Below, in pieces: positions 1 to 64,000 of a stretch of DNA of 64,000 nt (positions within the stretch are counted from its first letter, which is position 1; each line of letters opens with the position of its first letter). The DNA comes from a virus. The stretch lies in IMG/VR virus record IMGVR_UViG_3300021088_000009; one strand, given 5' to 3'. A program made the translations under genes and the position numbers. The notes under the pieces were generated by a model. It made no database searches and was not told where the DNA came from. It was given only the letters and a program-made list of their open reading frames with translations.

Positions 1-218
1 GGTGGTGGTGGGGGATGCGCGGCATTATCGGTGTGTGCCGCCGGTGCGTGGGTTGGGGATTGTGTTTGTGCCTCGGTCGCCGAGTGATAATCGTTCGTTG
101 CGGAATACGTTGTCTGAGTTGCGTCGGTCGGGGGCTGATCTCACCAAACTACCTAAGGGTTGACATCTCGTATGTCAGAGGGTAGTTTGGGGGCACACCA
201 ACCAAGGAGGACAGCGCG

Positions 219-437
219 ATGGGTGCGAAGGATGACAGGCCGACGTCGATTTCGGCGACCAAGGCGGCCCAGATTCTCGGCCTGACCGTTGAGGAGGTGC
301 GGGAGCTGGTCAACCGGGGACACCTCCGGGACGCGAAGGTCAAGGGCCGTCGGTACATGACCTGGGACAGCCAGGTGAGGGATCTGGCCCGTCTGGGTGC
401 GGCGGAGATCCGCCGTTCGAAGTTGCAGGGGATGTGA
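219..437 (+). CDS. small helix-turn-helix DNA-binding protein (MerR/excisionase-like)
   Basis: AAGGAGGA RBS 8 nt upstream of the ATG. 72 aa. The motif SATKAAQILGLTVEEVRELVNRGHL is HTH-like. High GC3. Confidence 0.7.
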   Translation: MGAKDDRPTSISATKAAQILGLTVEEVRELVNRGHLRDAKVKGRRYMTWDSQVRDLARLGAAEIRRSKLQGM

Positions 438-446
438 AACAACTCC

Positions 447-491
447 CTCAAAGGGTTGACACCCCAGGATCAGGCGGGTAGGTTCTGGGGT
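447..491 (+). promoter_or_regulatory. phage early promoter copy P1 (CTCAAAGGGTTGACA-N17-TAGGTT)
   Basis: -35 TTGACA at 456-461. -10 TAGGTT at 479-484. Flanked by the inverted repeat gttgacacccc/ggggtgtcaac. Confidence 0.6.
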
Positions 492-523
492 GTCAACACA
501 ACTACACCGCCACGGAGGATCTG

Positions 524-628
524 ATGTTCAGCTACCTGACCGCCTTGTTCACCACGATCGACAGCGACGTGTACGCCACGGTCACGTGGGTGTGGAACGG
601 GGTGCTCGCGGTCGCCGACCTGTTCTGA
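524..628 (+). CDS. 34-aa hydrophobic peptide (MFSYLTALFTTIDSDVYATVTWVWNGVLAVADLF)
   Basis: GGAGGA RBS 5 nt upstream. Strong GC3 bias. Lies just downstream of promoter copy P1. Below the 60-aa track cutoff. Confidence 0.4.
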   Translation: MFSYLTALFTTIDSDVYATVTWVWNGVLAVADLF

Positions 629-649
629 GTGGGGTTCACTCGAACGGAC

Positions 650-691
650 CAACTCAAGGAGTTGACATCCCGTCTAGACGCGATTAATGTT
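650..691 (+). promoter_or_regulatory. promoter copy P2
   Basis: CTCAAGGAGTTGACATCCCG with -35 at 663-668. -10 TAATGT at 686-691. 17-nt spacer. Confidence 0.6.
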
Positions 692-731
692 CTTCCCGTC
701 AGCACGGAACGCCGAAGCCCCGGAGGACACC

Positions 732-1091
732 ATGAATCCCACGATCACCATCAGCGCCACCTACACCCCCGACAACAAGCCGCAGAGTTTCGCCGCGTGC
801 GGCCCGGAGCGGGCCAGCCGGGAGGCGGCCGAGGCGGACCTGGACTTCTTCCCGAAGATGACCAAGTTCGTCGTGGCGCGCGTGGGGTTCTTCCAGGATG
901 GTCAGTCGGGTCATTACTTCCAGATCCGGACGTCGGCGGCCTTGGCGGCGAACGGGGTCAACGGCGGGGTGAACGAGACGGGCGTGAAGCGGTATCGCGC
1001 GGTGGTGCGTAACGCGCCGGTGGTGGCATGGAAGGGCGACGAGTTCGTGAACAACTACTCGACGCGGGACGCGTTCGAGGCGGCTCTGTGA
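732..1091 (+). CDS. hypothetical protein (ANGVNG-motif family)
   Basis: CCGGAGGA RBS, ATG start. Lies downstream of promoter copy P2. Shares the motif AANGVNGgVN with the gene at 2184-2369. Confidence 0.65.
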   Translation: MNPTITISATYTPDNKPQSFAACGPERASREAAEADLDFFPKMTKFVVARVGFFQDGQSGHYFQIRTSAALAANGVNGGVNETGVKRYRAVVRNAPVVAWKGDEFVNNYSTRDAFEAAL

Positions 1092-1120
1092 CGACCGGCC
1101 TGGGGTGTCATCCTTTCAGC

Positions 1121-1162
1121 CTAGCTCAAAGGGTTGACATCCCGGGCCACCTTGATTAGTGT
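1121..1162 (+). promoter_or_regulatory. promoter copy P3
   Basis: CTCAAAGGGTTGACATCCCG with -35 at 1134-1139. -10 TAGTGT at 1157-1162. Confidence 0.65.
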
Positions 1163-1208
1163 CGTAGACAGCACGGAACAACCACCCCACGGAACCAAGG
1201 AGAATCCC

Positions 1209-1580
1209 ATGGCACACGAGATCCGTTGCGGCAACCGCACCGGGCACCGGTCGGAGCTTCCCGAGTACCACCGCACCGTGGAGGGGGTGCGCCGCTGCTA
1301 CCAGGGCACTGGGTTCCCGTGCAACTGGAACGTTCAGGTGCACACCGAGGATGGTCTGGTGGTGCGGGAGTGCTACGACGTGTCGGGCGCGATGGCGTGG
1401 GAGAACGAGCGGGGGTGGGAGTGCGAGTCGGGCCATGAGCACGTGCGTGACGACGTGCGCCGGGCGGAGGGCTGGGAGTACTGCGCAGACGACTGGGACG
1501 TGAAGGCCGTGATGGCGGGCGGCCGGATGCCGGTGGGCATGGACGGCGGGTCGTACACGAACTGGGGTGTTTCGGCCTGA
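1209..1580 (+). CDS. hypothetical Cys/Trp-rich protein
   Basis: AAGGAGAAT RBS, ATG start. Lies downstream of promoter copy P3. 123 aa. Confidence 0.65.
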   Translation: MAHEIRCGNRTGHRSELPEYHRTVEGVRRCYQGTGFPCNWNVQVHTEDGLVVRECYDVSGAMAWENERGWECESGHEHVRDDVRRAEGWEYCADDWDVKAVMAGGRMPVGMDGGSYTNWGVSA

Positions 1581-1586
1581 TCACTC

Positions 1587-2108
1587 ATGGCGGGGACGGG
1601 GTTTCGGCCCCGTTCTCTGCCATGGATCATCAGTCCACACAGGAGAAAGGGGTGGGTTGTGGTCAGCCTGTTGACGACGCGGATGCGTGTTCCGGCGGGG
1701 TCGCCGGTGGTGTGGAACGGGTATCCGGACTCGAATACGGAGCGGATGGCGGTGGTGATGATGCCGGGGCCGGTGCCGTCCAGTGTGTGGGCCCTGGAGT
1801 TCGGGAGTTGGCTGTGCCTGAAGTGGAATGGGCATCGTCAGGTGTGGATGGACATCACGCGGGAGCATCCGGTGGCGGATCAGCGTGCGTGTGTGGTGAA
1901 CGCGATGGTGGAGGTGGAGTTGCGGTTGCGTCCACGGCGGTATGCGTTTGTGCCTGATTCGGAGCACTATCGGGCGCGGCCGGGGGAGAGTGATCACGCG
2001 TGGTCGATCCGTGCTCGTCGTATTGAGTTGGATCATGATTTGGCGGTGTTGGCGCAGTTGCGGGCGCGGTTTTGGCAAGAGTTGTATGGGGTCACCCAAA
2101 CAGACTAG
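1587..2108 (+). CDS. hypothetical protein
   Basis: 173-aa ORF with high GC3 and G-ending codon preference. The start is uncertain because there is no clear RBS. It may be translationally coupled to the upstream gene. Confidence 0.45.
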   Translation: MAGTGFRPRSLPWIISPHRRKGWVVVSLLTTRMRVPAGSPVVWNGYPDSNTERMAVVMMPGPVPSSVWALEFGSWLCLKWNGHRQVWMDITREHPVADQRACVVNAMVEVELRLRPRRYAFVPDSEHYRARPGESDHAWSIRARRIELDHDLAVLAQLRARFWQELYGVTQTD

Positions 2109-2146
2109 CTCAAGGAGTTGACATCCCGGCCGGTGCCGACTAGTGT
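2105..2146 (+). promoter_or_regulatory. promoter copy P4
   Basis: CTCAAGGAGTTGACATCCCG with -35 at 2118-2123. -10 TAGTGT at 2141-2146. Confidence 0.65.
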
Positions 2147-2183
2147 TCTTCTTGTCAGCACAGAGCGAACCCCGGAGGCCACG

Positions 2184-2369
2184 ATGAGGATCACCACCAC
2201 CCTGAACGCGAACGGTGTCAACGGCATCATCCGCGTGAACGGTGAGGCCATGGGCGCGTACTGGGCGACCAGTGACGGCAAGTGGGGTGTTCGAGTCGAC
2301 GGCTTCCCGACGGCCGTGGTGGCCACCCGCACGGCAGTGCGCGCGTTCGCTCTCTCGGCCCTGTCCTGA
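2184..2369 (+). CDS. hypothetical small protein (ANGVNG-motif paralogue)
   Basis: CCGGAGG RBS, ATG start. Lies downstream of promoter copy P4. Shares the motif LNANGVNGiIRVNG with the gene at 732-1091. Confidence 0.65.
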   Translation: MRITTTLNANGVNGIIRVNGEAMGAYWATSDGKWGVRVDGFPTAVVATRTAVRAFALSALS

Positions 2370-2371
2370 CA

Positions 2372-2420
2372 CATCCCCGACCCCGGGGAGTCTGTCCCCG
2401 GGGCCCCCTTTTTCTTTCCT
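2372..2420 (+). terminator. rho-independent terminator
   Basis: GC hairpin ccccgaccccgggg...ccccgggg followed by the run CCCTTTTTCTTTCC. Confidence 0.6.
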
Positions 2421-2436
2421 ACCAAGGAGAATCGCC

Positions 2437-3204
2437 ATGAGCGTCAAGATCGTGAAGCTGACCGCCCTGAACGTGGAGGCCCTCAACCGGATGGCCCCCC
2501 AGGTCACTGGGCTGGTGGAGATCACGAAGAGCACCGCCACGTTCGTCGGTGTGACCGCCGGGGAGGCGGTGCGGATGGTGCTGAAGATGCAGGATCTGGC
2601 CGGTGACGCGTACGGCAAGACCAGCGGCCCGTACCCGGCGTTGCACGCGGTCCGCCGCAAGTTGGAGACGCTGGTGGCCGCCGAGATCACGGACCAGGAC
2701 CGCATGCGGGCCGAGTCCGCGAAGGTGGAGGCCATGCGTGACTCCGGCGCGCTGACGGATGGTCTGGCCGCCGCGAGGGCGCGTTCCGACGCCCGGGCGG
2801 AGCAGGATGCGGCGAACGATCCGTTGATGGTGTTGCTGAACACCACGACCCCGGCCGATGAGTCGGATGTGGCGCTGCTGGCGGAGACGATCGGCTTCAC
2901 CCCGGACGAGTTGGACGGTGCGGTGCGCCGTCGCCCGGACGGTGGCCTGGTGATCCTGGCTGGCAAGCCGGAGTCCCGCACCCACGCGGCCAGCATCAGC
3001 CCGGTGGGGGCACGGGTGCACGCGGCCTTGTCGGACGCGATGGTGGCACGCGCTGTGATGACACTGGTGGAACGGTCGGAGGCGGCCACGGTGGCGATGG
3101 AGCGGTTCCGTGCGGCGACGCGCCCCACCGGCCGTGTCGCGGGTCGTCTGCTGGCCGCGTCGAAGACGGGGCAGCGTCGGCCGAATCGGTCGCGTCGTGG
3201 CTGA
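2437..3204 (+). CDS. hypothetical protein
   Basis: AAGGAGAAT RBS, ATG start. 255 aa. High GC3. Confidence 0.7.
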   Translation: MSVKIVKLTALNVEALNRMAPQVTGLVEITKSTATFVGVTAGEAVRMVLKMQDLAGDAYGKTSGPYPALHAVRRKLETLVAAEITDQDRMRAESAKVEAMRDSGALTDGLAAARARSDARAEQDAANDPLMVLLNTTTPADESDVALLAETIGFTPDELDGAVRRRPDGGLVILAGKPESRTHAASISPVGARVHAALSDAMVARAVMTLVERSEAATVAMERFRAATRPTGRVAGRLLAASKTGQRRPNRSRRG

Positions 3205-3217
3205 GTGGTCGCGGCCG

Positions 3218-3397
3218 GTGCGGTCACGGGCCGGGCGTGCGGTGCACGCGGCCCCGACCGTCCTGCCCGAGAAGCTGGCCGCGTGGTTCCCGGGTGGGGT
3301 CACGGTGTGTATGCCGTGGGGCCGGTTGGGTGTGGAGTTCGTGGACTGCGACGGCCCGGTGACGTGTGCGTCGTGTCGCCGAGCGATGGGGAAGTGA
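3218..3397 (+). CDS. small zinc-ribbon protein, paralogue A (C-terminal motif CMPwG..VEfvDCDGPVTCASC)
   Basis: Reading frame chosen by GC3 and by motif conservation with the genes at 3398-3589 and 4153-4350. GTG start (3218, or alternatively 3242). Confidence 0.5.
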   Translation: MRSRAGRAVHAAPTVLPEKLAAWFPGGVTVCMPWGRLGVEFVDCDGPVTCASCRRAMGK

Positions 3398-3589
3398 ATG
3401 GCTGGGGCGACGTATCGGCCGGTGTGTTCCGAGCAGGGGTGGGTGGTGCATGCCGCGCCACTGTTGTCGGAGTCGGATCCGGGGTTTTATCGGGCGACGT
3501 TGTGTCGGCCGAAGGGGCGACGTTCGTACTACGAGCGGTGTTCTGGGCCGATCACGTGCCCGGCGTGCATAGAGAAAATGAGCCGTTGA
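3398..3589 (+). CDS. small zinc-ribbon protein, paralogue B
   Basis: The ATG immediately follows the upstream stop codon. 63 aa. C-terminal motif LCRPkG....ERCSGPITCPAC. Confidence 0.6.
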   Translation: MAGATYRPVCSEQGWVVHAAPLLSESDPGFYRATLCRPKGRRSYYERCSGPITCPACIEKMSR

Positions 3590-3599
3590 CCAAGGAGAA

Positions 3600-3869
3600 A
3601 TGATGCGTGAGAAGGTGGCGGTGGTGGTGTTCGCGGAGGTGGACGCCGTGGATTTCACGGACGCGGCGTTCGCGGCGGAGCTGGCGGTGAGGCAAGCGCT
3701 GTATGCGGCTCAGGTGCCGGCCGATGACGGACGGATGTGTGTGACGGCGCAGTGGCCGCACATGTCGGTTCCGGTGTGGCTGGGGCGGATCGCGGAGTTG
3801 AACACGGCGCGGAATCTGTTGGTGGTGTTGCCGGCGGCGGCCGCGTTTAAGCCCCGGGAGGAGGAGTGA
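3600..3869 (+). CDS. hypothetical protein
   Basis: AAGGAGAAATG start context. 89 aa. Confidence 0.65.
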   Translation: MMREKVAVVVFAEVDAVDFTDAAFAAELAVRQALYAAQVPADDGRMCVTAQWPHMSVPVWLGRIAELNTARNLLVVLPAAAAFKPREEE

Positions 3870-4153
3870 GTGAGGGGTTGCCGGTGATTCCGGCGGGCTG
3901 GCCGGGCTGGTCGCTTCGGGGGAAGCCGATTTTCTATCGGCATCGCGGGGTGTGGGGGGTGTTGGGGCCGGAGAAGATGATGACGGTGGGTCGTGCGTTG
4001 TCGGTGGCTCGGGCGGGTCGTTCTCCGGTGGCGGTGATTGTGGGCCGGCCGGTGGCGCGGTATGTGCACACGGATGGCGCGGTGTGGTTGTTGTGCGATT
4101 TCGAGAACACGGGGCCCCCGACGGAGCGCAGCAGGGAGAGGCGGCGGTGGTGA
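3866..4153 (+). CDS. hypothetical protein
   Basis: GGAGGAGGA RBS followed by a GTG start. Overlaps the upstream stop by 4 nt. Confidence 0.55.
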   Translation: MSEGLPVIPAGWPGWSLRGKPIFYRHRGVWGVLGPEKMMTVGRALSVARAGRSPVAVIVGRPVARYVHTDGAVWLLCDFENTGPPTERSRERRRW

Positions 4154-4350
4154 TGGGCCGGTGGAAGCGGGTGAGGTCGCGTCGGGAGCGGGTGGTGCAT
4201 TGGGCTCCGGTGGTTCCGGCGGAGGAGTGGATGGTGGATCGGGTGACGTTGTGTATGCCGCGTGGTCAGCGGAAGGCGTGGTTTGAGGATTACACGAGTG
4301 GTCCGGTGACGTGCGCGCGGTGTCAGACATTGATGATCGGTTCTATCTAA
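4153..4350 (+). CDS. small zinc-ribbon protein, paralogue C
   Basis: TGATG start/stop overlap with the upstream gene. Carries the motif LCMPrGq....DYTSGPVTCARC shared with the genes at 3218-3397 and 3398-3589. Confidence 0.6.
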   Translation: MGRWKRVRSRRERVVHWAPVVPAEEWMVDRVTLCMPRGQRKAWFEDYTSGPVTCARCQTLMIGSI

Positions 4351-4361
4351 AGGAGGTTGTG

Positions 4362-4550
4362 ATGGTGAAGTGGATGGTGGCGGCCGCGTTGGCCGTGGTG
4401 TTGGTGGGGTGTTCGGGGCCGCCGTTTCGGGTGTTGGCGGTGTCCGCGTCGGGTGCGGTGTCGTGTTCGGATGGGCATCGGGGCCGGATTGTGTTGGTGG
4501 CTCCGGGCCGGGTCCGGTCGATTCGGGTAGGTGACGTGTGTCCCGGATGA
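4362..4550 (+). CDS. putative lipoprotein (signal peptide with LVGC lipobox)
   Basis: AAGGAGG RBS, ATG start. N-terminal sequence MVKWMVAAALAVVLVGCSG. Confidence 0.6.
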   Translation: MVKWMVAAALAVVLVGCSGPPFRVLAVSASGAVSCSDGHRGRIVLVAPGRVRSIRVGDVCPG

Positions 4551-4747
4551 GGCAACAGGTGTGGATTGTGTATCGGTTGGCGGTGGACGCGGACGCGTGC
4601 AAGGTGTTGGTGGCGAAGCCGGCGGGGTGGGGGGAGTGGGATGCGGCGCGTCGGGAGGTGTGGGCGCGTGAGCGGTTGGTGGCGTGGCGTGCTCAGTTCG
4701 GTGGGGGGTTTGTGGAGTTTGTGACGTGGCGGGATGCGGGCCGCTAA
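4547..4747 (+). CDS. hypothetical protein
   Basis: ATGA start/stop overlap with the upstream gene. 66 aa. High GC3. Confidence 0.55.
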   Translation: MRQQVWIVYRLAVDADACKVLVAKPAGWGEWDAARREVWARERLVAWRAQFGGGFVEFVTWRDAGR

Positions 4748-4751
4748 ACCC

Positions 4752-4791
4752 CACTCAAGGGGTTGACATCCCGTCTGTGACCGGCTAGTGT
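4752..4791 (+). promoter_or_regulatory. promoter copy P5
   Basis: CTCAAGGGGTTGACATCCCG with -35 at 4763-4768. -10 TAGTGT at 4786-4791. Confidence 0.65.
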
Positions 4792-4828
4792 CTGTGGTGT
4801 TGACAGAGACCACCGCCAAGGAGTGACC

Positions 4829-5584
4829 GTGACCGAGCCGAGTGACAAGATCCTCAACCGCATCCGTGGCCTACTGGACAAGGCCGCGTCCACCGAGTAC
4901 GAGGGGGAGGCCCAAGCCCTCCGGGACAAGGCCATGGAGTTGATGGCCGCCTACGGCATCGAACAGGCCGTGCTGGAAGCCACCGGCCGCAAGGCGGCCG
5001 ACACCGTCGACAAGCTCACGATCCTGTTCAAGAACCCGTTCAGCTACGAGAAGCACAACCTGTTGCTGAACATCGCGAACGCGCTCAGCTGCAAGACACT
5101 GTGCTTCAAGTCTGGTAAGTCCGTCGATCAAACCGTGGTGGTCGGCCACACCGGCGACCTGGAACGCGTCGAATTCCTGTACACGCTCCTGCTGGTGCAA
5201 GCCGAGAACGGCGCGGCCAAGGTGAAGGCCGGCTACGGCGGCTTCTACACCCCCCGCGAGGTGGCCGCTCAAACCCGCTCGTTGCGGGCCGCGTACCTCG
5301 CTGGTTTCGGTGAGGAGATCGGCGACCGCCTGACCGCCCTCACTCAGAACGCGGCCACCCAGAACGACGCCGAACACGCGGGCGACGGCACACCGGGCGC
5401 GGCCCTGGTCCTGACGTCCCGCAAGGAGATGGTGGACCGCCAGTTCCAGGAGTGGTTCCCGCACACGAAGATGGGCGGCGGCCGCACCTATAACGGCGAC
5501 GGGTGGGCGGCCGGTCGGGCTGGTGGCCGCAACGCGGACCTCGGCCAGGATCGGTTCGGCACACGCGGCAAGGCCCTGACCTGA
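4829..5584 (+). CDS. DUF2786-like protein
   Basis: Lies downstream of promoter copy P5. AAGGAG RBS. The N-terminal motif ILNRIRGLLDKAASTEYEGEAQALRDKAMELMAAYGI matches the DUF2786 signature. Confidence 0.6.
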   Translation: MTEPSDKILNRIRGLLDKAASTEYEGEAQALRDKAMELMAAYGIEQAVLEATGRKAADTVDKLTILFKNPFSYEKHNLLLNIANALSCKTLCFKSGKSVDQTVVVGHTGDLERVEFLYTLLLVQAENGAAKVKAGYGGFYTPREVAAQTRSLRAAYLAGFGEEIGDRLTALTQNAATQNDAEHAGDGTPGAALVLTSRKEMVDRQFQEWFPHTKMGGGRTYNGDGWAAGRAGGRNADLGQDRFGTRGKALT

Positions 5585-5823
5585 TGGGCGACAGCGCACC
5601 CGCTCCGCTGACCACGGCGGAGCGGGTGGCGTTGACCGTCGCGGTTGAGACACTGCGACAGACGGCGCTCAACCTTCGCAAGGACTGGGACCTGTTCGCG
5701 GTGACTCACCCGGACAGGGCAACACCCGACGTGCACAAGGGCTTCCTGATGGCGGTCCACCGGATCGGCCACGCGATAGCCAATATTGAGAGGAACACGA
5801 ATGCCGAGGATCTTCGATCCTAA
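5584..5823 (+). CDS. hypothetical protein
   Basis: ATGA start/stop overlap with the upstream gene. 79 aa. Confidence 0.55.
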   Translation: MGDSAPAPLTTAERVALTVAVETLRQTALNLRKDWDLFAVTHPDRATPDVHKGFLMAVHRIGHAIANIERNTNAEDLRS

Positions 5824-6001
5824 GGACAAGTCGATCCGGACCATGCTGATCAAGATGGGGTGGAGGGTGGGGAGCGCGATCACGTTCGCCCAGGGGCACG
5901 CGATCATCGCGAAGGGCACGTGCCCGGGTTGCCAGCAGCGGTGGAGCAAGACGCACCGTAAGTGTGTCCCGGGCCTGTTCCCAAGCGAGACCGGCAAGTG
6001 A
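5801..6001 (+). CDS. hypothetical Cys-containing small protein
   Basis: GAGAGGAA RBS, ATG start. 66 aa. Carries the motif CPGCQ...HRKC. Confidence 0.5.
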   Translation: MPRIFDPKDKSIRTMLIKMGWRVGSAITFAQGHAIIAKGTCPGCQQRWSKTHRKCVPGLFPSETGK

Positions 6002-6014
6002 GGAAGTGAGCACG

Positions 6015-6908
6015 ATGGACACCGAGGAAGCCCTTCAGGTCGCCGACAAGGCAGCGGACCGGAGCACCCCGGCGGCGGACACTCCGTCGCTGGTCAACAT
6101 GATCTACGCCTTGGAGATCCTGGCGGACGGCTACCGTGTCGCGAACCAGAAGGCGCGGGCATGGGAGCTGTCTTCGACTCACGCGCATGATCAGTTGGCG
6201 CTGAAGTTGCGTCAGTCGAAGGACGACCGTCAGCGACTCGATCAGCGTCTGGAACAGATCAACAGCGAAATTGAGTCCTTGAACGACGAGTTGGACCACA
6301 CGCAAGGCTGCTGGTCGGATCTGATGGAGTTCATCCGGACCGCCCTCGGGTTGGATGAGCGGGCTTTGGATGACACCGTTGACGTGCGTCGGATCCTCGG
6401 TCGTGCCCTGGCGGACGCCCGTCTGTTCGCTCAGGTTCGGGACCTGGTCAACGGTGACTTTCGTGCCAGGTTCGCCCAGGGCGACACGGTGACCATCAAC
6501 GATTTCAACAACCCGGCCACGCCAGGGCACACCACGCGTGTGGCGGATGGTCACGTCTGGATGGCCCCGGTCGGGACCGACCCGAAGGACCAGGGCAAGT
6601 GGACTCACGTGGGATTCGCCCAGGGGGCCATGTGGAACGCGACGTTCCCGAAGTTGGCGGACCTGTTGGATCCCGCGACGGCGGACGCGTTCGCGTCTCC
6701 GGCGGTCCAGGAGTTCCCGGCGGGTGCGCCGGATCCGGACGCGCGGGTGACGCGTGTTCGACGGGTTGGGGGTAGCACGGAGTTCGTTCGTGCCGGCCGC
6801 TTGTCCACGGGCGGGAGTCTGTGGACCGGTGTCGACATGCCGGGGGGCGTGTTCCATCCGTGGTCCGCCATCGTCAAGTGGCGTCCGGTGGTGGAGGTGC
6901 GGGAGTGA
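6015..6908 (+). CDS. hypothetical protein with coiled-coil region
   Basis: GAGGAAG RBS, ATG start. 297 aa. Confidence 0.65.
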   Translation: MDTEEALQVADKAADRSTPAADTPSLVNMIYALEILADGYRVANQKARAWELSSTHAHDQLALKLRQSKDDRQRLDQRLEQINSEIESLNDELDHTQGCWSDLMEFIRTALGLDERALDDTVDVRRILGRALADARLFAQVRDLVNGDFRARFAQGDTVTINDFNNPATPGHTTRVADGHVWMAPVGTDPKDQGKWTHVGFAQGAMWNATFPKLADLLDPATADAFASPAVQEFPAGAPDPDARVTRVRRVGGSTEFVRAGRLSTGGSLWTGVDMPGGVFHPWSAIVKWRPVVEVRE

Positions 6909-7207
6909 ACGCGGATGACCATGAGGCGCAGCGGGAGGCGTTGGCGGCCGCGATCCACAAGCGGATGCGGTCCAGCTATATCGGCGCACCGCCCCCGTTG
7001 CTTCGTGGCGACGCGGAACGCGCGGTGTGGGCTGTCATCCATGAGGGGTGGAGCCCGCCCGTCTCGGAAGAGTTGATCGACCACGTGTGGGGCAAGGCGC
7101 ACGCGTTGGAGATGGAGTGTCAGGGGTGGGCGCGGATTCAGCGCGGCGACGTGGAGTGGATCTTGGCGGAGGCGGCGAAGGGTGTGCCGCCGGAAGGTGA
7201 GGAGTAG
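6905..7207 (+). CDS. hypothetical protein
   Basis: GTGA start/stop overlap with the upstream gene. 100 aa. Confidence 0.5.
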   Translation: MNADDHEAQREALAAAIHKRMRSSYIGAPPPLLRGDAERAVWAVIHEGWSPPVSEELIDHVWGKAHALEMECQGWARIQRGDVEWILAEAAKGVPPEGEE

Positions 7208-7404
7208 TGGGGTTTCCGTGGTTTGGTGGTGTTCGTGACGCGGATGGTCACCGTCATGTGGAGTTGATGTTGGGTCCGCAGGATGGGGCGGTGATCGAGA
7301 TCGGCCCGAACGTGATGGTGTGGGAGACCTCCGGTGGCCGCTACGCGCCGGTGTCGGAGGATGATGCGGGCCGGTTCTACTGGGATGTGGGGAGTGCGGT
7401 GTGA
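7207..7404 (+). CDS. hypothetical protein
   Basis: GTG start overlapping the upstream stop. 65 aa. Confidence 0.45.
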   Translation: MGFPWFGGVRDADGHRHVELMLGPQDGAVIEIGPNVMVWETSGGRYAPVSEDDAGRFYWDVGSAV

Positions 7405-7568
7405 GCAAGCACAAGGTGATCTTGAACGGTGGGCCGCGTGACGGCGCTGAAGTGGAAGTGTCCGGTAGCGCAACGGAATACAACGTGGCCGGGTCGGAGA
7501 ACGACGGCGCGTACATCGTGAAGGCCGGCCGCTGGGTGTGGGAGCCGAACAAGCGGAAGCGGAACTGA
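7401..7568 (+). CDS. 55-aa protein (GGPxDG paralogue 1)
   Basis: GTGA start/stop overlap with the upstream gene. The motif VILNGGPRDGAEVEV resembles motifs in the genes at 8184-8357 and 7571-7774. Confidence 0.45.
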   Translation: MSKHKVILNGGPRDGAEVEVSGSATEYNVAGSENDGAYIVKAGRWVWEPNKRKRN

Positions 7569-7570
7569 TC

Positions 7571-7774
7571 ATGGGACGCGACAAGAAGGGCAACGCTGCG
7601 ACGTCACGTGTGTTGCGGTGCGCGGGCGGCCCCTGGAACGGTCAGGACCGCATCGTGGGCGCACAGGGCACATCGCTGGCTGTGGCCGGCGAGAACGACT
7701 ACCGCTACGTGGTGTGGCAGACACGATCGGGGGCGGCGGTGCTGGTGTGGTCGGACAACAAGGCGGCGTGGTGA
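7571..7774 (+). CDS. hypothetical small protein (GGPxNG paralogue 2)
   Basis: ATG start. 67 aa. Carries the motif RCAGGPWNGQDRIV. Confidence 0.5.
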   Translation: MGRDKKGNAATSRVLRCAGGPWNGQDRIVGAQGTSLAVAGENDYRYVVWQTRSGAAVLVWSDNKAAW

Positions 7775-8184
7775 TGTCGGCGGCGGATGCGGCGGTGACG
7801 GCGTTGCGGGAGTCTGTGGCGACGATCATCCAGTCCTATCTGTCGGTGTCCTACGGGTTCGAGGAAGTGCAGGCGGCGAACGGGCGACTCCAGACGGCGC
7901 TGGCCGAGGAACGAGAGCGCCGGGTCGCGGCGGAGCGGCACGCGGCGGAGTTGGCGGACGTGCTGGCCGCGATGCGCGGGGAGCCCGCCCCGGCCGCGTT
8001 CGACGCGTCACGGGTGCCGCTGGGCATGTGCCCCCGCTGCCCGAAGGTGGAGTATTCGGGGCAGCGATTCAACATGAGCCGCTACTCCTGGGGTGTGGAT
8101 TTCGCGGGAGACGATCCGGGGTCGCGGCTGGTGTTCACACACCGGGAGTGCGGCGACGGCGACCACAGCAAGGACGGTGTGTGA
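7774..8184 (+). CDS. hypothetical protein with coiled-coil and Cys cluster
   Basis: TGATG start/stop overlap with the upstream gene. 136 aa. Carries the motifs CPRCP...HRECGDGDH. Confidence 0.55.
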   Translation: MSAADAAVTALRESVATIIQSYLSVSYGFEEVQAANGRLQTALAEERERRVAAERHAAELADVLAAMRGEPAPAAFDASRVPLGMCPRCPKVEYSGQRFNMSRYSWGVDFAGDDPGSRLVFTHRECGDGDHSKDGV

Positions 8185-8357
8185 TGGCGGGACGCGAGAC
8201 GGTCCAGGTGGTGTTCGAGGGCGGCCCGTTGGATGGGCGCGTGCGAAACATCGACGCGGCGTTGACGAAGTTCGAGCCTCGGGGATTGCCGGAGCGCGGC
8301 GTGTATGAGCCGGCGTGGCCGGGCGCGTTGCGGTGGCGGTGGAGGGCGACGGGCTGA
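8184..8357 (+). CDS. 57-aa protein (GGPxDG paralogue 3)
   Basis: TGATG start/stop overlap with the upstream gene. The motif VVFEGGPLDGRVRNI matches the gene at 7401-7568. Confidence 0.5.
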   Translation: MAGRETVQVVFEGGPLDGRVRNIDAALTKFEPRGLPERGVYEPAWPGALRWRWRATG

Positions 8358-8560
8358 TGGCTCCCCGACGACGTGTGGAGGGCCGGGAGGCGGCGAAGTT
8401 GGTGCGGGAGACCCGCCAGGAGCGGATCGCACGGGAAGCGGCGGAACGGGTGGTGTCGGACCGGGAGGCTCGGTTGCGGGCGAATGAGAAGTATGTGGCG
8501 GCGACGGGGAAGCCGATGCCGCAGGGTGGGGCACATCGGCGACGGAGAGGTGACGCGTGA
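8357..8560 (+). CDS. hypothetical basic protein
   Basis: TGATG start/stop overlap with the upstream gene. 67 aa. Confidence 0.5.
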   Translation: MAPRRRVEGREAAKLVRETRQERIAREAAERVVSDREARLRANEKYVAATGKPMPQGGAHRRRRGDA

Positions 8561-8883
8561 GCGGGTCGTTTGAACAGTGGCTGGGGGAGGCGAATCAGTT
8601 CGCGCGCCAGGCCGCACTCGGCCGGGAGTTCGAAAAGCGGAACAACATCGCTTCGGTGTTGATAACGAGTTTCATCTCGGCGGGGGAGTCGGATATCGCG
8701 ACTGGTGTCGCGGCGGATTTGACGGCCGGGGAGGTGGTGGCGTTGTTTCAGTGCGTGTTGGCGGCGCTGGTCGGTGATGACGCGCACGTCTCTGACATGG
8801 TGTGGGCGTCGGGGGACATAGGGTTGATGGCGAAGATGTCTCCGTTGTTGGCCGACGTGGAAGGGGACGCGTGTGGACAGTGA
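8557..8883 (+). CDS. hypothetical protein
   Basis: GTGA start/stop overlap with the upstream gene. 108 aa. Confidence 0.5.
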   Translation: MSGSFEQWLGEANQFARQAALGREFEKRNNIASVLITSFISAGESDIATGVAADLTAGEVVALFQCVLAALVGDDAHVSDMVWASGDIGLMAKMSPLLADVEGDACGQ

Positions 8884-9145
8884 CGGCTTGTATGCGCGGT
8901 TGCATGAGTCGGAGAAGCGCCGGAAGGTCGCGGCGATTCTGATCGATTCGATGCGGGACACCATGTCCGATCATCTACGGAAGCACCCGGACGATGTTCG
9001 GGAGCATTTCGTGAGCATGGAGTTGGGCATTGGGTGGTCGGAGACGGTGTTGCGCGCGTTGGCCGGCGATTTCGAGTATGTGAAGGCGACGATTCCGGCG
9101 GGTCACGAGTTGGTGGCGCGGCTCCGGGTTGTGTTGGGCGAGTAG
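8873..9145 (+). CDS. hypothetical protein
   Basis: GTG start. 90 aa. Confidence 0.5.
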   Translation: MDSDGLYARLHESEKRRKVAAILIDSMRDTMSDHLRKHPDDVREHFVSMELGIGWSETVLRALAGDFEYVKATIPAGHELVARLRVVLGE

Positions 9146-9163
9146 AGGAAAGGAGACTGGGGG

Positions 9164-9379
9164 ATGCGTGCGAGGCTGGTCCGGGCATTGTCCGTGATGG
9201 ATGAGGTGGTCCGGGCCGTGAAGTTTTTGACGGGGATTCTAGTCCTGTGCCTGTTTCAGGTGTTGATCGTGACGGGCCCGATGGGGGGCACGCCGGCCGC
9301 GTGGGTGGCGGTGGGTGTGTTGGTGGCGTGCGAGGTGGTGTTGCTGGTGTTGAGTATGCTGCGCTGGCCACCACGCTAA
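9164..9379 (+). CDS. small membrane protein (2 TM)
   Basis: AAAGGAG RBS, ATG start. Hydrophobic segments. Confidence 0.65.
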   Translation: MRARLVRALSVMDEVVRAVKFLTGILVLCLFQVLIVTGPMGGTPAAWVAVGVLVACEVVLLVLSMLRWPPR

Positions 9380-9411
9380 CTCTTGACAAACCGTAAAACC
9401 CTGGTTAGGAT
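9380..9411 (+). promoter_or_regulatory. promoter copy P11 overlapping the terminator hairpin
   Basis: -35 TTGACA at 9383-9388. -10 TAGGAT at 9406-9411. 17-nt spacer. Confidence 0.45.
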
Positions 9412-9428
9412 TCCCTAACCAGGGTTTT
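9389..9428 (+). terminator. rho-independent terminator overlapping promoter copy P11
   Basis: Perfect 13-bp stem aaccctggttagg/cctaaccagggtt followed by TTCGTTT. Confidence 0.65.
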
Positions 9429-9452
9429 CGTTTACCGTAGGAGAACACCACG

Positions 9453-9638
9453 ATGGTTCCCCAGGTTCGCTACCGCAACGGATGGTTGGCGTGGCAAGCC
9501 CCCGACGGCCGGTGGTGGCAAATCTCCACCTTCCGCCCCGACCTGGGCGCGGTCACCTCATCGGAATCAGCCAACGCCAACGCCGTGAAACTCGTGCCCG
9601 TCGTCAAGATGCCCCAACATGGAGGAAACAATGGCTGA
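9453..9638 (+). CDS. hypothetical protein
   Basis: TAGGAGAA RBS, ATG start. 61 aa. Confidence 0.55.
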   Translation: MVPQVRYRNGWLAWQAPDGRWWQISTFRPDLGAVTSSESANANAVKLVPVVKMPQHGGNNG

Positions 9639-9981
9639 CCAGTCACTCGGGCATTGGCGCGTCGGTCGCCATCAGACCCGGAACCTGTACTACACTCCCG
9701 ACGGCACGGCGGAGAAGGAGACTTTCCGGGGCGTGTTCTTCGACCCCGAGGAAGCGCCGCGTGTCGCCGAAGCGTTGAACGGCTCCCACTCGCCGGAGCT
9801 GGCGGTGGCGCTCGAATTCATCACGGCGTTCGTGGACGATAACCCGTGCCGCTACGACCATAACAACCACTGCCAGGAGCACGGTTGGTACGACGACGCG
9901 GGCGACCCGGAATGGCGGTGCCCGCATCAGGAGGCGAAGAAATTCCTCGACGCGCACGGCATCGATTGGGTGAATCAGTGA
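9631..9981 (+). CDS. hypothetical protein
   Basis: GGAGGA RBS, ATG start. 116 aa. Confidence 0.6.
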   Translation: MADQSLGHWRVGRHQTRNLYYTPDGTAEKETFRGVFFDPEEAPRVAEALNGSHSPELAVALEFITAFVDDNPCRYDHNNHCQEHGWYDDAGDPEWRCPHQEAKKFLDAHGIDWVNQ

Positions 9982-10187
9982 TGTATCGCGTCACACTGCA
10001 CATGACCAATGGCGTGCAAATCAGCACGTACGTGAACGACATCGATGCGGCCATGGTCCGCAGGGAAATGGGCAACGCGTGGAGTAGGGGCGTCACGAAA
10101 GGGGAGATCACCATTCAGGGAGATCCGACCATCGTCGTGAACCCCGTTCACGTCATCGCTGTCACCACACAGGCGGACAACCGGTGA
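9981..10187 (+). CDS. hypothetical protein
   Basis: TGATG start/stop overlap with the upstream gene. 68 aa. Confidence 0.55.
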   Translation: MYRVTLHMTNGVQISTYVNDIDAAMVRREMGNAWSRGVTKGEITIQGDPTIVVNPVHVIAVTTQADNR

Positions 10188-10561
10188 CCGGGGACGCGAC
10201 CGGCGCGGACTGGTGGGACCCCTACAGTCGGTTTGAGTCGTTGACGCCGGCGCAAACCTGTCGCGCGAACCAGGACATGATCGAACCGGCGTCGCGGGTC
10301 ATGTTCTGCGGTCGCTGTGGGCACGCTGCGTCCAACGCCCATCAGGGGCACAGTTGGCAGTGGTGCAGTGTGCTGGGCGCGATGTCCGCCGGGCACCACT
10401 TCTGCTGTCCTGGGTCGTGCGAGTTGGTGGACGGCCGGGACATGGACCCCACCGCGCCGTGCCATCCGGACCCGGACAAGCGTGAGGAGTGGGCGGCGGC
10501 CAAGGACGCGGACCGCGCGAACATGGCTGTGTGGCGGGAGATGGTGGACGGCGATGCGTGA
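10184..10561 (+). CDS. hypothetical Cys/His-rich protein
   Basis: GTGA start/stop overlap with the upstream gene. 125 aa. Confidence 0.55.
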   Translation: MTGDATGADWWDPYSRFESLTPAQTCRANQDMIEPASRVMFCGRCGHAASNAHQGHSWQWCSVLGAMSAGHHFCCPGSCELVDGRDMDPTAPCHPDPDKREEWAAAKDADRANMAVWREMVDGDA

Positions 10562-10961
10562 ACCCCGCGACACGAAACCGACGGATCCTCACTACTACGC
10601 GGTGCTGTCGGCCCCCATGCCCGCGCGGTGTGCCACCAGCATCAACGTCAACCCCTCCGTTCGCGGCTACTTGGCGTCCTTGTTGGAAGCGCTGTGGCTG
10701 GATGGCCCGAACTTCTCCGGCAAGCGGCCGTTCGGCCAGTCCGGGTGGAAGTGGGACGTGTACGAAGCGCTGGTGACCGCCGGCCTGGTGGATGGGCGAT
10801 TCGACGCGGACGGCTGTCTGGCGACCGTTGACGCTGACACCGCTGACCGTCTCATCCACAACGCCATCCACGCCATGGCCGGGTTCGCCCACCTCTACGC
10901 CACCGACGCGGGCCATTTCTGTCAACATCACTGCCCGCAACGCGAAAGGACCGGCACGTGA
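10554..10961 (+). CDS. hypothetical protein
   Basis: ATG start overlapping the upstream stop. 135 aa. Confidence 0.55.
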   Translation: MREPRDTKPTDPHYYAVLSAPMPARCATSINVNPSVRGYLASLLEALWLDGPNFSGKRPFGQSGWKWDVYEALVTAGLVDGRFDADGCLATVDADTADRLIHNAIHAMAGFAHLYATDAGHFCQHHCPQRERTGT

Positions 10962-13219
10962 CGACCGCCCAGGAGCAAGCCCTCCGCGCCACGGAAACCG
11001 CCCTGCTGGCGGCCGTGGACCGTCGCCTGATCCCCGACAACGAACTGGGCACCGTCGCCCAGCTTGCGGCTGTGGTGCGCTCGGGGCGGGAACTGAACCG
11101 CCTGGAAGCCGCCCTGGCGTGGCGTGTCCTCAACCGGCACCGCCCCCGCCTGGCCGCCCGAGGCGTCACCGTGCCCGGGCCGGCCGCCACCCCTCCGCCG
11201 GCCGCGCCCACGGTAGGCGGCCCGCGACCGGAGGTGTCGATCCGCGCGGACGGGCGCATCGCGATCCGCAACGCGCCGTTCGTGGTGAATGAGTCCCTCA
11301 AGGTCGGGTTGCACGCGTCGTTCGAGAAGCGCTACGCCGAGTGGCACGTGTCGCCGACCCCGTCCGGCGCGGCCGGTGTGCTCGCCTTGTTGCGGGATCA
11401 CGGGCCGCTGGTGTCGCCCCGGGTTCAGGAACTCGCGGATGAGGCACACGACTCCGCCCAGCATCGGGCCGTGTTGGACCCGGACGCGCCGGTCCCGACC
11501 ATGCCCACCGATCACTTGGTGTTGTCGCCGTTGTGGGAACACCAGTTGCGGGCCCTGTCGTATTCGTCGCAGGTGTCCGCGTCGATGATCGCGGTCCCGA
11601 TGGGTGGCGGGAAGACGGCGTCCACGGTGGCGACGGTGAACAACGTGGGCGCGGCGCGGGTGCTGATCGTGTGCCCCAACAAGGTGCGGGGGGTGTGGCC
11701 GCGTGAAGTCGCGAAGTGGTCGGCGCGGCCGTGGCACATTGTGGATGGGAAGCGGCCGTCACGGCGGAAGGGCGCGTTGCCGCAGGATATGACGGTCGCG
11801 GAGCGGCTTCACCAGGCGGAGGAGTGCCTGTTTGACTGCGCGTGCGGCGCGGCGCATGTGGCGGTGTTCAACTATGAGATGTTGACGCGGGAGCCGGTGG
11901 CGTCGTGGGTGCCGCCGCAACGACTCGACATGATCATTTACGATGAGATTCACCGCCTCAAGTCCCCCACCGGGAAAGGCTCCAAAACCGCCGGGGCGTG
12001 GGTCGACTTCTCCCAGCGCCGTATCGGCCTGTCCGGGACACCGATGCCGCAACACCCGTGGGACATTTTCGGTGTGTACCGGGCGTTGGACCCGAACATT
12101 TTCGGGCACGTGTGGACGCCGTTTAACCGCAAGTATGTGGAGTCGCGGACCGCGATGATCGAGACACGCGGCGAGGACGGGAACATGTTCACGGTGTCCC
12201 GCGAGTTCCCGGCGCAGATCAAACAGCAGTGGGCGGAGGAGTTCGCCGCAAAGGTGCATAGCATCATGTACCGGCCGACGATCGATTTGAAACTGCCGGG
12301 GGTGGAGCACATCACGCGGGAGGTTCAGTTGGAGCCCGCCGCGTGGAAGGTGTACAAGGATTTGGATGAGCACATGTCCGCCGATTTGCGTGCGTTCGCG
12401 AAAGGCGAGGATGTGGACGAGGCTATGTTGATGCCGAAAAACATCATCGCCCGCATCGGACGGCTCATGCAACTGACCGGCGGCACCGTTCCCGATGACG
12501 GCGAGTATGACAACGATGGGAAACTGGTTCGCCAGAGTTATCGGGTGTCGACGGCGAAAGCGGACGCGTTGGCGGAGATCCTGGACGACGCCGGCTGTGT
12601 GCCGGACCGGCCGGGCGGCCCGGAGCCGGTGATCGTGTACTGCCAGTACCGGACGGATCTGGACGCAATCCGGAAGGTGGTCGAGGACGCGGGGTTGCGG
12701 TACGGGGAGATCTCCGGCCGTCGTTCGGATGGCTTGTCGTCGTTGGGGGAGATGTCGGAGCACGCGGACGTGGTGGGTGTGCAAATCCAGTCCGGTGGCA
12801 CCGGTGTGGACCTCACCCGTGCCCGCTACGGCGTGTGGTACTCGGCGGGGCACAGTCTGGGTGACTATGACCAGGCGTTGAAGCGTCAGGACCGGCCCGG
12901 CCAGACACGACCGGTCGTCTTCATTCACCTGATCGCCGTGAACACGGTGGACTTGGACGTCTACAAGGGCCTGTCGGAGCGGAGTTCGGTGGTGGCCGCG
13001 TTCCTCCGCGCGCGGGGCGTGGATCCGGCCGCGTTGGGCATTGACGACACGGCCGCGCCGGAGGAGATCCTGGACCGGTCGGGTCGGGTGGGGGCGCATG
13101 TGGTGTTGCCGATCGACGAGTTCAAGCCCGCGCCGTGGAACCCGTCGCCGGGGCATGTGCGGAAGCCGGTGGAGCGGGATTGGAATCTGTTGCAACAGTT
13201 CGACCTGGAGGATCTGTGA
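10958..13219 (+). CDS. SNF2/DEAD-DEAH-like superfamily-2 helicase
   Basis: 753 aa. Walker A motif PMGGGKTAS. DEIH box in IYDEIHRLKS. C-terminal helicase-domain motifs (QIQSGGTGVDLT, QALKRQDRPGQTRPV). Confidence 0.8.
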   Translation: MTTAQEQALRATETALLAAVDRRLIPDNELGTVAQLAAVVRSGRELNRLEAALAWRVLNRHRPRLAARGVTVPGPAATPPPAAPTVGGPRPEVSIRADGRIAIRNAPFVVNESLKVGLHASFEKRYAEWHVSPTPSGAAGVLALLRDHGPLVSPRVQELADEAHDSAQHRAVLDPDAPVPTMPTDHLVLSPLWEHQLRALSYSSQVSASMIAVPMGGGKTASTVATVNNVGAARVLIVCPNKVRGVWPREVAKWSARPWHIVDGKRPSRRKGALPQDMTVAERLHQAEECLFDCACGAAHVAVFNYEMLTREPVASWVPPQRLDMIIYDEIHRLKSPTGKGSKTAGAWVDFSQRRIGLSGTPMPQHPWDIFGVYRALDPNIFGHVWTPFNRKYVESRTAMIETRGEDGNMFTVSREFPAQIKQQWAEEFAAKVHSIMYRPTIDLKLPGVEHITREVQLEPAAWKVYKDLDEHMSADLRAFAKGEDVDEAMLMPKNIIARIGRLMQLTGGTVPDDGEYDNDGKLVRQSYRVSTAKADALAEILDDAGCVPDRPGGPEPVIVYCQYRTDLDAIRKVVEDAGLRYGEISGRRSDGLSSLGEMSEHADVVGVQIQSGGTGVDLTRARYGVWYSAGHSLGDYDQALKRQDRPGQTRPVVFIHLIAVNTVDLDVYKGLSERSSVVAAFLRARGVDPAALGIDDTAAPEEILDRSGRVGAHVVLPIDEFKPAPWNPSPGHVRKPVERDWNLLQQFDLEDL

Positions 13220-13419
13220 TGGCACGGAGCACGTGCGTGTATGTGGTGATGGACATGGATTCCACACCGGTCGCGGGGTTCACGGTGAAACATGAGCTGA
13301 TCGAATGGTTGGAGCGGCATCCGGATGTCACGGCGGATGATTTCACGGTGTGGCGGTGCGGTGATGGCCTGTCGCAGAACGCGCCGCGTTGCATGCGTGC
13401 CGTTGAACTGACGGCCTGA
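13219..13419 (+). CDS. hypothetical protein
   Basis: TGATG start/stop overlap with the upstream gene. 66 aa. Confidence 0.5.
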   Translation: MARSTCVYVVMDMDSTPVAGFTVKHELIEWLERHPDVTADDFTVWRCGDGLSQNAPRCMRAVELTA

Positions 13420-13421
13420 TC

Positions 13422-13703
13422 ATGGCGTGGGATCGTCGCCGGTATGATTGGTTGCCGAAGTTTCCGGACGGCTGTCAGGTGTTTTACGCTGAGGATTCGG
13501 GCATGATCGTCGTGAACCGTGTCGGTAAGGACGTCACGACATGGGCGGTGCGGCCGCCGTTCTCGATCGTGTCGGAGTGCCCGTGGTGCGACACGATGGG
13601 AATGCATTTCATGTTCGAACCCGGCATAGAAAACCGTGACCCGACACAGCCGGTGATCGTGCGGGAATGCGCGTGTGGACGACAGTGGATGGAGCGCATG
13701 TGA
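13422..13703 (+). CDS. hypothetical zinc-finger protein
   Basis: ATG start. 93 aa. Carries the motifs CPWC...CACG. Confidence 0.6.
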   Translation: MAWDRRRYDWLPKFPDGCQVFYAEDSGMIVVNRVGKDVTTWAVRPPFSIVSECPWCDTMGMHFMFEPGIENRDPTQPVIVRECACGRQWMERM

Positions 13704-14287
13704 TGGAACCCCGTAGGGTGTTTTACGACACTGAGTTTATCGACGACGGCCGGACGATTCGGCTGATTTCGATTGGCATGGTGGACGAAGACGGTAACAC
13801 GTATTACGCCGTGGTGAACGACGTGGAGGTGATGCATGACGCGATGCGGCATCCGTGGTTGCCGGACAATGTGATGGTGCACCTTCCCGGGCGCGAGACA
13901 CACGGCACCGACGGTACGTGGTGGTGGAACTGGGATCGGGCGCACAAGGACTTTGACGCGGTGAAGCCCCGGGCGCAGATCGCGGCGGAGGTGGCCGTGT
14001 TCCTGCTCGCCCCCGGTGTGCCGGTGGAGTTGTGGGCCTGGTTCGCCGCCTACGACCACGTGGCCCTGTCCCAGCTGTTCGGGACCATGGTGGGGTTGCC
14101 GTCGGGGATCCCGATGTTCACGCACGAGTTGGTGCAACGGTGGAAGGAGTCGGGGCAGCCGGAGAAGCCGGTCCAGCACTCGGCGCACAACGCGTTGACG
14201 GATGCGTACTGGAACCGGGCGTTGTGGTTGCGGTGCGAGGCGGCCCGGTTCCCGCCGGTGTTGCGGCGGGGCGGCGGCCGGGGATGA
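13703..14287 (+). CDS. DEDDh 3'-5' exonuclease (RNase T/DnaQ-like)
   Basis: Exo I motif FYDTEFIDDG. Exo III motif HNALTDA. 194 aa. Confidence 0.7.
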   Translation: MEPRRVFYDTEFIDDGRTIRLISIGMVDEDGNTYYAVVNDVEVMHDAMRHPWLPDNVMVHLPGRETHGTDGTWWWNWDRAHKDFDAVKPRAQIAAEVAVFLLAPGVPVELWAWFAAYDHVALSQLFGTMVGLPSGIPMFTHELVQRWKESGQPEKPVQHSAHNALTDAYWNRALWLRCEAARFPPVLRRGGGRG

Positions 14288-14325
14288 TCAGGTGCGCAAC
14301 CAGGTGGACGGGGAGGTGATGATGG

Positions 14326-14499
14326 ATGGGTGAGGACAGGTCGCCGGACCGGCACGGGTGGGCGTCTCGGGCGTTCGACGCGGTGGCGGAGTGGTTGTTG
14401 CCGGATCCGACGGCACGGGTGGAGCGTGCGTTGCGGGAGTTCAAGGCCCGTGAGCAGCGGGAACAGGGTCCTGACGAGAAACCTTCCCAGAAGGGTTGA
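14326..14499 (+). CDS. hypothetical 57-aa protein
   Basis: GGGAGGTG RBS, ATG start. High GC3. Its end overlaps promoter copy P6. Confidence 0.35.
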   Translation: MGEDRSPDRHGWASRAFDAVAEWLLPDPTARVERALREFKAREQREQGPDEKPSQKG

Positions 14500-14524
14500 C
14501 AACCCGGAAAGCCGTGGGTAATGT
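14485..14524 (+). promoter_or_regulatory. promoter copy P6 (heads the tRNA array)
   Basis: AGAAGGGTTGACAACCCGG with -35 at 14496-14501. -10 TAATGT at 14519-14524. Confidence 0.55.
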
Positions 14525-14584
14525 TCTCGGTGTCAGGACGGGAAGCACTCCCCCGGACAGGCACCAGCAAGGCGGACATGCTCA

Positions 14585-14665
14585 ACACAACTTCACTGAT
14601 GCGATCGCACTGGGTTACTTCAATTGGTGAAACAACACCTGGCGCATTCCGGTTCTCAGTGAAGC
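14585..14665 (+). repeat. tRNA-derived degenerate repeat, copy E (scrambled tRNA-Glu-like: TTCAATTGGTG...GGCGCATTCCGGTTCTCAG)
   Basis: Shares the D-loop, acceptor and anticodon-arm segments of tRNA-Glu(CTC) at 19573, but the arms do not pair. Confidence 0.45.
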
Positions 14666-14678
14666 CACCTAACTACAT

Positions 14679-14750
14679 GCACCCTTAGCTCAGCGGGAGA
14701 GCGGCTCTCTTACAAAGAGCGGGTCGGGAGTTCAATTCTCTCAGGGTGTA
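14679..14750 (+). tRNA. tRNA-Val(TAC)
   Basis: Manual fold. Acceptor stem gcaccct/agggtgt. Anticodon loop CTTACAA. T-loop TTCAATT. No encoded CCA. Confidence 0.7.
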
Positions 14751-14934
14751 CAAGGGGCCGACGTGATGCATGATGCGCGTCAACCATCACGTCGGTTCCG
14801 ATCCACAACTCCATGTTCTTGCGGTGCGGGCGTCAACGTCACCGAACCGGGTCATGGTGACCGGGGAGGATCGAAGATGCGGAGCGTTTACAAGCTTTGG
14901 CGCTGTGAAGTGTCTGCGCCCGCATCGCATACCT

Positions 14935-15007
14935 GGGCCTGTAGCTCATCTGGAAGAGCACCTGTTTTGCACACAGGGGGTGGCGGGTTCAAGTCCTGTC
15001 AGGTCCA
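14935..15007 (+). tRNA. tRNA-Ala(TGC)
   Basis: G3:U70 identity pair is present. Anticodon loop TTTGCAC. T-loop TTCAAGT. Confidence 0.75.
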
Positions 15008-15193
15008 CAACCGGGCGACCGGGATCTAACTGAATGAACTTCCATCAGCTGGTCAGTACACCTCGTAAGTCCTGCCTTGGTAGGCAAGCGGGTTAGGGCC
15101 AGCCACGCGGAAGGTGGGAGTGCAGGCCATCGGCTGAGGGCATGCGCACGAGCGAGGTCGGTGGGGACCAGACTCCAGACAACAACTCCATAT

Positions 15194-15266
15194 GCCACTG
15201 TAGCTCAGTCGGAAGAGCGCCTTACTTGTAATAAGGATGTCGCGGGTTCGAATCCTGTCTGTGGCT
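15194..15266 (+). tRNA. tRNA-Thr(TGT)
   Basis: D-arm TAGCTCAGTCGGAAGAGC. Anticodon loop CTTGTAA. One acceptor-stem mismatch at 6:67. Confidence 0.65.
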
Positions 15267-15288
15267 CGTTATACAACTACAACTACAT

Positions 15289-15359
15289 TGCCCGCTCGTT
15301 CAACGGCAGGACACCGGACTCTGACTCCGGGGATCTAGGTTCGAATCCTGGGTGGGCAG
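15289..15359 (+). tRNA. tRNA-Gln(CTG)
   Basis: U1:A72 pair. Anticodon loop CTCTGAC. T-loop TTCGAAT. Confidence 0.65.
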
Positions 15360-15397
15360 CGTTTGACAGTCTCGGTAGAGCATGGTAGCTTTAATCC

Positions 15398-15787
15398 ATG
15401 CCGCTAGCGGACAAGGAAAAGTACAATAACTACATGCGCGACTACATGAAACGCAGGTATCACCAGCGACGCGCAGAGGCAATCCAGCTTCTGGGCTCCC
15501 GGTGCGTTCAGTGTGGTACGACAGAAAACCTTGAAACCGATCACGTTGATCGGACAACTAAATCGTTTGATCTTGGCAAGCTTTGGTCAGTTGCTCGACA
15601 CCTTTACTTGGAAGAGTTGAAGAAGTGTCAACTACTGTGCGAGGATTGCCATAGGCGGAAATCTGCTTCCGAAATGTCGGTGTCTCACGGAGGCGGTATT
15701 TCCGGCAAGAAGAATTGCAAGTGTGAGCCTTGTCGGATCAAAAAGAGGGCTTACATGCGTAATTATAGGCGAGGGTCGGTATCCTAG
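15398..15787 (+). CDS. HNH endonuclease
   Basis: 129 aa. HNH motif elements CVQCG...ETDHV...CEDCHRRK. AT-richer codon usage than its surroundings. The 3' end overlaps the tRNA-Lys(TTT) gene. Start codon uncertain. Confidence 0.75.
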   Translation: MPLADKEKYNNYMRDYMKRRYHQRRAEAIQLLGSRCVQCGTTENLETDHVDRTTKSFDLGKLWSVARHLYLEELKKCQLLCEDCHRRKSASEMSVSHGGGISGKKNCKCEPCRIKKRAYMRNYRRGSVS

Positions 15788-15847
15788 TCTGGTTAAGGAA
15801 ACGAACTTTTAATTCGTGCGCCGTGGGTTCAAATCCCACCCGGCCTA
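15773..15847 (+). tRNA. tRNA-Lys(TTT)
   Basis: Anticodon loop CTTTTAA. T-loop TTCAAAT. Acceptor stem has two G-U pairs. Confidence 0.65.
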
Positions 15848-15852
15848 CTTGG

Positions 15853-15924
15853 TTCCCGTTGCTCTAATCGGCAAGAGACTGGATTTTGGTTCCGGGGATC
15901 TAGGTTCGAATCCTAGACGGGAAG
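15853..15924 (+). tRNA. tRNA-Gln(TTG)
   Basis: Perfect acceptor stem ttcccgt/acgggaa with U1:A72. Anticodon loop TTTTGGT. Confidence 0.65.
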
Positions 15925-15950
15925 CGTTAGTTCTACACCTACAACTACAT

Positions 15951-16025
15951 GCGCCGTTAGCTCAGGCCGGTCAGAGCTGGATACTCTTACTATTCAGGTC
16001 GGGGGTTCGAATCCCTCACGGCGTA
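15951..16025 (+). tRNA. tRNA-Lys(CTT)
   Basis: D-arm TAGCTCAGGCCGGTCAGAGC. Anticodon loop CTCTTAC. T-loop TTCGAAT. Confidence 0.65.
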
Positions 16026-16123
16026 CGTCACAGCCGGTTCGGCGGCTGCCCGTGGCCAACAGTTGCGACAGAGTGACATGGGGAAACGACAGTGGTATGA
16101 CGTCTACTGCCTAGTCCGAACAT

Positions 16124-16196
16124 GGGTCGGTAGCTCAGATGGTAGAGCACTCCCCTGAAAAGGGAGGGGCCGGTGGTTCGAGTCCACTCCTTCCCA
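16124..16196 (+). tRNA. tRNA-Phe(GAA), acceptor stem imperfect
   Basis: Anticodon stem-loop ctccc CTGAAAA gggag. T-loop TTCGAGT. Two acceptor-stem mismatches, so it may be a pseudogene. Confidence 0.5.
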
Positions 16197-16216
16197 CGCA
16201 CCACACACAATTACAT

Positions 16217-16291
16217 TGCGCGGTAACTCAGTCTGGTAAGAGTGCCGATCTGATACATCGGTGGCCCGTGGTTCAAATCCACGCCGCGCAA
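16217..16291 (+). tRNA. tRNA-Ile(GAT)
   Basis: Acceptor stem tgcgcgg/ccgcgca. Anticodon loop CTGATAC. T-loop TTCAAAT. Confidence 0.65.
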
Positions 16292-16399
16292 CGGGGACAC
16301 TGGAGAAATCGTCCATCCGGGCTTTAGTACCCGGTGTCCTACCAACTGAATGCCCTTGACTGCGGCGACTGTCTTTGACAACTCCATGAACACCTCGCG

Positions 16400-16445
16400 A
16401 TGCGAAGGATCGGGTTACTTCCGCTTCCATGTTAGCGGACTAGCT
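16400..16445 (+). repeat. tRNA-derived degenerate repeat (GATGCG...GGGTTACTTC family), copy A
   Basis: cgcgatgcgaaggatcGGGTTACTTCcgc. Related copies lie at 14585-14665, 16545-16665, 17180-17290 and 17295-17345. Confidence 0.5.
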
Positions 16446-16508
16446 CAATTGGTAGAGCGCCCCCCGATGAGGGGGGAGGTTCCGGGTTCGAGTCCCGGGT
16501 CTCATACC
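16434..16508 (+). pseudogene. tRNA-like pseudogene (anticodon arm CCCCCC-GATGAG-GGGGGG, acceptor stem unpaired)
   Basis: D-arm TAGCTCAATTGGTAGAGC and T-loop GGTTCGAGTCC are intact, but the anticodon loop is aberrant and the acceptor stem does not pair. Confidence 0.35.
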
Positions 16509-16544
16509 TGATTCGCCCGGTTCTCGTGAGGTCTCAAAGTTTTG

Positions 16545-16665
16545 AACGCCGTGTGATGCGTAGGAATGGGTTACTTCAAACTGAACATTTGGCGATCCGA
16601 GTTCGACTCTCGGCGGCTCCACTCGTGGGGCCGTGTGTGGACATAGTTTAACCTGGTCCGCTTGG
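16545..16665 (+). repeat. tRNA-derived degenerate repeat, copy B (orphan T-arm/acceptor GAGTTCGACTCTCGGCGGCTCCA)
   Basis: gtgtgatgcgtaggaatGGGTTACTTCaaactgaa...cgcttGGTTCTCacacgg. No matching 5' acceptor half. Confidence 0.5.
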
Positions 16666-16680
16666 TTCTCACACGGTTAA

Positions 16681-16752
16681 GCCGACGTAGCGCAGTGGTA
16701 GCGCAACACCTTGTCAGGGTGAAGGTCGCGGGTTCGACCCCCGTCGTTGGCG
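16681..16752 (+). tRNA. tRNA-Asp(GTC)
   Basis: Acceptor stem gccgacg/cgttggc. Anticodon loop TTGTCAG. T-loop TTCGACC. Confidence 0.7.
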
Positions 16753-16753
16753 C

Positions 16754-16942
16754 GTGCGTGTAACCACAATCGTGAATCCCGACAGCGGAGACGTTCGACT
16801 GATGTTGGACGGCAACCTGGTCGTGGAACTTCGCGGGGGCAACCCCGCCGGCCTGCTCCGGGAACTGGGCACAGCCATCAAGGACAGCGCCCGTGATGTT
16901 GAGCGGGTACGCACAAGGTTGGGTTACTCGAACAGGGGGTGA
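16754..16942 (+). CDS. hypothetical 62-aa protein embedded in the tRNA array
   Basis: ORF with GTG start immediately after tRNA-Asp. Decent GC3. Confidence 0.35.
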   Translation: MRVTTIVNPDSGDVRLMLDGNLVVELRGGNPAGLLRELGTAIKDSARDVERVRTRLGYSNRG

Positions 16943-16947
16943 CAAGC

Positions 16948-17106
16948 ATGGCGCATTCACCACACAAGCGGTGGAAAGGGTGCGCCATGTGCAAGGCGCA
17001 CAAGTTCAAGGACAACGGTCGTAGTGAGCGGGACCCGTTCCGTTACCTGCGGTTCGTGGGCAAGAGACGCCGGGTCAGTCGTCATGACCTGGGCGACCGG
17101 GTGTAG
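16948..17106 (+). CDS. hypothetical 52-aa basic Cys-containing peptide
   Basis: ATG start. Translation MAHSPHKRWKGCAMCKAHKFKDNGRSERDPFRYLRFVGKRRRVSRHDLGDRV. Its end overlaps the tRNA-Pro 5' end. Confidence 0.35.
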   Translation: MAHSPHKRWKGCAMCKAHKFKDNGRSERDPFRYLRFVGKRRRVSRHDLGDRV

Positions 17107-17173
17107 CTCAGTCAGGATAAAGAGTGCCTGTTTTGGGTACAGGATGCCGGGGGTTCGAATCCCTCCACCCGGA
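17097..17173 (+). tRNA. tRNA-Pro(TGG)
   Basis: Perfect acceptor stem ccgggtg/cacccgg. Anticodon loop TTTGGGT. T-loop TTCGAAT. Confidence 0.7.
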
Positions 17174-17179
17174 CTGGTT

Positions 17180-17400
17180 TCGATGCGCAGAGTTGGGTTA
17201 CTTCACAGGTTCGATTCCTCACGCCCCCACCCCTCGGGGGCGGCCACATGGGTGGTTTGTTCCTGGCTCGCTTGGTTCTCGAAACCTTTCAACGCGTGTG
17301 GTTCTGATGCGTAGACGCGGGATACTTCACTTAATCTGTGGGTTGCGGGTTCGAGTCCCGTCACCCCGCTTCAGGGGTGTAGCTCAAGTGGCAGAGCAAT
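17180..17400 (+). repeat. tRNA-derived degenerate repeats, copies C/D with orphan T-arms and an orphan 5' tRNA half (AGGGGTGTAGCTCAAGTGGCAGAGC)
   Basis: Two GATGCG..GGGTTACTTCA units. Orphan T-arms CAGGTTCGATTCC and GCGGGTTCGAGTCCCGTCACCCCGC. The 5' half is not followed by an anticodon arm. Confidence 0.5.
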
Positions 17401-17607
17401 AGAAGCAAGATACCTGTGTCGACTCGGTTCTCAGAACCACCTAGGATTCCCTTCGCGGGGAATGAGATGAGTGTATGGCCGTTGACTCTGAACAGTCGGC
17501 CACGGCGTACGCTGCGAAGTAGGCAAACGTAAGCCCTTATCCGGGTGCTGATACACTCGACAAGGCAATCGTAAGCCCTACGTTTGCACGTGGCGTGCGC
17601 CAACTAG

Positions 17608-17682
17608 AGCGGGGTGGCGCAATTCGGTTAGCGCGAGGGCCTCATAAGCCTTAGGTTGCCGGTTCAAATCCGGTCCCCGCCA
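17608..17682 (+). tRNA. tRNA-Met(CAT), initiator-like 1:72 mismatch
   Basis: Anticodon loop CTCATAA. T-loop TTCAAAT. A1·C72 mismatch, with the other six acceptor-stem pairs G-C. Confidence 0.6.
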
Positions 17683-17878
17683 CTAGAGGGGTAATGCTGG
17701 TTCAAATCCAGTCGGTGAAAACCTTCGGGTGATTAGCTGTCGGCTAATGGTAAGCCGCCTCTCGTTTTACCATCCGGCATGTTGGCCCGAGTGTCGGAGT
17801 TCGACCCCTAAGTGTGCGCACACAGGACGCGTCCCGTAATCACGGCACACGTGACGTTCATCGGGCTTCCACAATCAA

Positions 17879-17951
17879 TGGCCTATAGCTTAACTGGCAG
17901 AGCGGTGGATTGTTACTCCATCAGATCTTGGTTCGAATCCAAGTAGGTCAG
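17879..17951 (+). tRNA. tRNA-Asn(GTT)
   Basis: Acceptor stem tggccta/taggtca. Anticodon loop TTGTTAC. T-loop TTCGAAT. Confidence 0.65.
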
Positions 17952-18078
17952 CGTAGAATCCGTCAGCTTCCGGAGGTGTGACGGCTAGCTACCCAAGACC
18001 CACGCGGTCGACAACGGTACGGGGGTCGCTCCCCCTTGAAAAGGCCGGTGTCGTCATTGCCTCTCTGTCTTGGTCAAT

Positions 18079-18149
18079 GCGGGTGTAGTTTAATGGTAGA
18101 ACTAGTGCCTTCCAAGCAACAGGCCGGGGTTCGATTCCCCGTACCCGCT
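18079..18149 (+). tRNA. tRNA-Gly(TCC)
   Basis: T4-like D-loop TTTAATGGTAG. Anticodon loop CTTCCAA. T-loop TTCGATT. Anticodon stem is weak. Confidence 0.55.
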
Positions 18150-18213
18150 CTAGGCCCGCCAGCGGGTCTTCGTGCCCCCCGCTTACTGTGGCGGTGGTTG
18201 GGGGCACACCAAT

Positions 18214-18297
18214 GGAGGGTAGCGTCCGATGGTGGACATCCCGCCTCGAAAGCGGGTGCCGGGGGCAACCCCGAGGGTTCGACTCCTTTACCTTCCG
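18214..18297 (+). tRNA. tRNA-Ser(CGA)
   Basis: Perfect anticodon stem cccgc/gcggg with loop CTCGAAA. Long variable arm ccggggGCAAccccg. T-loop TTCGACT. Confidence 0.65.
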
Positions 18298-18605
18298 CGC
18301 CGGGGACCGTCATAAATTGTCAAGGCCCAGTGTCCCGCGATACCCAAGGGACCAGTTTCGATGCGGCTGCGACGGTAAGCACGGATAAGCTGTGAACCCA
18401 AATATCCGAACCTAGGCGGAATGGGTGAGCTGAAACGGGTCGCGTACGGGCCCGCCCCCGCACCACTTCGTGTGAATATGCTCTGGGTCCCGAGGGCCTT
18501 AACTGGTCGGGATACAACACTTGCTAGTAGCACAGCATGCCCCCATGGCCATGGGGGAGTCTGGGCGGGGAAGTAACCGGTCGCCCGGAGTCCACACACG
18601 AAAAT

Positions 18606-18690
18606 GGAAGATTGCCAGAGTCTGGCCGATTGGGCGTCACTGCTAATGACGTGGGCCTCGGTCCCAAGGGTTCGAATCCCTTATCTTCCG
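18606..18690 (+). tRNA. tRNA-Ser(GCT)
   Basis: Perfect acceptor stem ggaagat/atcttcc. Anticodon stem-loop cgtca CTGCTAA tgacg. Long variable arm. T-loop TTCGAAT. Confidence 0.7.
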
Positions 18691-18691
18691 C

Positions 18692-18835
18692 GTGACCGAA
18701 GAGAAGAAGGTCAGAACGTCCGGGGGTGTTCCACTCACGGACGAGTTGCTGGACAAGTTGGCGGAGGAAGCTGAAGCCGGATACGATCCGGCCAAGTTGA
18801 AGCCGCGTAAGAAGAACACCGAAAAGAAGAAGTAA
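18692..18835 (+). CDS. hypothetical 47-aa protein (motif SGGVPLTDELLDKLAEEAEAGYD, RHH/antitoxin-like)
   Basis: GTG start 2 nt after tRNA-Ser. Lys-rich C-terminus. The motif resembles small actinobacterial RHH/antitoxin-like proteins, but that is an inference. Confidence 0.45.
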   Translation: MTEEKKVRTSGGVPLTDELLDKLAEEAEAGYDPAKLKPRKKNTEKKK

Positions 18836-18909
18836 CCCTCTCTAGCTCAACAGGACAGAGCGCCCCATTCCTAACGGGTAGGTTCGGGGTTCGATTCCCC
18901 GGAGGGGGA
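18836..18909 (+). tRNA. tRNA-Arg(CCT)
   Basis: C1:G72 pair. Anticodon loop TTCCTAA. T-loop TTCGATT. Same body as the neighbouring Arg(CCG). Anticodon stem has two mismatches. Confidence 0.5.
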
Positions 18910-18915
18910 CGTTAA

Positions 18916-18989
18916 CCCGCTTTAGCTCAATAGGACAGAGCACCGGTTTCCGAAGCCGGAGGTTCAGGGTTCGATTCCCTGGAGTGGGA
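18916..18989 (+). tRNA. tRNA-Arg(CCG)
   Basis: Perfect anticodon stem ccggt/gccgg with loop TTCCGAA. T-loop TTCGATT. Confidence 0.65.
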
Positions 18990-18990
18990 C

Positions 18991-19067
18991 GGTGGCTGTC
19001 GCCCAATTGGCCGGGAGCCAGATTGTGAGTCTGGATGATGCGGGTTCGAGTCCCGTCAGTCACCCCA
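18991..19067 (+). tRNA. tRNA-His(GTG) with encoded G-1 and 3' CCA
   Basis: Extra 5' G precedes acceptor stem gtggctg/cagtcac. Discriminator C. CCA is encoded. Anticodon stem-loop ccaga TTGTGAG tctgg. Confidence 0.75.
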
Positions 19068-19083
19068 AACTTAAGGAAATAAC

Positions 19084-19347
19084 GTGACTGAGCGCGCGGA
19101 GTTTCCACACTGCGACATGCGTATCTTGCACGCTCCGGGTGAGTGCGAGTATTGCGAAGAATATTCGGACTGGCAGGATCTGCGGAAGCGGTGGGGTATT
19201 GCCTTTACCGGGCATGAACCGCAAGAAGTACGTGTGTCGGGTACGCTGATCGCACGGGAGCTTCCGTGTCCAGCCGATTTCAACCGGCCGCCGTCCAGTT
19301 CCTCGGATCACCGTCAGTGGCCTGGTAACACGCCGGAAGGGTACTGA
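19084..19347 (+). CDS. hypothetical Cys-rich protein embedded in the tRNA array
   Basis: AAGGAAAT RBS followed by a GTG start. 87 aa. Carries the motifs HCDMRILHAPGECEYCEE. Confidence 0.5.
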   Translation: MTERAEFPHCDMRILHAPGECEYCEEYSDWQDLRKRWGIAFTGHEPQEVRVSGTLIARELPCPADFNRPPSSSSDHRQWPGNTPEGY

Positions 19348-19351
19348 CTAA

Positions 19352-19425
19352 GCCCTGGTAGCTCAGCTGGATAGAGTGCCACGCTACGAACGTGGAAGTC
19401 GGGGGTTCAAGTCCCTCTCAGGGTA
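19352..19425 (+). tRNA. tRNA-Arg(ACG)
   Basis: D-arm TAGCTCAGCTGGATAGAGT. Anticodon stem-loop ccacg CTACGAA cgtgg. T-loop TTCAAGT. Confidence 0.7.
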
Positions 19426-19572
19426 CGTTGCACACCGTTCGTTCTTTCGCAAGAAGATCCCGGTACGTGGTTTCCGATGTAGCCAACGACACTCAGACTG
19501 TCGCTCTGGCGGTTACCACCCCTTGACGGAGAGGGACCCGAGTGAAGTCCGTCGTCCGGTGTGCACACCTAC

Positions 19573-19645
19573 GGCGCATTAGTTCAATTGGCGGAACGTC
19601 CGGTTCTCAGCCGGGAGGTTGTGGGTTCGAGTCCCACATGCGCTA
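19573..19645 (+). tRNA. tRNA-Glu(CTC)
   Basis: Acceptor stem ggcgcat/atgcgct. Anticodon stem-loop tccgg TTCTCAG ccggg. T-loop TTCGAGT. Confidence 0.65.
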
Positions 19646-19788
19646 CGTATCGGCTAGTGGGATAGCCCCGTAGGATCGCAACCCACGGGCTAGACGCAGA
19701 GGTGACGGCCACCTGGGAGTCCCTGGGCTGTCTCTCGCTGGTGAACGGTCAGGGACTCCCGACCGGACACCGGGAAGCTATCCATCAT

Positions 19789-19862
19789 GGTCCCTTAGCC
19801 CAATGGCAGGAGGCACTCCGCTCAAAACGGGGACAGTGTGCGTTCGAATCGCACAGGGACTA
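19789..19862 (+). tRNA. class-I tRNA with anticodon CAA (Leu anticodon on a Gln/Glu-type body, short variable arm)
   Basis: Acceptor stem ggtccct/agggact. D-arm gcc-CAATGGCAGGA-ggc. Anticodon stem-loop ctccg CTCAAAA cgggg. Variable region is only 5 nt. T-loop TTCGAAT. Confidence 0.55.
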
Positions 19863-19875
19863 CGCAGTGCAGTAT

Positions 19876-19948
19876 GGCCCGTTGGAGTAATAGGAAGCTC
19901 ACCTGACTTTCATTCAGGAGTGTGCGGGTTCGAGCCCCGTACGGGCTA
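19876..19948 (+). tRNA. tRNA-Glu(TTC)
   Basis: Perfect anticodon stem cctga/tcagg with loop CTTTCAT. T-loop TTCGAGC. Confidence 0.65.
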
Positions 19949-20051
19949 CGTCTACCGGTTAAATGAATTGAATCAGCCTTCGGGTGCCGGGACTGTGAAG
20001 CGGGGAGCGTGGGAGGGTCCGCCGTGCCGACTAGGGATGAGGTCGGCCCAT

Positions 20052-20123
20052 TCCGTACAGCGTTGGTTGTGCCGGCGGGCCTGTAAAGCCCTCCCGTGTG
20101 TGGTTCGAATCCACCGTGCGGAA
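20052..20123 (+). tRNA. possible tRNA-Tyr(GTA), class-I-like
   Basis: Acceptor stem tccgtac/gtgcgga. Anticodon loop CTGTAAA. T-loop TTCGAAT. Short variable region and weak D-arm. Confidence 0.4.
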
Positions 20124-20219
20124 CGATCACCGGGGTTAATCAGGGTGTCCCTGGTGATTGCGGTGAGACAAGTAGGAACGGCGCAGTAAGCGCGGGTGTT
20201 GTGGTAGCGCCCGCGTCAT

Positions 20220-20295
20220 GCTCCCTTAGCCCAACTTTGGCAGAGGCGTCCGGTTCAGGTCCGGGAGGTTGAGAGTTCGAATCTCTCAGGGAGTA
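20220..20295 (+). tRNA. class-I tRNA with anticodon CAG (Leu anticodon, short variable arm)
   Basis: Acceptor stem gctccct/agggagt. Anticodon stem-loop tccgg TTCAGGT ccggg. Variable region AGGTT. T-loop TTCGAAT. Confidence 0.55.
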
Positions 20296-20305
20296 CGTTT
20301 GTTAT

Positions 20306-20380
20306 GCACCTATAGCCCAACCAGGCAGAGGCGTCACCTTGAGGTGGTGGAGGTTCCGGGTTCGAATCCCGGTAGGTGTA
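20306..20380 (+). tRNA. class-I tRNA with anticodon GAG (Leu anticodon, short variable arm)
   Basis: Acceptor stem gcaccta/taggtgt. Anticodon stem-loop tcacc TTGAGGT ggtgg. Variable region AGGTT. T-loop TTCGAAT. Confidence 0.55.
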
Positions 20381-20507
20381 CTGGGCGCGGTACCTTTCTC
20401 TCCGGTGCCAGGTTGCGAAAAGCCGCGCCCTCCTTTCTCGTTCCGGAGCCATCGGATGAGAAACGGCGTCCGTGCCCTGTTGGCTTGATGGGGGGCACGG
20501 GCGTTAT

Positions 20508-20578
20508 GGCGGATTGACCGAGAGGCTAGGTGGCAGCCTGCAAAGCTGCTCACGGGAGTTCGAGTCTCCCATTCGCCT
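20508..20578 (+). tRNA. tRNA-Cys(GCA)
   Basis: Acceptor stem ggcggat/attcgcc. Perfect anticodon stem gcagc/gctgc with loop CTGCAAA. T-loop TTCGAGT. Confidence 0.6.
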
Positions 20579-20640
20579 CGGAAGTGCTGTAGGCCATTCG
20601 CTTCGGGGATCCTAGGAACCCTCGCGCGATGGGGAAGCAC

Positions 20641-20678
20641 GCGATAACTGAAAGCCTTGAAGGTTATCGCTTTGTGTG
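20641..20678 (+). terminator. hairpin plus T-run (candidate intra-array terminator or processing site)
   Basis: Stem gcgataac/gttatcgc followed by TTTGTGTG. Confidence 0.35.
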
Positions 20679-20746
20679 CGCGGATGGATGTAGGCTTCCT
20701 GCCGGTTTCGCACACTAGGACGCCAACGAAGTGGGAGCCAACTTTT

Positions 20747-20815
20747 GCCGGGGCTACTGGCTGTAGACAGCGGATTCCAAACCCGCTAGGCAGGGTTCAA
20801 TTCCTTGGTCCGGTG
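20747..20815 (+). ncRNA. tRNA-like element: possible tRNA-Trp(CCA), or the tRNA-like module of a Y-RNA
   Basis: T-arm caggg TTCAATT ccttg. Anticodon-like loop TTCCAAA. Acceptor pairing is imperfect and the element is unusually short at 69 nt. Lies about 340 nt upstream of the Ro60 gene on the same strand. Confidence 0.35.
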
Positions 20816-20925
20816 CTCAGCGGCCGTCAGCTGTGATGACGGTATGGCTACCTATCGGCCTGATCAGGTAGGGCTAATCCGGGGGTTGCCCGGGTGCCGG
20901 GGAGCGTCGGCTATAACCGCTCACG

Positions 20926-20977
20926 AGAGGTGTTCACATGCCAGCTAGCCCCCGGCGTGTGGACACCTCTTTTTTGT
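20926..20977 (+). terminator. strong rho-independent terminator ending the tRNA array
   Basis: Stem agaggtgttcaca/tgtggacacctct followed by TTTTTT. Confidence 0.75.
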
Positions 20978-20999
20978 TGACCAACACCAAGGAGTGCGC

Positions 21000-21152
21000 A
21001 TGTCCGAAGAGATGATCACCATTCCGATGGCGCGACACGCCGAACTGGTCGAAGCCGAACACCTCCTGTCCGCGCTGGAAGCGGCCGGCGTCGACAACTG
21101 GGAAGGCTACGACCACGCCATGGAGATCATGCGCAGCGAAGGAGGGAACTAA
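21000..21152 (+). CDS. hypothetical 50-aa acidic protein
   Basis: AAGGAG RBS, ATG start. Lies directly upstream of the Ro60 gene. Confidence 0.55.
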   Translation: MSEEMITIPMARHAELVEAEHLLSALEAAGVDNWEGYDHAMEIMRSEGGN

Positions 21153-21155
21153 CCC

Positions 21156-22907
21156 ATGTCGAAGTTCAACCAGAAGACGCCCGACGTGTTCGGCCGTGTC
21201 GGCGCGGGAGCGGGATCCTCCCCGATCGTCGTGGACCGGCGCGCGTCGGCACGCACTTTCGAGGGTGCGCCGTCGTTCGCGCGGTCCGACCGTGGCCAGC
21301 TGTTCCTCACGTGCACGGCCGGGTTCATCGCCGAGGACAAGTTCTACGAGACCGGCGACGCCACGGTGAACCGGGTGCGGGAGTTGACCGCATCCATCGC
21401 GACCGAGACCCGACCGCGTCAGAAGCTGGCCGGCGCGTTCACGGGGAAGTCCGTGGACGTCAAGACCGGCCGTGTGCATTCCGATGACATCGACACCGGC
21501 GCGGCATGGTTGACGCCGTTCATCAACTGGGCCCGGCGCGTCGGCAACGTGCGCACCGCGCCCATCGTCGTCGCCTGCGAGGCGGTGCACGCACGGTTGA
21601 AGGCCGGCATCAACGGCGGCAACCGCGAGATGCTCCGCGCACCGCTGGCCCGGGCCGACGAGCCGGGCGAGATGGTCGCGTACTGGCGGGCCCGGTTCGG
21701 CCGCGCGATCCCCATGTGCATGAAGCGCGCCATCGGGGACGTGCTCCCGCAGTTGTACACGGAGTACTCGGCGTTGAAGTACGACACCGCCGCGCATGCG
21801 GTGCGGTTCGGTGACGTCGTGGACATCGTCCACCCGACCGACGCGGCGACCCCGGCACGGAACGCGTTCTACCGGTGGCTGATGGACCGCCGTCACCGGC
21901 GGGACAACGCGACCGCCAGCGCGGCTGGTCACCTCCCGATGATCGTCGCCCGTGCCCAGTTGGAGACGATCCCGGTCGCGGACCGGCGTGCCCTGGTGGG
22001 TTCGGCTGACCTGGACACGTGGATGCGGAACGCGGGCATGACGTGGGAGTCGCTGTCCGGGTGGCTGTCGGACGGTGGCGGCATGGACGCGGCCGCGTGG
22101 GAGGCCATCATCCCGAACATGGGATACATGGCGTTGTTGCGGAACCTCCGCAACTTTGACCAGGCCGGCGTGTCCGATGAGGTCGCCGGGCTGATTGCGA
22201 CGAAGCTCGCTAACCCGGGCGAGGTGGCGCGGTGCAAGCAATTCCCGTTCCGGTTCCTGTCCGCGTTGCGTCAGGTGCCGTCGTTGCGGTGGGGTCACGC
22301 GCTGGACAAGGCGTTGACGTTGTCCACGGGGAACGTGCCGGTGCTGGACGGGCGGACGTTGATCCTGGTGGACACGTCGGGGTCGATGGGCAACCCGATG
22401 TCGGGGAAGTCGAACGTGTCCTGTGTGGACGCGGCCACGGTGTTCGGTGTGGCGTTGGCGTTCCGGAATCGGGGGAACGTGGACCTGGCGGGGTGGGCTA
22501 CGGGCACGTATGAGCAGACCATCACGCGGGGTGGGTCGCTGATCAGCGAGGTGAAGAAGTTCACCGAGCGCGCCGGGTCGGTGGGTCACGGGACGGATCT
22601 GGGTCAGGCGTTGGCGAAGACGTTCCGGCGTGGGGAGCACGCGCGGGTGTTCGTGTTCTCGGACATGCAGTTGATGGGATCGAGCTGGTACGGCGGCGCG
22701 GATGCGGTCAACCGGTATGTGCCGGCGGAGGTGCCGGTGTACTCGTGGAACCTGATGGGGTACGCGGGTGCGATGACGGCGGGCACGAACCGGCATGAGC
22801 TGGGCGGCCTGACGGACGCGACGTTCCGTCTGGTGCCGACGATCGAGGCGGCGCAGACCGGGGTGTGGCCGTGGGAGTTGGACGCGGCGGAGGTGTTGTC
22901 GCGGTAG
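21156..22907 (+). CDS. rsr: Ro60-like TROVE-domain protein with C-terminal vWA/MIDAS domain (Rsr orthologue)
   Basis: 583 aa. GAAGGAGGG RBS. N-terminal TROVE-like region. C-terminal MIDAS motif in LILVDTSGSMGNP. This domain order is characteristic of Ro60/Rsr. Confidence 0.7.
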   Translation: MSKFNQKTPDVFGRVGAGAGSSPIVVDRRASARTFEGAPSFARSDRGQLFLTCTAGFIAEDKFYETGDATVNRVRELTASIATETRPRQKLAGAFTGKSVDVKTGRVHSDDIDTGAAWLTPFINWARRVGNVRTAPIVVACEAVHARLKAGINGGNREMLRAPLARADEPGEMVAYWRARFGRAIPMCMKRAIGDVLPQLYTEYSALKYDTAAHAVRFGDVVDIVHPTDAATPARNAFYRWLMDRRHRRDNATASAAGHLPMIVARAQLETIPVADRRALVGSADLDTWMRNAGMTWESLSGWLSDGGGMDAAAWEAIIPNMGYMALLRNLRNFDQAGVSDEVAGLIATKLANPGEVARCKQFPFRFLSALRQVPSLRWGHALDKALTLSTGNVPVLDGRTLILVDTSGSMGNPMSGKSNVSCVDAATVFGVALAFRNRGNVDLAGWATGTYEQTITRGGSLISEVKKFTERAGSVGHGTDLGQALAKTFRRGEHARVFVFSDMQLMGSSWYGGADAVNRYVPAEVPVYSWNLMGYAGAMTAGTNRHELGGLTDATFRLVPTIEAAQTGVWPWELDAAEVLSR

Positions 22908-22912
22908 GCGAA

Positions 22913-22947
22913 GGGGGAACGGTCGTGAGGGCCGTTTCCCCTTTTCC
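22913..22947 (+). terminator. rho-independent terminator
   Basis: Hairpin ggggaacgg...ccgtttcccc followed by TTTTCCC. Confidence 0.5.
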
Positions 22948-22956
22948 CGCCACAAC

Positions 22957-22994
22957 TTCAAGGAGTTGACTACCCGGGAACTCTCGGGTAGGGT
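22957..22994 (+). promoter_or_regulatory. promoter copy P7
   Basis: TCAAGGAGTTGACTACCCGGG with -35 at 22966-22971. -10 TAGGGT at 22989-22994. Confidence 0.55.
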
Positions 22995-23021
22995 TCTCGT
23001 CAGACCAAAGGAGGCCCGGAG

Positions 23022-24953
23022 GTGCACACGTCGCCCTCGTTCGAGAAGCTGTTGGACTACACCGGTTTCAGCCGACGCCCACAACAGGACGCCCTGATGT
23101 CGGCCCTGTCCGCACCCCGCGACACCCCCATCTTCGTCCAAGCCGGAACCGGCGTCGGCAAATCCTTCGCGGTCCTGTCCCGCGCGGCCGACATCGGCAC
23201 CCCCGGCCGCCCCGCCGTCGTCGCCTCGGTGACCAACAGCCTCCTTAACCAGTACGTGGACAAGGATCTCCCCCGCGTCGCCGACGCCACCGGCATCACC
23301 TTCGTCCGCGTGCTCGGCGCGAAGAACTACCTGTGCGCCGACTCCGAAGCCGGCAAACTCGCCGGCGTCAACGACCTCACCCCCGGTGAGCGGGACCGGT
23401 GGATGTACAGCCTGTGCAAGCCGTCCACCAACCCGGCGACGCTGGGCGAGTGGCGCGCGGAAGGCCTCGACTTCACCTACGCCTGCCCCGGATCCGGTTC
23501 CTGTAAAGGAAACATGCGCGTATGGGTGCACGCCCCAGAATGCGACAAGTCCTGTGAGGACACGTGCGAGAACGGCTACCGGGGCGACGACGTGTATGGC
23601 GGGTGCGCGTCCAAGCGGGCCCGGTCCCGCGCGTGGGAAGTGAACATTGTCTTGACGAACTTCCACTTCCTGTACTTCCACCAGTACGTGCTGGAGACCA
23701 CGGCCGAGTCCGGCAACCCGGTGGAGTTGTTGCCGCCGTGGTCGGACCTGTTGATCGATGAAGCGCACCACCTTCCCGAGACGGTGCGGGATCTGCGGAC
23801 CCGGATCATCAAGGAGGGCACCGGAAACCTGATCTTCGCGTTCGAGGATGGCGTGGACCCGCCGGAGGTGTGCGAACAGAACCGGAAGCTGATCAAGGCC
23901 ACGAAGGGGATCATCACGTTCGCCACGGAGGTCCGCAAGCCGTGGGGCAAGTGGGACACCGAACGCCCCATCAACACCGTCCGCACCCCCGGTGAGGTCC
24001 AGTTCCTGGCCAAGTATCGGGACAAGCTCAGCGAGTTCGACGGCGCACCGGTCACCGAAGAGATCAACGGCGAACAGGTCCAGACCTTCGGACGCAGCAC
24101 CCTCGCTGACTTGGCGACGGTGTCCGAGCTCATGCAAGGCGGCGACGCGCAATTGAAGTGGACCGCCTTGCACGGTGAGGAGAACCCGGGCCAGATCAAG
24201 CTGATTCCGATCACCGCGCATGAGTCGTTCGTGGCGCGCATGATCGGCACCGGCGCGTTGGTGACCGGCACGGCCGGGGACACGTTGCCGCGCCGGTGCG
24301 GCGTGTACGACCCGGCGGTGAAGGTCGTGGACGTGGGGCACCCGTTCCGGTACGCCACACAGGTCCGTGGCTGGATTTCCCAGTATTCCGGGGTGAAGTC
24401 CAACGCGAACGACTCCGACGTCGTCAAGGCACGCCTGGCGGAGGTCGCGGCGTTCACTGCCGGGCATCCGTCGCTGGTGTTGTGCACGTCGCATGCGGAC
24501 GTGAAGTTGGTGGCGAACACGCTGTCCCGGAAGGCGCATGTGTTTCTTCAGCCCCGGGAGGGTGGTTCGATCGCGGCAAACGAGGTCGCGGCACAGTATC
24601 GAGCCATGGCGGAGCGGGGCTGTCCGGCGGTGTTGATCGGCACGTCCAGTTACGCAACCGGCCTGGACCTTCCCGGTGACCTGTTGACCCGCGTTGTGCT
24701 CTGGTCGTTTTTCGGGATGGCGGATCACGTGGCACAGCAGATGTCGCGCCGATACTCGGGATTCGTGGAGGAACAGCGGCACACGCGGGTGGTGCAGTCC
24801 GCCGGCCGCCTGATCCGCACGGACACCGACCAGGGGGAGATCCTGGTGTCCGACTGCCGTTTCTGGGACTTGTTGCGGCGGGTCAAGAAGTACGAGTTGG
24901 TGTTGGACAAGCATCTGTTGGAAATCCCCTGGCAGAAATACCCCAGGAGTTGA
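23022..24953 (+). CDS. DinG/Rad3-like (XPD-family) SF2 helicase with Fe-S Cys cluster
   Basis: 643 aa. Lies downstream of promoter copy P7. Walker A motif QAGTGVGKS. DEAH box in LLIDEAHHL. Cys-rich insert between the two motifs (C..C..C..C). Confidence 0.75.
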   Translation: MHTSPSFEKLLDYTGFSRRPQQDALMSALSAPRDTPIFVQAGTGVGKSFAVLSRAADIGTPGRPAVVASVTNSLLNQYVDKDLPRVADATGITFVRVLGAKNYLCADSEAGKLAGVNDLTPGERDRWMYSLCKPSTNPATLGEWRAEGLDFTYACPGSGSCKGNMRVWVHAPECDKSCEDTCENGYRGDDVYGGCASKRARSRAWEVNIVLTNFHFLYFHQYVLETTAESGNPVELLPPWSDLLIDEAHHLPETVRDLRTRIIKEGTGNLIFAFEDGVDPPEVCEQNRKLIKATKGIITFATEVRKPWGKWDTERPINTVRTPGEVQFLAKYRDKLSEFDGAPVTEEINGEQVQTFGRSTLADLATVSELMQGGDAQLKWTALHGEENPGQIKLIPITAHESFVARMIGTGALVTGTAGDTLPRRCGVYDPAVKVVDVGHPFRYATQVRGWISQYSGVKSNANDSDVVKARLAEVAAFTAGHPSLVLCTSHADVKLVANTLSRKAHVFLQPREGGSIAANEVAAQYRAMAERGCPAVLIGTSSYATGLDLPGDLLTRVVLWSFFGMADHVAQQMSRRYSGFVEEQRHTRVVQSAGRLIRTDTDQGEILVSDCRFWDLLRRVKKYELVLDKHLLEIPWQKYPRS

Positions 24954-25005
24954 CCAGTCAATACTGGTCGGCTAGACTCCGGCCTGTCTGACTCAAGGAG
25001 GTCAC

Positions 25006-25560
25006 ATGGGCTGGTGTAGCGGGACCAGTATCTTCGACGATGTGCTCCGCGCGGCCTTGCCGCACATCACCGACAAGGCCGCGCGGGAACGTTTCGTGTA
25101 CCAGGTCGCCGTCACCCTCTGGGAAGGTGACTGGGACTGTGAAGGCGACTCCGACTACTACCAGGAATTTCAGCACATCCTGGACGCGGGGGAGGACAGC
25201 GACAAGCCATGGGCGAAAGACCCCGTGGTGGCCGCGAAATTCCCGCCGGTCAAAACGTACCGCAAGACCTACGTGACGCCCGCCATCGAATACACCGGCT
25301 ACAACTTCCACAACGTCCGCGCCTTCTGTGAAGGCGACGGCGGCCATGTGTGGGGAATCGCGGACATCAACGACACCTACGGCAACACAAGGAACCACCC
25401 GGCGTCCACGATGAACGAGCTGTGCGTGTACGACTACTTGCGTCGCGCGTGGATTCCCTTCTCGGTCGGCGACCACATCGCGAAAGGGTCAACCGGGGAG
25501 CACTACCCGATCGGGGCCAGCGTCCTGAAAACTGACTACGTGGAGGTGACTCTCACGTGA
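25006..25560 (+). CDS. hypothetical protein
   Basis: AAGGAGG RBS, ATG start. 184 aa. Confidence 0.65.
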   Translation: MGWCSGTSIFDDVLRAALPHITDKAARERFVYQVAVTLWEGDWDCEGDSDYYQEFQHILDAGEDSDKPWAKDPVVAAKFPPVKTYRKTYVTPAIEYTGYNFHNVRAFCEGDGGHVWGIADINDTYGNTRNHPASTMNELCVYDYLRRAWIPFSVGDHIAKGSTGEHYPIGASVLKTDYVEVTLT

Positions 25561-26366
25561 GTGAGCACAACGGCACCCGACCCATCCCATCGTCCTGGGT
25601 CACCGGGGCCATGGTCGGACTCGACACGGAAACCACTGGTGTCGACCCCGAGAACGACCGCATCGTGACCGCGACCGTGATCGCGGACATTCCGGGCTAC
25701 CCGCTGGAAATCAGCAACTGGACGATCGACCCTGGGGTGGAGATCCCGGCGGCCGCGTCCGAGATTCACGGGGTCACCACGGAGCACGTGCGGGAGAACG
25801 GCCAGCGGCCGATGGTCGCGGTGTGGGACATCTGGGACACGATCGCCGCGTACTGGCGAGACGACACTCCGCTGGTGATCTACAACGCGCCGTTCGACCT
25901 GACGTTGTTGGATCGGGAGTTGGCGCGGCACGGGTACGGCGGTCTGGAGATCCGGGGGCCGGTGATCTGTCCGCTGACGATTGACCGTGCTGTGGACCGC
26001 TACCGCAAGGGCAAGCGGACCCTGACGGATCTGTGCAAGTTTTACGGGGTGGAGCTGGTCAACGCGCACACGTCGGAGGCGGACGTGGCGGCCACGTTGA
26101 TGATCGCCCGCATCATCGGCGAGAAGTACCCGGCCGTGGGCACCGCGTCACTGGAGAAGCTGAACCAGCACCAAAAGGCGTGGTACCACAACTGGGCAAT
26201 GAACTTCGCGGCGTATCTGGTCAGGTCCGCGCATGAGGTGAGCGCGGCCGAGGAAGAACGTCTGCGTGCGATGGTCGACAACTTGAAGGCCAACGCGAGG
26301 AACTGGCCCATGATTCCGGCCAGTGGAGACTTCCATCCCGCACAACGCGGAGATGGGAACGAGTAA
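25557..26366 (+). CDS. DnaQ-like DEDDh 3'-5' exonuclease (Pol III epsilon-like)
   Basis: Exo I motif GLDTETTG. Exo II motif YNAPFD. Exo III motif HTSEADVAAT. 269 aa. Confidence 0.8.
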   Translation: MSEHNGTRPIPSSWVTGAMVGLDTETTGVDPENDRIVTATVIADIPGYPLEISNWTIDPGVEIPAAASEIHGVTTEHVRENGQRPMVAVWDIWDTIAAYWRDDTPLVIYNAPFDLTLLDRELARHGYGGLEIRGPVICPLTIDRAVDRYRKGKRTLTDLCKFYGVELVNAHTSEADVAATLMIARIIGEKYPAVGTASLEKLNQHQKAWYHNWAMNFAAYLVRSAHEVSAAEEERLRAMVDNLKANARNWPMIPASGDFHPAQRGDGNE

Positions 26367-26392
26367 CGCACTAACACCAAGGAGTGTGGCTT

Positions 26393-27286
26393 ATGGGTAT
26401 TTTTGTGGTGGGCTGTCTGCTGGGGGTCATTGCCCTGATCGGGGTCGTGGTCGCCATTGGCGGCCGCGACGATGAGGGAATGTTGGTCGGTGGTGCTGTC
26501 ACGGCCATCGTCGCGGGTCTTCTCAGCGGTGGCCTCATCATCGCGGACTCCCACGTGAGCGTGGACGCGAACACGGTGGCCATCATTCAGGAGTTCGGGA
26601 AGCCCGTTGGCGACCCGGCGGGGCCGGGCTGGAACTGGACCGCGCCGTGGGCGACCGCGTCCGTGATCGACACGAAGGTGCAGACCACGGCGCGGCTGGC
26701 CGGCGACAAGGGCGACACGCCGGGCGCGGACTGCGTGAAGGTCAACTTCAAGGACAACGCGTCGGCGTGCGCGGACATCACCATCTCCTACCGGGTGTCG
26801 TCCGAGAACGCGGTGAAGTTGTGGCGCAACTACAGCTCCCTGGATGACGCCCGGGACAAGCTGTTGCGGCCGGCGACCGACAGCGCTGCGCGGGAGGTGT
26901 ATGGCTCGTTCACGTCCTTGGACGTGATCGACGGGTCCAAGCAATCGGCCATCACTGACGGCATCACCAGTTCATTGCGCGCCAAGCTGGCCAGCTCCGG
27001 CCTGGACCTGGTGTCGGTGGCCCCGGGCCAGATCCACCTGTCCGACTCGGCTCAGGCGAACCTGGACAAGCTCCGCAACGCCCAGGTGGAGACGCAGGTG
27101 GCGCAGCAGACGCTGGCGAAGAACCAGGCGTTGGCAGCGGCGAACAACGCGTTGAACGCGTCGCTGACCGACGGCATCAAGTTCGAGGACTGCCTCAACG
27201 TGGCGCGGGACATCAAGACGGTGGGCTTTTCGTGTACCGGTTCGGGGTCGAACATGCTCTTGAACGTGTCCGGGTCGAACAAGTAG
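26393..27286 (+). CDS. SPFH/band-7 (stomatin/prohibitin-like) membrane protein
   Basis: AAGGAG RBS. N-terminal TM helix. The SPFH-like core begins with TVAIIQEFGKP. Coiled-coil C-terminus. Confidence 0.65.
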   Translation: MGIFVVGCLLGVIALIGVVVAIGGRDDEGMLVGGAVTAIVAGLLSGGLIIADSHVSVDANTVAIIQEFGKPVGDPAGPGWNWTAPWATASVIDTKVQTTARLAGDKGDTPGADCVKVNFKDNASACADITISYRVSSENAVKLWRNYSSLDDARDKLLRPATDSAAREVYGSFTSLDVIDGSKQSAITDGITSSLRAKLASSGLDLVSVAPGQIHLSDSAQANLDKLRNAQVETQVAQQTLAKNQALAAANNALNASLTDGIKFEDCLNVARDIKTVGFSCTGSGSNMLLNVSGSNK

Positions 27287-27297
27287 TGTCGGTGGCC

Positions 27298-27348
27298 TGG
27301 CGGCCCGTGCTCCTTCCCGAAGGGGGCGCGGGCCGCTGCTGTTTTCTG
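27298..27348 (+). terminator. rho-independent terminator
   Basis: Stem gcggcccg...cgggccgc followed by TGCTGTTTTCTG. Confidence 0.55.
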
Positions 27349-27356
27349 AGGAACAC

Positions 27357-27401
27357 TCAAGGCTAGAAGAGTTGACAACCCGGGGATATACGACTAGTGT
27401 C
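27357..27401 (+). promoter_or_regulatory. promoter copy P8
   Basis: CTCAAGGCTAGAAGAGTTGACAACCCGGGG with -35 at 27373-27378. -10 TAGTGT at 27396-27401. Confidence 0.6.
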
Positions 27402-27433
27402 ATCCTCAGTTGATCACCAAGGAGGTCGCCCCT

Positions 27434-28027
27434 ATGACACAAGCCGGATGGGTGGATCACGGCAACGGCCGCCACAGCTTCCGACCCGCCGGGTCCCTCA
27501 ACATCCCCCGGCCCACCCCAACGACCATCCCCCGGCCCGCGCCGGACGCGGCCACCGTCACCACCGTGGAAGGACACGACGTCCCCTCCCCCCACGACGA
27601 GTCCGTGAACGGACTGCTCCGGCGGCTGATCTTCCTCAACACCCAACTCAAGACAACCGAGGGAAGCGTCAAGACCCTCAAGGCGGAGATCCGGGAAGTC
27701 GACGAGAAAATCCGCGAGCACTGGGCCGAGGAGAACATCAACCAGGCCGGCATCGAAGGCAAGATTGCCTACCTGTATCCCGTGTACCACGTGGAAAAGG
27801 TGGACGGTGCGTCCACTGACGACATCCGCCAGGCACTCCGGGACGCCGGCCTTGACTACATGATGTCGGAGAACTACTCCGCGTCATCGCTCACGGCGTA
27901 CCTGAAGGAGCTCCGCCAGGCCGGCGACGAACCGCCCGCACCGCTCGCGGCCGTCGTCAAACTCGTCCCCAGCTCCGTGATCCGCCTCAAGGAAGCCGGC
28001 GCACGGACCGCGCCCATCGCCTACTGA
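27434..28027 (+). CDS. hypothetical protein (Pro-rich N-terminus, coiled-coil)
   Basis: Lies downstream of promoter copy P8. AAGGAGG RBS, ATG start. 197 aa. Confidence 0.65.
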   Translation: MTQAGWVDHGNGRHSFRPAGSLNIPRPTPTTIPRPAPDAATVTTVEGHDVPSPHDESVNGLLRRLIFLNTQLKTTEGSVKTLKAEIREVDEKIREHWAEENINQAGIEGKIAYLYPVYHVEKVDGASTDDIRQALRDAGLDYMMSENYSASSLTAYLKELRQAGDEPPAPLAAVVKLVPSSVIRLKEAGARTAPIAY

Positions 28028-28161
28028 TCACAGTTTCCCGGCACCCGGCGGCAACACGCCGGACACCCGGGCGGGCGGCTGTACTCTCGCGAGACACCGC
28101 CCACACCTCCCGCCCCGGCGGGAGTTCCTTCACCCATCACCCCTCAAGGAGCATGATCCAC

Positions 28162-29004
28162 ATGGCTGGCACCGACGTGGCCAAGAAGGCCACCGGGGCG
28201 GTTGTCGAGATCTCCGACGACTTCCGCGCCAAGTACGGCCGCGCCCTCGTTCCCGACGACGACATGGCTGAGCTCATGGCCGAGACGTTCGGCGACGACG
28301 AACCCGGCATCCGCGACCTGGTCCACATCAAGTTCCCCACCGGCGGGGAAACCTCGTGGATCGTCACCAAGGGCGGCAACAAGCAACTGGTCAGCGAGCT
28401 GATCGGCGTGCTGGTCCTCCAGAACCCGCAGCGCGTGTTCTGGTCCGACCCGGACCCCAAGAACAACCCGCCCGAGTGCATGAGCATGGACGGCAAGAAG
28501 CCCCTCGACGGCGGCGTGTTCACCGCTGACGGCCCCGGCGTCATGATTAACGGCGCGATGGTCACCAACCCTGGCGGCACATGCAAGACGTGCCCCATGG
28601 CCCAGTGGGGCTCCGACCTCAAGGGCCGCGCCGGACAGGGCTGCAAGGAACGCAAGCTGCTGTTCCTGATCACCGAAGGCTCCATGCTGCCCACCGTGGT
28701 CACCGTGCCGCCCGCGTCCCTCAAGTCGTTCAAGGACTTCGTGTACGGCCTGGCCACCGACGGCGTCGGCTACTGGGGCGTGGAGATCGGCCTGGGCCTG
28801 GTCGGCGCGACCGCCAAGGACGGCACCGACTACGCGGCGCTCAAGCCCCGCGTCATCCGGCCCCTGACCGACGCGGAGACCGGCGCGGCCAAGGAGTACA
28901 AGGAAATGGTGAAGGCGTGGGTGGCGAATTCGCCCGCGACGATGTTCGTGGAGAACACCGCCGACTCCGGCGGTGAGGTGAACCTGGAGGACTACGACTC
29001 GTGA
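28162..29004 (+). CDS. hypothetical protein
   Basis: AAGGAG RBS, second ATG chosen as start. About 280 aa. Carries the motifs CKTCP...GCKER. Confidence 0.6.
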   Translation: MAGTDVAKKATGAVVEISDDFRAKYGRALVPDDDMAELMAETFGDDEPGIRDLVHIKFPTGGETSWIVTKGGNKQLVSELIGVLVLQNPQRVFWSDPDPKNNPPECMSMDGKKPLDGGVFTADGPGVMINGAMVTNPGGTCKTCPMAQWGSDLKGRAGQGCKERKLLFLITEGSMLPTVVTVPPASLKSFKDFVYGLATDGVGYWGVEIGLGLVGATAKDGTDYAALKPRVIRPLTDAETGAAKEYKEMVKAWVANSPATMFVENTADSGGEVNLEDYDS

Positions 29005-31178
29005 GCAATGCCGGGCAGGACATTAGCGCGTTCTGCTCGGCGCTTCTCGGCGGTGGAGACGGAACCGGAGACGACCGACTTTCGGGATACTCGGTTTCCG
29101 TCTTCTCTCTTCCAGACAGGGTGACGCGATGGATTCCGGCGGAGGTCCCGGAAGCCATCGCGTCAGCTGTCTCGGAACTGGCTGGCCGCCAACCAAGCGC
29201 CGTGCACGCGGTGTACATCGGACTCGGTTTCGTGCCAAACGAAATCGCGAAGCGCAAGGAGGCAGCCAAGAAGGGGCAACGCGCGGAGGCGGGGGATATT
29301 GCTGGTATCCCGGGCCTTTGGGCCGATATCGACATCGCAGGGCACGGGCACAAGAAAGCCGGCCTGCCGGCTAGCGTCAAATCCGCGATGAAAATCCTGG
29401 ACGCCTGCGGTGTGCCGCCCACCCTGATCGTGCACACCGGCAACGGCATTCAGGCGTGGTGGGCGTTCTCCGAACCGTTGATCTTCGACAACGACAACGA
29501 GAAAGCCGCTATCGCCGCACTCGCCCGCGACTGGAACCTGACACTCAAAATCCGGGCGCGGGAAGCCGGCGGCTGGGAAGCCGGCGTGGACTCCGTGTTC
29601 GACCTCACCCGGTTGATGCGCGCCGTGGGCACCACCAACACCAAGGACGCGGACGGCCAGCACGGCGGTCCCGTCGAAGGACACCGCCCGGTGCGGATCC
29701 TCCGCAACAACGGCTACACCTACGACCCAGACGACTTCCGAGGATTCCTCGCCGACGACATGGCGCTGGCGTCCCTGACCGCCGTGAAGGCGGTCAGCGG
29801 CGCGGACGCGACCACGTTGCCGAACGTGGACCTCCCGGCGGTGTGGCGGCGGGTGCGCGCCGACATGGCCCGCGACCACAACTACATGCCCCAGTTCGTG
29901 GGGCTCATGATCGAAGCCGGCCACGACAAGGTGGAGGACACTTGGCACGGCCGGCGACCCGACCTCAACGGCGACCAGTCCGCGTACGACGCGGCGCTGG
30001 TCCGGATGCTGTACGACAGTGGCGCGTCGCCGGAACAGCTCGTGGAGGCGGTCATGTGCCGCCGGTTGCGGAGCAAGGACACCGACAAAGTGGATCCCGC
30101 GCGCCGCACCGACTATGTGGTGCGGACCGTGCTGAACGTGACCGCGTTGGCGGAGAAGGCCAACGCGGGCCGTAACGAGCTGGCCGGGAAACTTCAGGCG
30201 TTGCGGGACGTGCCGCCCGTGGTGGTGGACGCGTCAGCCGTGAGCGTTCCCGTCCCGGCCCCGGCCGAACCCGTGGCCGCGCTTGAACCGGCCGAGGCCG
30301 CCCCGACGCTGGTCGTGGTGACCGAACCGGAACCCGAACCCGCACAGGAAGCCACGCCCGAACCCGCGCCCGTGGAACGCAACGCGGCGTCCGCGAACGT
30401 GCTGGAAGTGCTGGATCTTCTCCTGATCCCCCAGAAGTTCCGGGACATCGGAGTGCGCACGGTGGGCATGGAGCACCGCGACTACGGCGAGAACCAGAAG
30501 GGCCGCCTGATCTTCGACATCCCGCCTGGCTACCAGTGGCCCGGGTCGGGCCCGGCGCTGTATCGGCCGGGGAAACCGTTGAAGGCCGAGTGGTACCGCA
30601 AGGACATTTTCGAGGTGCCCAAGGGGTATCAGACGACGTTGAAGCGGGACGCGATGATCCCGTCCCGCCACGTTGGGAAAAACAAAGAAGAATGGGAAGC
30701 CGTCATTGAGGAGTTGACGGGGCACTGGGAACGCGATTCCAGCGGCGCGGACCTGGCGACCACCGTCAGCGACTGGTTGCGGAACTATTTGACATCGCAC
30801 GCGCCGACCACCGTGGAGTTCGAGGCGGTGGACAACAAGCGCGCGTACATGGTGGACACCGGCAACTGGGGCGCGAACGGTACCCCGCGCGTGTGGTTCC
30901 TGTTCTCCGCGTTCGCCGAGTTCGTGTCGGCGCAGCCCGGCGGCCGGAACTACGCGGGCCGCGCGGCCCGCAACCTCATCGACTACTTGCATGTGCAAGA
31001 ACTTCCTCGGCCGCGCATGACTGGCCCCGACGGCCAGAAACGACGCACCAACTGGTTCGAAATCGAACCGGACCAGTTCGGCATGGACGACTGGGGGCTG
31101 GTGCTGGAAATCGCCCAGGAGCACATGACATCCGGTGAGGAACGGCGCATGAAAGCAATTCAGGGAGGTCTGGCGTGA
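29001..31178 (+). CDS. bifunctional DNA primase/polymerase (PrimPol, AEP family) N-terminal domain protein
   Basis: 725 aa. D-x-D motif in LWADIDIAGHGHKK. SGxGxH-type motif in HTGNGIQAWW. Confidence 0.65.
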   Translation: MSNAGQDISAFCSALLGGGDGTGDDRLSGYSVSVFSLPDRVTRWIPAEVPEAIASAVSELAGRQPSAVHAVYIGLGFVPNEIAKRKEAAKKGQRAEAGDIAGIPGLWADIDIAGHGHKKAGLPASVKSAMKILDACGVPPTLIVHTGNGIQAWWAFSEPLIFDNDNEKAAIAALARDWNLTLKIRAREAGGWEAGVDSVFDLTRLMRAVGTTNTKDADGQHGGPVEGHRPVRILRNNGYTYDPDDFRGFLADDMALASLTAVKAVSGADATTLPNVDLPAVWRRVRADMARDHNYMPQFVGLMIEAGHDKVEDTWHGRRPDLNGDQSAYDAALVRMLYDSGASPEQLVEAVMCRRLRSKDTDKVDPARRTDYVVRTVLNVTALAEKANAGRNELAGKLQALRDVPPVVVDASAVSVPVPAPAEPVAALEPAEAAPTLVVVTEPEPEPAQEATPEPAPVERNAASANVLEVLDLLLIPQKFRDIGVRTVGMEHRDYGENQKGRLIFDIPPGYQWPGSGPALYRPGKPLKAEWYRKDIFEVPKGYQTTLKRDAMIPSRHVGKNKEEWEAVIEELTGHWERDSSGADLATTVSDWLRNYLTSHAPTTVEFEAVDNKRAYMVDTGNWGANGTPRVWFLFSAFAEFVSAQPGGRNYAGRAARNLIDYLHVQELPRPRMTGPDGQKRRTNWFEIEPDQFGMDDWGLVLEIAQEHMTSGEERRMKAIQGGLA

Positions 31179-31918
31179 TCGAGGTGATAGCCGGCGTCCG
31201 TGACCTGTGCGCGTACTGCGGTGCCCTGTGCGACTGGTGGTGGCGCGGCGCGGACTTCTACGCCTGCGTCCATCCGCAGTGCGCGGAGCACCTGGCGGCC
31301 CGCTGTCCGGCCCTTCTCGGCCGGGCGGCGGCCGCCGTGGTGGTCAACGCCCCCGCGCGGCGTGGTGCGTACGCACGGCGGGGAGGCGTCCAGACGGCGG
31401 CGCTGTTCATCCCGTCCCGGTTCGCGGGGCACACCCGCAACGACGCGTGGCTGGCGGTGGCGGAGACGAACACGGGACAGGTCACCGTGCCTTGTGGCGG
31501 CAACGCGGGACACGGCGTGTCGGTGATGTGGAACTGGGAACTGTTGGCCGTGGGCGGCCAGCCGATCGGTAACGGCGGGGTGCGTGCGATCGGGGGGGCG
31601 CTGTTCGATCCGGACGGTGAGGCGGCAATGGCGTGGGGCTGGCAGCCGGAACGCGGTCAGCCCGCGTATGAGCCGATCTACCAGGTCCAAGACTGGTTCA
31701 CGTGCCCGCAGTGCGGCATGTGGGTGTGGCCTGGCCGGTGGGTGCGTGTCGCGGACCGGGCGTGCCGCTGGTGCCTGTCGGGCACAGACAACCGGACGTG
31801 GCCGGTGGAGGCGGACTTCCCAGGAGACGCGTTCGTCCCTGATCATATGAGGGATGACGCCCCGAAGGGGCGGCGACGGCGCACCGTGAAGGAGTTCAAC
31901 CGTGGAGAGCACGATTAA
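31175..31918 (+). CDS. hypothetical Cys-rich (zinc-finger) protein
   Basis: GTGA start/stop overlap with the upstream gene. 247 aa. Multiple CxxC pairs. Confidence 0.6.
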   Translation: MIEVIAGVRDLCAYCGALCDWWWRGADFYACVHPQCAEHLAARCPALLGRAAAAVVVNAPARRGAYARRGGVQTAALFIPSRFAGHTRNDAWLAVAETNTGQVTVPCGGNAGHGVSVMWNWELLAVGGQPIGNGGVRAIGGALFDPDGEAAMAWGWQPERGQPAYEPIYQVQDWFTCPQCGMWVWPGRWVRVADRACRWCLSGTDNRTWPVEADFPGDAFVPDHMRDDAPKGRRRRTVKEFNRGEHD

Positions 31919-32069
31919 CAGCTCGACAGCGTTTCACCCGTTTCGGTGGATCTTCGGCGCGCTGGTGGCGGTGGTGGTGGCGTACCTGGTGGGTGTGGGT
32001 GTGAACAGCCCGGCCCCGGCGGCACAGTGCACGTACGTTCCGCCTACTGCGGTTGCTCCGACACGGTGA
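31902..32069 (+). CDS. 55-aa small membrane protein
   Basis: AAGGAG RBS, 7-nt spacer, GTG start. Overlaps the upstream gene's 3' end by 17 nt. TM helix IFGALVAVVVAYLVGVGV. Strong GC3. Confidence 0.45.
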   Translation: MESTINSSTAFHPFRWIFGALVAVVVAYLVGVGVNSPAPAAQCTYVPPTAVAPTR

Positions 32070-32074
32070 TGGTG

Positions 32075-32105
32075 AAGCCGCCCCTGGTGGGCGGCTTCTC
32101 TCTCG
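32075..32105 (+). terminator. rho-independent terminator
   Basis: Stem gaagccgccc/gggcggcttc followed by TCTCTC. Confidence 0.55.
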
Positions 32106-32117
32106 CCCAAGACCCCA

Positions 32118-32150
32118 ACACTTGACAAACCAAGCTTGCTTGGCTAGTTT
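32118..32150 (+). promoter_or_regulatory. promoter copy P10 with palindromic spacer (candidate operator)
   Basis: -35 TTGACA at 32122-32127. Spacer contains the palindrome CCAAGCTTGCTTGG. -10 TAGTTT at 32145-32150. Lies upstream of the HTH regulator gene. Confidence 0.55.
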
Positions 32151-32174
32151 CATTCCTGAAAGGAGAGTCAGCAC

Positions 32175-32531
32175 ATGGCCGAACACGAAGAGGAACGCGC
32201 GTGTCGACGCTGCAACCTGCCGATGACGGGCAGCCGCAACGCCGAACCCGGCGAACGGAAACACGTGTCACGCGGCCTGTGTTCAAGCTGCTACTACGGC
32301 GTCCGCACCCGGGGGGAACTGGACCTGTACCCACTCCTCCAAAACAACCGGGAGGACATCGTGGCGGCGTTCGTCGCCGCCCGCACAGCTGACCCGAAAA
32401 TCAGTCAGGAAGACGTCGCGAAATCCCTCGGGATTCACCGAACCACCCTCGCGATGAACCTGCGTCGGGCCGTCGAGTTGGGAGACCCTCGCGTCACCAA
32501 CAGCGGCGGAGTCCTCGACATCGTCAACTAG
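32175..32531 (+). CDS. HTH transcriptional regulator with N-terminal zinc ribbon
   Basis: Lies downstream of promoter copy P10. GAAAGGAGAG RBS. HTH motif ISQEDVAKSLGIHRTTLAMNLRRA. Confidence 0.65.
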   Translation: MAEHEEERACRRCNLPMTGSRNAEPGERKHVSRGLCSSCYYGVRTRGELDLYPLLQNNREDIVAAFVAARTADPKISQEDVAKSLGIHRTTLAMNLRRAVELGDPRVTNSGGVLDIVN

Positions 32532-32551
32532 CACACCAAGGAGTCCCACCT

Positions 32552-33514
32552 GTGACAACGATCAAAACCAAGAGCGTCGGAGACATGCTCGGAACGTTCG
32601 GCCTTCAGTTCGGATCCCTCCCGGCCGGGGTGGAGCGCTACACCGTCGTCATCGACGCGGCCGCCGCCACCCGCCTGCTCAATGCCAACGAAGGCAACCG
32701 GCGACTCAACCAGACCCTGGCCTTCTCCTACGCCCGCATGATGGAAGAGCCCGGCGGCTGGCCGTACGTCGGAGACCCGATCCGCGTCGACAAGACCGGT
32801 CGCCTCCTGGACGGCCAGCACCGCCTGCGGGCCGTGGAACTGTGCGGCGTGCCGCTGACCGTCGACATCATCCTGGGCCTGGAACCGGAAACCCAGGACA
32901 ACATGGACGTCAACGCCACCCGCAAGGCGTCCCACCAGGTCGCCATGGCCGGCGTCAAGCACGCCGTGGCAGCGGCCCCGGCGGCCCGGCTGCTCATGCG
33001 ATGGGGCTTCCACGACGACCCGGAGCGGGAGACGTGGACGCTGGCATCGGACACCTTCGCCCCGGCGCGGCCGGAGATCACACAGTGGGTGCGGCGGCAC
33101 AAGGACGCGATCGAGCGGTCCAGTGGGCTGGCGTTCGCTGCGTTCAACGCGATGGGCATCAAGCCGTCGGTGGCGGCGGCCTTGCACTTCCGGGCCTCCC
33201 GGATCAGCCTGGCCTACGCGGACGAGTTCCTGTACTCCCTGCGTACAGGGGAGGACATGAGCGCGGGCAACCCGATCCTGACACTCCGGAACAAGATCAT
33301 CCGTCAGAAGCGGGACTCCATCCGCGAGGAACAGGACCCCCAGCTGTACCACGCGGTCACCGCCTGGAACTGGTGGATCGCGCGCAAGCCGACCTACAAG
33401 CTTCAGTCGCCCCGGAACGAGCCGATCCGGGCCGGGAGCGAGATCAAGTTGTCCACCAAGATCCTGTTGGTGGACGGCGAGAAGTGGGCCCCGAAGGAGA
33501 AGGACGAGAAGTGA
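32552..33514 (+). CDS. ParB-like nuclease-domain (ParB/Srx N-terminal domain) protein
   Basis: 320 aa. DGQHRLRAV motif (the ParB DGxHR signature). AAGGAG RBS, GTG start. Confidence 0.65.
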   Translation: MTTIKTKSVGDMLGTFGLQFGSLPAGVERYTVVIDAAAATRLLNANEGNRRLNQTLAFSYARMMEEPGGWPYVGDPIRVDKTGRLLDGQHRLRAVELCGVPLTVDIILGLEPETQDNMDVNATRKASHQVAMAGVKHAVAAAPAARLLMRWGFHDDPERETWTLASDTFAPARPEITQWVRRHKDAIERSSGLAFAAFNAMGIKPSVAAALHFRASRISLAYADEFLYSLRTGEDMSAGNPILTLRNKIIRQKRDSIREEQDPQLYHAVTAWNWWIARKPTYKLQSPRNEPIRAGSEIKLSTKILLVDGEKWAPKEKDEK

Positions 33515-33762
33515 TCTCAGACATCACGCTGTCCGTCTTGGGCGTGGTGGTGGTGACGCTCCCGTACGTGCGCTGGTATGTGCGGGAGCGTCGTCATGCC
33601 CAGGACATCGTTGTGCACGCGGAGTTCATGACCTGGGTGGCCGCGTTGGAGCGGGCCGGCTACGAGCAGGCACGGGACATCAACACTGTGGCCATCATCG
33701 CGCGATACCAACGTGGCCGGCGGCGGAGTATGGAGGCCGCCCTCGCTCGCTCAAAGGGTTGA
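33511..33762 (+). CDS. hypothetical small membrane protein
   Basis: GTGA start/stop overlap with the upstream gene. 83 aa. N-terminal TM helix. Confidence 0.5.
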   Translation: MISDITLSVLGVVVVTLPYVRWYVRERRHAQDIVVHAEFMTWVAALERAGYEQARDINTVAIIARYQRGRRRSMEAALARSKG

Positions 33763-33787
33763 CTAGTCGGACTGGCACGGGTAGTCT
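33749..33787 (+). promoter_or_regulatory. promoter copy P9
   Basis: CTCAAAGGGTTGACTAGTCGG with -35 at 33759-33764. -10 TAGTCT at 33782-33787. Confidence 0.55.
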
Positions 33788-33820
33788 TTCGGGTGTCAGG
33801 AACCAACCAGGGAGGCCCGG

Positions 33821-34207
33821 ATGACCGCCACCATCACCCCCGTGATCGACTCCGCCGAATGGGTGTGGGACGAACGCTCCACCTTCGACGACGCACTGAG
33901 CTTCGCGGACTGGCTGGGAATCGACGATTCCGTCATCTCCGCCGCCGCGATCGTCCTACTGAAGCGGAACCTCGCAACCGCATGGGCCAACGAGGGGCAC
34001 ACGATGGTGGACGTCCCGGCCGACAACTACGATCAGCTGATCGACGCGGAACACCTCCCGGCCGAGATCCTCCCCGACCTGGACCTGTGCGAGTCCGTGT
34101 GGAGCAACGCCCTGAACGCCCTGGACTTCGATGACATCATTGCGGTTGCCGGACTGACCGCCGAATACACCGGATTCGTCCAGTCGCAATCCGATTACCA
34201 CTACTGA
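33821..34207 (+). CDS. hypothetical acidic protein
   Basis: Lies downstream of promoter copy P9. GGGAGG RBS, ATG start. 128 aa. Confidence 0.65.
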   Translation: MTATITPVIDSAEWVWDERSTFDDALSFADWLGIDDSVISAAAIVLLKRNLATAWANEGHTMVDVPADNYDQLIDAEHLPAEILPDLDLCESVWSNALNALDFDDIIAVAGLTAEYTGFVQSQSDYHY

Positions 34208-34216
34208 GAGAACAGC

Positions 34217-34414
34217 GTGAGTCGACGCCAGGGAGAAGGCCCCGTCATCATCAAGGACGGGGCAAGAATGAAACAGACCTTCACCGGGAAGGATCTGTGC
34301 TACATCCACGGTTGCACCGGAAGGCCGGCATATAAAGTCGCCTTCCGTCCCCGGGACAACGAGATGGTGTGGATGTGCAAGAGGCACTCCGGGGAATACG
34401 GCGCGGAAGCGTAA
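34217..34414 (+). CDS. hypothetical protein
   Basis: GTG start. 65 aa. Carries the motifs CYIHGC...CKRH. Confidence 0.5.
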   Translation: MSRRQGEGPVIIKDGARMKQTFTGKDLCYIHGCTGRPAYKVAFRPRDNEMVWMCKRHSGEYGAEA

Positions 34415-34433
34415 ACTAAGGAGGTCACCGGAA

Positions 34434-34748
34434 ATGTTCGAACAGGCAGTCCAGGCCGGCATTCAGGTCTTGGAGGAGAAGGGACTCAACTGGCGTGCGG
34501 CCGCCCTCAACCCGCGCCTGGACATGGCGTGGGGCGACGTGTGCATCCTCGGTTTCCTTCAGGGAGACTACGCCACCACCCAGCGGAAATGGGGGGTCAC
34601 GGATGACTGGATGGAGAGGCACGGCTTCTTCGTCACCGAAGCCACCCTGGCCGTGTCGGACATGAACTTCACCGAAGCCTGCCTGGAACTGGCCGAGGCG
34701 TGGCGCAACGCGGCACAGTCCACGGATCTGATCGAGGCGACCGGCTGA
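34434..34748 (+). CDS. hypothetical protein
   Basis: AAGGAGG RBS, ATG start. 104 aa. Confidence 0.65.
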   Translation: MFEQAVQAGIQVLEEKGLNWRAAALNPRLDMAWGDVCILGFLQGDYATTQRKWGVTDDWMERHGFFVTEATLAVSDMNFTEACLELAEAWRNAAQSTDLIEATG

Positions 34749-34957
34749 TGCCCACCCCCAAGGAAACCACGAAGCGCACAGCGAGCAAGATCCGCAAAGG
34801 CGACAGGGTGGTGAGCGACTCGGTCAAGACCAAGGGGCAGATCATTCGGGTGACCAGCGTCGTGAAGGACGGCCCCGACTCCTATTTCATCACCTTCTCT
34901 GATGGTGACTGGACCAGCTGTGCCGGCAACGTCCCCTTCGACGTGGTTACGCGATGA
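34748..34957 (+). CDS. hypothetical protein
   Basis: TGATG start/stop overlap with the upstream gene. 69 aa. Confidence 0.55.
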   Translation: MPTPKETTKRTASKIRKGDRVVSDSVKTKGQIIRVTSVVKDGPDSYFITFSDGDWTSCAGNVPFDVVTR

Positions 34958-35349
34958 GCAACAGTTGGCATCACGCCGTGAGTGCCGCCCACAAGTGGGG
35001 CGGCACCCCCGAGGACTATCTTCCGATCGAGGAATTTATCGACGGAAGCAAACAGGCCATGGGTGACGTTCGGCACCGTGCTCTCTACCATCACACGCTG
35101 GGCGTGTTCCTAGTGGAACAGGTATTCGGCCCCACCATCACCATCACCAAACGCAACGGCACCGGCACCTACCAGGTCCCCACCCGCGAAATCGCCGAAC
35201 GGCACATTGTGGAAGACCTGGGCCGCATCCCGTCCCCGTCCGATTGGCTGGAATGCATGAACGTTCAGCCGTGGATGGGCGGACGCCTCACCCGCTTCGT
35301 CGGCCGTGAAGGCTTCCTCACCACCACCATTCAGGAAGGCCGCAAGTGA
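34954..35349 (+). CDS. hypothetical protein
   Basis: ATGA start/stop overlap with the upstream gene. 131 aa. Confidence 0.6.
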   Translation: MSNSWHHAVSAAHKWGGTPEDYLPIEEFIDGSKQAMGDVRHRALYHHTLGVFLVEQVFGPTITITKRNGTGTYQVPTREIAERHIVEDLGRIPSPSDWLECMNVQPWMGGRLTRFVGREGFLTTTIQEGRK

Positions 35350-35870
35350 CCAAGGACGAGACGTTCGAGGGACGCCCCATCACTGGGGATCTCAGTTACC
35401 GCGACTACACCGCCGTGGAACAGTGGGACCGGCCCCGGTTCCTGGAACTGTTGGACGCTGTGCTGACCGCGCCGGACGTGTCGGCCGTCCGCTGGCGTCA
35501 GTGGGTTCCCTCGTTCAACGACGGCGACCCGTGCGAGTTCACCATGGGTGAGTTCTACCTGCGTCCCGCCACCACCGTGTTGGACGTTTCGGGGGACTCC
35601 GACGACCCGGACCCGGACGACTACGACGATGACGAGACCGGTGAATACGGCGACGGTTTCCAGGACTTCGGGGACCTCACCCGCGTCTGGGACAACACCG
35701 CCGGCAAGTACGTGGAGTTGCCGAACCCGCACCCCGGCGGCGAACCCCTCCGGAAGCTGAACGAGCAGTCCGGGCACTTTGAGGCGGTGTTGCGGGAAAG
35801 CTTCGGGGACCACGCGATTGTCACCGCCACCACCGCCGGATTCCAGGTGGAGTTCTACGAGCATGACTGA
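35346..35870 (+). CDS. hypothetical acidic protein
   Basis: GTGA start/stop overlap with the upstream gene. 174 aa. Asp-rich stretch. Confidence 0.6.
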   Translation: MTKDETFEGRPITGDLSYRDYTAVEQWDRPRFLELLDAVLTAPDVSAVRWRQWVPSFNDGDPCEFTMGEFYLRPATTVLDVSGDSDDPDPDDYDDDETGEYGDGFQDFGDLTRVWDNTAGKYVELPNPHPGGEPLRKLNEQSGHFEAVLRESFGDHAIVTATTAGFQVEFYEHD

Positions 35871-36762
35871 CGTCAGCGCAGACCACGACCGGGTTCCGGC
35901 CCGGTCGTGGTCGGTGTCCCAGTCCCACGCGATGAACGAGTGTCCCCGCGCGTGGTGGTTCCGGTACGTCGCGAAGGCCGCCCCGGCACAGCCACGCCCG
36001 GTAAAGCAAGTCGTGGGGTCCGCGATTCACGCCGGCCTGGAAGCCGCGTACCTCGCGGCGAAGGCTAACGCGGCCTGGGCCGGTTCCCGTCGCATGGTCG
36101 ACACCTACGCAATGGCCGCCCTGACGGCGTTCAGCGCCTACTGGGACGCCAACGGGGCCAGGATCCGGGAGTACGAGCGGCACGACGCTGAGCGGCTCCT
36201 GCTGGAACTGTTGGACGTGCTGGTGACCCCGCGCCCGTGGGAGATCCTCGGCGTGGAAGAGCAGTTCACCCTCCGCACGTTCCCGCAGACCAATACCCCC
36301 CCGGCGACCGTCACGGGCGTGATGGATCTGGTGTTCAACACCAGCTACGCGGATGTGAAGTCCATTCACATTCGGGACTGGAAGCTGGGCACCGTGCCCA
36401 CCGACCCGAAAGAGCTGGAGAACAACCAGCAGTTGTGCACCTACGCGGCGGCGGCCACGCACCGGTGGCCCTGGGTTCAGCAGATCACCGTTGGCCTGTA
36501 CTCGATCCGGGAACGCCGGGAGGTCATCACGGAGCTCCACTCGGACTCGATCAACCATGCCGTGAACCAACTGTCCTACGACGCGGAGACCGGCCGGTTG
36601 CGGGCGGCGCGGCGGTGGGTGGAGCCCCTTCCGGGTGAGCACTGCGGCGGGTGCCGGTTCCGGTCGTACTGTCCGACGATGGTGAAGAACCGGCCGCCTC
36701 TCGTGCCCGGGGTGGATCTGGTGGCGGAACGCGCCATGATCGCCGAGAAGCTCACAAGCTGA
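35863..36762 (+). CDS. PD-(D/E)XK nuclease, Cas4/RecB-like with C-terminal Cys cluster
   Basis: 299 aa. D...E.K motif in MDLVF...IRDWKLG. C-terminal motif CGGCRFRSYC (Fe-S-like). Confidence 0.6.
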   Translation: MTDVSADHDRVPARSWSVSQSHAMNECPRAWWFRYVAKAAPAQPRPVKQVVGSAIHAGLEAAYLAAKANAAWAGSRRMVDTYAMAALTAFSAYWDANGARIREYERHDAERLLLELLDVLVTPRPWEILGVEEQFTLRTFPQTNTPPATVTGVMDLVFNTSYADVKSIHIRDWKLGTVPTDPKELENNQQLCTYAAAATHRWPWVQQITVGLYSIRERREVITELHSDSINHAVNQLSYDAETGRLRAARRWVEPLPGEHCGGCRFRSYCPTMVKNRPPLVPGVDLVAERAMIAEKLTS

Positions 36763-36790
36763 CATCGTTACACACCAAGGAGTGCAAGGC

Positions 36791-38488
36791 ATGGAGGAGT
36801 ACGACGGGACCGTGACCCGGGTGTTTGGGCCGCCCGGCACCGGCAAGACACGTTACCTCGCGGACAACGTCAAGAAGCTAGTCATCGACAACGGCCCGGA
36901 CTCCGTGCTGATCAGCTCGTTCTCCACCACGGCCGCGAACGAGATTGCCTCCCGATTCGCTGACAACGCGTTGCCCCCCAACAAGAAGATGGTGGGCACC
37001 CTGCACAGTCACGCCTACCGCGCCACCGGGCATGGCAACGTGGCGTTGGACCCGAAGGTGATCGCGGACTGGAACGAGCAAGCCACGCCGGAGATGAGGA
37101 TCACCGCCGACAAGCGCGGCACCGGTGGCGACACCGGCAAGTTCGTCACCGACCCCATGAAGGCCGTCACCGGTGACGATCACCTTGGGTGCATGGATCT
37201 GTTGCGCGCCAAGATGATTCCCCGCGACGAGTGGCCCCGCAACATCATGGAGTTCGCCACCCGGTGGGATGCGTGGAAGCGGGACGCGGGCGCGGTCGAC
37301 TTCTCCGACATGATCGAAGGCGCGTACCAGCGTGCCCTTGACGGGGAGCACGCGCCGGGCAATCCGCAGTTCATCGTCTCCGACGAGTCGCAGGACATGA
37401 CCCCGCTGGAAACCAGTCTGGTGCTGGCGTGGGGCCGTCACGCGACTCGGACCGTGCTGGCCGGTGATGATGATCAGGCCATTAACGGGTGGCGCGGCGG
37501 CAGTCCCGGGCCCATGGTCAGTTTGCATGGGCCGGACGTGTCGGATCACATGCTGACGAAGTCTCACCGGGTGCCGGAGAACGTGCGGTTGGTCGCGGAG
37601 AGCTGGATTCGGCGGGTGTCGTACCGGAAGGACAAGACGTACACGGCCCGCACCCGGATGGAAGGAGAGGTGGACACGGGTGAGGTGATCGGCGGCACGG
37701 TGTTCGGGGTGCCGGAGACGCTGGGGTCTCCGGATCTGGTGGTGAGGATCAATCGGGATTTGGACGCCGGCAAAGACGTCATGGTAGTTGCGTCATGCAA
37801 CTATATGTTGGCTCCGTTGGTGGACAACCTCCGCGCCGAAGGCGTCCCGTTCCACAACCCCTACCGACCCGCCGAAACACGATGGAACCCGTTCGGCGGC
37901 GGCCGCGACGACGTGATGTCCACAGCGGAACGCGTCTACCGCTACCTGGTGCTGACCGATCGGGACTGGACCGGTGACGATCTCGCGGCATGGATGGATC
38001 TCGTCAAGATCAAAGACGCCGGCTTGGTGTCCACCGCGAAACAGATCGCAGCCCAGCTCGCGGCCAAGTGGGGCCACGACCCGGTGCCCTACGACGACAT
38101 CCCGCCGCTGTTCGCCACAGACGATGCCCTGGACTGGGCGACCCGACCGGATCCGGACTGGCTGGGATCATGCTTGCTGAAAGCTAAGCAACAATACGCG
38201 TCGTACCCGCTGGAAGTGGCCCGACAGCACGGCCATGCCGCGTTGCGGCAACCGCCCCGCGTGGTGGTCGGCACCGTGCACAGCGTCAAAGGCGCGGGCG
38301 CGGATGTTGTGTACCTCGCCCCGGACGTGTCGCGGGCGGCGGTGCAACAGAAAACACGGGCGAACGCGGACGAGTTGATCCGCCTGTTCTACGTCGGCAT
38401 GACCCGCGCGAAGGAATCCCTCCGCGTGCTTATGCCCAGTGGCGCGTACATGCCGCGCCTGATTCCCACTGGACTGGAGGCAATGTGA
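36791..38488 (+). CDS. UvrD/PcrA-like superfamily-1 DNA helicase
   Basis: 565 aa. Walker A motif GPPGTGKT. DExx motif in FIVSDESQD. Motif VI-like sequences GTVHSVKGAGADVVYL and FYVGMTRAKESL. Confidence 0.75.
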   Translation: MEEYDGTVTRVFGPPGTGKTRYLADNVKKLVIDNGPDSVLISSFSTTAANEIASRFADNALPPNKKMVGTLHSHAYRATGHGNVALDPKVIADWNEQATPEMRITADKRGTGGDTGKFVTDPMKAVTGDDHLGCMDLLRAKMIPRDEWPRNIMEFATRWDAWKRDAGAVDFSDMIEGAYQRALDGEHAPGNPQFIVSDESQDMTPLETSLVLAWGRHATRTVLAGDDDQAINGWRGGSPGPMVSLHGPDVSDHMLTKSHRVPENVRLVAESWIRRVSYRKDKTYTARTRMEGEVDTGEVIGGTVFGVPETLGSPDLVVRINRDLDAGKDVMVVASCNYMLAPLVDNLRAEGVPFHNPYRPAETRWNPFGGGRDDVMSTAERVYRYLVLTDRDWTGDDLAAWMDLVKIKDAGLVSTAKQIAAQLAAKWGHDPVPYDDIPPLFATDDALDWATRPDPDWLGSCLLKAKQQYASYPLEVARQHGHAALRQPPRVVVGTVHSVKGAGADVVYLAPDVSRAAVQQKTRANADELIRLFYVGMTRAKESLRVLMPSGAYMPRLIPTGLEAM

Positions 38489-38694
38489 GCCTGATTCGCA
38501 AGATCAATGGCGTCCCGATTGACCAGATCATCTACATCGAGATGACCGATGGCATCACGCACAACGTGAACAAGGGCACCCTACAGGGATGCTTCGACAT
38601 CGCGAACGAAGGAGTCGACCGCCTGAACTTCCGCAACCAGCACAACAGGTCGGTCACCGTGCGCTACGACTGCATTCGGGAGGTGCGTCGGTGA
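38485..38694 (+). CDS. hypothetical protein
   Basis: GTGA start/stop overlap with the upstream gene. 69 aa. Confidence 0.5.
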   Translation: MSLIRKINGVPIDQIIYIEMTDGITHNVNKGTLQGCFDIANEGVDRLNFRNQHNRSVTVRYDCIREVRR

Positions 38695-39116
38695 TCGACG
38701 ACGCCCCATTCGACCCGGAACCGCTCCGCAAAGCCGCCGCCCGCAAGGCCGCACGGCCCCGACGGCGCAGCGAGAAAGAGATCGTGGACGAAGGCATCGC
38801 CTTCCTGCGGGCACGGCCGGACAGCTACGCCCGCAAGGTCCACGGCTCCCAGTTCGGCAACGCCGGAGAACCCGACGTGGACGCCGTGTGCCGTGGCCGC
38901 TCCATGAAACTGGAATGCAAGGCACCCGACGGCGGCCGCCCCACCGCCGTCCAGTTCGGGGCGCTGAGACGATGGGCGAAAGCGGGCGCGCTCACCGGCT
39001 GGTTCACGTGCCTGGACCACGTGCGGGAGATCCTGGACCACGTGGACGATGATCACGTCATTGACGTGACCTTTCCGGGATGTTCCTGCCCCCGGCATCA
39101 GAACATCAGCACGTAG
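38691..39116 (+). CDS. VRR-NUC domain nuclease
   Basis: 141 aa. PD-(D/E)XK motif in GEPDVDAVCRGRSMKLECK. Conserved Q in AVQFGAL. Typical helicase-adjacent position. Confidence 0.6.
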   Translation: MIDDAPFDPEPLRKAAARKAARPRRRSEKEIVDEGIAFLRARPDSYARKVHGSQFGNAGEPDVDAVCRGRSMKLECKAPDGGRPTAVQFGALRRWAKAGALTGWFTCLDHVREILDHVDDDHVIDVTFPGCSCPRHQNIST

Positions 39117-39154
39117 GATATGCTCCGCGAAGTCACACCCAATAGGAGATCACA

Positions 39155-39487
39155 ATGGCCAGCAAGACCATGGTGGAACTGATCGACGACATCACCGGGG
39201 AACCGGCCGATGAGTCCGTCACCTTCGGCCTGGACAACATCACGTACACGATCGACCTGAGCGCCGACAACGCCAAGGAACTCCGCGACCGTCTCGCCGC
39301 GTTCATCGAGTCCGCACAGCGCGTGAAGGCCGTCAAGGGCGGCACCAAGCGCGCCGCCGGCATGACCCGGGACCAGAACCGCGCCATCCGCGACTGGGCA
39401 CGCGGCCAGGGCGAGACGGTGAGCGAACGCGGCCGGATCCCGGCGGAACTGATCGTCCGTTTCCAGGAAGCGCACGCCAGCGCCTGA
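39155..39487 (+). CDS. lsr2: Lsr2-like nucleoid-associated DNA-binding protein
   Basis: 110 aa. TAGGAGAT RBS. C-terminal Lsr2 DNA-binding motif RGRIPAELIVRFQEAH. N-terminal dimerisation-like region. Confidence 0.7.
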   Translation: MASKTMVELIDDITGEPADESVTFGLDNITYTIDLSADNAKELRDRLAAFIESAQRVKAVKGGTKRAAGMTRDQNRAIRDWARGQGETVSERGRIPAELIVRFQEAHASA

Positions 39488-39515
39488 TCACCATCACCAA
39501 GGAGAACACACCGTC

Positions 39516-40247
39516 ATGACCAGTCTTCACCAGATCCTCGCGGCCGAGAAGGGCGTCAAGGGCCGCACAGCACGCACGTTCACCGACGCCCACCACGCCG
39601 TGGCCAAGACGGCGCTGCTGTCCGGCATCACCCGCACCTACCAGCCGAACGACGACGACGGGGAGCGGTTGCCGTCGGAGTCCACCCCCGTCCAGATCAA
39701 CGCCCGTGACGCCATCGCCGAGGTCACGACCGCGTTGACTGAGCTGTTCGACGTGGTGATCACCAAGGACGCGGCGAACCAGGTCGCTTCGGCGGACCTG
39801 AGGGTGAACGGGAGCGTGCTGGTCCCCGACGTTCCCGTGACGACGTTGCTGTTCCTGGAGAAGCAACTGATCGACATCTACACGTTCGTGCGGAAGCTGC
39901 CCGTTCTGGACCCGGCGGAGCAGTGGCATCTGGATGAGCAGCGTGGCCACTACGCGACCGCGCCTGTGCAGACAGCGCGGTCCAAGAAGATCATGAAGAC
40001 GCACATCGCGTACCCGGCGACCACGGAGCACCCGGCGCAGACCCAGACGTACGGGGAGGACATTCAGGTGGGGCTGTGGACCACGCTGAAGTTCTCCGGC
40101 GCGCTCCCGGCCGCGCGGGTCGCGGAGCTGACGGCCCGTGTGGTGACGCTTCAGAAGGCGGTCACGGCGGCCCGGCAGGCGGCGAACAGCATGGAGATCG
40201 CGGACCGCCGGATGGGTGACGTGGTCCTGGGCTACCTGTTCGCGTAG
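39516..40247 (+). CDS. hypothetical protein
   Basis: AAGGAGAA RBS, ATG start. 243 aa. Confidence 0.7.
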   Translation: MTSLHQILAAEKGVKGRTARTFTDAHHAVAKTALLSGITRTYQPNDDDGERLPSESTPVQINARDAIAEVTTALTELFDVVITKDAANQVASADLRVNGSVLVPDVPVTTLLFLEKQLIDIYTFVRKLPVLDPAEQWHLDEQRGHYATAPVQTARSKKIMKTHIAYPATTEHPAQTQTYGEDIQVGLWTTLKFSGALPAARVAELTARVVTLQKAVTAARQAANSMEIADRRMGDVVLGYLFA

Positions 40248-40264
40248 CAGGCCAGCACGAACGG

Positions 40265-40300
40265 AAAGCCCCCTCCCGGCCGGAGGGGGCTTTCTTGTGG
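40265..40300 (+). terminator. rho-independent terminator (end of rightward arm)
   Basis: Stem aaagccccctccgg/ccggagggggcttt followed by CTTGTGG. Confidence 0.7.
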
Positions 40301-40415
40301 GTTGTCATCCCTTGTGCTAGGGTGGTGGTACCCGCTGAGCGGCGGGCTAACCAAACTGAATCTCACGATCAAGTTCGTCGTTATCAACGCGGCACAGTGG
40401 TGGTTCGACTCCATC

Positions 40416-40566
40416 CCGTGGCTCCAACCATGCCACGGTAGCCCAAGGGCAGAGGCACCGCGACGTCAACTTATTGCTCAAGATTCAGCATCGCACCGAA
40501 CACCAGGTCAACCGCCAGGGGCGAAGATAGTTGAGATTGCCGGTTCGAATCCGGCCCGTGGCTCCA
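40416..40566 (+). ncRNA. tandem tRNA-like modules with encoded CCA (two identical 3' ends cccgtggcTCCA, two 5' starts gccacggTAGC)
   Basis: T-arms ggtggTTCGACTccatc and gccggTTCGAATccggc are each followed by ccgtggc-T-CCA. The complementary 5' acceptor gccacgg follows each. The complete middle copy (40432-40566) carries a roughly 75-nt insertion. Confidence 0.4.
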
Positions 40567-40726
40567 AACCATGCCACGGTAGCGTAATGGCAACGCGCAA
40601 CGTCCTTCAAGAATGACCCCGACGCTTAAACGTACTGGTGTGCGCAATTCGGTGACGCCTAGGACTAAAAATCCTTACAGCATCTGGCCCGGTCGAGTGG
40701 ATACCTCGGCCGGGCCTCCTTATACC

Positions 40727-40773
40727 CCCAGAACGCAGAAAAGCCCCCCGCCGGGGAATCCCGGCGGGGGGCT
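40727..40773 (-). terminator. rho-independent terminator for the leftward late operon
   Basis: Stem aagccccccgccggg/cccggcggggggctt. On the minus strand it is followed by TTTTCTGCG. Confidence 0.7.
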
Positions 40774-40794
40774 TCACTGAACCTCAACTGAACT

Positions 40795-41091
40795 TCACTC
40801 CGCGATCATGGACTGTGCGCCCGTCGCCGGCCGCACATAGGTCGCCGTGGCCGGGTGACCCAACAGAACCGCCGCCAACCACGACGGCAACGCGCCCTCC
40901 GCCGCGTTGAACGCCAGCTTCCACGCCGCGACCGCAACCGGCACCAGAATGGACAGGCCCACGCCGTTCAGGCCATCCGCGAGCCCCGACAGCGCCGGGA
41001 TCCGCGTCACCACCCACGCCACCGCCACACCCCACAACGCCGGCACGACCGTACGCAGCCACGCAATCACCTTGTCGGACACAGGGGTCAC
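40795..41091 (-). CDS. membrane protein (holin-like, 3 TM)
   Basis: GTG start within a GTGTGA overlap with the upstream gene. 98 aa. Hydrophobic helices. Lies in the lysis cassette. Confidence 0.5.
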   Translation of the reverse strand: MTPVSDKVIAWLRTVVPALWGVAVAWVVTRIPALSGLADGLNGVGLSILVPVAVAAWKLAFNAAEGALPSWLAAVLLGHPATATYVRPATGAQSMIAE

Positions 41092-41237
41092 ACTCCCATC
41101 GGGATGAGCAGAGCGGCCACACCGAACAGCACGGCCGAGACAACCGCGAGAACCACGCCGGGGCGGCCCCCGATCAGGATCGCCAACGCGGCGCACAGAC
41201 CAGCCAGCGGCACCATCAACGCACGCAACAGGGTCAC
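41088..41237 (-). CDS. 49-aa membrane protein (holin-like)
   Basis: GGAGGGGA RBS followed by a GTG start. Translation VTLLRALMVPLAGLCAALAILIGG... has two TM helices. Confidence 0.5.
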   Translation of the reverse strand: MTLLRALMVPLAGLCAALAILIGGRPGVVLAVVSAVLFGVAALLIPMGV

Positions 41238-41605
41238 GATGCCGCGTCCCCTCCGGCCGCCTGAACGGCCTTGTCCAGCGCCGTGTAGGCGGCGGTGTTC
41301 GTGGCGTGCGGGGCACCTTCCGGCCAGTGCCAGGTACCGCCCATCTTCTCCGTCTCGTCGTGCCGGATCGGCACGCCGCCGGAGTTGAAGAACACGCCGG
41401 TCGGGTTCCACACCGCCAGGGCGCACGTCTCCCGCTCGAACTGCTGGGTGAGCACCCGCGTGTTCGGGTCCGGTGACGTCGAGTCCACCGTCACCCACTG
41501 CCCCGCTTCGGTGATGATCGCCGCCCGGCACAACGACGCGTACTCGCCGTTGGGGGTGCCGTAGCTGACGTAGTGGACGTTGCGGCCCACGGTCGGCTCT
41601 GTCAT
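41234..41605 (-). CDS. hypothetical protein
   Basis: AGGAGG RBS, ATG start. 123 aa. Confidence 0.65.
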   Translation of the reverse strand: MTEPTVGRNVHYVSYGTPNGEYASLCRAAIITEAGQWVTVDSTSPDPNTRVLTQQFERETCALAVWNPTGVFFNSGGVPIRHDETEKMGGTWHWPEGAPHATNTAAYTALDKAVQAAGGDAAS

Positions 41606-41615
41606 GCGTGACCTC

Positions 41616-41987
41616 CTAGTTGCCGTGCTTTTCCAACGCGTCCGACAGTGATTTGATCGTCAGTCGCATGTTACGCATTTCAAACTGAGCATCGGACAGT
41701 TGAACCAGAAGCGCGTCGTGTTTATCTTGCAAGGTATCGGCCCGCGTGTTCGCGGCCCGCAACTTCTCCGACAGGTCATCCGCCCGCGTGTTGGCGTTGT
41801 TCAGTTGCCGCTGAAGCGTGTCAGCTTGGGCTTGCAACCTCTCAATCAAGCTGACCGCGTTGTTCGCGATCACCGCAGACTGATCGATGGGGATTCGCTT
41901 TCGCCTCCGATACCAGTCAATGGAGGCAATGACACCACCGGCACCTCCAAGAGCGCCGATGATAGCGGTGATGTCTGCCCAGTTCAT
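41616..41987 (-). CDS. membrane-anchored coiled-coil protein (lysis-associated?)
   Basis: N-terminal TM helix ITAIIGALGGAGGVIASI followed by a long coiled coil. 123 aa. Confidence 0.55.
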   Translation of the reverse strand: MNWADITAIIGALGGAGGVIASIDWYRRRKRIPIDQSAVIANNAVSLIERLQAQADTLQRQLNNANTRADDLSEKLRAANTRADTLQDKHDALLVQLSDAQFEMRNMRLTIKSLSDALEKHGN

Positions 41988-42433
41988 TCGTCACCGTCCA
42001 ATGGCTTGGTGGCGATGTCCTCCAAACGTTTCAGGTCGGTTGTGATATACACGAACCGCACTGCGCACGCGATGGCGAACAGTCCTGTGAACAATGCCGG
42101 AAGAGCCCCCCTAAGCCCCACCTGCGTAATAATAGCCATGCTGTAAGCGAGGGTGAGGAACGTCAACATGACGATACCGACACGTTCAATGAGAAGTGAT
42201 GTCACTCCCCGACTGAACACGCCGATGATACCCACCACGCCACCCGCCGCCAGTCCCCCGTACCAGCACACGGATTCCCAGTGCGGCAACGCGGCGGTGA
42301 TCACGCCTGACGCGCTCTGTGGCTCCGCCAGGCCGACCACACCCGAGGCCACGCACGCGGACAGCATGAGCACTTCGAAGGGGTTGCGTCCGGAACGGAT
42401 CAGAAGCGGCACACCGCCGCGCGCCATGATCAT
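41984..42433 (-). CDS. multi-pass membrane protein (holin-like, about 4 TM)
   Basis: 149 aa. Four hydrophobic segments. Lies directly downstream of the lysin. Confidence 0.6.
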   Translation of the reverse strand: MIMARGGVPLLIRSGRNPFEVLMLSACVASGVVGLAEPQSASGVITAALPHWESVCWYGGLAAGGVVGIIGVFSRGVTSLLIERVGIVMLTFLTLAYSMAIITQVGLRGALPALFTGLFAIACAVRFVYITTDLKRLEDIATKPLDGDE

Positions 42434-42437
42434 GAGG

Positions 42438-43472
42438 TCACCCGTTGGTGTGGTACGTCAATGTGGCGTTGTGGTTGGCGAACGCTGCGTCCACAATGGA
42501 TGTCACCTGAGCGGAGGTCGCGCCCCCGCTGGGTGCCGCCACCGTGCCCAGCGTTGTCAGGTTGGTGTCCCGCGCGCGGACGGCCGCGTCCAGAGACACG
42601 TACTTGCCGTAGTCCGCTGTGGACAGTCCCAGCACGCTTCCGGTGCCGTCGCCGCCGTAGGACTTGTCCTTGGCTTGAACGTCGTGCCAGGTGGCGGGAA
42701 CCGCGTAGCCGCCGCCCATCAGCAGCACGACGTTCGGGTTGGTGGTGTCCTTGTCGGCGAGGCTTCCGCTGGGCGCGATGCTGAAGGTGTCGATGTTGCA
42801 CACGAATTCGAACATGATGTCTCCTGGTGTCAGGGGCGGTGGGTTCAGTTGTGTGTCCCCCACGAGCATCTGAGCGAGGGTGAACGGATCCACCGTGCAG
42901 TCCCTGTCGACGGTGCCGGCCGCGCCGGGGACTGTTCCGGCGTCGGTGTGCTGGTGGATTGCCAGGCGCGGGTGTGTCCAGCCGGGGTGTCCGGGGTTGC
43001 CGTTCCACACCGCGATCCACAGGAACGTGTTCGTGTCGGCCCACTGGTCGGCACGCAACACATTCTGGAACCAGTCAAGATTGCTGTACACCGCGATCTT
43101 CGACTGTCCACTGTAGACACGAAACGCGGTGATGAACCGGCGCGTGAAATCCACCGCCGATCCTCGCAACTCCGCCGCCTCCATGTCCAACATCGGCACG
43201 AACGAGCCGTTCTGCAACAACGCCCGCGCCCGACACTCCGACGCGAAGAACTGCGCCTGCGCCTCCGGCGTCGTGTCATTGCGGGCGAAGTGGTAGCCGC
43301 CCACCGCGACACCGGAGTTGCGGGCCCCGTTCGCCTGTGCCGACGCGTCCGGTGACACGTAGTTGGTGGACTCGGTGACCTTCACCGACGCGAACGTGAT
43401 GCCGTTCCCGCGCACCGCGCCCCAGTCCGTCACCGCGTTCCAATGCGAGACGTCGATTCCGTACTCGGTCAT
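42438..43472 (-). CDS. endolysin, glycoside hydrolase family 25 muramidase
   Basis: 344 aa. N-terminal GH25 signature GIDVSHWN...VKVTE...GGYHF. Confidence 0.75.
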   Translation of the reverse strand: MTEYGIDVSHWNAVTDWGAVRGNGITFASVKVTESTNYVSPDASAQANGARNSGVAVGGYHFARNDTTPEAQAQFFASECRARALLQNGSFVPMLDMEAAELRGSAVDFTRRFITAFRVYSGQSKIAVYSNLDWFQNVLRADQWADTNTFLWIAVWNGNPGHPGWTHPRLAIHQHTDAGTVPGAAGTVDRDCTVDPFTLAQMLVGDTQLNPPPLTPGDIMFEFVCNIDTFSIAPSGSLADKDTTNPNVVLLMGGGYAVPATWHDVQAKDKSYGGDGTGSVLGLSTADYGKYVSLDAAVRARDTNLTTLGTVAAPSGGATSAQVTSIVDAAFANHNATLTYHTNG

Positions 43473-43485
43473 GCCGACCTCCTTG

Positions 43486-44049
43486 TCACGGGCCGATACG
43501 CCACATGGACAGTGAGCTGACGGGGATAGCGGTGGTGGTGACAGAGTTCAGGGCTCCACCGGAAGCCTGATACACGATGGCGAAGAACGTGTCCCCGACC
43601 ACACAGTTCGGCAACACCGTCGCGATGTGCATGGTGTTGCCGCGACCTGTCGCCATCGTCGCGCTGATCTGCTCGTCGATACACACCGCGTTAGCGGTGG
43701 ACGTGGAGTTCTTCGTGCCCCAGATCGTGCGGCCACCGGTGTTGTTCGCGGCCCAGCCGAATTCGACGTCCAGGGCGTAACTACCAGCGGTTTGGATGGT
43801 GATCTGCGTCGGCGACACCAGCGTGAACATGTTGTCATTGTTCACATCGATCGTGTCCCAGGACACGGCCGTGTTCGTTGTGTTGGGAATGGACTGCGCG
43901 GCGGTGCGCTTCAACCGCAACAACGGCACATAGGCGCGGGGCGCTACCGCGCCGGTCACCACCGTGTTCAAGTTGTTAACGCCAGTGGACAACGCGTTCA
44001 ACGACGTCTGGTGAACCACCACACCGTCAGTGAATGTCGGCATCGTCAT
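43486..44049 (-). CDS. hypothetical tail-module protein
   Basis: 187 aa. Asn/Thr-rich. Confidence 0.6.
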   Translation of the reverse strand: MTMPTFTDGVVVHQTSLNALSTGVNNLNTVVTGAVAPRAYVPLLRLKRTAAQSIPNTTNTAVSWDTIDVNNDNMFTLVSPTQITIQTAGSYALDVEFGWAANNTGGRTIWGTKNSTSTANAVCIDEQISATMATGRGNTMHIATVLPNCVVGDTFFAIVYQASGGALNSVTTTAIPVSSLSMWRIGP

Positions 44050-44077
44050 GCCGTGACCTCCTTACGTTCGGCCAGAA

Positions 44078-44359
44078 TCAGGGGGCCACTGCCCAGGTGG
44101 AGCCCGCGACGAACTGACCCATGAACTGCTCGGTGGTCAGGAACTGGGGACCCCCGCCACCGGCGACAACCCATGTGCCTGTGGACACCGGCACGGAGTA
44201 CCCGAACGGGGAATGCGCCGTGCCGCCGTTGTCAGCGGTGAAGGACCAACCAACCGACTGCATGACGGTGTTGATGTCGGTGGCGTTGGTCCCGTCCCAC
44301 GCGGCGGCCAGGAACTGGTTGGGACGTTGCAGATAGGTGCCTACAGCCAACGTGAACAC
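44078..44359 (-). CDS. hypothetical protein
   Basis: 93 aa. High GC3. Confidence 0.55.
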   Translation of the reverse strand: MFTLAVGTYLQRPNQFLAAAWDGTNATDINTVMQSVGWSFTADNGGTAHSPFGYSVPVSTGTWVVAGGGGPQFLTTEQFMGQFVAGSTWAVAP

Positions 44360-44362
44360 TCC

Positions 44363-46813
44363 TCAGTAGACGGGCACGGTGGTCGTGCCCAGCACGCCAT
44401 ACGTGGTGTCGCCACAGACCCATGCTGTGGGCACGAACACGGGCGACAGTTGAAGGTCCGTTGTCCAGGTGCCTTGTTCGGCGTCGATGTGATGATCGAT
44501 TTGCTCAATGTAGTAATCGCCGCTGATCGTCAAAAAGTCCGACCGGCGCTTGACGGTGACCCGCTGGGAAATCTCCAACGACAAAACGGCCGGCCACAGC
44601 GCGGGGTTCGACGACGGATCCAACGTCAGTTTGGAGATACGCGTGATCGGCTGCGCATAACGAGCCAGATAAAAAATCCCGGCCTGCGTCAAATCAAAGT
44701 CAGTGTTGCACTGCAACGTTTGACTGAGAATACGCTGACCATAGTTCGTTTGTGCTGTCGCGTTCACCACCGGCGCGAAGTTGCTATTCAACGGTCGCGA
44801 CAGATTGCACTGACTGAACGTGTACGTCGGATCATAGTCAAACTGAATGTCAGTATACGGCAACTCCCCGCCGGCCGCATTCTCACCGAACGTCCACAAC
44901 GCCACCTGATTCAAGTACCGACTCGTGCGATCCTCGAAAATAAACGACCCGGCCGTGTTGATGTAAGCCAGGCCGCGTTCTGATTCCTGGATTTCTTGGA
45001 TGACGTCCAGGAGTGTTCGGGTGTTGTAGTCGAAGTCCGCCGCCAACGCCAACTGTCCACCGGCGATACTATTGGTGGAATTCCAGTACTGGTTGATCAG
45101 GCGTTGCACACGCGCACCGGACAACTCACCGATGTTGCCGACCCCACGGAGATAGTGCTTGTTTCGTTGACCAGAGCCGATGTCACGCGGGTAGTAAGCC
45201 CAGTTGCACACGGACATCTGCGCGTCGGGGTTCCCGAATCCCGTGCTCACACCGAAGTGAATGTTGTTCACTCCCCAAATAGGGGTGACGGGAGTGACCC
45301 CGAAATCAGCTTCGTACCCGTCGAACGTGATAGCGAACGCGCCGGACGCATAGAGCGTGACAGCGATGTAATGCCACACCCCATCGTTGTATCCGACACC
45401 CGCCGGAAGGGCGCTTCCGCCGTTGGAACCGGTCAGGTTGTCTGCCACCGCTGTGCCCAGCCGACCGGAGAACGCGCTGTTCGTCTGAACGTACTGCTGG
45501 TCCGGAAGAACCGTCTTCCCGTCGGTCACCACAGCCGCCTGAAGCGGCGCGATCAACCCCGAGTTGTACTTGCACCACACTTCGAACGTGGCCGACGTGG
45601 TTTTCACGCTGAACGTGCCGGCGGTGATGTTCCATTCGGTGTCCTGCAACAGGCCACCGGAGGCGGGCGGGGTGAACTGGTTCTTTTGGGTCATCACCAG
45701 AGCATCGGTGCCGTCCAGGAACTTGTCGCCGCCCCAGTTGAACGACCCCGTGGGAGTGGGTGACGGTGTGGACAGGAAGTTCTGGCCGCCGATGGCGAAC
45801 CGGCCCGGGGCGGCGGTGTCCGACAGCGGAAGGTACAACTGCGGGCCGTCGGCGTTGATCGTCGCGAAATAGGACTGGGCAATAGCGGTTCGGGACATGA
45901 CGGCCAAACCGTCCACCGACTGAAGCGGGTGGTAGGCGCGCTTACCGGACATATCGTAGAGAGTGGGCCAGCGTTCGACGTACCCGTTGTGCAACATGTA
46001 CAGCGTCGGGCCGGTCGTGACGAACGTGGACGGGGACACCAGGCCGAATTCGAGCATGGTGGCGTCCATGTAAAACGTGGGCGTGGACGCTCCGGTGCCG
46101 AACACGGTGATGAGTTCGAGGGTTTCCACGCACGTCCACGACATGGTCAGCCGTGTCCACGTGTTCAATGTGGACGCGACCGCCGAGCTGTGTGTGACCC
46201 CGTTGCCGTCTACTACTTGCATTTGCACGGAGCAGTTGGTGGGGTACACGTACACGCTCATGGTGTAGTCCACGCCCGGCACGGTGCGAAGAGTGTTTGC
46301 CGCACCAGGTCCGACACCAGCGGACGACTGGGTGACCAGCACCGATTGCGCGCCGACGAAATGCTGGGCGGCGGTGACGGTGATGGTTGTCGTTCCGGTG
46401 ATGATTCCCCAACCGCCCGGGTAGTTGGTTCCCACCGTGTGGAGCTCAAAGGACGGGTCGTAGTTGCTGTTAACGTTGACGTTCATGATGTTGCCGGAGC
46501 CGGGCTGGTTGGGCCACATCGCGCCGACCCGGAAGCATCGGTAGGGCAACAGTTTGTTCGCGCCGGTGTTGAACGGGGAGGAACTGTTGGATGGGGTGAG
46601 CAACTCGGTGGGGTCGGTGACGTTCACGGTCGCTGCGCCGGCCTGGACCTGGTCCAGTTCGTACTGGCGGCCGTGCACGATGTCCGCGCTCCGTACCGCC
46701 AGGCGGCGGTACGGAGCGTTGATGCTGAGACGGTTGTTTGCGGTGGTGGGCGGTCCTTGGGTGAAGTCGACTTCCCAGTAGGTGAGTGGGAAGTTGCTGT
46801 TGGCGTTCGCCAT
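44363..46813 (-). CDS. minor tail protein (large, probable distal tail/receptor-binding protein)
   Basis: 816 aa. Lies downstream of the tape measure gene. Thr/Asn/Gly-rich beta-type composition. Confidence 0.65.
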   Translation of the reverse strand: MANANSNFPLTYWEVDFTQGPPTTANNRLSINAPYRRLAVRSADIVHGRQYELDQVQAGAATVNVTDPTELLTPSNSSSPFNTGANKLLPYRCFRVGAMWPNQPGSGNIMNVNVNSNYDPSFELHTVGTNYPGGWGIITGTTTITVTAAQHFVGAQSVLVTQSSAGVGPGAANTLRTVPGVDYTMSVYVYPTNCSVQMQVVDGNGVTHSSAVASTLNTWTRLTMSWTCVETLELITVFGTGASTPTFYMDATMLEFGLVSPSTFVTTGPTLYMLHNGYVERWPTLYDMSGKRAYHPLQSVDGLAVMSRTAIAQSYFATINADGPQLYLPLSDTAAPGRFAIGGQNFLSTPSPTPTGSFNWGGDKFLDGTDALVMTQKNQFTPPASGGLLQDTEWNITAGTFSVKTTSATFEVWCKYNSGLIAPLQAAVVTDGKTVLPDQQYVQTNSAFSGRLGTAVADNLTGSNGGSALPAGVGYNDGVWHYIAVTLYASGAFAITFDGYEADFGVTPVTPIWGVNNIHFGVSTGFGNPDAQMSVCNWAYYPRDIGSGQRNKHYLRGVGNIGELSGARVQRLINQYWNSTNSIAGGQLALAADFDYNTRTLLDVIQEIQESERGLAYINTAGSFIFEDRTSRYLNQVALWTFGENAAGGELPYTDIQFDYDPTYTFSQCNLSRPLNSNFAPVVNATAQTNYGQRILSQTLQCNTDFDLTQAGIFYLARYAQPITRISKLTLDPSSNPALWPAVLSLEISQRVTVKRRSDFLTISGDYYIEQIDHHIDAEQGTWTTDLQLSPVFVPTAWVCGDTTYGVLGTTTVPVY

Positions 46814-46816
46814 GGT

Positions 46817-49800
46817 TCACCCCGTTCCGAACCCGGTGTAACTGGTGGCGTTGTTGATGTTGCGGATGCCGTAGCGGAGCAGTTCGGTTTGGATCTCCTT
46901 GACGAACTGCTGAGTGGTCCTCACGTTGCCTTGCACGGTGATGTTGAGGACCGTCACCGGGCCCTGGCCGCGTGTCCCGACGCCGGTCGCCATCGCGCCG
47001 ACGCCACCACTGACACCGACGGTGCCGTTCACGTTGAACTGTCCACTGGCCGCGCCCACCACCTGTTGCGTGGTCTTCTTCGCGATGTCCAACACCTGAC
47101 CGGCCTGGGCGCTGATGCCGTTACCCAGACCTACCATCAGATCCTGGCCGATGGCGTGGAAGATCCGGGACGGGCTGTGCGAATCGAACCCGGCCTTGAC
47201 GCCGGCGATCAGGTTGCTGATGAACCCGGTCACCGTGTCCCATACCCAGCCGATTGCGGAGCTGATTCCATCGACCAGACCCTTGAGGATGTCACGGCCG
47301 GTTTCGTACAGCCAATGTCCGGCGTTGCTGAAGAACCTGTTGATGCCGTCGGGGAAGGTGTCACTCCACCACTTCTTGACTTCTTCCCATTTGGCGTCAA
47401 GTCCGTCTTTCGCACCCTTGAGGATGTCATGACCGGCGTTGTACAGCCATTTTCCGGCGTTGCTGAAGTAGGATCCGATGGCGTTCGGAAGGTCATTTAG
47501 CCACTTCTTGAAGTCTTCCCACTTCTGGTTGATGGAATCAAGCCAGCCGTTGACCATGTCCTTGCCGGGACCGACGAGCCAGCGGGCCGCGTCCTTCATG
47601 AGGCCATCAATGTTTTTCGGGATGTCGTGGAACCATTGCATGGTGTTGTCCCACGCGGTTTTGATGGCGTCGGTGAACGCGTCCCAGGCCTCTTTGCCCT
47701 TCTTGGCCAGTGTGCCAATGAGGTAGCCGATGGCGTATCCGGCCTTCTGGGGGAAGTCCTTGAAGTAATTGAGGGTGTTCTGGACCCCGTCGGAAATCGT
47801 CTTCGTGAACGAGTTCCACGCGTTCTTAGCGATGTTGCCGATGGTGGTTCCGAGCGAACTAATTGCATCCCCGATTTTGCCCGGAAGCGACTTGAACCAG
47901 TCGATCACGTCTTTAATGCGGTCGCCGATCCAATTAGTCGCCGTTTCGAATGCGCCCTTCACCGCATCCCAGATACCGGAGAAGAAGCTCACAATGTCGG
48001 ACCAGTGATCTTTGATCTGAATCACGATAAAGATCAGTCCGGCGATAACCGCAATCACGGCCAGCACGACAGCAGTGATCGCGAGCATGATCCCGATCTC
48101 CGGCAACATGGCGATATTCACAATCACCATGGCGGCGGCGAACACCAGCGCGGCAATCGTCAGAATGCCGATGGCGACAGCAATCGCCTTGATCAACGTC
48201 GGGTGCTGCCCCATCCACTTTGCGGCGTCCGCCAACGCGCTGACAAAGTCACCCAGCACGGGCAGGAAAATCTGACCGAGCTCAATACCCAGCGCGCCGA
48301 GAGCGGCTTTCGCCTCGTCCATCTTCTGATTGAACGTGGACTGGATCTCCGTCCAGCCCTTCACGGAGCCGTCCGCTTCCTTGGTGGCCCCGGAAATGTC
48401 CTTGACGGCCTTGCTGGTGGCCGCCGCGTTCTGGCCGGTCAGCATCAGGGCCGCGTTCAGGGAGGTGGCCGTGCCGGTCGCGCGTTGCATGGCCTGCGAG
48501 TAGGACTGCGCCTCCGGGCCGCCTTGCTTGAGGATGTTGTTGAAGCCGTCGGCCTTGTTCGCCAAGGTCGCGAACTGGGTTGCCATTCCCTGTTGGTCGG
48601 TCGGGAGAGACTTGATCGCGGTGCGCCATTCGGCAACGGTGATGGTGCCGTTGAGGAACGCGGTTGCCGTCTGCTGCAACGACTTCGGCATGTTTTGCAA
48701 CATGACCTGAAGGTCTTGTGTCGCGGTCTTTGACTGGTTGAACGCGGAGATGAGAACCTTTCCGGACGGCCCCATCCTGTTCATGATTGTCTGGCTGATG
48801 TCGTTCAGGGTGCCTGTGAGTCCCCGGCTGGACAGCTTGTCCGACAGGTCGGACGCGGTGATTCCCAGCTGTGCCAGGTACTGTGTCTGGTCCTGGGATG
48901 GCTTCTGCATCGATCGCAGCGAGTTCGCCAGGTTCTGGGACGCCTGGTCGGCGCTCATGCCGTGTGCGGTCATCTCGGCCAGCGCACCAGTGATGTCCTC
49001 GAACGGCACGTTCATTGCGGACGCCAGGGGCAGGATGTTGTGGAGCGCGCCGGTGAAGTCCTCGAACGTGGTTCCGGCGTCGGACACGGCCGCCACGAGC
49101 TTGGACATGACGGTGGCGGCGTCGCCCACCTTCGGCCCGTAGTCGTTCATGGTGGCGGTCAGGCCCTTGGCGACCGTGTTCAGGTCGGCGTTCTCCGCCT
49201 TCGCGCCCTGTGCGGCGGCCTTGAGGGCGTCCAGGGCGGCCTGTCCGTGGTAGCCCATGGACTCGATGGCGTACCCGGCCTTGGCCAGGTCCATGGCGCT
49301 GTCACCGACGGTGCCAGCCATTTGCAGGATGCCCTGTCGGACCATGTCCAGGTTGGCCTGTGTCTCCCCGGCGGAGGTCACCAACCTGTTGGTGGCGGCC
49401 TCGAAGTCGCCGGCCATTTTCGCGGTGGCCCCGATGACGATGGCTCCGGCGGCGGCGACGCCCAACCCGACCTTGACCATGGTGGCGGTGTTGGACGCGG
49501 CGGTCTTCGCGGCGTCGGCTTCGGCCTTGGCGGTGGCCGTGCCGATGGCGACGGTGGACGCCTCGGCCTTGGCGGCCATGGCTTCGAAGTCGAGGGACAG
49601 GGTCTTGGTCTTGACCGCCATGGACTCCATGGCGGCGTTGTTCGCAAGCGCCATCTCGTCGGCCGCCGCGCCGACCGAGATCAGGGATTCGTTCATGCGA
49701 ACGATCTCGGCTTCGACATCGGCGGTGACGGCGGCGACCTTGGCGGCCATCTCCTCGCCGGACACGCCGGCTTCGGTGAAGCCACCGATCAGCTGTCCGG

Positions 49801-49846
49801 TTTCGGCCCGGAGCAGCACATAAAGGTCGGTGATCTGCTCCGACAC
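46817..49846 (-). CDS. tail tape measure protein
   Basis: 1009 aa. Ala/Gly-rich helical repeats. Central TM segments LTIAALVFAAAMVIVNIAML / VVLAVIAVIAGLIFIVIQI. Canonical position. Confidence 0.8.
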   Translation of the reverse strand: MSEQITDLYVLLRAETGQLIGGFTEAGVSGEEMAAKVAAVTADVEAEIVRMNESLISVGAAADEMALANNAAMESMAVKTKTLSLDFEAMAAKAEASTVAIGTATAKAEADAAKTAASNTATMVKVGLGVAAAGAIVIGATAKMAGDFEAATNRLVTSAGETQANLDMVRQGILQMAGTVGDSAMDLAKAGYAIESMGYHGQAALDALKAAAQGAKAENADLNTVAKGLTATMNDYGPKVGDAATVMSKLVAAVSDAGTTFEDFTGALHNILPLASAMNVPFEDITGALAEMTAHGMSADQASQNLANSLRSMQKPSQDQTQYLAQLGITASDLSDKLSSRGLTGTLNDISQTIMNRMGPSGKVLISAFNQSKTATQDLQVMLQNMPKSLQQTATAFLNGTITVAEWRTAIKSLPTDQQGMATQFATLANKADGFNNILKQGGPEAQSYSQAMQRATGTATSLNAALMLTGQNAAATSKAVKDISGATKEADGSVKGWTEIQSTFNQKMDEAKAALGALGIELGQIFLPVLGDFVSALADAAKWMGQHPTLIKAIAVAIGILTIAALVFAAAMVIVNIAMLPEIGIMLAITAVVLAVIAVIAGLIFIVIQIKDHWSDIVSFFSGIWDAVKGAFETATNWIGDRIKDVIDWFKSLPGKIGDAISSLGTTIGNIAKNAWNSFTKTISDGVQNTLNYFKDFPQKAGYAIGYLIGTLAKKGKEAWDAFTDAIKTAWDNTMQWFHDIPKNIDGLMKDAARWLVGPGKDMVNGWLDSINQKWEDFKKWLNDLPNAIGSYFSNAGKWLYNAGHDILKGAKDGLDAKWEEVKKWWSDTFPDGINRFFSNAGHWLYETGRDILKGLVDGISSAIGWVWDTVTGFISNLIAGVKAGFDSHSPSRIFHAIGQDLMVGLGNGISAQAGQVLDIAKKTTQQVVGAASGQFNVNGTVGVSGGVGAMATGVGTRGQGPVTVLNITVQGNVRTTQQFVKEIQTELLRYGIRNINNATSYTGFGTG

Positions 49847-49867
49847 GTCACACCACCCTTTGTGAGG

Positions 49868-50356
49868 TCAGCTCACGTTCCACGGGGTTCCGAAGATCTT
49901 CTGGTACGCCAGCGCCGCAATGTGCCGGGTGGCGAAATCCACGGCTGGCCCCATAAACGGATACTTGGCCCCGTTGCGAACCCCTTTGACTTCCAAGTAA
50001 TAGCCGTACTTGTTCGCGGGAGTCTTGCTGGTGAACGTGGACCCCGACAGCGTCCGATACGTGGGATACAGGCCGGTGGCGGTGCCCACCCGCATGGACC
50101 ACCCGAACGCGTCCATAGCCGGATCGGTGTGGGTGATGGACCGGACCAGGGTTCCGGAGATCCGGGCGGGCCCCGCCCCCGGTGACGCGGGGGTCGGGGT
50201 GCCGTAGGGGTGGGCCCCCGTGGACGCGTTGATCTTCGCTTGGCGTTCCACGCCGGTGCCGATGACCGCGAGCGCGGCCGCTGCCTTCCCTTGCGCCTCA
50301 ACGGCGAGACGGGCGAACAGCGCCGTGAACACGCCGGGACGGACCTCACCGCTCAT
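49868..50356 (-). CDS. HK97 gp10-like tail-component protein
   Basis: 162 aa. Weak gp10-like signatures SGTLVRSI ... YGYYLEVKG. That family assignment is an inference. Confidence 0.45.
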   Translation of the reverse strand: MSGEVRPGVFTALFARLAVEAQGKAAAALAVIGTGVERQAKINASTGAHPYGTPTPASPGAGPARISGTLVRSITHTDPAMDAFGWSMRVGTATGLYPTYRTLSGSTFTSKTPANKYGYYLEVKGVRNGAKYPFMGPAVDFATRHIAALAYQKIFGTPWNVS

Positions 50357-50567
50357 GCTTGCGCATCTCCCGCTCCGTAGCCGCCTGCTCAGCGGAAAGC
50401 CTGGCCTGCAACAGATCCCACGCGTAACGCTTCACGTACGGTGGGGTGTTCTCCAGGTCTTGCCACGACCAGTGCATGTGATACATGAGTTCGAAGTCGG
50501 CCAACTCCATCGGGGGCGGTCCCGATGCCCACGTGCCCTCATAGATCGACTCGGCGGGCCAGAGCAC
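50346..50567 (-). CDS. hypothetical protein (possible tail assembly chaperone partner)
   Basis: 73 aa. Overlaps the downstream gene by 11 nt in a different frame. Confidence 0.45.
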   Translation of the reverse strand: MLWPAESIYEGTWASGPPPMELADFELMYHMHWSWQDLENTPPYVKRYAWDLLQARLSAEQAATEREMRKHER

Positions 50568-50593
50568 ATCCTCCGAGTAGGGGTGACCTGGCC

Positions 50594-51010
50594 CTACTGG
50601 GGGTTTACGGCGTTGGTCACTTCCTCCGACAGCCGCTTGACGATCACGACGGGCAGCCGGGACACCAGTTCCGGTGTGGCCGGTGTCGGCAAGAGTGCTT
50701 GCACGGCGGGGGTTCCGTCGGCGTTCAGGGTCATGTCGGACGCGTCGTACACGTGCCAGCCGACGATCAGCTTCGCGAGCGTCTCATACATGGCGTCGGT
50801 GGCGTCGTTCATGTTGACGGGGGTGACACCGTCCGCCTGCATCGGCACGTCACGCGGCCGGAGTTCACCGGCGGTGAGGTGCTTGGGGTTGCGGATGGTG
50901 ACCCACACGGTGTCGCCGGGTTCCGCGAGTTCCTCGGTGAAGTCGACGTGCACGAGCCGGTTTGCGTATCCCATGATTGACCTCCATTGTGAAATACCCC
51001 CACCGTCCAT
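50594..51010 (-). CDS. hypothetical protein (tail assembly chaperone candidate)
   Basis: 138 aa. Sits between the major tail gene and the tape measure gene. Confidence 0.5.
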   Translation of the reverse strand: MDGGGISQWRSIMGYANRLVHVDFTEELAEPGDTVWVTIRNPKHLTAGELRPRDVPMQADGVTPVNMNDATDAMYETLAKLIVGWHVYDASDMTLNADGTPAVQALLPTPATPELVSRLPVVIVKRLSEEVTNAVNPQ

Positions 51011-51035
51011 GGTGGACGGTGGGGGTGGTGTTCGA

Positions 51036-52205
51036 TCAGTACGCGGTGGACTGGAAGTTGACGAGAGTCGCGGTCACCGCGCCGCCGTCAGTGGCGTTAT
51101 AGATGCCGGACAGGGAGAAGTCGGCCTGCACATAGTTGGACGACAGGTCGCGCTTTCCCTTGAAGAAACCGGACTTCGACATGGTGACGGCCAGCGACGC
51201 ACCCATGCCGTTGGTTCCCGACGCCGGTTCCTGAAGCAACGCCGTGGTCGGGCTCTGCGTGTAGTTCAGGTACAGGTTCAGGTCGGTCTGGTTCTCGAAA
51301 ATCGCCTTGTACGTGCCGTCCGCCTCCAACGCGCCCTGGAAGATCTCGCGTGGGGCCTGGATTCCGTCGCTGGAATGCACGGGTTCCACGGCGCGTTTGA
51401 TGGCGTAGTCCAGGGTCAGGCCACGGGTGGACGCGCCACCCGCGTTGGTCATGTTCCATTCCCAGCCCAGGATCGGCGGAAGCGCCGTGTAGGTCGGGGT
51501 CATGGACGACTGGGTCACGCCGGGGAACGTCGTGTATTTGACGTCCAGGGTGACAGCGGCCTTCGGGTCGATCTTCAACGCGAGGTCCGACATGGCCGCG
51601 CCCGCGTAGCCGAGCGTCCCGGTGGTGTCGTACACCGTCAGGCTGTAGGTGGCCTTGGTGGCGGGGTTCGTGGACTGCGCGAACTTGTGCGAACTGGATG
51701 CGATCAGCGGGTCGGCGGAGCTGTGCGCGTTGACCAGCCCTACGGCCGATCCGACAACCGTGGTGACGGTCAGCGTGTACGGTCCGGTGCCGGACACGGC
51801 GGTGACGTAGGCGTATTCGACGGCCGCGCCGGTGCCCACCTTGATGTAGGTGAGAGCGGCGATGCTGGCGGTGGAGGACAGGGTGGTGGCACCGACAACG
51901 GAGCTCGCGGCCAGCGTGGTGGACACACCGGCGGTCACCGTGTCAGGGCCGATGATGCCCCGGAAGAAGTGTCCGATCAGGTCCGGGTAGGCCATGAGGT
52001 TGATGTCCCACGTGGCGTGTACCGGCCCCTGGTACATGCCTTGCAACAGGGTGTCGTTGGCGCGGTACGACTCGTCCTTGAGTTCGGTGTACACGTCTTC
52101 GAAGTCGGCCTTGCTGAAGGGGATGTAGGTTGTGGGGGACACGTATGTGCCGGCCACGGTCTCCTTGGCAATCCCCAGAATGGCAAGGCGGGAAAGCTGG
52201 GTCAC
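51036..52205 (-). CDS. major tail protein (candidate)
   Basis: 389 aa. Thr/Ser/Ala-rich. Position is after the head-tail connector genes and before the chaperone and tape-measure genes. Confidence 0.5.
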   Translation of the reverse strand: MTQLSRLAILGIAKETVAGTYVSPTTYIPFSKADFEDVYTELKDESYRANDTLLQGMYQGPVHATWDINLMAYPDLIGHFFRGIIGPDTVTAGVSTTLAASSVVGATTLSSTASIAALTYIKVGTGAAVEYAYVTAVSGTGPYTLTVTTVVGSAVGLVNAHSSADPLIASSSHKFAQSTNPATKATYSLTVYDTTGTLGYAGAAMSDLALKIDPKAAVTLDVKYTTFPGVTQSSMTPTYTALPPILGWEWNMTNAGGASTRGLTLDYAIKRAVEPVHSSDGIQAPREIFQGALEADGTYKAIFENQTDLNLYLNYTQSPTTALLQEPASGTNGMGASLAVTMSKSGFFKGKRDLSSNYVQADFSLSGIYNATDGGAVTATLVNFQSTAY

Positions 52206-52441
52206 TTGCTCGCCTCCTCATCGGTCGCGGCCGACGGGGCGGCCTTCTCTGTGTCCGGTGTGGACTGTGCTGTGGCCGTGAGGTCCATGACCGTCCTGGC
52301 CGGGTTGTACTCTTCGGGCTTGACCTCTTCGAAACCCGCCAACAGCACGTCACACTCGATGGTGTCGCCCGGAAGCACTTGTGTGGGCGGTTCGAGCGTT
52401 GGCAGGACAAGGGGGTTGCCCGACACGTTGCGCTGCAACAC
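52202..52441 (-). CDS. hypothetical protein
   Basis: 79 aa. Its end overlaps the downstream gene. Confidence 0.5.
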   Translation of the reverse strand: MLQRNVSGNPLVLPTLEPPTQVLPGDTIECDVLLAGFEEVKPEEYNPARTVMDLTATAQSTPDTEKAAPSAATDEEASK

Positions 52442-52462
52442 GCGTGCCTCCGGTTTTCCTTG

Positions 52463-52963
52463 CTAAATGGTGTCTTCCAGATCGTCAGCCTGGTAGTTGA
52501 CGGTCGCGGAGAGGAAGCCGCGTTCCATCGTGGTCTCCGGCGGGTCGAAGTCGATCGGGATCTCCGGGTTGGCCCCGGGGGCTTCCGCGACGGACAGGAA
52601 CCGGCCGCCGTGGGTTTTGTTCCCGAGGGTTCCGCGCAACCGTTGAAGCAACAGGTCCACGGCGGCATCGAAGTTGGCCTGCTCCGTCTCGCCAATCCCG
52701 ACGCCGGTCGTAGTGGATCCGATGCGCCACAACAACCTCAGCCGGAACGAGTGTCGCGGGAGCTTGCGTTGGTTGGACCACCGCATGTCGATCAGCCGCG
52801 TGCGCATGACGTAGATGCCGTTGACGTTGTAGTTCGGGGTACGCGGCCAGTAGGCGTTGATCACGTCCCACGGGCCGCTCGCGGTCTTCAACAGGGCCGG
52901 AAGTCCGTCGCCGGACTGGGAAAGCCAGTCCGTTTCGCGTTGCACAGCGTTCGCTGTGGACAC
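52463..52963 (-). CDS. hypothetical head-tail region protein
   Basis: 166 aa. Confidence 0.6.
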   Translation of the reverse strand: MSTANAVQRETDWLSQSGDGLPALLKTASGPWDVINAYWPRTPNYNVNGIYVMRTRLIDMRWSNQRKLPRHSFRLRLLWRIGSTTTGVGIGETEQANFDAAVDLLLQRLRGTLGNKTHGGRFLSVAEAPGANPEIPIDFDPPETTMERGFLSATVNYQADDLEDTI

Positions 52964-52967
52964 TGAC

Positions 52968-53531
52968 TCACCTCCGTTTGCGGCGGTGCCACACGCGGTG
53001 GTGGCGGACCCTCTTGTGGATGATGATTCGGGTTCGGTGCTTGCGCGGGTGGTGAATGAGCCCGGTTCGCTTGTGGTAGGTGGTCGAGGAGATCAGCCGG
53101 TGCGGTCCACTGTGGAACTTGTGCGTGTGCCGACCGCGCGCCAACGCGTACTTGCGTACTCCCGAGCCCCGTGTGTGGTGCTTCAGGTTCGCCAGTGACT
53201 TGGCGCTGGGTGGCCGTCGGCCGCCCGCGCCGGCCGCCCGAGGGTTGCGGCTGGCGGCCCGGGCGGACATGGCGTGCCGCTTCTTGAGAGCGGCGGAGAT
53301 CTTCGCGCGGGTTTCCGAGCTGAGCGCGTGCCCTTTGTGCGGGTGCTTCTTGCCTTTGAGGGCGGCGGAGATTTTCGCGCGGGTCGATGACGACAGCGCG
53401 TGTCCCCGGTGGGTTTTTCCCCGTAGTGCCTTGGAGATTTTCGCGCGGGCCGACGCTGACAGGTGGTGGCCTTTGCGTGCGGCCGCCATTTTCGCGCGGG
53501 TTGCGGCCGAGATCGGGTGGCCCCTGGCCAT
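52968..53531 (-). CDS. highly basic protein with about 5 tandem NUMOD3-like DNA-binding repeats
   Basis: 187 aa. Five repeats of the form GH(A/H)LS..TRAKIS(A/K)AL(K/R)GK. Arg/His/Lys-rich tail. No nuclease domain is present. Confidence 0.6.
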   Translation of the reverse strand: MARGHPISAATRAKMAAARKGHHLSASARAKISKALRGKTHRGHALSSSTRAKISAALKGKKHPHKGHALSSETRAKISAALKKRHAMSARAASRNPRAAGAGGRRPPSAKSLANLKHHTRGSGVRKYALARGRHTHKFHSGPHRLISSTTYHKRTGLIHHPRKHRTRIIIHKRVRHHRVWHRRKRR

Positions 53532-53534
53532 GGC

Positions 53535-54206
53535 CTAGCTCCGCATGTAGGGCGACAGCCACGACACGGCAAGCGCTTCCAGCTTGTCCGGGTCGTGGCC
53601 GTGCTGGGACTGCAACATGGGGTCGAGTTCGCGGCAGGCGATAGCGGCGGCCATGTATTTGCACGCGCGGACCAGGTCGGCGGGGACGGTGAAGTAGCCG
53701 CCGCCGTAGGTGACGCGGGCCAGGGATCCGATGGGGATGAACTTTCCGAGGTTGAACCACACGTGCCCGGTGTCGATCTCCGGCCCCTGGAACTGAGTGG
53801 TTGTCAGGTTCTCGGATCCGCCGTAGGAGCGGACGATCGTCAGGGAGATGTTGCCGTACGCCCAGTACTCCCCGAACAGGGGCGCGTACTCGTTCAGCCA
53901 CAGGTGACGGACGAGAGTGGACGCGCCCATGGCGTACGCGTATGAGCGGCCCAGCGCGCCCTGAAGGTCCAGGGGCAGGTTCGCGGTGTCGGTGTACTCA
54001 TCCGGGTCGATCCCCTGGCAGCGGTGCGTCTCGAAGTGCCCCACGAACGGGGCGAGACGGCGCTGTGTCTCGGTTTCACACGCTCGGGTGGCCTCCACCA
54101 TGATCTCGTTCAGGGCGTCCGAACTGAAGCTTCGGACCAGGTCCGCGAACGCCCCTTGTTGCATCTGTGCCGCCGTGGCAAGCGGGGTGGGCGAATCCAG
54201 TCCCAT
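53535..54206 (-). CDS. hypothetical head-tail connector region protein
   Basis: 223 aa. Confidence 0.6.
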   Translation of the reverse strand: MGLDSPTPLATAAQMQQGAFADLVRSFSSDALNEIMVEATRACETETQRRLAPFVGHFETHRCQGIDPDEYTDTANLPLDLQGALGRSYAYAMGASTLVRHLWLNEYAPLFGEYWAYGNISLTIVRSYGGSENLTTTQFQGPEIDTGHVWFNLGKFIPIGSLARVTYGGGYFTVPADLVRACKYMAAAIACRELDPMLQSQHGHDPDKLEALAVSWLSPYMRS

Positions 54207-54209
54207 GGC

Positions 54210-54518
54210 TCACTCCGTGAATGTGGAGATGTCGATTCCCTTGGTGGACGGGTTCTTGAGTTTCGGCGCGGCCACTGGCTTGAGGACCGCCGGCTTGGCT
54301 GGCGCGGGGAACGGGGCTTCCGGGGCGACTTCGGAGAAGCTGACCTCCGGTGCCACCTCGCTGAATCCGCCGTCACGGATGGCCAGCAGGATCCGGCCTT
54401 CGCGTTCGGTGACCTCGACTACCGCGCCGGCTTCCGTCCACACGTTCCCGAACGAGTCGGATCCGGCTTGTTCCTTGCGTAGCAACATGTTTCGGTGATC
54501 CTCCTTGGTTGGACGCAC
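54210..54518 (-). CDS. hypothetical protein (Pro/Ala-rich C-terminus)
   Basis: 102 aa. Confidence 0.55.
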   Translation of the reverse strand: MRPTKEDHRNMLLRKEQAGSDSFGNVWTEAGAVVEVTEREGRILLAIRDGGFSEVAPEVSFSEVAPEAPFPAPAKPAVLKPVAAPKLKNPSTKGIDISTFTE

Positions 54519-54604
54519 CCCGCCGACACGGGGAGGTCAGTCCATTGTCGGCGGGGTGCACGGTGCCCCGGCGGGTTGCTGGTTCCCGCCGGGGCACCGG
54601 GTCA

Positions 54605-55969
54605 TCACACAGCCGTGTTGACCCGGTAGAGGCCACCCAGGAACTTCGGTCCGCGCACAGCAAGCACGGTGTCCGACACGATGGCGTACGGGAGGCTGTC
54701 CGGGCTGCTGGTTGTCGGGTAGACATCCAGCGGTGTCAGCTCGCGGACGTACGGGCGACAGATGTTGTCGTAGTCACGCGACATGAGGTACACGTTCTCG
54801 CTGCCCACGGCGGTCGGGAACTTGTTGGTGTTCGTTCCCTGGTAGGTCGCCGGTGTGGTGCCGGGCTGAGTCGATCCGTTCTGCGGGATCAACGTCGCAC
54901 CTGTGTCCACAATGGACGTGGTGAGCAGCGGGGTGATCCCGTCGGCCTGGAAGCCCACGTTCGCGTCCACGTAGCCCAGAAGGGTTTCCGTGCCGGTCGC
55001 GGTGGAGCGGTACACCTTGTAGAGGGTCGGCTGCAAGCCGTCCAGACCCGACGGGGTCGAGAACGACAGGGTCACGGTGGAAGTGGATCCCGTTGTGGTC
55101 TGGGAAACTTCCGCCGATGCGGCGATCTCACCCTGGCGGGCGACGATGGCCGACACCTTGTAGAAGTACGTGGCCGCCGCGAGTGTTCCGCCGCTGGTCG
55201 CTGTCGCCGTGGTGACCGCGCCCATCTGGATCGAGCGGGTGGACATGAAGGACGACTTGATCAGCGGGATGTCGCGGTAGGTCGGCACGATCAGACCGGC
55301 CGCTACCTCGGTGCGGTCCATGAACCGCTGCTGGTTGGTGAGCAGCTGAGCGATCTTCGACACGGCGGTGTTGCTCATGACGATCTGCCATGTGGAGTCG
55401 AACACGCTCATGGCGGCGTTGGTTTCCACCATGTCGATCAGCTCGTCCAGCATGGCCAGGGTCAGCGTCGCACCGGCCTTGTCCTGGGCGTTCTGGTTTC
55501 CGCCGCTGTAGGTGTTGATCAGCGAGTCCAGGCCGTCAAACTGCGGGTACGGGCCGAACTGAGTGGAGCCCGCGTTTCCCCAGAGGAGAGCGGTCTCGAT
55601 GTCCCAGTACAGGCCACGGATCGAGCCTTCGATTTCTCGTGCTCGCAGGTCACCGATGACCTGGCGGGTGACTTCCTGCGCGTAGCCCGTGATAGCGCCA
55701 ACCACCTGAAGGTGCTTGATGCCGAACGAGTTCTGCACGTAGGTGGAGTTGGAGACGACGCGCGCTCCACCGTCCACAACGAACCCGCCGTTGGGGTTCA
55801 CTGTGCGCTGGTTGAAGTAGTACGTGTCCGAGTTCCACTTCTGGGACGGGATGGACCGCACCAGAGGGGAGTAGCGGCGCTGGTACTCCAGCAACATGGG
55901 GTCGATGATCTTGGGGATAAGGGCGGACGCGCCGGCGGCGGTCAGCGCCTCCCGAAGCTCAGAAGGCAC
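54605..55969 (-). CDS. major capsid protein (HK97-fold candidate)
   Basis: 454 aa. N-terminal motif ALIPKIIDPMLLEYQRRYSPL. Lies downstream of the protease/scaffold gene. Confidence 0.65.
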   Translation of the reverse strand: MPSELREALTAAGASALIPKIIDPMLLEYQRRYSPLVRSIPSQKWNSDTYYFNQRTVNPNGGFVVDGGARVVSNSTYVQNSFGIKHLQVVGAITGYAQEVTRQVIGDLRAREIEGSIRGLYWDIETALLWGNAGSTQFGPYPQFDGLDSLINTYSGGNQNAQDKAGATLTLAMLDELIDMVETNAAMSVFDSTWQIVMSNTAVSKIAQLLTNQQRFMDRTEVAAGLIVPTYRDIPLIKSSFMSTRSIQMGAVTTATATSGGTLAAATYFYKVSAIVARQGEIAASAEVSQTTTGSTSTVTLSFSTPSGLDGLQPTLYKVYRSTATGTETLLGYVDANVGFQADGITPLLTTSIVDTGATLIPQNGSTQPGTTPATYQGTNTNKFPTAVGSENVYLMSRDYDNICRPYVRELTPLDVYPTTSSPDSLPYAIVSDTVLAVRGPKFLGGLYRVNTAV

Positions 55970-56140
55970 GGGGGCCTCACTTTCGATAGCTGATGGTCAT
56001 GTGGGTGGGGGCATGAAAAAACCGTCCACTAAGGACGGTTGGTTGGTGACCATCACTGCCGAAACGGCACCGCGTGCGCGGCGGTCGGATCGAAAATCCC
56101 CCGTGTGACCGCCCCGGTTCGCACCCGGGGCGGTCGGGTC

Positions 56141-57976
56141 TCACTGCTGGCGGTAGATGGAACGCGTTCCCAGCACGGCCTGTTCGAGCATCGGCCGGGT
56201 GAGGGAACGGAACTGCTCTTCCGTCAGCTTGTGCGGGGCGAGCGGCTGACCGTTCTCGGTCGGCCAGTTCGCCGGGTACTCGTCGCCGCCGCTGACGGCG
56301 GCGGACTCTGTGACAGCCGGCTGAACCAGTCCCTTGCGGGACGGTCCCTGTCCCGACTCCACCAGCTCCTGAATAAGCTTGGTGCGCTCGGAGGCCATCT
56401 TCTCCTCCACCAGGCGCGTGATGCGCTGGTCCTCGGTCTCCGTCACGACCGGCGCGGCCGGGGCCGGAGCCACGGTCTCCGTCGTCGCGACAGCGGCCGG
56501 TGCGGGCGCGGTCATCTTGGTGACCAGTCCAGCGATGGCGTCGGTGAGCTTGTCGAACTTCGCGGACAGGGCGTCCATGCCGGTCGACTCTGTGGTGGCG
56601 GCCGGAGTCTCCGACGCCGGTGTGGTGGGCTCGCTCACTGCGGGCTCCTCCTTCTGATCGTCGGCAACCGGTTCCGGTGCCGCTTCCTGTGTGGCTTCCC
56701 TGATCATGTTCTTCAAGGCATCTTCGGTGACGATGTCGGTCACACCACCTGTCGACACTGCCACGGTTTCCATGGCGTCGTCGTCCGGCTTGGACTCCAT
56801 GTCGTGGTCGGTGTCCTCCGACGGTGCCCCGTCCACGTCCATGTCCCCGTCCATGTCCGGATCGAGGTTCGCGAGCGCGGCACACGCGGCACCCATAGCG
56901 GCGCGGCCCAACGCGTCCAGGTCATGAGGGTCAACGCAGTAACTGGACACGTTGACGCACACCATGCCGTTGTCGAGGCAGACGCTGAAACTTCCCGGTC
57001 GGTCGTCGTCCATCCCCCAGGACATGCCTTCCAGCACCGATTCCGACACGCGCTCACGAGTGATCAGCCACGACTCGTCTGTGACCTCAACCCCGAACTT
57101 CGTCAGGGCGGACTTGATGCGTCCCTTGATTCGCTTGAGCTGTGCGGCGGTGTAGTTCTTCGCCTGCTTGGCCTGGTTGATGTACCCCCAGGCGGCTTTC
57201 GCGCGTGCCTTCGTGTCCAGCGGGTACCGCTTGGCCTTGTCGCCCTGGTAGCCAGGGTCGGCGTAGGACGTGGCGGGCGCTTTGGTCGGCGCGGCGGCCG
57301 GCTTCCCGGACTTGAGTGGGGCCGCGCCTTTCTCGGTCACGGGCTCTTCGGTCGCTGTCTCCTCAGCGTCCACGTGTCCCTCCATAATGGACTCATAGAT
57401 CAGGACACGATCGTCACTTTCCCGCGCCTGGGACCCAGCGGCCCGATACCCGGTGATCTCCGCCCCGGGCACACCGGGAGTGCCGGTGTAGTCCAGGCCA
57501 TAAATGTGGAGGCTTTCGCCTTTCTCCACGGGCATCCCGTCATGCATGACGGTCTGCACCTTCCCCGACCACGCGCCCCGAATGGACACGCCCTTGAGGA
57601 ACGGGTCCACTTCGTCAGGGTCGTTGGGGTCGCCCTTGGGGCGAACCAACTTGTCGATGGTGCGGGCGTGCGGGGTGTCGGCGATGTCAGCGGTGAACGC
57701 GGCTTCCCCGAGGTTGTTAACTGACAGGGACGTCAGACGGCCGACGATGCGTGTCGAGTCATCCTCGGCCGCGTGGTGGGTGCGTTGCAGCATGGGATCC
57801 GCCGCTTGGTCGTCCATGCGGCGAAAGCTGGCTTCCCCGGTAGTGATCCTGTCTTGGGCTTCAGCCACGGCCCGCGCGATCATGTCCCGTGTGTAAAGTC
57901 GGCCGTTGCGGCTGACCCCGGGGCGTAGCGCGATGCCGTTGACGGTCGCGATGCGTCGGGCCACGGCATCCTCCAA
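56141..57976 (-). CDS. capsid maturation protease fused to a scaffolding-like acidic/coiled-coil C-terminus
   Basis: 611 aa. N-terminal region is HK97-protease-like. Lys/Ala-rich middle. Very acidic, coiled-coil C-terminal half. Confidence 0.55.
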   Translation of the reverse strand: MEDAVARRIATVNGIALRPGVSRNGRLYTRDMIARAVAEAQDRITTGEASFRRMDDQAADPMLQRTHHAAEDDSTRIVGRLTSLSVNNLGEAAFTADIADTPHARTIDKLVRPKGDPNDPDEVDPFLKGVSIRGAWSGKVQTVMHDGMPVEKGESLHIYGLDYTGTPGVPGAEITGYRAAGSQARESDDRVLIYESIMEGHVDAEETATEEPVTEKGAAPLKSGKPAAAPTKAPATSYADPGYQGDKAKRYPLDTKARAKAAWGYINQAKQAKNYTAAQLKRIKGRIKSALTKFGVEVTDESWLITRERVSESVLEGMSWGMDDDRPGSFSVCLDNGMVCVNVSSYCVDPHDLDALGRAAMGAACAALANLDPDMDGDMDVDGAPSEDTDHDMESKPDDDAMETVAVSTGGVTDIVTEDALKNMIREATQEAAPEPVADDQKEEPAVSEPTTPASETPAATTESTGMDALSAKFDKLTDAIAGLVTKMTAPAPAAVATTETVAPAPAAPVVTETEDQRITRLVEEKMASERTKLIQELVESGQGPSRKGLVQPAVTESAAVSGGDEYPANWPTENGQPLAPHKLTEEQFRSLTRPMLEQAVLGTRSIYRQQ

Positions 57977-58426
57977 TCAGATGAACGAGATGGTCACGGC
58001 CGGGTTCGCGGCGTTGCCCGCGACGGTGATGCCGTTCACGGCCGGCATGTCGAAGCTGGCGACGGTGCCGACGGTGGGGGACGCGGCGAACGCGCCGATG
58101 ATGGTTCCGGTGTGGCCACTGGCGTTGTCCCAGATGGTCATGGGGTTGGTGCCGGTGGTGGTGACCAGAACCCGGCACAGGCGACCCGGGGCGGCCTTGA
58201 CGACGGTGTCCGTGGCGACTCCGGCGGCGATGGCGACGGTGGCTGTTCCACCCGGGGTGGTGACCAGCGCGCCCTGACGGGACTGGGTGCGCTCGTAGGC
58301 GGTGCCGTTCCACGTCTGGTTGTTGATGTTCAGGCCGGTGTATCCGGCCGCGCCGTCACCGGTCGCGCCGGACGCGATCGGTACCGCGTTGTCGTCGTAC
58401 AGGGTGCCGATGGTGTTCTTGGCCAT
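57977..58426 (-). CDS. hypothetical capsid-module protein (paralogue of 58607-58933)
   Basis: 149 aa. The motif FDMPAVNGITVAGNAANPAVTISF is shared with the downstream paralogue. Confidence 0.6.
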   Translation of the reverse strand: MAKNTIGTLYDDNAVPIASGATGDGAAGYTGLNINNQTWNGTAYERTQSRQGALVTTPGGTATVAIAAGVATDTVVKAAPGRLCRVLVTTTGTNPMTIWDNASGHTGTIIGAFAASPTVGTVASFDMPAVNGITVAGNAANPAVTISFI

Positions 58427-58433
58427 GAGCGGT

Positions 58434-58610
58434 TCACTTCCTCACTCGCTGGCCACGTGCCAGCGTGGTTGTGCTGGTCTGTTGTGAGCGCCCCACGATT
58501 CTGATGATCGCCATCTTGACCTCTGGGACCTCAAGGGCTTCCAGGAGCGCGGCCACGAAACCGTCCGCTTCCGCGTGGGGGTCGGGAACGTGTCCGGCGA
58601 CGCGGGTCAC
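58434..58610 (-). CDS. hypothetical 58-aa protein
   Basis: GTGA start/stop overlap with the upstream gene. High GC3. Confidence 0.35.
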   Translation of the reverse strand: MTRVAGHVPDPHAEADGFVAALLEALEVPEVKMAIIRIVGRSQQTSTTTLARGQRVRK

Positions 58611-58933
58611 GAGAAACTCACGGTGACGGCGGCTGATCCGGCCGCACCGACGGCGGTGATGCCGTTGACGGCGGGAACGTCGAACGGGTAGCGGGTGCCG
58701 GTGGTCGCGCCGGAGGGCACGACGCCGATGACGGTTCCCGTACCGGTGCTGGCGTTGTCGTAGAACGTAAGCGCCCCGGTGCTGTTGGCTCCGGTGACCA
58801 CGGCGGCGGCCAGGCGGCCGGGGCTGCCTTTAACGATGGTGGTTCCGACTCCGGCGGCCACGATTGCGTTGGTGGCCGCATTGACTGGGAATCCCGCCGC
58901 GTCAACCAGGGTGAGGACAGGGTTGAACGTCAC
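58607..58933 (-). CDS. hypothetical capsid-module protein (paralogue of 57977-58426)
   Basis: AAGGAGG RBS, 7-nt spacer, GTG start. 108 aa. Carries the motif FDVPAVNGITAVGAAGSAAVTVSF. Confidence 0.55.
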   Translation of the reverse strand: MTFNPVLTLVDAAGFPVNAATNAIVAAGVGTTIVKGSPGRLAAAVVTGANSTGALTFYDNASTGTGTVIGVVPSGATTGTRYPFDVPAVNGITAVGAAGSAAVTVSFS

Positions 58934-59937
58934 AGCGTGGCCTCCTTTGGAAGGTATGGCGTGAAGTCCAACGCCTGAAGTGGGTTTGTGGCGACCAGCG
59001 TGCAACGGCAAAACGGATGGATGCTCGGTGTGGGCGCTTCCACCAACGCGTACGGGCTGTTGCGTTCGAAGGTGTCGCAGATGGCACACACGCGGGTGTC
59101 TCCGGCGGTGAAAAAGTCGACGTCGCGGATGCCTTCGCGGGCGTACAGGGCGAGAGCGCCTCGGCTGAAACTCTGCCCCATGGCCATGTCAACCAGGGTG
59201 GTGACGGCCCGGATTTCTTTGTCCCCCAACAGATCCTCAACGGCGGACACCATCTCGGCGTGGGTCGCGCCGTCTTCGGCCAGCCGGGCGAGCAACCGTC
59301 CGACGTCGGTGGCCGCACCGTCCAGGATGCGACCGAGCCACCCTTTGGCGTCGGCCCAGAAGTCGCCGAGCTTCCCCAGTGACTTCCATGCGTCCTTGAA
59401 GGCGATATCAAAGTCGATGCCGATGACGTGGGCGTCTTGTGCGGCAAGGGCAATCGCCCCGGCTTCCCCTTCGGCCATGCCGTCCTTGAGGGCGGTGGCG
59501 AGGGTTTTCACCAACGCCACATAGTCCTCATCGGTGGGGTCGTCGTGGATCTGGTGAATCAGCCACGTGGCCTGTGCGATGGCCGCCGCGAGCCGGTCCT
59601 TTTTGGACTGGTCGGCTTCTTCGAGTCCGAGGGCACGCCGGAACCGGTTGACGGCCAGGGTGACGGGAAGCTTGCCGGCCAGGGGCCGCCACTTGTCGGC
59701 TACGGCCGTGATGTGCTTGGCGTACAACACTTCCCGCCGGTCGTACACCTTGGCCCAGGTGCCTTCGAGGCTTCCGAGTTTGAGGGTCACCTCGAACACG
59801 TCGTCTTCGTCGGCGTGTTCGCATCCCATGGCGACCGCGACACGGCAGGCTTCCTGCACACGGGGGGTCATGGGGCCGCCGCTGGCGGCCCATCCGTAGG
59901 CGAACGCCTTGCGAAGGTAGGGGGCGATCTCGTTCAC
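58930..59937 (-). CDS. phage head morphogenesis protein (Mu F / SPP1 gp7 family)
   Basis: 335 aa. C-terminal HPFCRCTL motif (the HPNCRC signature). Confidence 0.7.
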   Translation of the reverse strand: MNEIAPYLRKAFAYGWAASGGPMTPRVQEACRVAVAMGCEHADEDDVFEVTLKLGSLEGTWAKVYDRREVLYAKHITAVADKWRPLAGKLPVTLAVNRFRRALGLEEADQSKKDRLAAAIAQATWLIHQIHDDPTDEDYVALVKTLATALKDGMAEGEAGAIALAAQDAHVIGIDFDIAFKDAWKSLGKLGDFWADAKGWLGRILDGAATDVGRLLARLAEDGATHAEMVSAVEDLLGDKEIRAVTTLVDMAMGQSFSRGALALYAREGIRDVDFFTAGDTRVCAICDTFERNSPYALVEAPTPSIHPFCRCTLVATNPLQALDFTPYLPKEATL

Positions 59938-59946
59938 GAGGCCCCC

Positions 59947-61455
59947 TCAGTACGCCCCTACCAGTGGCAGGAATCCTGTAGCTGTTCCGATGCTGGTGGG
60001 GTCGAACGATGCGGGCAGCGCGGTCTGGCCGCTGAGGTAGAAACAGCGCCGGTTGCCGCTGTTGGTCACCCCGAGGGCGAACCAAGACGCGTTGGTGTCG
60101 TTGGCTCCCAACGCGTAGGGAACGACGGTGCCCGTGAACCCTCCCAAGATGTACAGGATGTAGACAAACCTCCCGGACGCTTGCGCGGCCACGGTGGTGA
60201 TCGGTCGGGACACCCACCCGGCGGTGGCCCACAGCGTGTTGTCGTCCACTGTGGACTGAACGAGGACCCCGGCGTCCGTGTACACCCCCAACTGGTTGGG
60301 GATCCCCGACGCCGAGTACGTGCCGCCTGTGCGCACAGCGGTTGCCAAATGCCCCAGGGCGGTGTTCGCCGGAACCCAGCACCGCGCCCCGAACAGTGTG
60401 GCGTTCGACAACGGGGAGGTGTTCTGGAACATCGCGGGCGCGTCCGACGCGGTGAGCAACCCGTACCCCGACAGCGGGAACACCGGTCCACCGCCGGTCG
60501 GGGCCGCCCACTTCACGCCGGTTGTCTGCGTGGAATCAGCGGTCAACACCTGCGTGTCGGTGCCGACACCGACCCGGGACACGGCGGCCGCGCCGGTCGC
60601 GGCGAACAGATCACCCTTGGTGGTGGCCACGCTGGTCTGAAGCGCGCCGGTCACTCGCGTGTCGTTGCCCTGGGTGGCGGTGCCCGCGCTGGTGCCGTAG
60701 GCGACGGTCAACGTCCGGTCAGCCGACAGGTCACCACCGCCGCTCAACCCGGTGCCGGAGATGACCTGTCGGGCCGGTTGCACAGCGGTGTTCGCCGCGC
60801 CCAGCGACGTCTGGACGGCGGCGGTCAAGTCCGTGGACGGGATCCCCGGGCCCGGCTTGACATACTTGGCAGCCAGGTCGGACACGAGAGTGGTGACCTG
60901 TGACTGTGCGATGGTGCCGACGGACACGACCGGGGCCACTGTGGGGGTGCCGGTCACGACGATCGTGCCGTCCACGTTGCTGACCGAGGTGACGGTGCCG
61001 TTGCCGGCGGCCGGCAACTGGGAGGTGGGGACGGTGTTACCGGGCCCGGTGAGGGTCGCGACCCCGCCGGGTGCGCCCTTCTGGGTGATCGGGATGTAGG
61101 TGAGCACGGTGGGCGGTGTGCTGACCGGGATTAGGCTGCTGAAACTGACCGTGCTGGGCGACGATGGGAGGCTGAACTGGAACAGGGTGCTTCCGACGTC
61201 GGTGGTGACCTCCACGGTCCACAGCCAGTTGAGGGGCGCGATGTTCGCGGCGTCGGTGGCGGGGAGCGCGACGGTGAACGTCCCGAAGTTCAGGGTCGCC
61301 CGGTAGATGGTGGTTCCCAGGAGAACGTTGCTGGTGGCGTCACGAAGAAACGACGGGTTGCTGAATGCGACGACCCCGTTGGCGGGTGCCCCGGTGACGG
61401 GGTTCCGGATGTCGCCGTTGATGGTGACAAGTGGGACATCGTTCGGGAGCGGCAT
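59947..61455 (-). CDS. hypothetical structural protein (Gly/Thr/Ser-rich, fibre-like)
   Basis: 502 aa. Beta-rich composition with repetitive TG/SG stretches. Lies between the portal gene and the MuF-like gene. Confidence 0.55.
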   Translation of the reverse strand: MPLPNDVPLVTINGDIRNPVTGAPANGVVAFSNPSFLRDATSNVLLGTTIYRATLNFGTFTVALPATDAANIAPLNWLWTVEVTTDVGSTLFQFSLPSSPSTVSFSSLIPVSTPPTVLTYIPITQKGAPGGVATLTGPGNTVPTSQLPAAGNGTVTSVSNVDGTIVVTGTPTVAPVVSVGTIAQSQVTTLVSDLAAKYVKPGPGIPSTDLTAAVQTSLGAANTAVQPARQVISGTGLSGGGDLSADRTLTVAYGTSAGTATQGNDTRVTGALQTSVATTKGDLFAATGAAAVSRVGVGTDTQVLTADSTQTTGVKWAAPTGGGPVFPLSGYGLLTASDAPAMFQNTSPLSNATLFGARCWVPANTALGHLATAVRTGGTYSASGIPNQLGVYTDAGVLVQSTVDDNTLWATAGWVSRPITTVAAQASGRFVYILYILGGFTGTVVPYALGANDTNASWFALGVTNSGNRRCFYLSGQTALPASFDPTSIGTATGFLPLVGAY

Positions 61456-61496
61456 AGCGTGTCACCCGTTCTGTGTGCTGGCCATCGTGACCTCCT

Positions 61497-61721
61497 TCAC
61501 CATTCTTGCAACGGCGACCATGGGGAGCGTTCACCGATTCCGTCACTGTCGTGACGTGCGCGTTCGTACGCGCCGGAGCTCCCCAATGGCATGCGGTTCA
61601 TGTAGGAGATGGCGTCCGGCCAGCGTGAGAAGGTCTTCTCCGTTGCACCGTTGAAACCGAACCCAGGGATGATCATTTTCCATTCCTGGTCGGCGAATTT
61701 GATGGTGATCTTGTCACGCAT
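61497..61721 (-). CDS. hypothetical protein
   Basis: 74 aa. Confidence 0.5.
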   Translation of the reverse strand: MRDKITIKFADQEWKMIIPGFGFNGATEKTFSRWPDAISYMNRMPLGSSGAYERARHDSDGIGERSPWSPLQEW

Positions 61722-61857
61722 CGAATCCCCCTATCCGATTTCCTTGGCGATCAGGGCCTTGGCTCGTCGCGCGGTCAGCGGGAACCCTTCCGCTTCGTCG
61801 TCCGGCTCCGGAGCAACCGGCACCCCCCGGGGATGTGCCGGTTGCTCCGGTGGTGGC

Positions 61858-63498
61858 TCATTCGACGTCATCGGGCAATGCCTTCAACGCTTCACGGAGC
61901 CGTGCTCGGTATCGCTGCTGCCAGTTCTCGCGAAGCGGCCGGGCCGGCCGGCGGGACTCCGCCGGTGCCTTGCCGGCCGGCTTACGGGTGCCCGGCGCGG
62001 GCGGTGCCCCGGGTGGTTGCGGCCCGTCGGTGGGCTGGTTCCCGTCGGTCGGCGCGATGCCGGCGGCGGCGGCCAGCGCGGGCGGCAACGGCTCCTTCTC
62101 CGGCTTCTCCAACTCCATGGCCTCGTCGTCTTCGCCGGGCTCGGCGGGCTCCAACGCGGTGCCCTTGAGTTTCTGTGCGACCCCGGCGCGGGAGTAGGCG
62201 ACCATGTCGCGCCACAACACCAGGTTCTGGCGGTCGACCAGCACGGCGGTGTCTCCGCCGTCCACGGCGGGTTCGCCGATGTCGGCGCGGTAGCGGTCCA
62301 GGGTCCAGGATCCGTTCCGCAGACGCGTGTCCCGGATGTCCTCGATGGTCTTGGAGTCGCGCATGTCGATTTCGCCGAACTTGAGGTGCCAGCCGACGAT
62401 GCCGAACCCGCGTTGCACGATGTAGAAGTTCAACTTTTCCAGCACCAGTTCAGCGATGGGCTGGCATGTGTTGATGAGGAACGTCTTGCGCTGGGACTCA
62501 CCGGTGCCGCCGCCGAGGTTGCCGGATTCGATGACTCCGGCTTCGGCGGGTGGCACACCGTAGGTGGCGAGGATCTCGTCCCGCTTCTGATCGAGGGTGT
62601 GAAGGTATTCCTCGATTTTGTTTTGCTGCAACTCCTTGACGGCCGCGCCGCCCTTGGTCATCAGCGGGAACCCGAGGTTACGGGGGCCGATGTTGCGTTG
62701 CATGTATTGCGCGACCCACCGGTTCATTTCCACCTGGCTCATGCCCTGCGGCATGTCCACGTGAATGTTGGCCGGGTTGCCCTTGCGGAATGTTTCCTTG
62801 AGGGTGGCGGCGGTGAACAGCCATGCCGTGATCGGCAACAAACCGGCTTGGGTGGGGGACACGCCGAAAATACCGGAACGCGGCGAGTCCAGGGAGATGT
62901 GAATGATCTCGTTGGGCTTGAACTCGGCGCGCTGACCGAAGTCGGTCAACTGAATGTACTTGCTGATCTGGCCGTGCTCATCGGCAATGGGGAACACCGA
63001 AGGCGCGTCCAGGCTGTACATGGACACAGGGATGCCGGCGACCCACACCACTTCGATGTAGGCGTCCCCGAACACCAACAGGTCGCAGATGATGCCCCGG
63101 AGCAGTTGCCGCATGTCTTCCTGCGGGTTGCAGTACTTGAGAAGCCGTTCCAACGCCAGCACGTTGTCGGGCTTGTCGGGGGCTTCCTGGTCGCCTTCAC
63201 CGGTGTCGGTGTCCCAGTCGGTGGTGAGACCACCGGCGGTGATGGTGCGGGCAATGGCGTTGACGCACGCCCAACTCCACGGGCACGCGAGGTACGCTTC
63301 GTAGAGTTGTTGGAGCATGGACCGACGGTCGGTTTGTGTGGCGGATCCGATGCCCTGGGTGTATTCGTTGATACCACCGGACGGGATTCCGTACTCGTAT
63401 CCGGCGCGTGTCGGTGTCGTGGTCGGGTCGAACTCTTTCTTGGCTTCTTCGACTACTGCCAGCGATTCCCGTCCGAGAACCCGCCCCCAAAACCCCAT
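61858..63498 (-). CDS. portal protein
   Basis: 546 aa. Lies directly downstream of the terminase gene. Acidic, Pro-rich C-terminus typical of portal proteins. Confidence 0.7.
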   Translation of the reverse strand: MGFWGRVLGRESLAVVEEAKKEFDPTTTPTRAGYEYGIPSGGINEYTQGIGSATQTDRRSMLQQLYEAYLACPWSWACVNAIARTITAGGLTTDWDTDTGEGDQEAPDKPDNVLALERLLKYCNPQEDMRQLLRGIICDLLVFGDAYIEVVWVAGIPVSMYSLDAPSVFPIADEHGQISKYIQLTDFGQRAEFKPNEIIHISLDSPRSGIFGVSPTQAGLLPITAWLFTAATLKETFRKGNPANIHVDMPQGMSQVEMNRWVAQYMQRNIGPRNLGFPLMTKGGAAVKELQQNKIEEYLHTLDQKRDEILATYGVPPAEAGVIESGNLGGGTGESQRKTFLINTCQPIAELVLEKLNFYIVQRGFGIVGWHLKFGEIDMRDSKTIEDIRDTRLRNGSWTLDRYRADIGEPAVDGGDTAVLVDRQNLVLWRDMVAYSRAGVAQKLKGTALEPAEPGEDDEAMELEKPEKEPLPPALAAAAGIAPTDGNQPTDGPQPPGAPPAPGTRKPAGKAPAESRRPARPLRENWQQRYRARLREALKALPDDVE

Positions 63499-64000
63499 GG
63501 CATGTTCACCTCCCCACCGTAATCGTCGTACGTGTACGGGTTGTCGTCGGCGCGCGGGATGTAGGCGAACTGGCCGAGTGGCTGTCCCACGGCCGTGATG
63601 TCACCTACGGTCGGCGCGGATTCCAGCATCATGAACTCTGGGCCGGAACCCATGTTCACGAGCATGTAGCGCAACGCGTCCGCGATGTGGTCTTCCGAAT
63701 GCGTGTCGACGTCTTCCGGGTCACCGGTCTTGGCGTGCGGCAACGCGGGGAGGGTGCGGATGAAGTTCTCGCACGTGTCGAACACGTGGAGGTTCGGGCA
63801 CGTGGCCCAGCCCAGTTCCCGGTGATGCGGGCAGGCGGGGGCGTCTTTCAGGTATGAGTGGATGCGTTGCCACCCGTTGACGCGGGACCCGCTTCCCTTG
63901 CCGGCCTTGGACAGGTGTACGCCGTTGTCCGCGTACACGTCCGCGATGGGTTTGGCGTCGCCTCGGGTCGCCCACATGGCGTCGTCGGCGAACCGGTCGG
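63453..64000 (-). CDS. terminase large subunit, C-terminal nuclease domain (partial, continues beyond the window)
   Basis: Motif HSEDHIADALRYMLVN typical of the large-terminase nuclease domain. The ORF is open to the window edge. Confidence 0.65.
   Translation of the reverse strand, partial: DRFADDAMWATRGDAKPIADVYADNGVHLSKAGKGSGSRVNGWQRIHSYLKDAPACPHHRELGWATCPNLHVFDTCENFIRTLPALPHAKTGDPEDVDTHSEDHIADALRYMLVNMGSGPEFMMLESAPTVGDITAVGQPLGQFAYIPRADDNPYTYDDYGGEVNMPWGFGGGFSDGNRWQ

What the first reader, a model, noticed from the sequence alone, without database searches (positions are those of the whole stretch)
20580..22907. Phage-encoded Ro60/TROVE-vWA (Rsr) orthologue with a possible Y-RNA-like partner adjacent to the tRNA array
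The gene at 21156-22907 encodes 583 aa with an N-terminal TROVE-like region and a C-terminal vWA/MIDAS motif (DTSGSM). This is the Ro60/Rsr architecture. Bacterial and phage Rsr proteins are known to work with Y RNAs that carry a tRNA-like module and are encoded next to rsr. The 350 nt between tRNA-Cys and the strong terminator at 20926-20977 contain hairpins plus a 69-nt tRNA-like element (20747-20815) with T-arm, pseudo-anticodon TTCCAAA and imperfect acceptor, ending in TGGTCCGG. That is what a YrlA-type Y RNA might look like. A Ro RNP embedded in a tRNA-rich region suggests a phage-borne RNA quality-control or tRNA-surveillance module.
Basis: partly seen in the sequence, partly recalled or inferred. 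Interest (0 to 1): 0.8.

Follow-up and report, generated by a model that had tools for sequence, protein, structure and literature searches.

The report
Phage Ro60 with five Y RNAs
The gene is a genuine phage copy of the Ro60 RNA-binding protein, but the proposed partner RNA beside it is an odd tryptophan tRNA; the likely partners are five Y-RNA genes 3.7-6.6 kb upstream inside the phage's tRNA cluster, a variant of an arrangement already known.

Summary
ORF 21156-22907 is a Ro60/Rsr orthologue. It has a Pfam TROVE hit, an intact vWA MIDAS motif, and an AlphaFold model that matches solved Ro60 rings, best of all Thermus phage phiLo Ro60.

It is a standard-order cloverleaf with compensatory changes in all four arms, an invariant CCA anticodon and a G discriminator. 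ARAGORN calls its homologues tRNA-Trp in two related contigs, and it supplies the Trp that the array otherwise lacks. Its D arm is minimal and its acceptor imperfect.

Y RNAs do exist, elsewhere. Five co-oriented modules lie inside the tRNA array: Ya 14591-14664, Yb 16392-16532, Yc 16548-16677, Yd 17176-17286 and Ye 17298-17440. All share one covarying frame (basal stem, UGCG-N-AG loop, stem II, UUACUUC ... CCUG ... GGUUC).
- Ye is a sub-threshold Rfam YrlA hit (46 bits).
- A model of the frame hits just upstream of rsr, on the same strand, in about 49 of 80 actinobacterial loci and 6 of 9 other phage loci.

The spacer 20580-20745 is a family-restricted, covarying, pseudoknotted RNA of unknown function.

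Phage Ro60 with Y RNAs is already known (Chen 2014; Hu 2025). This is a divergent variant of moderate interest.

The parts
21156..22907 (+). rsr: Ro60/Rsr orthologue, 583 aa (TROVE HEAT-repeat ring plus C-terminal vWA domain)
   Evidence: Pfam TROVE 8.4e-16 and VWA_2 4.2e-5. AF2 model has pLDDT 82 and pTM 0.83. Foldseek matches phiLo Ro60 9kop/9l5y at E 1e-17 to 1e-15, Xenopus Ro60 1yvp at TM 0.68/0.74, and D. radiodurans Rsr 2nvo at E 9e-11. 5705 homologues were found, many named TROVE or RNA-binding protein.
22371..22385 (+). MIDAS motif D406-T-S408-G-S410; the completing residues T480 and D503 lie further downstream
   Evidence: These residues are invariant in a 41-sequence alignment. The vWA domain matches appear in the fold search.
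14591..14664 (+). Ya: short Y-RNA-like module (frame only), first RNA of the array, 14 nt before tRNA-Val
   Evidence: Regex plus basal-stem check. Frame model R1 scores 47.2 bits, E 1e-10. Syntenic in L010-L012, L015, L016 and L018.
16392..16532 (+). Yb: Y frame enclosing a tRNA-like domain in the order 5' hairpin, D arm, variable anticodon-like hairpin, T arm. ARAGORN miscalls part of it as tRNA-His(atg), 16434-16508
   Evidence: The RNAalifold consensus has compensatory changes. The 'anticodon' loop differs in sequence and length between relatives, and no tRNA is called there in L011, L015 or L016.
16548..16677 (+). Yc: Y frame with a T arm and an acceptor-like hairpin. The D arm is degenerate here but intact in L010, L011 and L016. 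It ends 3 nt before tRNA-Asp
   Evidence: ARAGORN miscalls the homologues as tRNA-Asn(att), Ser(act) or Phe.
17176..17286 (+). Yd: Y-RNA-like module that starts 2 nt after tRNA-Pro. It is short (73-75 nt) in most relatives; here and in L010 it carries an insertion with a T-arm-like hairpin
   Evidence: R1 scores 58.5 bits, E 7e-14. Alignment and coordinates.
17298..17440 (+). Ye: YrlA-type Y RNA made of the frame, stem III, a T arm, an acceptor-like hairpin and a D arm
   Evidence: Rfam YrlA RF02553 scores 46.1 bits, E 6e-8 to 3e-9, at 17315-17422. The RNAalifold consensus has 12 compensatory pairs. It lies 3.7 kb upstream of rsr on the same strand.
20747..20815 (+). It has a 6-bp acceptor plus a G.G mismatch, a 4-bp D stem with a 5-nt loop, the anticodon loop UUCCAAA, the T loop UUCAAUU and discriminator G
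   Evidence: Alignment A1. Pair counts show 96.1% paired, against 38-47% for slid controls, with compensatory changes in all four arms. ARAGORN calls tRNA-Trp in L014 5615-5682 and L017 1769-1836. No other Trp tRNA is present in the array.
20580..20745 (+). Block A: a conserved structured RNA of unknown function between tRNA-Cys and tRNA-Trp. Helices are H1 20584-20588:20636-20640, H2 20641-20649:20662-20670, H4 20674-20680:20709-20715 and H3 20690-20699:20733-20742. H4 and H3 cross, forming a pseudoknot
   Evidence: RNAalifold finds 9 compensatory pairs. The pseudoknot is 96% paired, against 22-48% for slid controls. It is absent from L018. No homologue was found outside the family.
20927..20975 (+). 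Intrinsic terminator closing the tRNA/Y-RNA array: a 16-bp stem, an 11-nt loop and T6
   Evidence: Sequence and MFE fold. It is conserved in all relatives with compensatory changes. The consensus scanner misses it because its loop exceeds 8 nt.
14496..14524 (+). Promoter-like TTGACA, 17 nt, TAATGT, about 65 nt upstream of Ya. This is a candidate start for the array transcript
   Evidence: It is conserved in position and sequence in 7 contigs. It does not pass the strict sigma-70 scan, so it remains an inference.
14679..20579 (+). tRNA array. ARAGORN makes 27 calls, one of which is Yb. An atypical tRNA-Tyr(GUA) at about 20051-20123 is missed. With that Tyr and the Trp element at 20747-20815, just past this interval, all 20 amino acids are covered

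Best explanation
The window comes from a high-GC (about 65%), actinophage-like genome. It carries a Ro60/Rsr gene and, upstream, an array of about 28 tRNAs with five Y-RNA genes (Ya-Ye) interleaved.

Each Y RNA has the same Ro-binding-type module. The 5' and 3' ends pair into an 8-10 bp basal stem that ends in YGA:UC. Next comes an asymmetric internal loop, 5' UGCG-N-AG opposite 3' ...GGUUC. Then comes an 8-bp stem II ending in GGG:CCUG, followed by an invariant WUACUUC.

Ya is the frame alone. Yd is the same in most relatives but here carries a T-arm-like insertion. Yb, Yc and Ye carry tRNA-like domains. Ye and Yc have the YrlA order (T arm, acceptor-like hairpin, D arm). Yb has the opposite order (D arm, anticodon-like hairpin, T arm).

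Inferred steps:
- The array is transcribed from a conserved promoter-like site near 14496 and ends at the terminator at 20927-20975.
- The Y RNAs are released by the enzymes that process the flanking tRNAs. Yd abuts tRNA-Pro and Yc abuts tRNA-Asp.
- The Y RNAs bind the phage Rsr. By analogy with the D. radiodurans and S. Typhimurium Ro60-Y RNA-PNPase ('RYPER') complex and with phiLo Ro60, the RNP tethers or gates a 3'-5' exoribonuclease such as host PNPase, and so reshapes RNA decay in the infected cell.

The 166 nt before it are a separate pseudoknotted RNA of unknown role that is restricted to this phage family.
For: Protein:
- TROVE HMM above cut-off and an intact MIDAS motif.
- The Ro60 ring fold matches phage, frog, human and Deinococcus structures.

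Y RNAs:
- Rfam YrlA hits Ye at E about 1e-8. That score is equal to or better than the scores of YrlAs that sit right upstream of rsr in actinobacteria, which are 32-54 bits.
- Five modules share one frame. Across 35 sequences, 94.6% of cells are paired, against 33-45% in slid controls. 11 of 17 pairs show compensatory change, and the covariation score is 0.69 against 0.08-0.15.
- The same five modules lie at syntenic positions in 8 related contigs.
- The frame model R1 finds nothing else in the 64 kb.
- R1 hits about 49 of 80 actinobacterial rsr loci. Every hit is on the rsr strand, 100-700 nt upstream of the start codon.
- R1 also hits 6 of 9 IMG/VR phage loci that were fetched by Rsr homology alone.
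- The 5' motif alone retrieves 120 IMG/VR stretches. 26 of them encode an Rsr homologue next to the match.

tRNA-Trp.

Precedent: phage Ro60 binds phage-encoded Y-like RNAs and host PNPase (PMC12135203). Y RNAs were reported in 22 phages, within 4 kb of Ro on the same strand (PMC4201824).
Against: - No expression, binding or processing data exist for this phage. All of the function is by analogy.
- Ye is below Rfam's gathering score (46.1 against 69), and the other four modules are not detected by Rfam at all.
- Ya, Yb and Yc lie 4.5-6.6 kb from rsr, beyond the 4-kb rule of Chen et al.
- A strong terminator separates the array from rsr, so the two are not one operon.
- The published GNCGAA(N)G motif is present only in a variant form, UGCG-N-AG.
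- The promoter-like site fails the strict sigma-70 scan.
- The tRNA-Trp has no canonical D loop, a single linker nucleotide where tRNAs have positions 8-9, and a mismatch at the base of the acceptor. Aminoacylation is therefore unproven.
Confidence: 0.8

Rival explanations
1. One reading: the element at 20747-20815, with or without the flanking hairpins in 20580-20935, is a YrlA-type Y RNA bound by the adjacent Rsr.
For: It lies immediately upstream of rsr on the same strand, which is where Y RNAs sit in bacteria and in other phages. It is tRNA-like with a good T arm. Its shape is atypical for a tRNA.
Against: It has no YrlA hit and no Y frame, even with filters off. Its arm order is the standard cloverleaf, not the permuted one. 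It has no 5'/3' stem with an internal loop. Its CCA anticodon, U33, A37 and G discriminator are invariant. Its homologues are called tRNA-Trp. It fills the only amino-acid gap in the array apart from Tyr.
Confidence: 0.05
2. The Trp-like cloverleaf is a non-decoding tRNA mimic. It might be a decoy for a host anticodon nuclease or tRNA-binding factor, or merely an RNase P/Z processing handle that releases block A.
For: The D loop is only 3-5 nt. One nucleotide stands in for positions 8-9. There is a G.G mismatch at the base of the acceptor and an A.C at the 31:39 pair in 7 of 9 sequences. ARAGORN and the Rfam tRNA model reject the window copy. It directly follows a structured RNA.
Against: The anticodon loop and the bacterial tRNA-Trp identity elements (CCA, G73) are conserved (identity rules are from general knowledge). 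All four arms covary. In L018 it persists without block A. The array's tRNA-Tyr is also atypical, so this phage family tolerates odd tRNAs.
Confidence: 0.15
3. The five framed modules are not Ro ligands. They are processing, stability or regulatory elements of the tRNA array, or decaying tRNA pseudogenes. Their link with rsr is only synteny.
For: They are embedded among tRNAs, and three contain tRNA-like arms. No binding data exist. A terminator separates them from rsr.
Against: The same frame is found directly upstream of rsr in about 49 of 80 actinobacterial chromosomal loci with no tRNA array nearby, always on the rsr strand. It is also found next to rsr in diverse phages. Ye matches the curated YrlA model as well as the bacterial YrlAs do. 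The strong covariation is not what pseudogenes show.
Confidence: 0.07
4. Block A (20580-20745) is an additional, non-canonical Rsr ligand or substrate mimic that occupies the position next to rsr where Y RNAs sit in other genomes.
For: Its position is immediately upstream of rsr. It has a conserved pseudoknotted fold. A CGAAG or GUAAAG segment lies next to helix H3.
Against: It lacks the Y frame. No homologue was found in 74 other rsr loci. It is missing from L018, which keeps rsr and all five Y RNAs. The CGAA segment is not conserved between the two sequence variants.
Confidence: 0.1

Closest known systems
Thermus phage phiLo Ro60 with Yrl1/Yrl2 (Hu et al., NAR 2025, PMC12135203; PDB 9KOP, 9L5Y)
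   Same: A phage-encoded Ro60 with a HEAT ring and vWA domain; it is the best structural match to the model and the best sequence match in the PDB. The phage also encodes Y-like RNAs with a 5'/3' stem and an internal loop carrying a CGAA-type motif. The proposed action is through host PNPase.
   Different: Only about 20% identity. phiLo has two Yrls directly upstream of the gene. Here there are five, 3.7-6.6 kb away, interleaved with tRNAs and separated from rsr by a terminator. Three of them carry tRNA-like domains. No biochemistry exists for this phage.
Bacterial and mycobacteriophage YrlA/YrlB (Chen et al., RNA 2014, PMC4201824; Rfam RF02553)
   Same: Ye and Yc have the YrlA layout: a Ro-binding stem plus a T arm, an acceptor-like hairpin and a D arm. 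Ya and Yd resemble YrlB, a frame with at most a T-arm-like hairpin. They lie on the same strand as rsr. Ye scores like the actinobacterial YrlAs.
   Different: The scores are below Rfam's gathering threshold. The frame motif is UGCG-N-AG ... WUACUUC rather than GNCGAA(N)G. There are five copies, dispersed in a tRNA array. Yb has the opposite arm order.
Deinococcus radiodurans Rsr-Yrn1-PNPase (RYPER)
   Same: A Ro ring plus a Y RNA that tethers an exoribonuclease; this is the mechanistic template. Per the text of PMC4201824, Yrn1 has its D-like and T-like arms in the order D, anticodon-like, T. Yb has the same order.
   Different: Yrn1's Ro-binding helix resembles the metazoan one. Yb uses the same frame as the YrlA-type modules of this phage. 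Rsr identity is about 18%.
'Ro-like RNA binding protein' genes of cultured actinophages (Arthrobacter phage Atuin, Streptomyces phage BRock and the Satis/Kradal group, Gordonia phage VanLee)
   Same: The same protein family, at 34-39% identity. In BRock the gene also sits inside a tRNA array, and the same Y frames lie in an unannotated 580-nt gap upstream.
   Different: There is no nucleotide similarity. In those phages the Y modules directly precede the gene.

Membership tests
Ro60/Rsr (TROVE-vWA ring protein) | TROVE domain detected by the curated HMM | tested here: met
   PF05731 at E 8.4e-16, 58.6 bits against a cut-off of 23. The homologues carry precomputed PF05731.
Ro60/Rsr (TROVE-vWA ring protein) | C-terminal vWA domain with MIDAS DxSxS...T...D | tested here: met
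   VWA_2 scores 24.6 bits, just below the cut-off of 27. D406, S408, S410, T480 and D503 are invariant. vWA structures are matched.
Ro60/Rsr (TROVE-vWA ring protein) | Overall fold of the solved Ro60 rings | tested here: met
   AF2 pTM is 0.83. Foldseek matches over the whole length to 9kop, 9l5y, 1yvp, 2i91, 9nep and 2nvo, at E 1e-17 to 1e-10 and TM 0.57-0.75.
Ro60/Rsr (TROVE-vWA ring protein) | Binds Y RNA or misfolded RNA | not testable with these tools
   Needs RIP or EMSA.
YrlA-type Y RNA (RF02553): module Ye, 17298-17440 | Reaches Rfam's gathering score | tested here: not met
   46.1 bits against 69. However, YrlAs directly upstream of actinobacterial rsr score only 32-54 bits, and none of 15 such loci reaches the gathering score.
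YrlA-type Y RNA (RF02553): module Ye, 17298-17440 | tRNA-like domain in the order T arm, acceptor-like hairpin, D arm | tested here: met
   cmscan alignment. The RNAalifold consensus has covariation in stem III, the T arm and the hairpin.
Y RNA in general: modules Ya-Ye | The 5' and 3' ends pair into a stem interrupted by a conserved internal loop (the Ro-binding module) | tested here: met
   The frame is 94.6% paired across 35 sequences, with 11 of 17 pairs compensatory.
Y RNA in general: modules Ya-Ye | The published 5' motif GNCGAA(N)G or 'CGAA' | tested here: inconclusive
   The loop reads UGCGAAG in Yb but UGCG(U/C)AG or UGCGAUC in the others. This is a variant, not an exact match.
Y RNA in general: modules Ya-Ye | Encoded near rsr on the same strand (Chen et al.: within 4 kb) | tested here: met
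   All five are on the + strand. Ye and Yd lie 3.7-4.0 kb from rsr. Ya, Yb and Yc lie 4.5-6.6 kb away, outside the 4-kb rule. The homologous frame lies 100-700 nt upstream of rsr in bacteria.
Y RNA in general: modules Ya-Ye | Stable transcript bound by Ro60 | not testable with these tools
   No transcriptome or RIP data are available.
   No YrlA hit at E up to 10. R1 with filters off gives a best score of 6.9 bits. The arm order is standard, not permuted.
   ARAGORN does not call it in the window, nor in 6 of the 8 relatives, but does call tRNA-Trp(cca) in L014 and L017. The Rfam tRNA models are below threshold.
   It has 6 bp plus a G.G mismatch, a single linker nucleotide, and a D loop of 3-5 nt.
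   Needs charging assays.

The most novel reading that the evidence does not exclude
This phage family runs a Ro ribonucleoprotein system that is built into its own tRNA supply.
- Five Y RNAs with two opposite tRNA-mimic topologies share one Ro-binding frame.
- They are co-transcribed with, and cut out of, a 20-amino-acid tRNA array.
- That array also contains minimal-D-arm Trp and short Tyr tRNAs and a family-specific pseudoknotted RNA.
- The array is flanked by phage-encoded 3'-5' exonucleases: an Rv2179c-like gene upstream and an RNase T-like gene downstream.

On this reading the Rsr-Y RNPs would police or protect phage tRNAs, for example against host tRNA-targeting defences or misfolded array products, rather than only hijack PNPase.
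Probability: 0.15. Interest if true: 0.75.

Novelty: new variant of a known kind. Interest (0 to 1): 0.45.

Why it matters
Ro60 with Y RNAs is a conserved but poorly understood RNA-surveillance system. Phage versions have only just begun to be studied (phiLo, 2025). Three points matter here.
- **A sharper Y-RNA signature.** The frame (YGA-UGCG-N-AG ... GGG-WUACUUC ... CCUG ... GUUCUC) finds Y RNAs beside rsr in many actinobacteria and phages that the curated Rfam model misses at its threshold. It also explains several false tRNA calls in phage arrays, such as 'tRNA-His(atg)', 'Tyr(ata)' and 'Asn(att)'.
- **Two tRNA mimics on one frame.** A single genome carries both the YrlA-type and the opposite tRNA-mimic arm order on the same Ro-binding frame. 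This bears on whether the two kinds arose independently.
- **Possible coupled production.** Y RNAs placed inside a tRNA array suggest that they are made and processed together with the tRNAs.

None of this overturns current views.

Tried and rejected
- **Nucleotide search.** Megablast of 17000-23000 against 50,697 phage records gave no match, so no annotated close relative exists.
- **Rfam at gathering score.** Over the whole window it returns only tRNAs. On 15 bacterial rsr loci it returns no YrlA, so the threshold is too strict for this clade.
- **Strict phage 5' motif on bacteria.** It matches 0 of 80 bacterial rsr loci, because bacteria have GGUGCG where the phages have GAUGCG. The covariance model was needed.
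- **M. smegmatis probes.** I compared the published YrlA/YrlB Northern-probe sequences with the window. The best alignments score no better than shuffled probes, so I do not use that resemblance.
- **Block A.**
  - It has no Rfam family.
  - An IMG/VR pattern scan found only its own family plus one chance coding hit.
  - Model R2 found nothing in 74 other loci.
  - I considered HDV-like and other ribozymes, tmRNA pieces and a divergent Y RNA. I rejected them on topology and the lack of hits.
  - I found no consistent pairing between its loops and the tRNA-Trp.
- **Promoter scan.** The strict sigma-70 scan found no site. The conserved TTGACA-17-TARTGT is reported only as promoter-like.
- **Exonuclease linkage.** The Rv2179c-like exonuclease as an obligatory Ro partner: it co-occurs with rsr outside the family in only 2 of the other phage loci held, so the link is weak.
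- **R1 and long inserts.** R1 cannot span long inserts, so Yb, Yc and Ye appear only as fragments. Their full extent rests on the regex plus basal-stem check and on RNAalifold.


Full report
**1. What is at the coordinates**

The ORF 21156-22907 (+) encodes 583 aa.
- It hits Pfam TROVE (PF05731) at E 8.4e-16 and 58.6 bits, above the cut-off of 23. It hits VWA_2 at 24.6 bits, just below the cut-off of 27.
- DTSGSM lies at residues 406-411. In a 41-sequence alignment D406, S408, S410, T480 and D503 are invariant, which makes a complete MIDAS motif DxSxS...T...D.
- An AlphaFold2 model (pLDDT 82, pTM 0.83) matches solved Ro60 proteins over its whole length. These are Thermus phage phiLo Ro60 (9kop, 9l5y; E 1e-17 to 1e-15), Xenopus Ro60 (1yvp; TM 0.68/0.74), human Ro60 and D. 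radiodurans Rsr (2nvo; E 9e-11). Isolated vWA domains follow in the list.
- phmmer against PDB sequences also puts phiLo Ro60 first.
- Cultured-phage relatives are annotated 'Ro-like RNA binding protein', at no more than 39% identity. There is no nucleotide-level relative among 50,697 phage records.

**2.

The 69-nt element at 20747-20815 exists. It is conserved in eight syntenic metagenomic contigs whose Rsr is 58-78% identical (L010-L018).

It folds as a cloverleaf in the standard tRNA arm order.
- Acceptor: 6 bp plus a G.G mismatch.
- D arm: a 4-bp stem with a 3-5-nt loop.
- Anticodon arm: a 5-bp stem with the loop YUCCAAA.
- T arm: a 5-bp stem with the loop UUCRAUU.
- Discriminator: G.

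On the nine-sequence alignment 96.1% of cells are paired, against 38-47% when the 3' partners are slid. Every arm shows at least one compensatory change.

Other evidence points the same way.
- ARAGORN calls the homologues in L014 and L017 tRNA-Trp(cca).
- The window's array has no other Trp tRNA.
- The only other 'missing' amino acid, Tyr, is supplied by an atypical short tRNA-Tyr(GUA) at about 20051-20123. ARAGORN misses it here but calls it in relatives.
- Rfam gives no YrlA hit in 20570-21000 at E up to 10.
- My Y-frame model finds nothing there with filters off.

The caveat is that this tRNA is atypical: it has a minimal D arm, a single nucleotide where positions 8-9 should be, and an A.C at the 31:39 pair in 7 of 9 sequences. 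Whether it is charged cannot be decided here.

**3. Where the Y RNAs are**

Rfam's YrlA model hits 17315-17422 (+) at 46.1 bits, E 6e-8 to 3e-9. The T arm, acceptor-like hairpin and D arm align very well.

Aligning the tRNA-Pro to tRNA-Met spacers of all relatives showed two tandem elements with a common frame. A search for the frame with a basal-stem check found five modules in the window, all on the + strand inside the tRNA array:
- Ya 14591-14664
- Yb 16392-16532
- Yc 16548-16677
- Yd 17176-17286
- Ye 17298-17440

The same five lie at syntenic positions in the relatives, where the contig reaches far enough.

The frame has four parts.
- A basal stem of 8-10 bp that ends in YGA:UC.
- An internal loop, 5' UGCG-N-AG opposite 3' (CG)NNN-GGUUC.
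- Stem II, 8 bp, ending in GGG:CCUG.
- An invariant WUACUUC.

On 35 frames, with the variable insert replaced by GAAA, 94.6% of cells are paired against 33-45% in slid controls. 11 of 17 pairs carry compensatory changes. The covariation score is 0.69 against 0.08-0.15.

The inserts differ between modules.
- Ya and most Yd copies are short, like YrlB.
- Ye has stem III, a T arm, an acceptor-like hairpin (7 bp in most relatives) and a D arm.
- Yc is similar, but its D arm is degenerate in the window.
- Yb has a 5' hairpin, a D arm, a variable anticodon-like hairpin and a T arm.

ARAGORN's 'tRNA-His(atg)' at 16434-16508 is the inside of Yb. Its 5' 'acceptor' strand pairs instead with an upstream segment, with compensatory changes. 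The 'anticodon' differs between relatives (atg, ata or none). No tRNA is called there in L011, L015 or L016.

**4. Are these really Y RNAs?**

A covariance model of the frame (R1) finds only these five modules in the 64-kb window.

I then ran R1 on 80 actinobacterial rsr loci that were fetched by protein similarity alone. It gave about 49 hits with E below 0.02. Every hit is on the rsr strand and lies 100-700 nt upstream of the rsr start. The bacterial consensus is CCGGUGCGAAGG..CGGGUUACUUC...CCUG..CCG....GUUCUCGG.

In seven of these loci Rfam places a YrlA hit of 32-54 bits between the R1 hit and rsr. This gives the arrangement short Y RNA, YrlA, rsr. It also shows that the window's 46 bits is typical for the clade and that the gathering score of 69 is too strict.

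Two further tests agree.
- R1 hits upstream of rsr in 6 of 9 IMG/VR phage loci fetched by Rsr homology.
26 of them encode an Rsr homologue beside the match, usually a few hundred nucleotides downstream on the same strand. One of these contigs (L092) has the same length as Streptomyces phage BRock, and the BRock GenBank record shows an unannotated 580-nt gap upstream of its Ro-like gene.

This positional association across bacteria and phages is the main argument that the frame is the Ro-binding module. Binding itself is not shown.

**5.

20580-20745 ('block A') is conserved in 7 of 8 relatives. It has four helices with compensatory changes. Two of them, H4 (20674-20680:20709-20715) and H3 (20690-20699:20733-20742), cross to form a pseudoknot.
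- It has no Rfam match and no Y frame.
- It has no homologue in 74 other rsr loci and none in IMG/VR outside the family.
- It is absent from L018, which keeps rsr, tRNA-Trp and all five Y RNAs.

Its function is unknown. Its flanks suggest release by processing of tRNA-Cys and tRNA-Trp, which is an inference.

20816-20925 is variable between relatives. The hairpin at 20927-20969 plus T6 is a conserved terminator.

**6. How it probably works**

Shown here:
- a Ro60 orthologue;
- five covarying Y-type modules on the same strand;
- homology of their frame to elements next to rsr elsewhere;
- tRNA-like domains in three of the modules.

Inferred:
- The array is transcribed from the conserved TTGACA-17-TAATGT at 14496-14524 (it does not pass the strict scan) and ends at the terminator.
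- The Y RNAs are liberated by RNase P/Z-type processing. Yd starts 2 nt after tRNA-Pro and Yc ends 3 nt before tRNA-Asp.
- Rsr binds the frame.
- The RNP tethers or gates a 3'-5' exoribonuclease. This follows the pattern in D. radiodurans and S. Typhimurium (PMC4201824) and in phiLo, where phage Ro60 and its Yrls bind host PNPase and dampen it (PMC12135203).

I put about 0.8 on the identity claims and about 0.4 on the PNPase-type mechanism.

**7. Comparison and novelty**

Phage Ro60 with phage Y RNAs is known: 22 phages in Chen et al. 2014, and phiLo in 2025. This case differs in four ways.
- The protein is very divergent.
- There are five Y genes rather than one or two.
- They are dispersed within a tRNA array, 3.7-6.6 kb from rsr and behind a terminator.
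- One shared frame carries both the YrlA arm order and the opposite order. The text of PMC4201824 describes that opposite order for Yrn1 and treats it as independently evolved.

I found no description of this arrangement in the searchable literature. I rate it a new variant of a known kind, of moderate interest.

**8. Context**

The window is about 65% GC. Synteny in the family runs as follows: SNF2 helicase, Rv2179c-like 3'-5' exoribonuclease, tRNA/Y array, a gp5.9-like RecBCD inhibitor or another small ORF, rsr, sometimes Bro-N, DinG-like helicase, RNase T-like exonuclease, Band_7. The exoribonuclease next to the array is suggestive, but it is only weakly linked to rsr outside the family.

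Noticed in passing
window 16434-16508: ARAGORN's 'tRNA-His(atg)' (Rfam tRNA 39.9 bits) is the tRNA-like interior of Y RNA Yb, not a tRNA. Homologues are miscalled Tyr(ata) or His(atg), or are not called at all. Yc homologues are miscalled Asn(att), Ser(act) or Phe.
   Followed up: yes
window ~20051-20123: An atypical short tRNA-Tyr(GUA) with no long variable arm. ARAGORN misses it in the window but calls it (72 nt) in seven relatives. Rfam gives only a weak tRNA-Sec-like hit (23.8 bits).
   Followed up: partly
window 17441-17607: A conserved structured spacer between Ye and tRNA-Met. It has a long-range hairpin (GGCGUACGC...GCGUGCGCC) and a repeated CGUAAGCCC. It is present in most relatives and is possibly another ncRNA.
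   Followed up: no
window 21000-21152: A 50-aa ORF directly upstream of rsr matches Pfam Phage_T7_Gp5_9 (RecBCD inhibitor) at E 1e-16. It is present in the window, L010 and L018. L011, L015 and L016 have an unrelated 70-90-aa ORF in its place.
   Followed up: partly
window 13667-14287: An Rv2179c-like 3'-5' exoribonuclease (Pfam 1.2e-12) lies immediately upstream of the array's promoter-like site. It is conserved in all family contigs and is also near rsr in L122 and L125.
   Followed up: partly
window 15398-15787: A 129-aa Cys/His-rich ORF sits inside the tRNA array, between tRNA-Gln and tRNA-Lys. It has no Pfam hit and looks like a small HNH- or zinc-ribbon-type protein. Other small ORFs lie in array gaps at 16754-16942, 16939-17106 and 19084-19347.
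   Followed up: partly
window 14531-14590: A leader of about 60 nt between the promoter-like site and Ya (GUGUCAGGACGGGAAGCACUCCCCCGGACAG...) is almost invariant across relatives.
   Followed up: no
L142-L221 (actinobacterial rsr loci), about 3300-3950: Most loci carry a 73-92-nt Y-frame element followed by a sub-threshold YrlA (32-54 bits) just upstream of rsr. Rfam's YrlA gathering score of 69 misses all of those tested.
   Followed up: partly
L141 (Streptomyces phage BRock KX925554) 1921-2500: An unannotated 580-nt gap upstream of the Ro-like gene gp191, inside a tRNA array. The BRock-length IMG/VR contig L092 carries tandem Y-frame modules at this position.
   Followed up: partly
L086 6642-6874 and 1748-1828: A manA-RNA-like hit (47.8 bits, below the gathering score) and a tmRNA-like hit lie inside the tRNA array of another Rsr-encoding phage contig.
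   Followed up: no
window 21156-22907, aa ~85-112: The phage-family Rsr carries an insertion of about 30-50 residues relative to the bacterial homologues (583 aa against about 527). The AlphaFold model has low confidence there.
   Followed up: no

What the first reader, a model, noticed from the sequence alone, without database searches (positions are those of the whole stretch)
40300..40740. Tandem tRNA-like modules with encoded CCA at the convergent junction between the early and late arms
Between the two convergent terminators are two T-arm plus acceptor 3' ends with CCA (GGTTCGACTCCATCCCGTGGCTCCA ending at 40426, and GGTTCGAATCCGGCCCGTGGCTCCA ending at 40566). Each is followed 5 nt later by the complementary 5' start GCCACGGTAGC (40432 and 40574). 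The middle unit (40432-40566) has a matching acceptor stem gccacgg/ccgtggc and a Gln-like D-arm GCCCAAGGGCAGAGGC. It also carries a roughly 75-nt insertion where the anticodon, variable and T-arm junction should be. The third unit has only a 5' half. Possible explanations include a tRNA with an unusual insertion or intron, a duplicated attP-like tRNA 3' segment, or a tRNA-like sRNA.
Basis: seen in the sequence. Interest (0 to 1): 0.65.

Follow-up and report, generated by a model that had tools for sequence, protein, structure and literature searches.

The report
tRNA-mimic RNA pair linked to DUF7873
The two "tRNA-like modules" are real: they are a conserved pair of structured tRNA-mimicking noncoding RNAs of the bacterial Y-RNA (YrlA) type, which in hundreds of phages and bacteria always sit directly behind one uncharacterised protein gene (DUF7873) rather than beside their usual partner Ro, pointing to an RNA-protein pairing not mentioned in the literature I could search.

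Summary
The quoted sequences are present at the stated coordinates (one start is off by 1 nt). The conserved units are centred on the two "junctions". Each is a circularly permuted tRNA-like domain (T-arm, 7-bp acceptor helix closed by a short loop, U-A, D-arm) on a long basal stem, the architecture of bacterial YrlA Y RNAs. M1 is 40346-40495, M2 is 40487-40650, and a third conserved hairpin (H3) is 40686-40716.

Covariation is very strong: M2 is 96.7% paired with 29/31 covarying pairs, M1 is 93.8% with 20/22, and 0/500 shuffles reach either.

The RNAs are tightly coupled to the upstream gene DUF7873 (39516-40247). 88 of 100 perfect M1 modules have it upstream (0 of 101 controls), and 79 of 80 protein-anchored loci carry the RNA. 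TROVE/Ro is usually absent from these loci, though this phage encodes one 17 kb away with a better classical YrlA candidate beside it.

An encoded NCCA follows the acceptor helix in about 40% of family members, which suggests RNase P processing as in M. smegmatis YrlA. DUF7873 has no informative homologue. Verdict: a new variant of a known RNA kind with a candidate new protein partner.

The parts
39516..40247 (+). DUF7873 protein gene (243 aa), the conserved upstream partner of the RNAs
   Evidence: Pfam PF25283, E 1.2e-98. 2,910 homologues. Directly upstream, same strand, of 88/100 perfect M1 modules versus 0/101 controls. 79/80 protein-anchored loci carry the RNA downstream. AF2 model pLDDT 88.5 has no informative structural relative.
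40263..40296 (+). Strong hairpin followed by UUUCUUGUG between the DUF7873 stop codon and M1 (terminator-like; specific to this lineage)
   Evidence: -28.3 kcal/mol, z -3.9. Also present in close relative L012. Not a general family feature: 0/46 loci have a T-run after a hairpin here, and the median gap is only 41 nt.
40346..40495 (+). M1: first permuted tRNA-like RNA module. Basal stem 40356-40363 / 40481-40488; T-arm 40399-40415; acceptor 3' strand 40416-40422; UCCA 40423-40426; loop 40427-40431; acceptor 5' strand 40432-40438; UA; D-arm 40441-40456
   Evidence: R2 hit 137.6 bits. Fold z -3.13. Covariation: 7 sequences 94.8% paired; 68 distinct sequences 93.8% paired, 20/22 pairs with double changes, 0/500 shuffles. 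Rfam YrlA 17.2 bits.
40487..40650 (+). M2: second permuted tRNA-like module, the more YrlA-like of the two. Outer stem 40500-40506 / 40635-40641; conserved 5' motif GGUCAACCG 40506-40514; T-arm 40539-40555; acceptor 3' strand 40556-40562; UCCA 40563-40566; loop 40567-40572; acceptor 5' strand 40573-40579; UA; D-arm 40582-40596; conserved 3' motif CUUAAACGU 40625-40633
   Evidence: R1 hit 156.5 bits. Rfam YrlA full-length alignment 31.4 bits, E 6.8e-5. Covariation: 8 sequences 96.0% paired, 24/31 pairs; 82 distinct sequences 96.7% paired, 29/31 pairs, 0/500 shuffles. Fold z -2.33.
40686..40716 (+). H3: 12-bp terminal hairpin with conserved 7-nt loop UGGAUAC (40698-40704); probable 3' end of the RNA
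   Evidence: -27.5 kcal/mol, z -4.38. A strong hairpin at a fixed offset (about 117 nt after the second T-loop) in 78/78 distinct loci, loop consensus YGGNYAY.
21156..22907 (+). Ro60/Rsr-like protein (TROVE + vWA), context only: a possible but unproven second partner, 17.4 kb upstream on the same strand
   Evidence: PF05731 8.4e-16 plus VWA_2. phrog_850 RNA-binding protein. Best phage relatives are annotated 'Ro-like RNA binding protein'.

Best explanation
Shown: 40346-40716 encodes a three-part structured noncoding RNA on the + strand. It has two tandem tRNA-mimic modules (M1, M2) followed by a long hairpin (H3). Each module is a circularly permuted tRNA-like domain: T-arm, then a 7-bp acceptor helix closed by a loop, then U8-A9 and a D-arm. 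This domain sits on a long basal stem formed by the module's own 5' and 3' flanks and takes the place of the anticodon arm. That is the architecture of bacterial YrlA-type Y RNAs. The RNA forms a conserved, self-contained cassette with the upstream gene DUF7873. The cassette occurs in many phages (hosts in Actinobacteria, Proteobacteria and Cyanobacteria) and in bacterial chromosomes.

Inferred: the RNA is co-transcribed as a 3' extension of the DUF7873 message, because the family-wide gap is only about 41 nt. In members with an encoded NCCA, such as this one, RNase P cuts 5' of G40432 and G40573 and the 3' sides are trimmed to CCA. This is what was shown experimentally for M. smegmatis YrlA. 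The pieces stay held together by the acceptor and basal helices and display true tRNA-like acceptor ends.

Inferred further: DUF7873 binds the conserved asymmetric internal loop of the M2 basal stem (RRUCRACYG opposite CUUAAACGU) and forms an RNP. In that RNP the tRNA-like elbows engage, or act as decoys for, host tRNA-handling factors during infection. This would be analogous to Ro-Y RNA particles but would not require Ro.
For: Architecture and Rfam YrlA full-length matches. Covariation in every helix with shuffle and slide controls. Thermodynamics.

RNA-to-protein coupling: 88/100 perfect modules have DUF7873 upstream versus 0/101 controls. Protein-to-RNA coupling: 79/80 loci, and it still holds at about 30% protein identity in Klebsiella, Ralstonia, Vibrio, Rhizobium and cyanobacterial phages. 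No other conserved neighbouring gene. The second T-loop lies 91 nt (interquartile range 91-93) after M1 in 83/83 loci. H3 is present in 78/78 loci.

NCCA enrichment: 22/53 and 19/49 modules. Precedent for RNase P cleavage plus CCA addition on a 7-bp YrlA acceptor stem, and for tandem YrlA/YrlB processed from one precursor: PMC4201824. Short gap and no terminator or promoter between the gene and M1.

Independence from Ro: TROVE lies within only 2 of 125 module loci. Racecar, Phendrix, Fryberger and NiceHouse are absent from the strong TROVE hits. The sister phages Racecar (DUF7873 + M1/M2, no Ro) and Atuin (Ro + generic modules, no DUF7873) are compared.
Against: There is no expression, processing or binding data. 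Both Rfam YrlA scores (31.4 and 17.2 bits) are well below the gathering score of 69. DUF7873 has pI 6.4 and no recognisable RNA-binding fold. Conserved synteny alone does not prove physical binding.

About 60% of family members lack the encoded CCA, and some close the acceptor helix with long structured loops, so RNase P cleavage cannot be the general mechanism. In this window a strong terminator-like hairpin separates the gene from M1, so co-transcription here may be only partial. The phage also encodes Ro, which could be the real binding partner here.
Confidence: 0.6

Rival explanations
1. They are ordinary Ro-dependent Y RNAs (a YrlA/YrlB pair) that bind the phage's own Ro60-like protein. 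DUF7873 is merely a neighbour, or an accessory or effector tethered by the Y RNA.
For: Full-length Rfam YrlA alignments. The phage encodes TROVE + vWA on the same strand. Rhizobium phages carry both DUF7873 + module and TROVE + modules within 6 kb. In known systems Y RNAs tether Ro to another protein (PMC4201824, PMC12135203), so DUF7873 could be that effector.
Against: The RNAs lie 17.4 kb from the Ro gene, whereas classical YrlA lies within 4 kb. A better YrlA candidate (17315-17422, 46.1 bits) lies 3.7 kb upstream of Ro. TROVE is found in only 2 of 125 module loci. Several phages with the cassette show no TROVE by tblastn. Racecar lacks Ro at the position where its sister phage Atuin has it. 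The GNCGAA motif present in the window (40520-40526) is not conserved across the family.
Confidence: 0.2
2. The RNA acts in cis or as an antidote for DUF7873. It could be a 3'-UTR tRNA-like element that sets the mRNA 3' end and stabilises the message, or the antitoxin RNA of a type-III-like toxin-antitoxin or abortive-infection pair.
For: Self-contained two-component mobile cassette with no other conserved neighbour. The RNA immediately follows the gene (median gap 41 nt). Occurrence at prophage ends and in phages.
Against: No PADLOC or PHROGs hit. The protein is unusually conserved (55-60% identity between phage and chromosomal copies), unlike fast-evolving defence genes. The RNA is two different tRNA-like modules plus a hairpin rather than identical short tandem repeats. 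The gene order is the reverse of ToxIN-type loci (my own knowledge).
Confidence: 0.14
3. The middle unit (40432-40566) is a tRNA gene carrying a roughly 75-nt insertion or intron.
For: RF00005 gives 33 bits (above its gathering score of 29) at 40432-40563 in the local scan. It has a perfect 7-bp acceptor stem, a T-arm and CCA.
Against: That alignment skips the D-stem and the whole anticodon arm. ARAGORN finds no tRNA here. Fold z is -0.91. The cross-module acceptor pairing is 7/7 only in this window among 49 loci and otherwise equals the null. Covariation supports the junction hairpins and module-specific basal stems.
Confidence: 0.02
4. It is a permuted (two-piece) tmRNA gene, or a duplicated attP-like tRNA 3' fragment.
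For: Permuted tmRNA genes also place T-arm + acceptor 3' strand + CCA upstream of the 5' acceptor strand (my own knowledge). tRNA 3' ends are common att cores.
Against: No tmRNA call by ARAGORN and no tmRNA-family hit in 40200-40800 at E<=10. The modules have canonical D-arms and basal stems with no room for a tag reading frame. Both acceptor strands are present and covary. The element is conserved behind DUF7873 in lytic phages and in chromosomes. No integrase was found in the tested ORFs.
Confidence: 0.02

Closest known systems
YrlA-type bacterial Y RNAs (Rfam RF02553; Chen et al. 2014, PMC4201824), especially M. smegmatis YrlA/YrlB
   Same: Permuted order T-arm, acceptor-like stem-loop, D-arm on a basal stem made of the RNA's 5' and 3' ends. 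tRNA-like T-loop and D-loop nucleotides. Two tandem RNAs from one locus. A 7-bp acceptor helix, which in M. smegmatis is cut by RNase P and receives CCA. Occurrence in phages within or next to tRNA arrays.
   Different: Scores 31 and 17 bits, below the family's gathering score of 69. Not adjacent to Ro (17 kb away here, absent from most loci). The constant neighbour is DUF7873. The conserved 5' motif is RRUCRACYG rather than GNCGAAN0-1G. CCA is fully encoded here rather than added. The RNA is a fixed three-part unit (M1, then 91 nt, then M2, then a hairpin with a YGGNYAY loop).
Phage Ro60-Yrl RNPs (mycobacteriophages; Thermus phage phiLo, PMC12135203)
   Same: Phage-encoded Y-like RNAs, presumed to form an RNP that exploits host RNA-metabolism enzymes. 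This window's phage also encodes a Ro60-like protein.
   Different: In those systems the RNAs lie just upstream of the Ro gene and binding to Ro was shown. Here the linkage is to a different, uncharacterised protein and no binding is shown.
Permuted (two-piece) tmRNA and other tRNA mimics
   Same: Circular permutation of a tRNA-like domain with an encoded CCA, and dependence on RNase P-type processing.
   Different: No tag ORF and no pseudoknots. A canonical D-arm is present. No tmRNA model or ARAGORN hit.

Membership tests
YrlA (bacterial Y RNA-like, RF02553) | Permuted tRNA-like domain: T stem-loop, then an acceptor-like stem-loop, then a D stem-loop | tested here: met
   Rfam alignment. Covariation in the T, acceptor and D helices.
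YrlA (bacterial Y RNA-like, RF02553) | Basal helix formed by the 5' and 3' ends, with an internal loop (the Ro-binding region) | tested here: met
   M2 helices 1-4 covary (14 of 15 pairs with double changes). Conserved internal-loop motifs appear on both strands. The M1 outer stem is weaker (78% paired).
YrlA (bacterial Y RNA-like, RF02553) | GNCGAAN0-1G motif near the 5' end | tested here: inconclusive
   The window has GGCGAAG at 40520-40526, but that column block is not conserved in homologues. The conserved motif is RRUCRACYG (40506-40514), which only partly resembles it.
YrlA (bacterial Y RNA-like, RF02553) | Encoded within about 4 kb of a Ro60/TROVE gene on the same strand | tested here: not met
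   17.4 kb from the TROVE gene in the window. TROVE is present in 2 of 125 module loci. Absent from several cassette-bearing phages.
YrlA (bacterial Y RNA-like, RF02553) | Reaches the Rfam gathering score (69 bits) | tested here: not met
   31.4 bits (M2) and 17.2 bits (M1). No hit at gathering thresholds.
YrlA (bacterial Y RNA-like, RF02553) | Bound by Ro60/Rsr in vivo | not testable with these tools
   Needs immunoprecipitation or EMSA.
tRNA (RF00005) | Cloverleaf with an anticodon arm; detected by tRNA finders | tested here: not met
   ARAGORN finds none here. The RF00005 hit skips the D-stem and anticodon arm. The cross-module acceptor helix is not conserved.
Permuted tmRNA (RF04321 / ARAGORN) | tRNA-like domain plus a tag-peptide reading frame and pseudoknots | tested here: not met
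   No ARAGORN tmRNA. No tmRNA-family hit in 40200-40800 at E<=10.
DUF7873 (PF25283) | Full-length match above the Pfam cut-off | tested here: met
   330 bits versus a cut-off of 27, residues 1-242 of 243.
Type III toxin-antitoxin (ToxIN-like) | Endoribonuclease toxin with a known fold/model, plus an array of identical short RNA repeats | tested here: not met
   No PADLOC hit. The RNA is two distinct modules of about 150 nt plus a hairpin.

The most novel reading that the evidence does not exclude
DUF7873 and the bipartite tRNA-mimic RNA (M1-M2-H3) form a previously unrecognised, widespread ribonucleoprotein that does not depend on Ro. It would be a second family of 'Y-like' RNPs shared by bacteria and their phages. 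Its RNA is matured by the tRNA-processing machinery (RNase P, CCA end), and it acts on or decoys tRNA-handling factors during infection or stress.
Probability: 0.45. Interest if true: 0.85.

Novelty: new variant of a known kind. Interest (0 to 1): 0.72.

Why it matters
Y RNAs have been understood only as partners of Ro60, and searches for bacterial and phage Y RNAs were restricted to genomes that encode Ro. Here a YrlA-like tRNA-mimic RNA is locked in a gene-RNA cassette with a different, highly conserved protein of unknown function (about 2,900 homologues). This holds across phages of at least three bacterial phyla and in actinobacterial chromosomes.

The result gives DUF7873 its first functional lead. 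It defines a new structured RNA with very strong covariation support that is absent from Rfam as its own family. It also offers a tractable system: SEA-PHAGES isolates such as Racecar, Phendrix and Fryberger, and Streptomyces/Kitasatospora strains. That system could address what the tRNA-like domain of Y-type RNAs is for. It could also test whether phages use such RNAs to manipulate tRNA processing, RNA repair or anti-tRNA defences. In addition, it would improve annotation of the 400-500-nt "empty" gaps in many actinophage genomes.

Tried and rejected
- ARAGORN and Rfam at gathering thresholds found nothing at the locus.
- Megablast of 20 kb of the window against INPHARED found no match, so the phage itself is unidentified. 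An identical DUF7873 protein sits on a 67,340-bp metagenomic contig.
- The search for related loci with the single protein in viral contigs failed. The alignment-based scan worked.
- A literature search for DUF7873 returned zero papers. Two Y-RNA reviews were not held.
- My first cross-pairing script had a 1-nt register error and was redone.
- My early impression that M1 always carries NCCA came from a small sample and from a search pattern that required CCA. The unbiased figure is 42%.
- The 36 modules without DUF7873 were examined. They are mostly Nostoc tRNA arrays or tandem copies of one tRNA.
- A dedicated promoter (TTGTGG-N17-TAGGGT, 40295-40323) is visible in the window and in L012 but shows no family-wide signal, so I do not claim it.

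Full report
**Observation.** The window is a 64% GC phage-like sequence. It has a + strand arm of replication and RNA-metabolism genes: SNF2 helicase, Rv2179c-like exoribonuclease, 27 tRNAs at 14679-20579, a TROVE + vWA Ro-like protein at 21156-22907, an RNase T-like exonuclease, a PD-(D/E)XK nuclease, a UvrD helicase, Lsr2 and DUF7873. It has a - strand arm of portal, capsid, tape-measure, tail and GH25 lysis genes. The 500-nt gap between the arms, 40248-40743, is bounded by terminator-like hairpins on opposite strands. The only error is that the second GCCACGG starts at 40573, not 40574. ARAGORN and Rfam at gathering cut-offs call nothing in the gap.

**Re-phasing the units.** A permissive Rfam scan aligned the YrlA model (RF02553, bacterial Y RNA-like) end to end at 40505-40622 (31.4 bits, E 6.8e-5) and weakly at 40366-40483 (17.2 bits). 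In that reading each unit has a T-arm, a 7-bp acceptor helix closed by a short loop, U-A and a D-arm, all on a long basal stem formed by the unit's own flanks. That is a circularly permuted tRNA-like domain.

**Relatives.** The phage has no close relative in INPHARED. Three 194-kb Arthrobacter phages (Racecar, Mimi, Talia1610) match the M1 core at 80% identity, in an unannotated gap. Racecar has the same two modules with compensatory changes in the acceptor helix (GCCACGG/CCGTGGC in the window, GCCGGGG/CCCCGGC in Racecar), and Rfam YrlA hits both. In both phages the gene immediately upstream is DUF7873 (PF25283).

tblastn with that protein found 75 phage records. Every locus fetched had a gap of 340-700 nt with no annotated gene larger than a small ORF directly behind the gene. 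The modules are present in:
- Phendrix, Fryberger and NiceHouse;
- Rhizobium phage RHph_Y65;
- Klebsiella jumbo phage KpLz-2_45, Ralstonia phiRSL1, Vibrio K479 and cyanophage PA-SR01;
- a metagenomic close relative, L012;
- a Kitasatospora chromosome;
- a Kutzneria prophage.

Only the Microcoleus phage gave no hit.

**Structure.** MAFFT alignments of 7 M1 and 8 M2 sequences gave RNAalifold structures with 22 and 31 pairs.

| Alignment | Cells paired | Paired when 3' partners slid | Pairs with double changes | Shuffles reaching observed covariation score |
|---|---|---|---|---|
| M2, 8 sequences | 96.0% | 33-47% | 24/31 | 0/500 |
| M1, 7 sequences | 94.8% | 35-50% | 10/22 | 0/500 |
| M2, 82 distinct sequences | 96.7% | 34-48% | 29/31 | 0/500 |
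| M1, 68 distinct sequences | 93.8% | 37-51% | 20/22 | 0/500 |

The two larger alignments were made with covariance models built from the small ones, so they lean somewhat towards the model structure. The small MAFFT alignments are independent of it. The 7-bp acceptor helices are 99.6-99.8% paired, with all seven pairs covarying.

In the window the single-sequence folds agree. M1 has z -3.13, M2 has z -2.33 and H3 has z -4.38.

**Testing the "middle tRNA".** In the window the M1 and M2 acceptor helices are identical, so the M1 5' strand can pair with the M2 3' strand. Across 49 distinct loci this cross pairing is 7/7 only in the window. Its distribution matches a shuffled-locus null. Each module's own helix is 7/7 in 49/49 (M1) and 46/49 (M2) loci. 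The middle-unit reading is therefore a peculiarity of this lineage and not the conserved structure.

**Architecture of the locus.**
- A second T-loop lies 91 nt (interquartile range 91-93) after M1 in 83/83 loci that have enough downstream sequence.
- Full-length M2 is found in 85/89 loci.
- A strong hairpin (median -29.5 kcal/mol) with a 7-nt loop of consensus YGGNYAY follows at a fixed offset in 78/78 distinct loci. In the window it is 40686-40716 with loop UGGAUAC.
- The M2 basal stem carries conserved sequence on both sides of an asymmetric internal loop: RRUCRACYG (40506-40514) and CUUAAACGU (40625-40633). This is the signature expected of a protein-binding site.

**Coupling to DUF7873.** Of about 250 matches, 100 have a perfect 7/7 acceptor helix and 25 have 6/7. 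The rest are adjacent ordinary tRNAs.

Among the 125 matches with 6/7 or 7/7, 89 have DUF7873 directly upstream on the same strand (median 106 nt to the T-loop). None of 101 non-complementary controls does. TROVE lies within only 2 of these loci. Among the perfect 7/7 modules, 88 have DUF7873 and 12 do not. The cases without DUF7873 are largely Nostoc tRNA arrays, tandem copies of one tRNA, or contig edges.

In the reverse direction, 80 viral loci were collected by protein profile alone (43-58% identity). Of these, 79 have a model hit just downstream on the same strand. No other neighbouring gene recurs in more than 17 of 124 loci. The gap from the DUF7873 stop codon to M1 is short (median 41 nt), with no T-run terminators and no consistent promoter. 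Co-transcription is therefore the likely rule. The window and L012 have an additional strong hairpin there.

**Relation to Ro.** The window phage does encode a Ro60-like protein. A better classical YrlA candidate lies at 17315-17422 (46.1 bits, E 1e-8), with further permuted tRNA-like units around it. These sit in gaps of the tRNA array, 3.4-4.6 kb upstream of the Ro gene on the same strand. That is the arrangement Chen et al. described for phage YrlA. Nothing YrlA-like is adjacent to Ro itself.

The cassette-bearing phages Racecar, Phendrix, GodonK, Fryberger, Ronaldo and NiceHouse are not among the strong TROVE hits. The syntenic sister phages make a natural experiment:
- Atuin has tRNA-Gly, Ro-like, tRNA-Thr, three generic modules, then tRNA-Phe, and no DUF7873.
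- Racecar has tRNA-Gly, tRNA-Thr and tRNA-Phe contiguous, with no Ro, and carries DUF7873 + M1/M2 further downstream.

Atuin's modules match only the tRNA-like core of my models. Rhizobium phage RHph_Y65 has both kinds of locus.

**The CCA.** In M. smegmatis, YrlA has a 7-bp acceptor stem and is cut by RNase P in vivo and in vitro. Its 5' half acquires CCA, both halves remain bound to Rsr, and YrlA and YrlB come from one precursor (PMC4201824). The window's modules have 7-bp acceptor plus 5-bp T helices, a discriminator base and an encoded CCA, followed 5-6 nt later by G1 of the 5' strand. This is what an RNase P substrate looks like.

In unbiased samples NCCA follows the helix in 22/53 M1 and 19/49 M2 modules, where about 1.6% is expected by chance. 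Other members have N-C-U, or long structured loops. Cleavage is therefore plausible for this subfamily but cannot be universal.

**The protein.** DUF7873 has 2,910 homologues. They are 55-60% identical between this phage and actinobacterial chromosomes, and many polar residues are invariant. The AF2 model is confident (pLDDT 88.5, pTM 0.72). It shows a helical bundle with an inserted beta-sheet domain. No sequence or fold search gave an informative relative. Its pI is 6.4. No paper in the searchable library mentions it, and Y-like RNAs in phages are described only together with Ro60.

**Conclusion.** The finding is a real, strongly supported structured RNA locus. It is best classed as a YrlA-like tRNA-mimic RNA, so the kind is known. 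What is new is a fixed bipartite-plus-hairpin architecture and a constant genetic partner, DUF7873 instead of Ro. What the RNP does is inferred, not shown.

Noticed in passing
window 16540-16680, 17180-17290, 17300-17440, 17690-17780: Unannotated gaps of the 27-tRNA array hold further permuted tRNA-like units. They share a 5' motif GATGCGYAG..GGGWTACTTCA and a 3' motif CGCTTGGTTCTC. The unit at 17315-17422 is the best Rfam YrlA match in the window (46.1 bits, E 1e-8). They lie 3.4-4.6 kb upstream of the Ro-like gene on the same strand and are probably the Ro-partner Y RNAs proper.
   Followed up: partly
window 21156-22907: A Ro60/Rsr-like protein (TROVE + vWA with a DxSxS MIDAS-like motif) lies directly after the tRNA array. 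Its closest phage relative is Arthrobacter phage Atuin gp111, at 38.6% identity.
   Followed up: partly
window 40416-40438 versus 40556-40579: The M1 and M2 acceptor helices are identical in sequence (GCCACGG/CCGTGGC) in this window only, among 49 distinct loci. This allows alternative cross-module pairing and suggests recent gene conversion or a lineage-specific constraint.
   Followed up: partly
window 16434-16508: ARAGORN calls a tRNA-His with the unusual anticodon ATG. Its Rfam tRNA score is low (39.9 bits), with mismatches in the acceptor stem.
   Followed up: no
L003 (Gordonia phage Phendrix) 1072-1600: A full-length tmRNA (RF00023, 89 bits, E 3e-33) lies in a stretch with no annotated feature, between tRNA-Asn and tRNA-Arg.
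   Followed up: no
L002 (Arthrobacter phage Atuin) 11898-12334: Three tandem permuted tRNA-like modules lie in an unannotated gap just downstream of the Ro-like gene and tRNA-Thr. They are likely unannotated Y RNAs.
   Followed up: partly
L001 (Racecar) 4588-4653 and L004 (Fryberger) 3895-3950: Additional isolated T-arm-like elements sit near the cassette: GGAGGTTCGAATCCTTC in Racecar (weak tRNA hit, 21.4 bits) and GGGGTTCGATTCCCC in Fryberger.
   Followed up: no
window 39155-39487; also L012 and L013: An Lsr2-like nucleoid-associated protein gene lies immediately upstream of DUF7873 in this phage and its close metagenomic relatives.
   Followed up: no
window 41234-41605 (- strand): A small protein gives a weak, sub-threshold match to the anti-CBASS Acb1 family (E 4.7e-4, 20.3 bits against a cut-off of 27) and a match to phrog_2293.
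   Followed up: no
BFVD entry A0A7M1RW91 (uncultured crAss-like phage cr118_1): This is the only structural match to the DUF7873 model with a high Foldseek probability (0.99; TM 0.45/0.59, although E is 0.04). crAss-like phages also encode TROVE proteins.
   Followed up: no
L006 (Pseudanabaena phage PA-SR01) 5763-5942: A sub-threshold permuted-tmRNA hit (31.9 bits against a gathering score of 47) lies about 2 kb downstream of the DUF7873 cassette.
   Followed up: no
L008 (Kitasatospora sp. CMC57 chromosome) 3998-7120: The chromosomal DUF7873 + M1/M2/H3 cassette lies next to a queuosine-synthesis (QueA-family) gene, with no prophage genes within 6 kb. In Kutzneria the cassette abuts a large serine recombinase.
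   Followed up: partly
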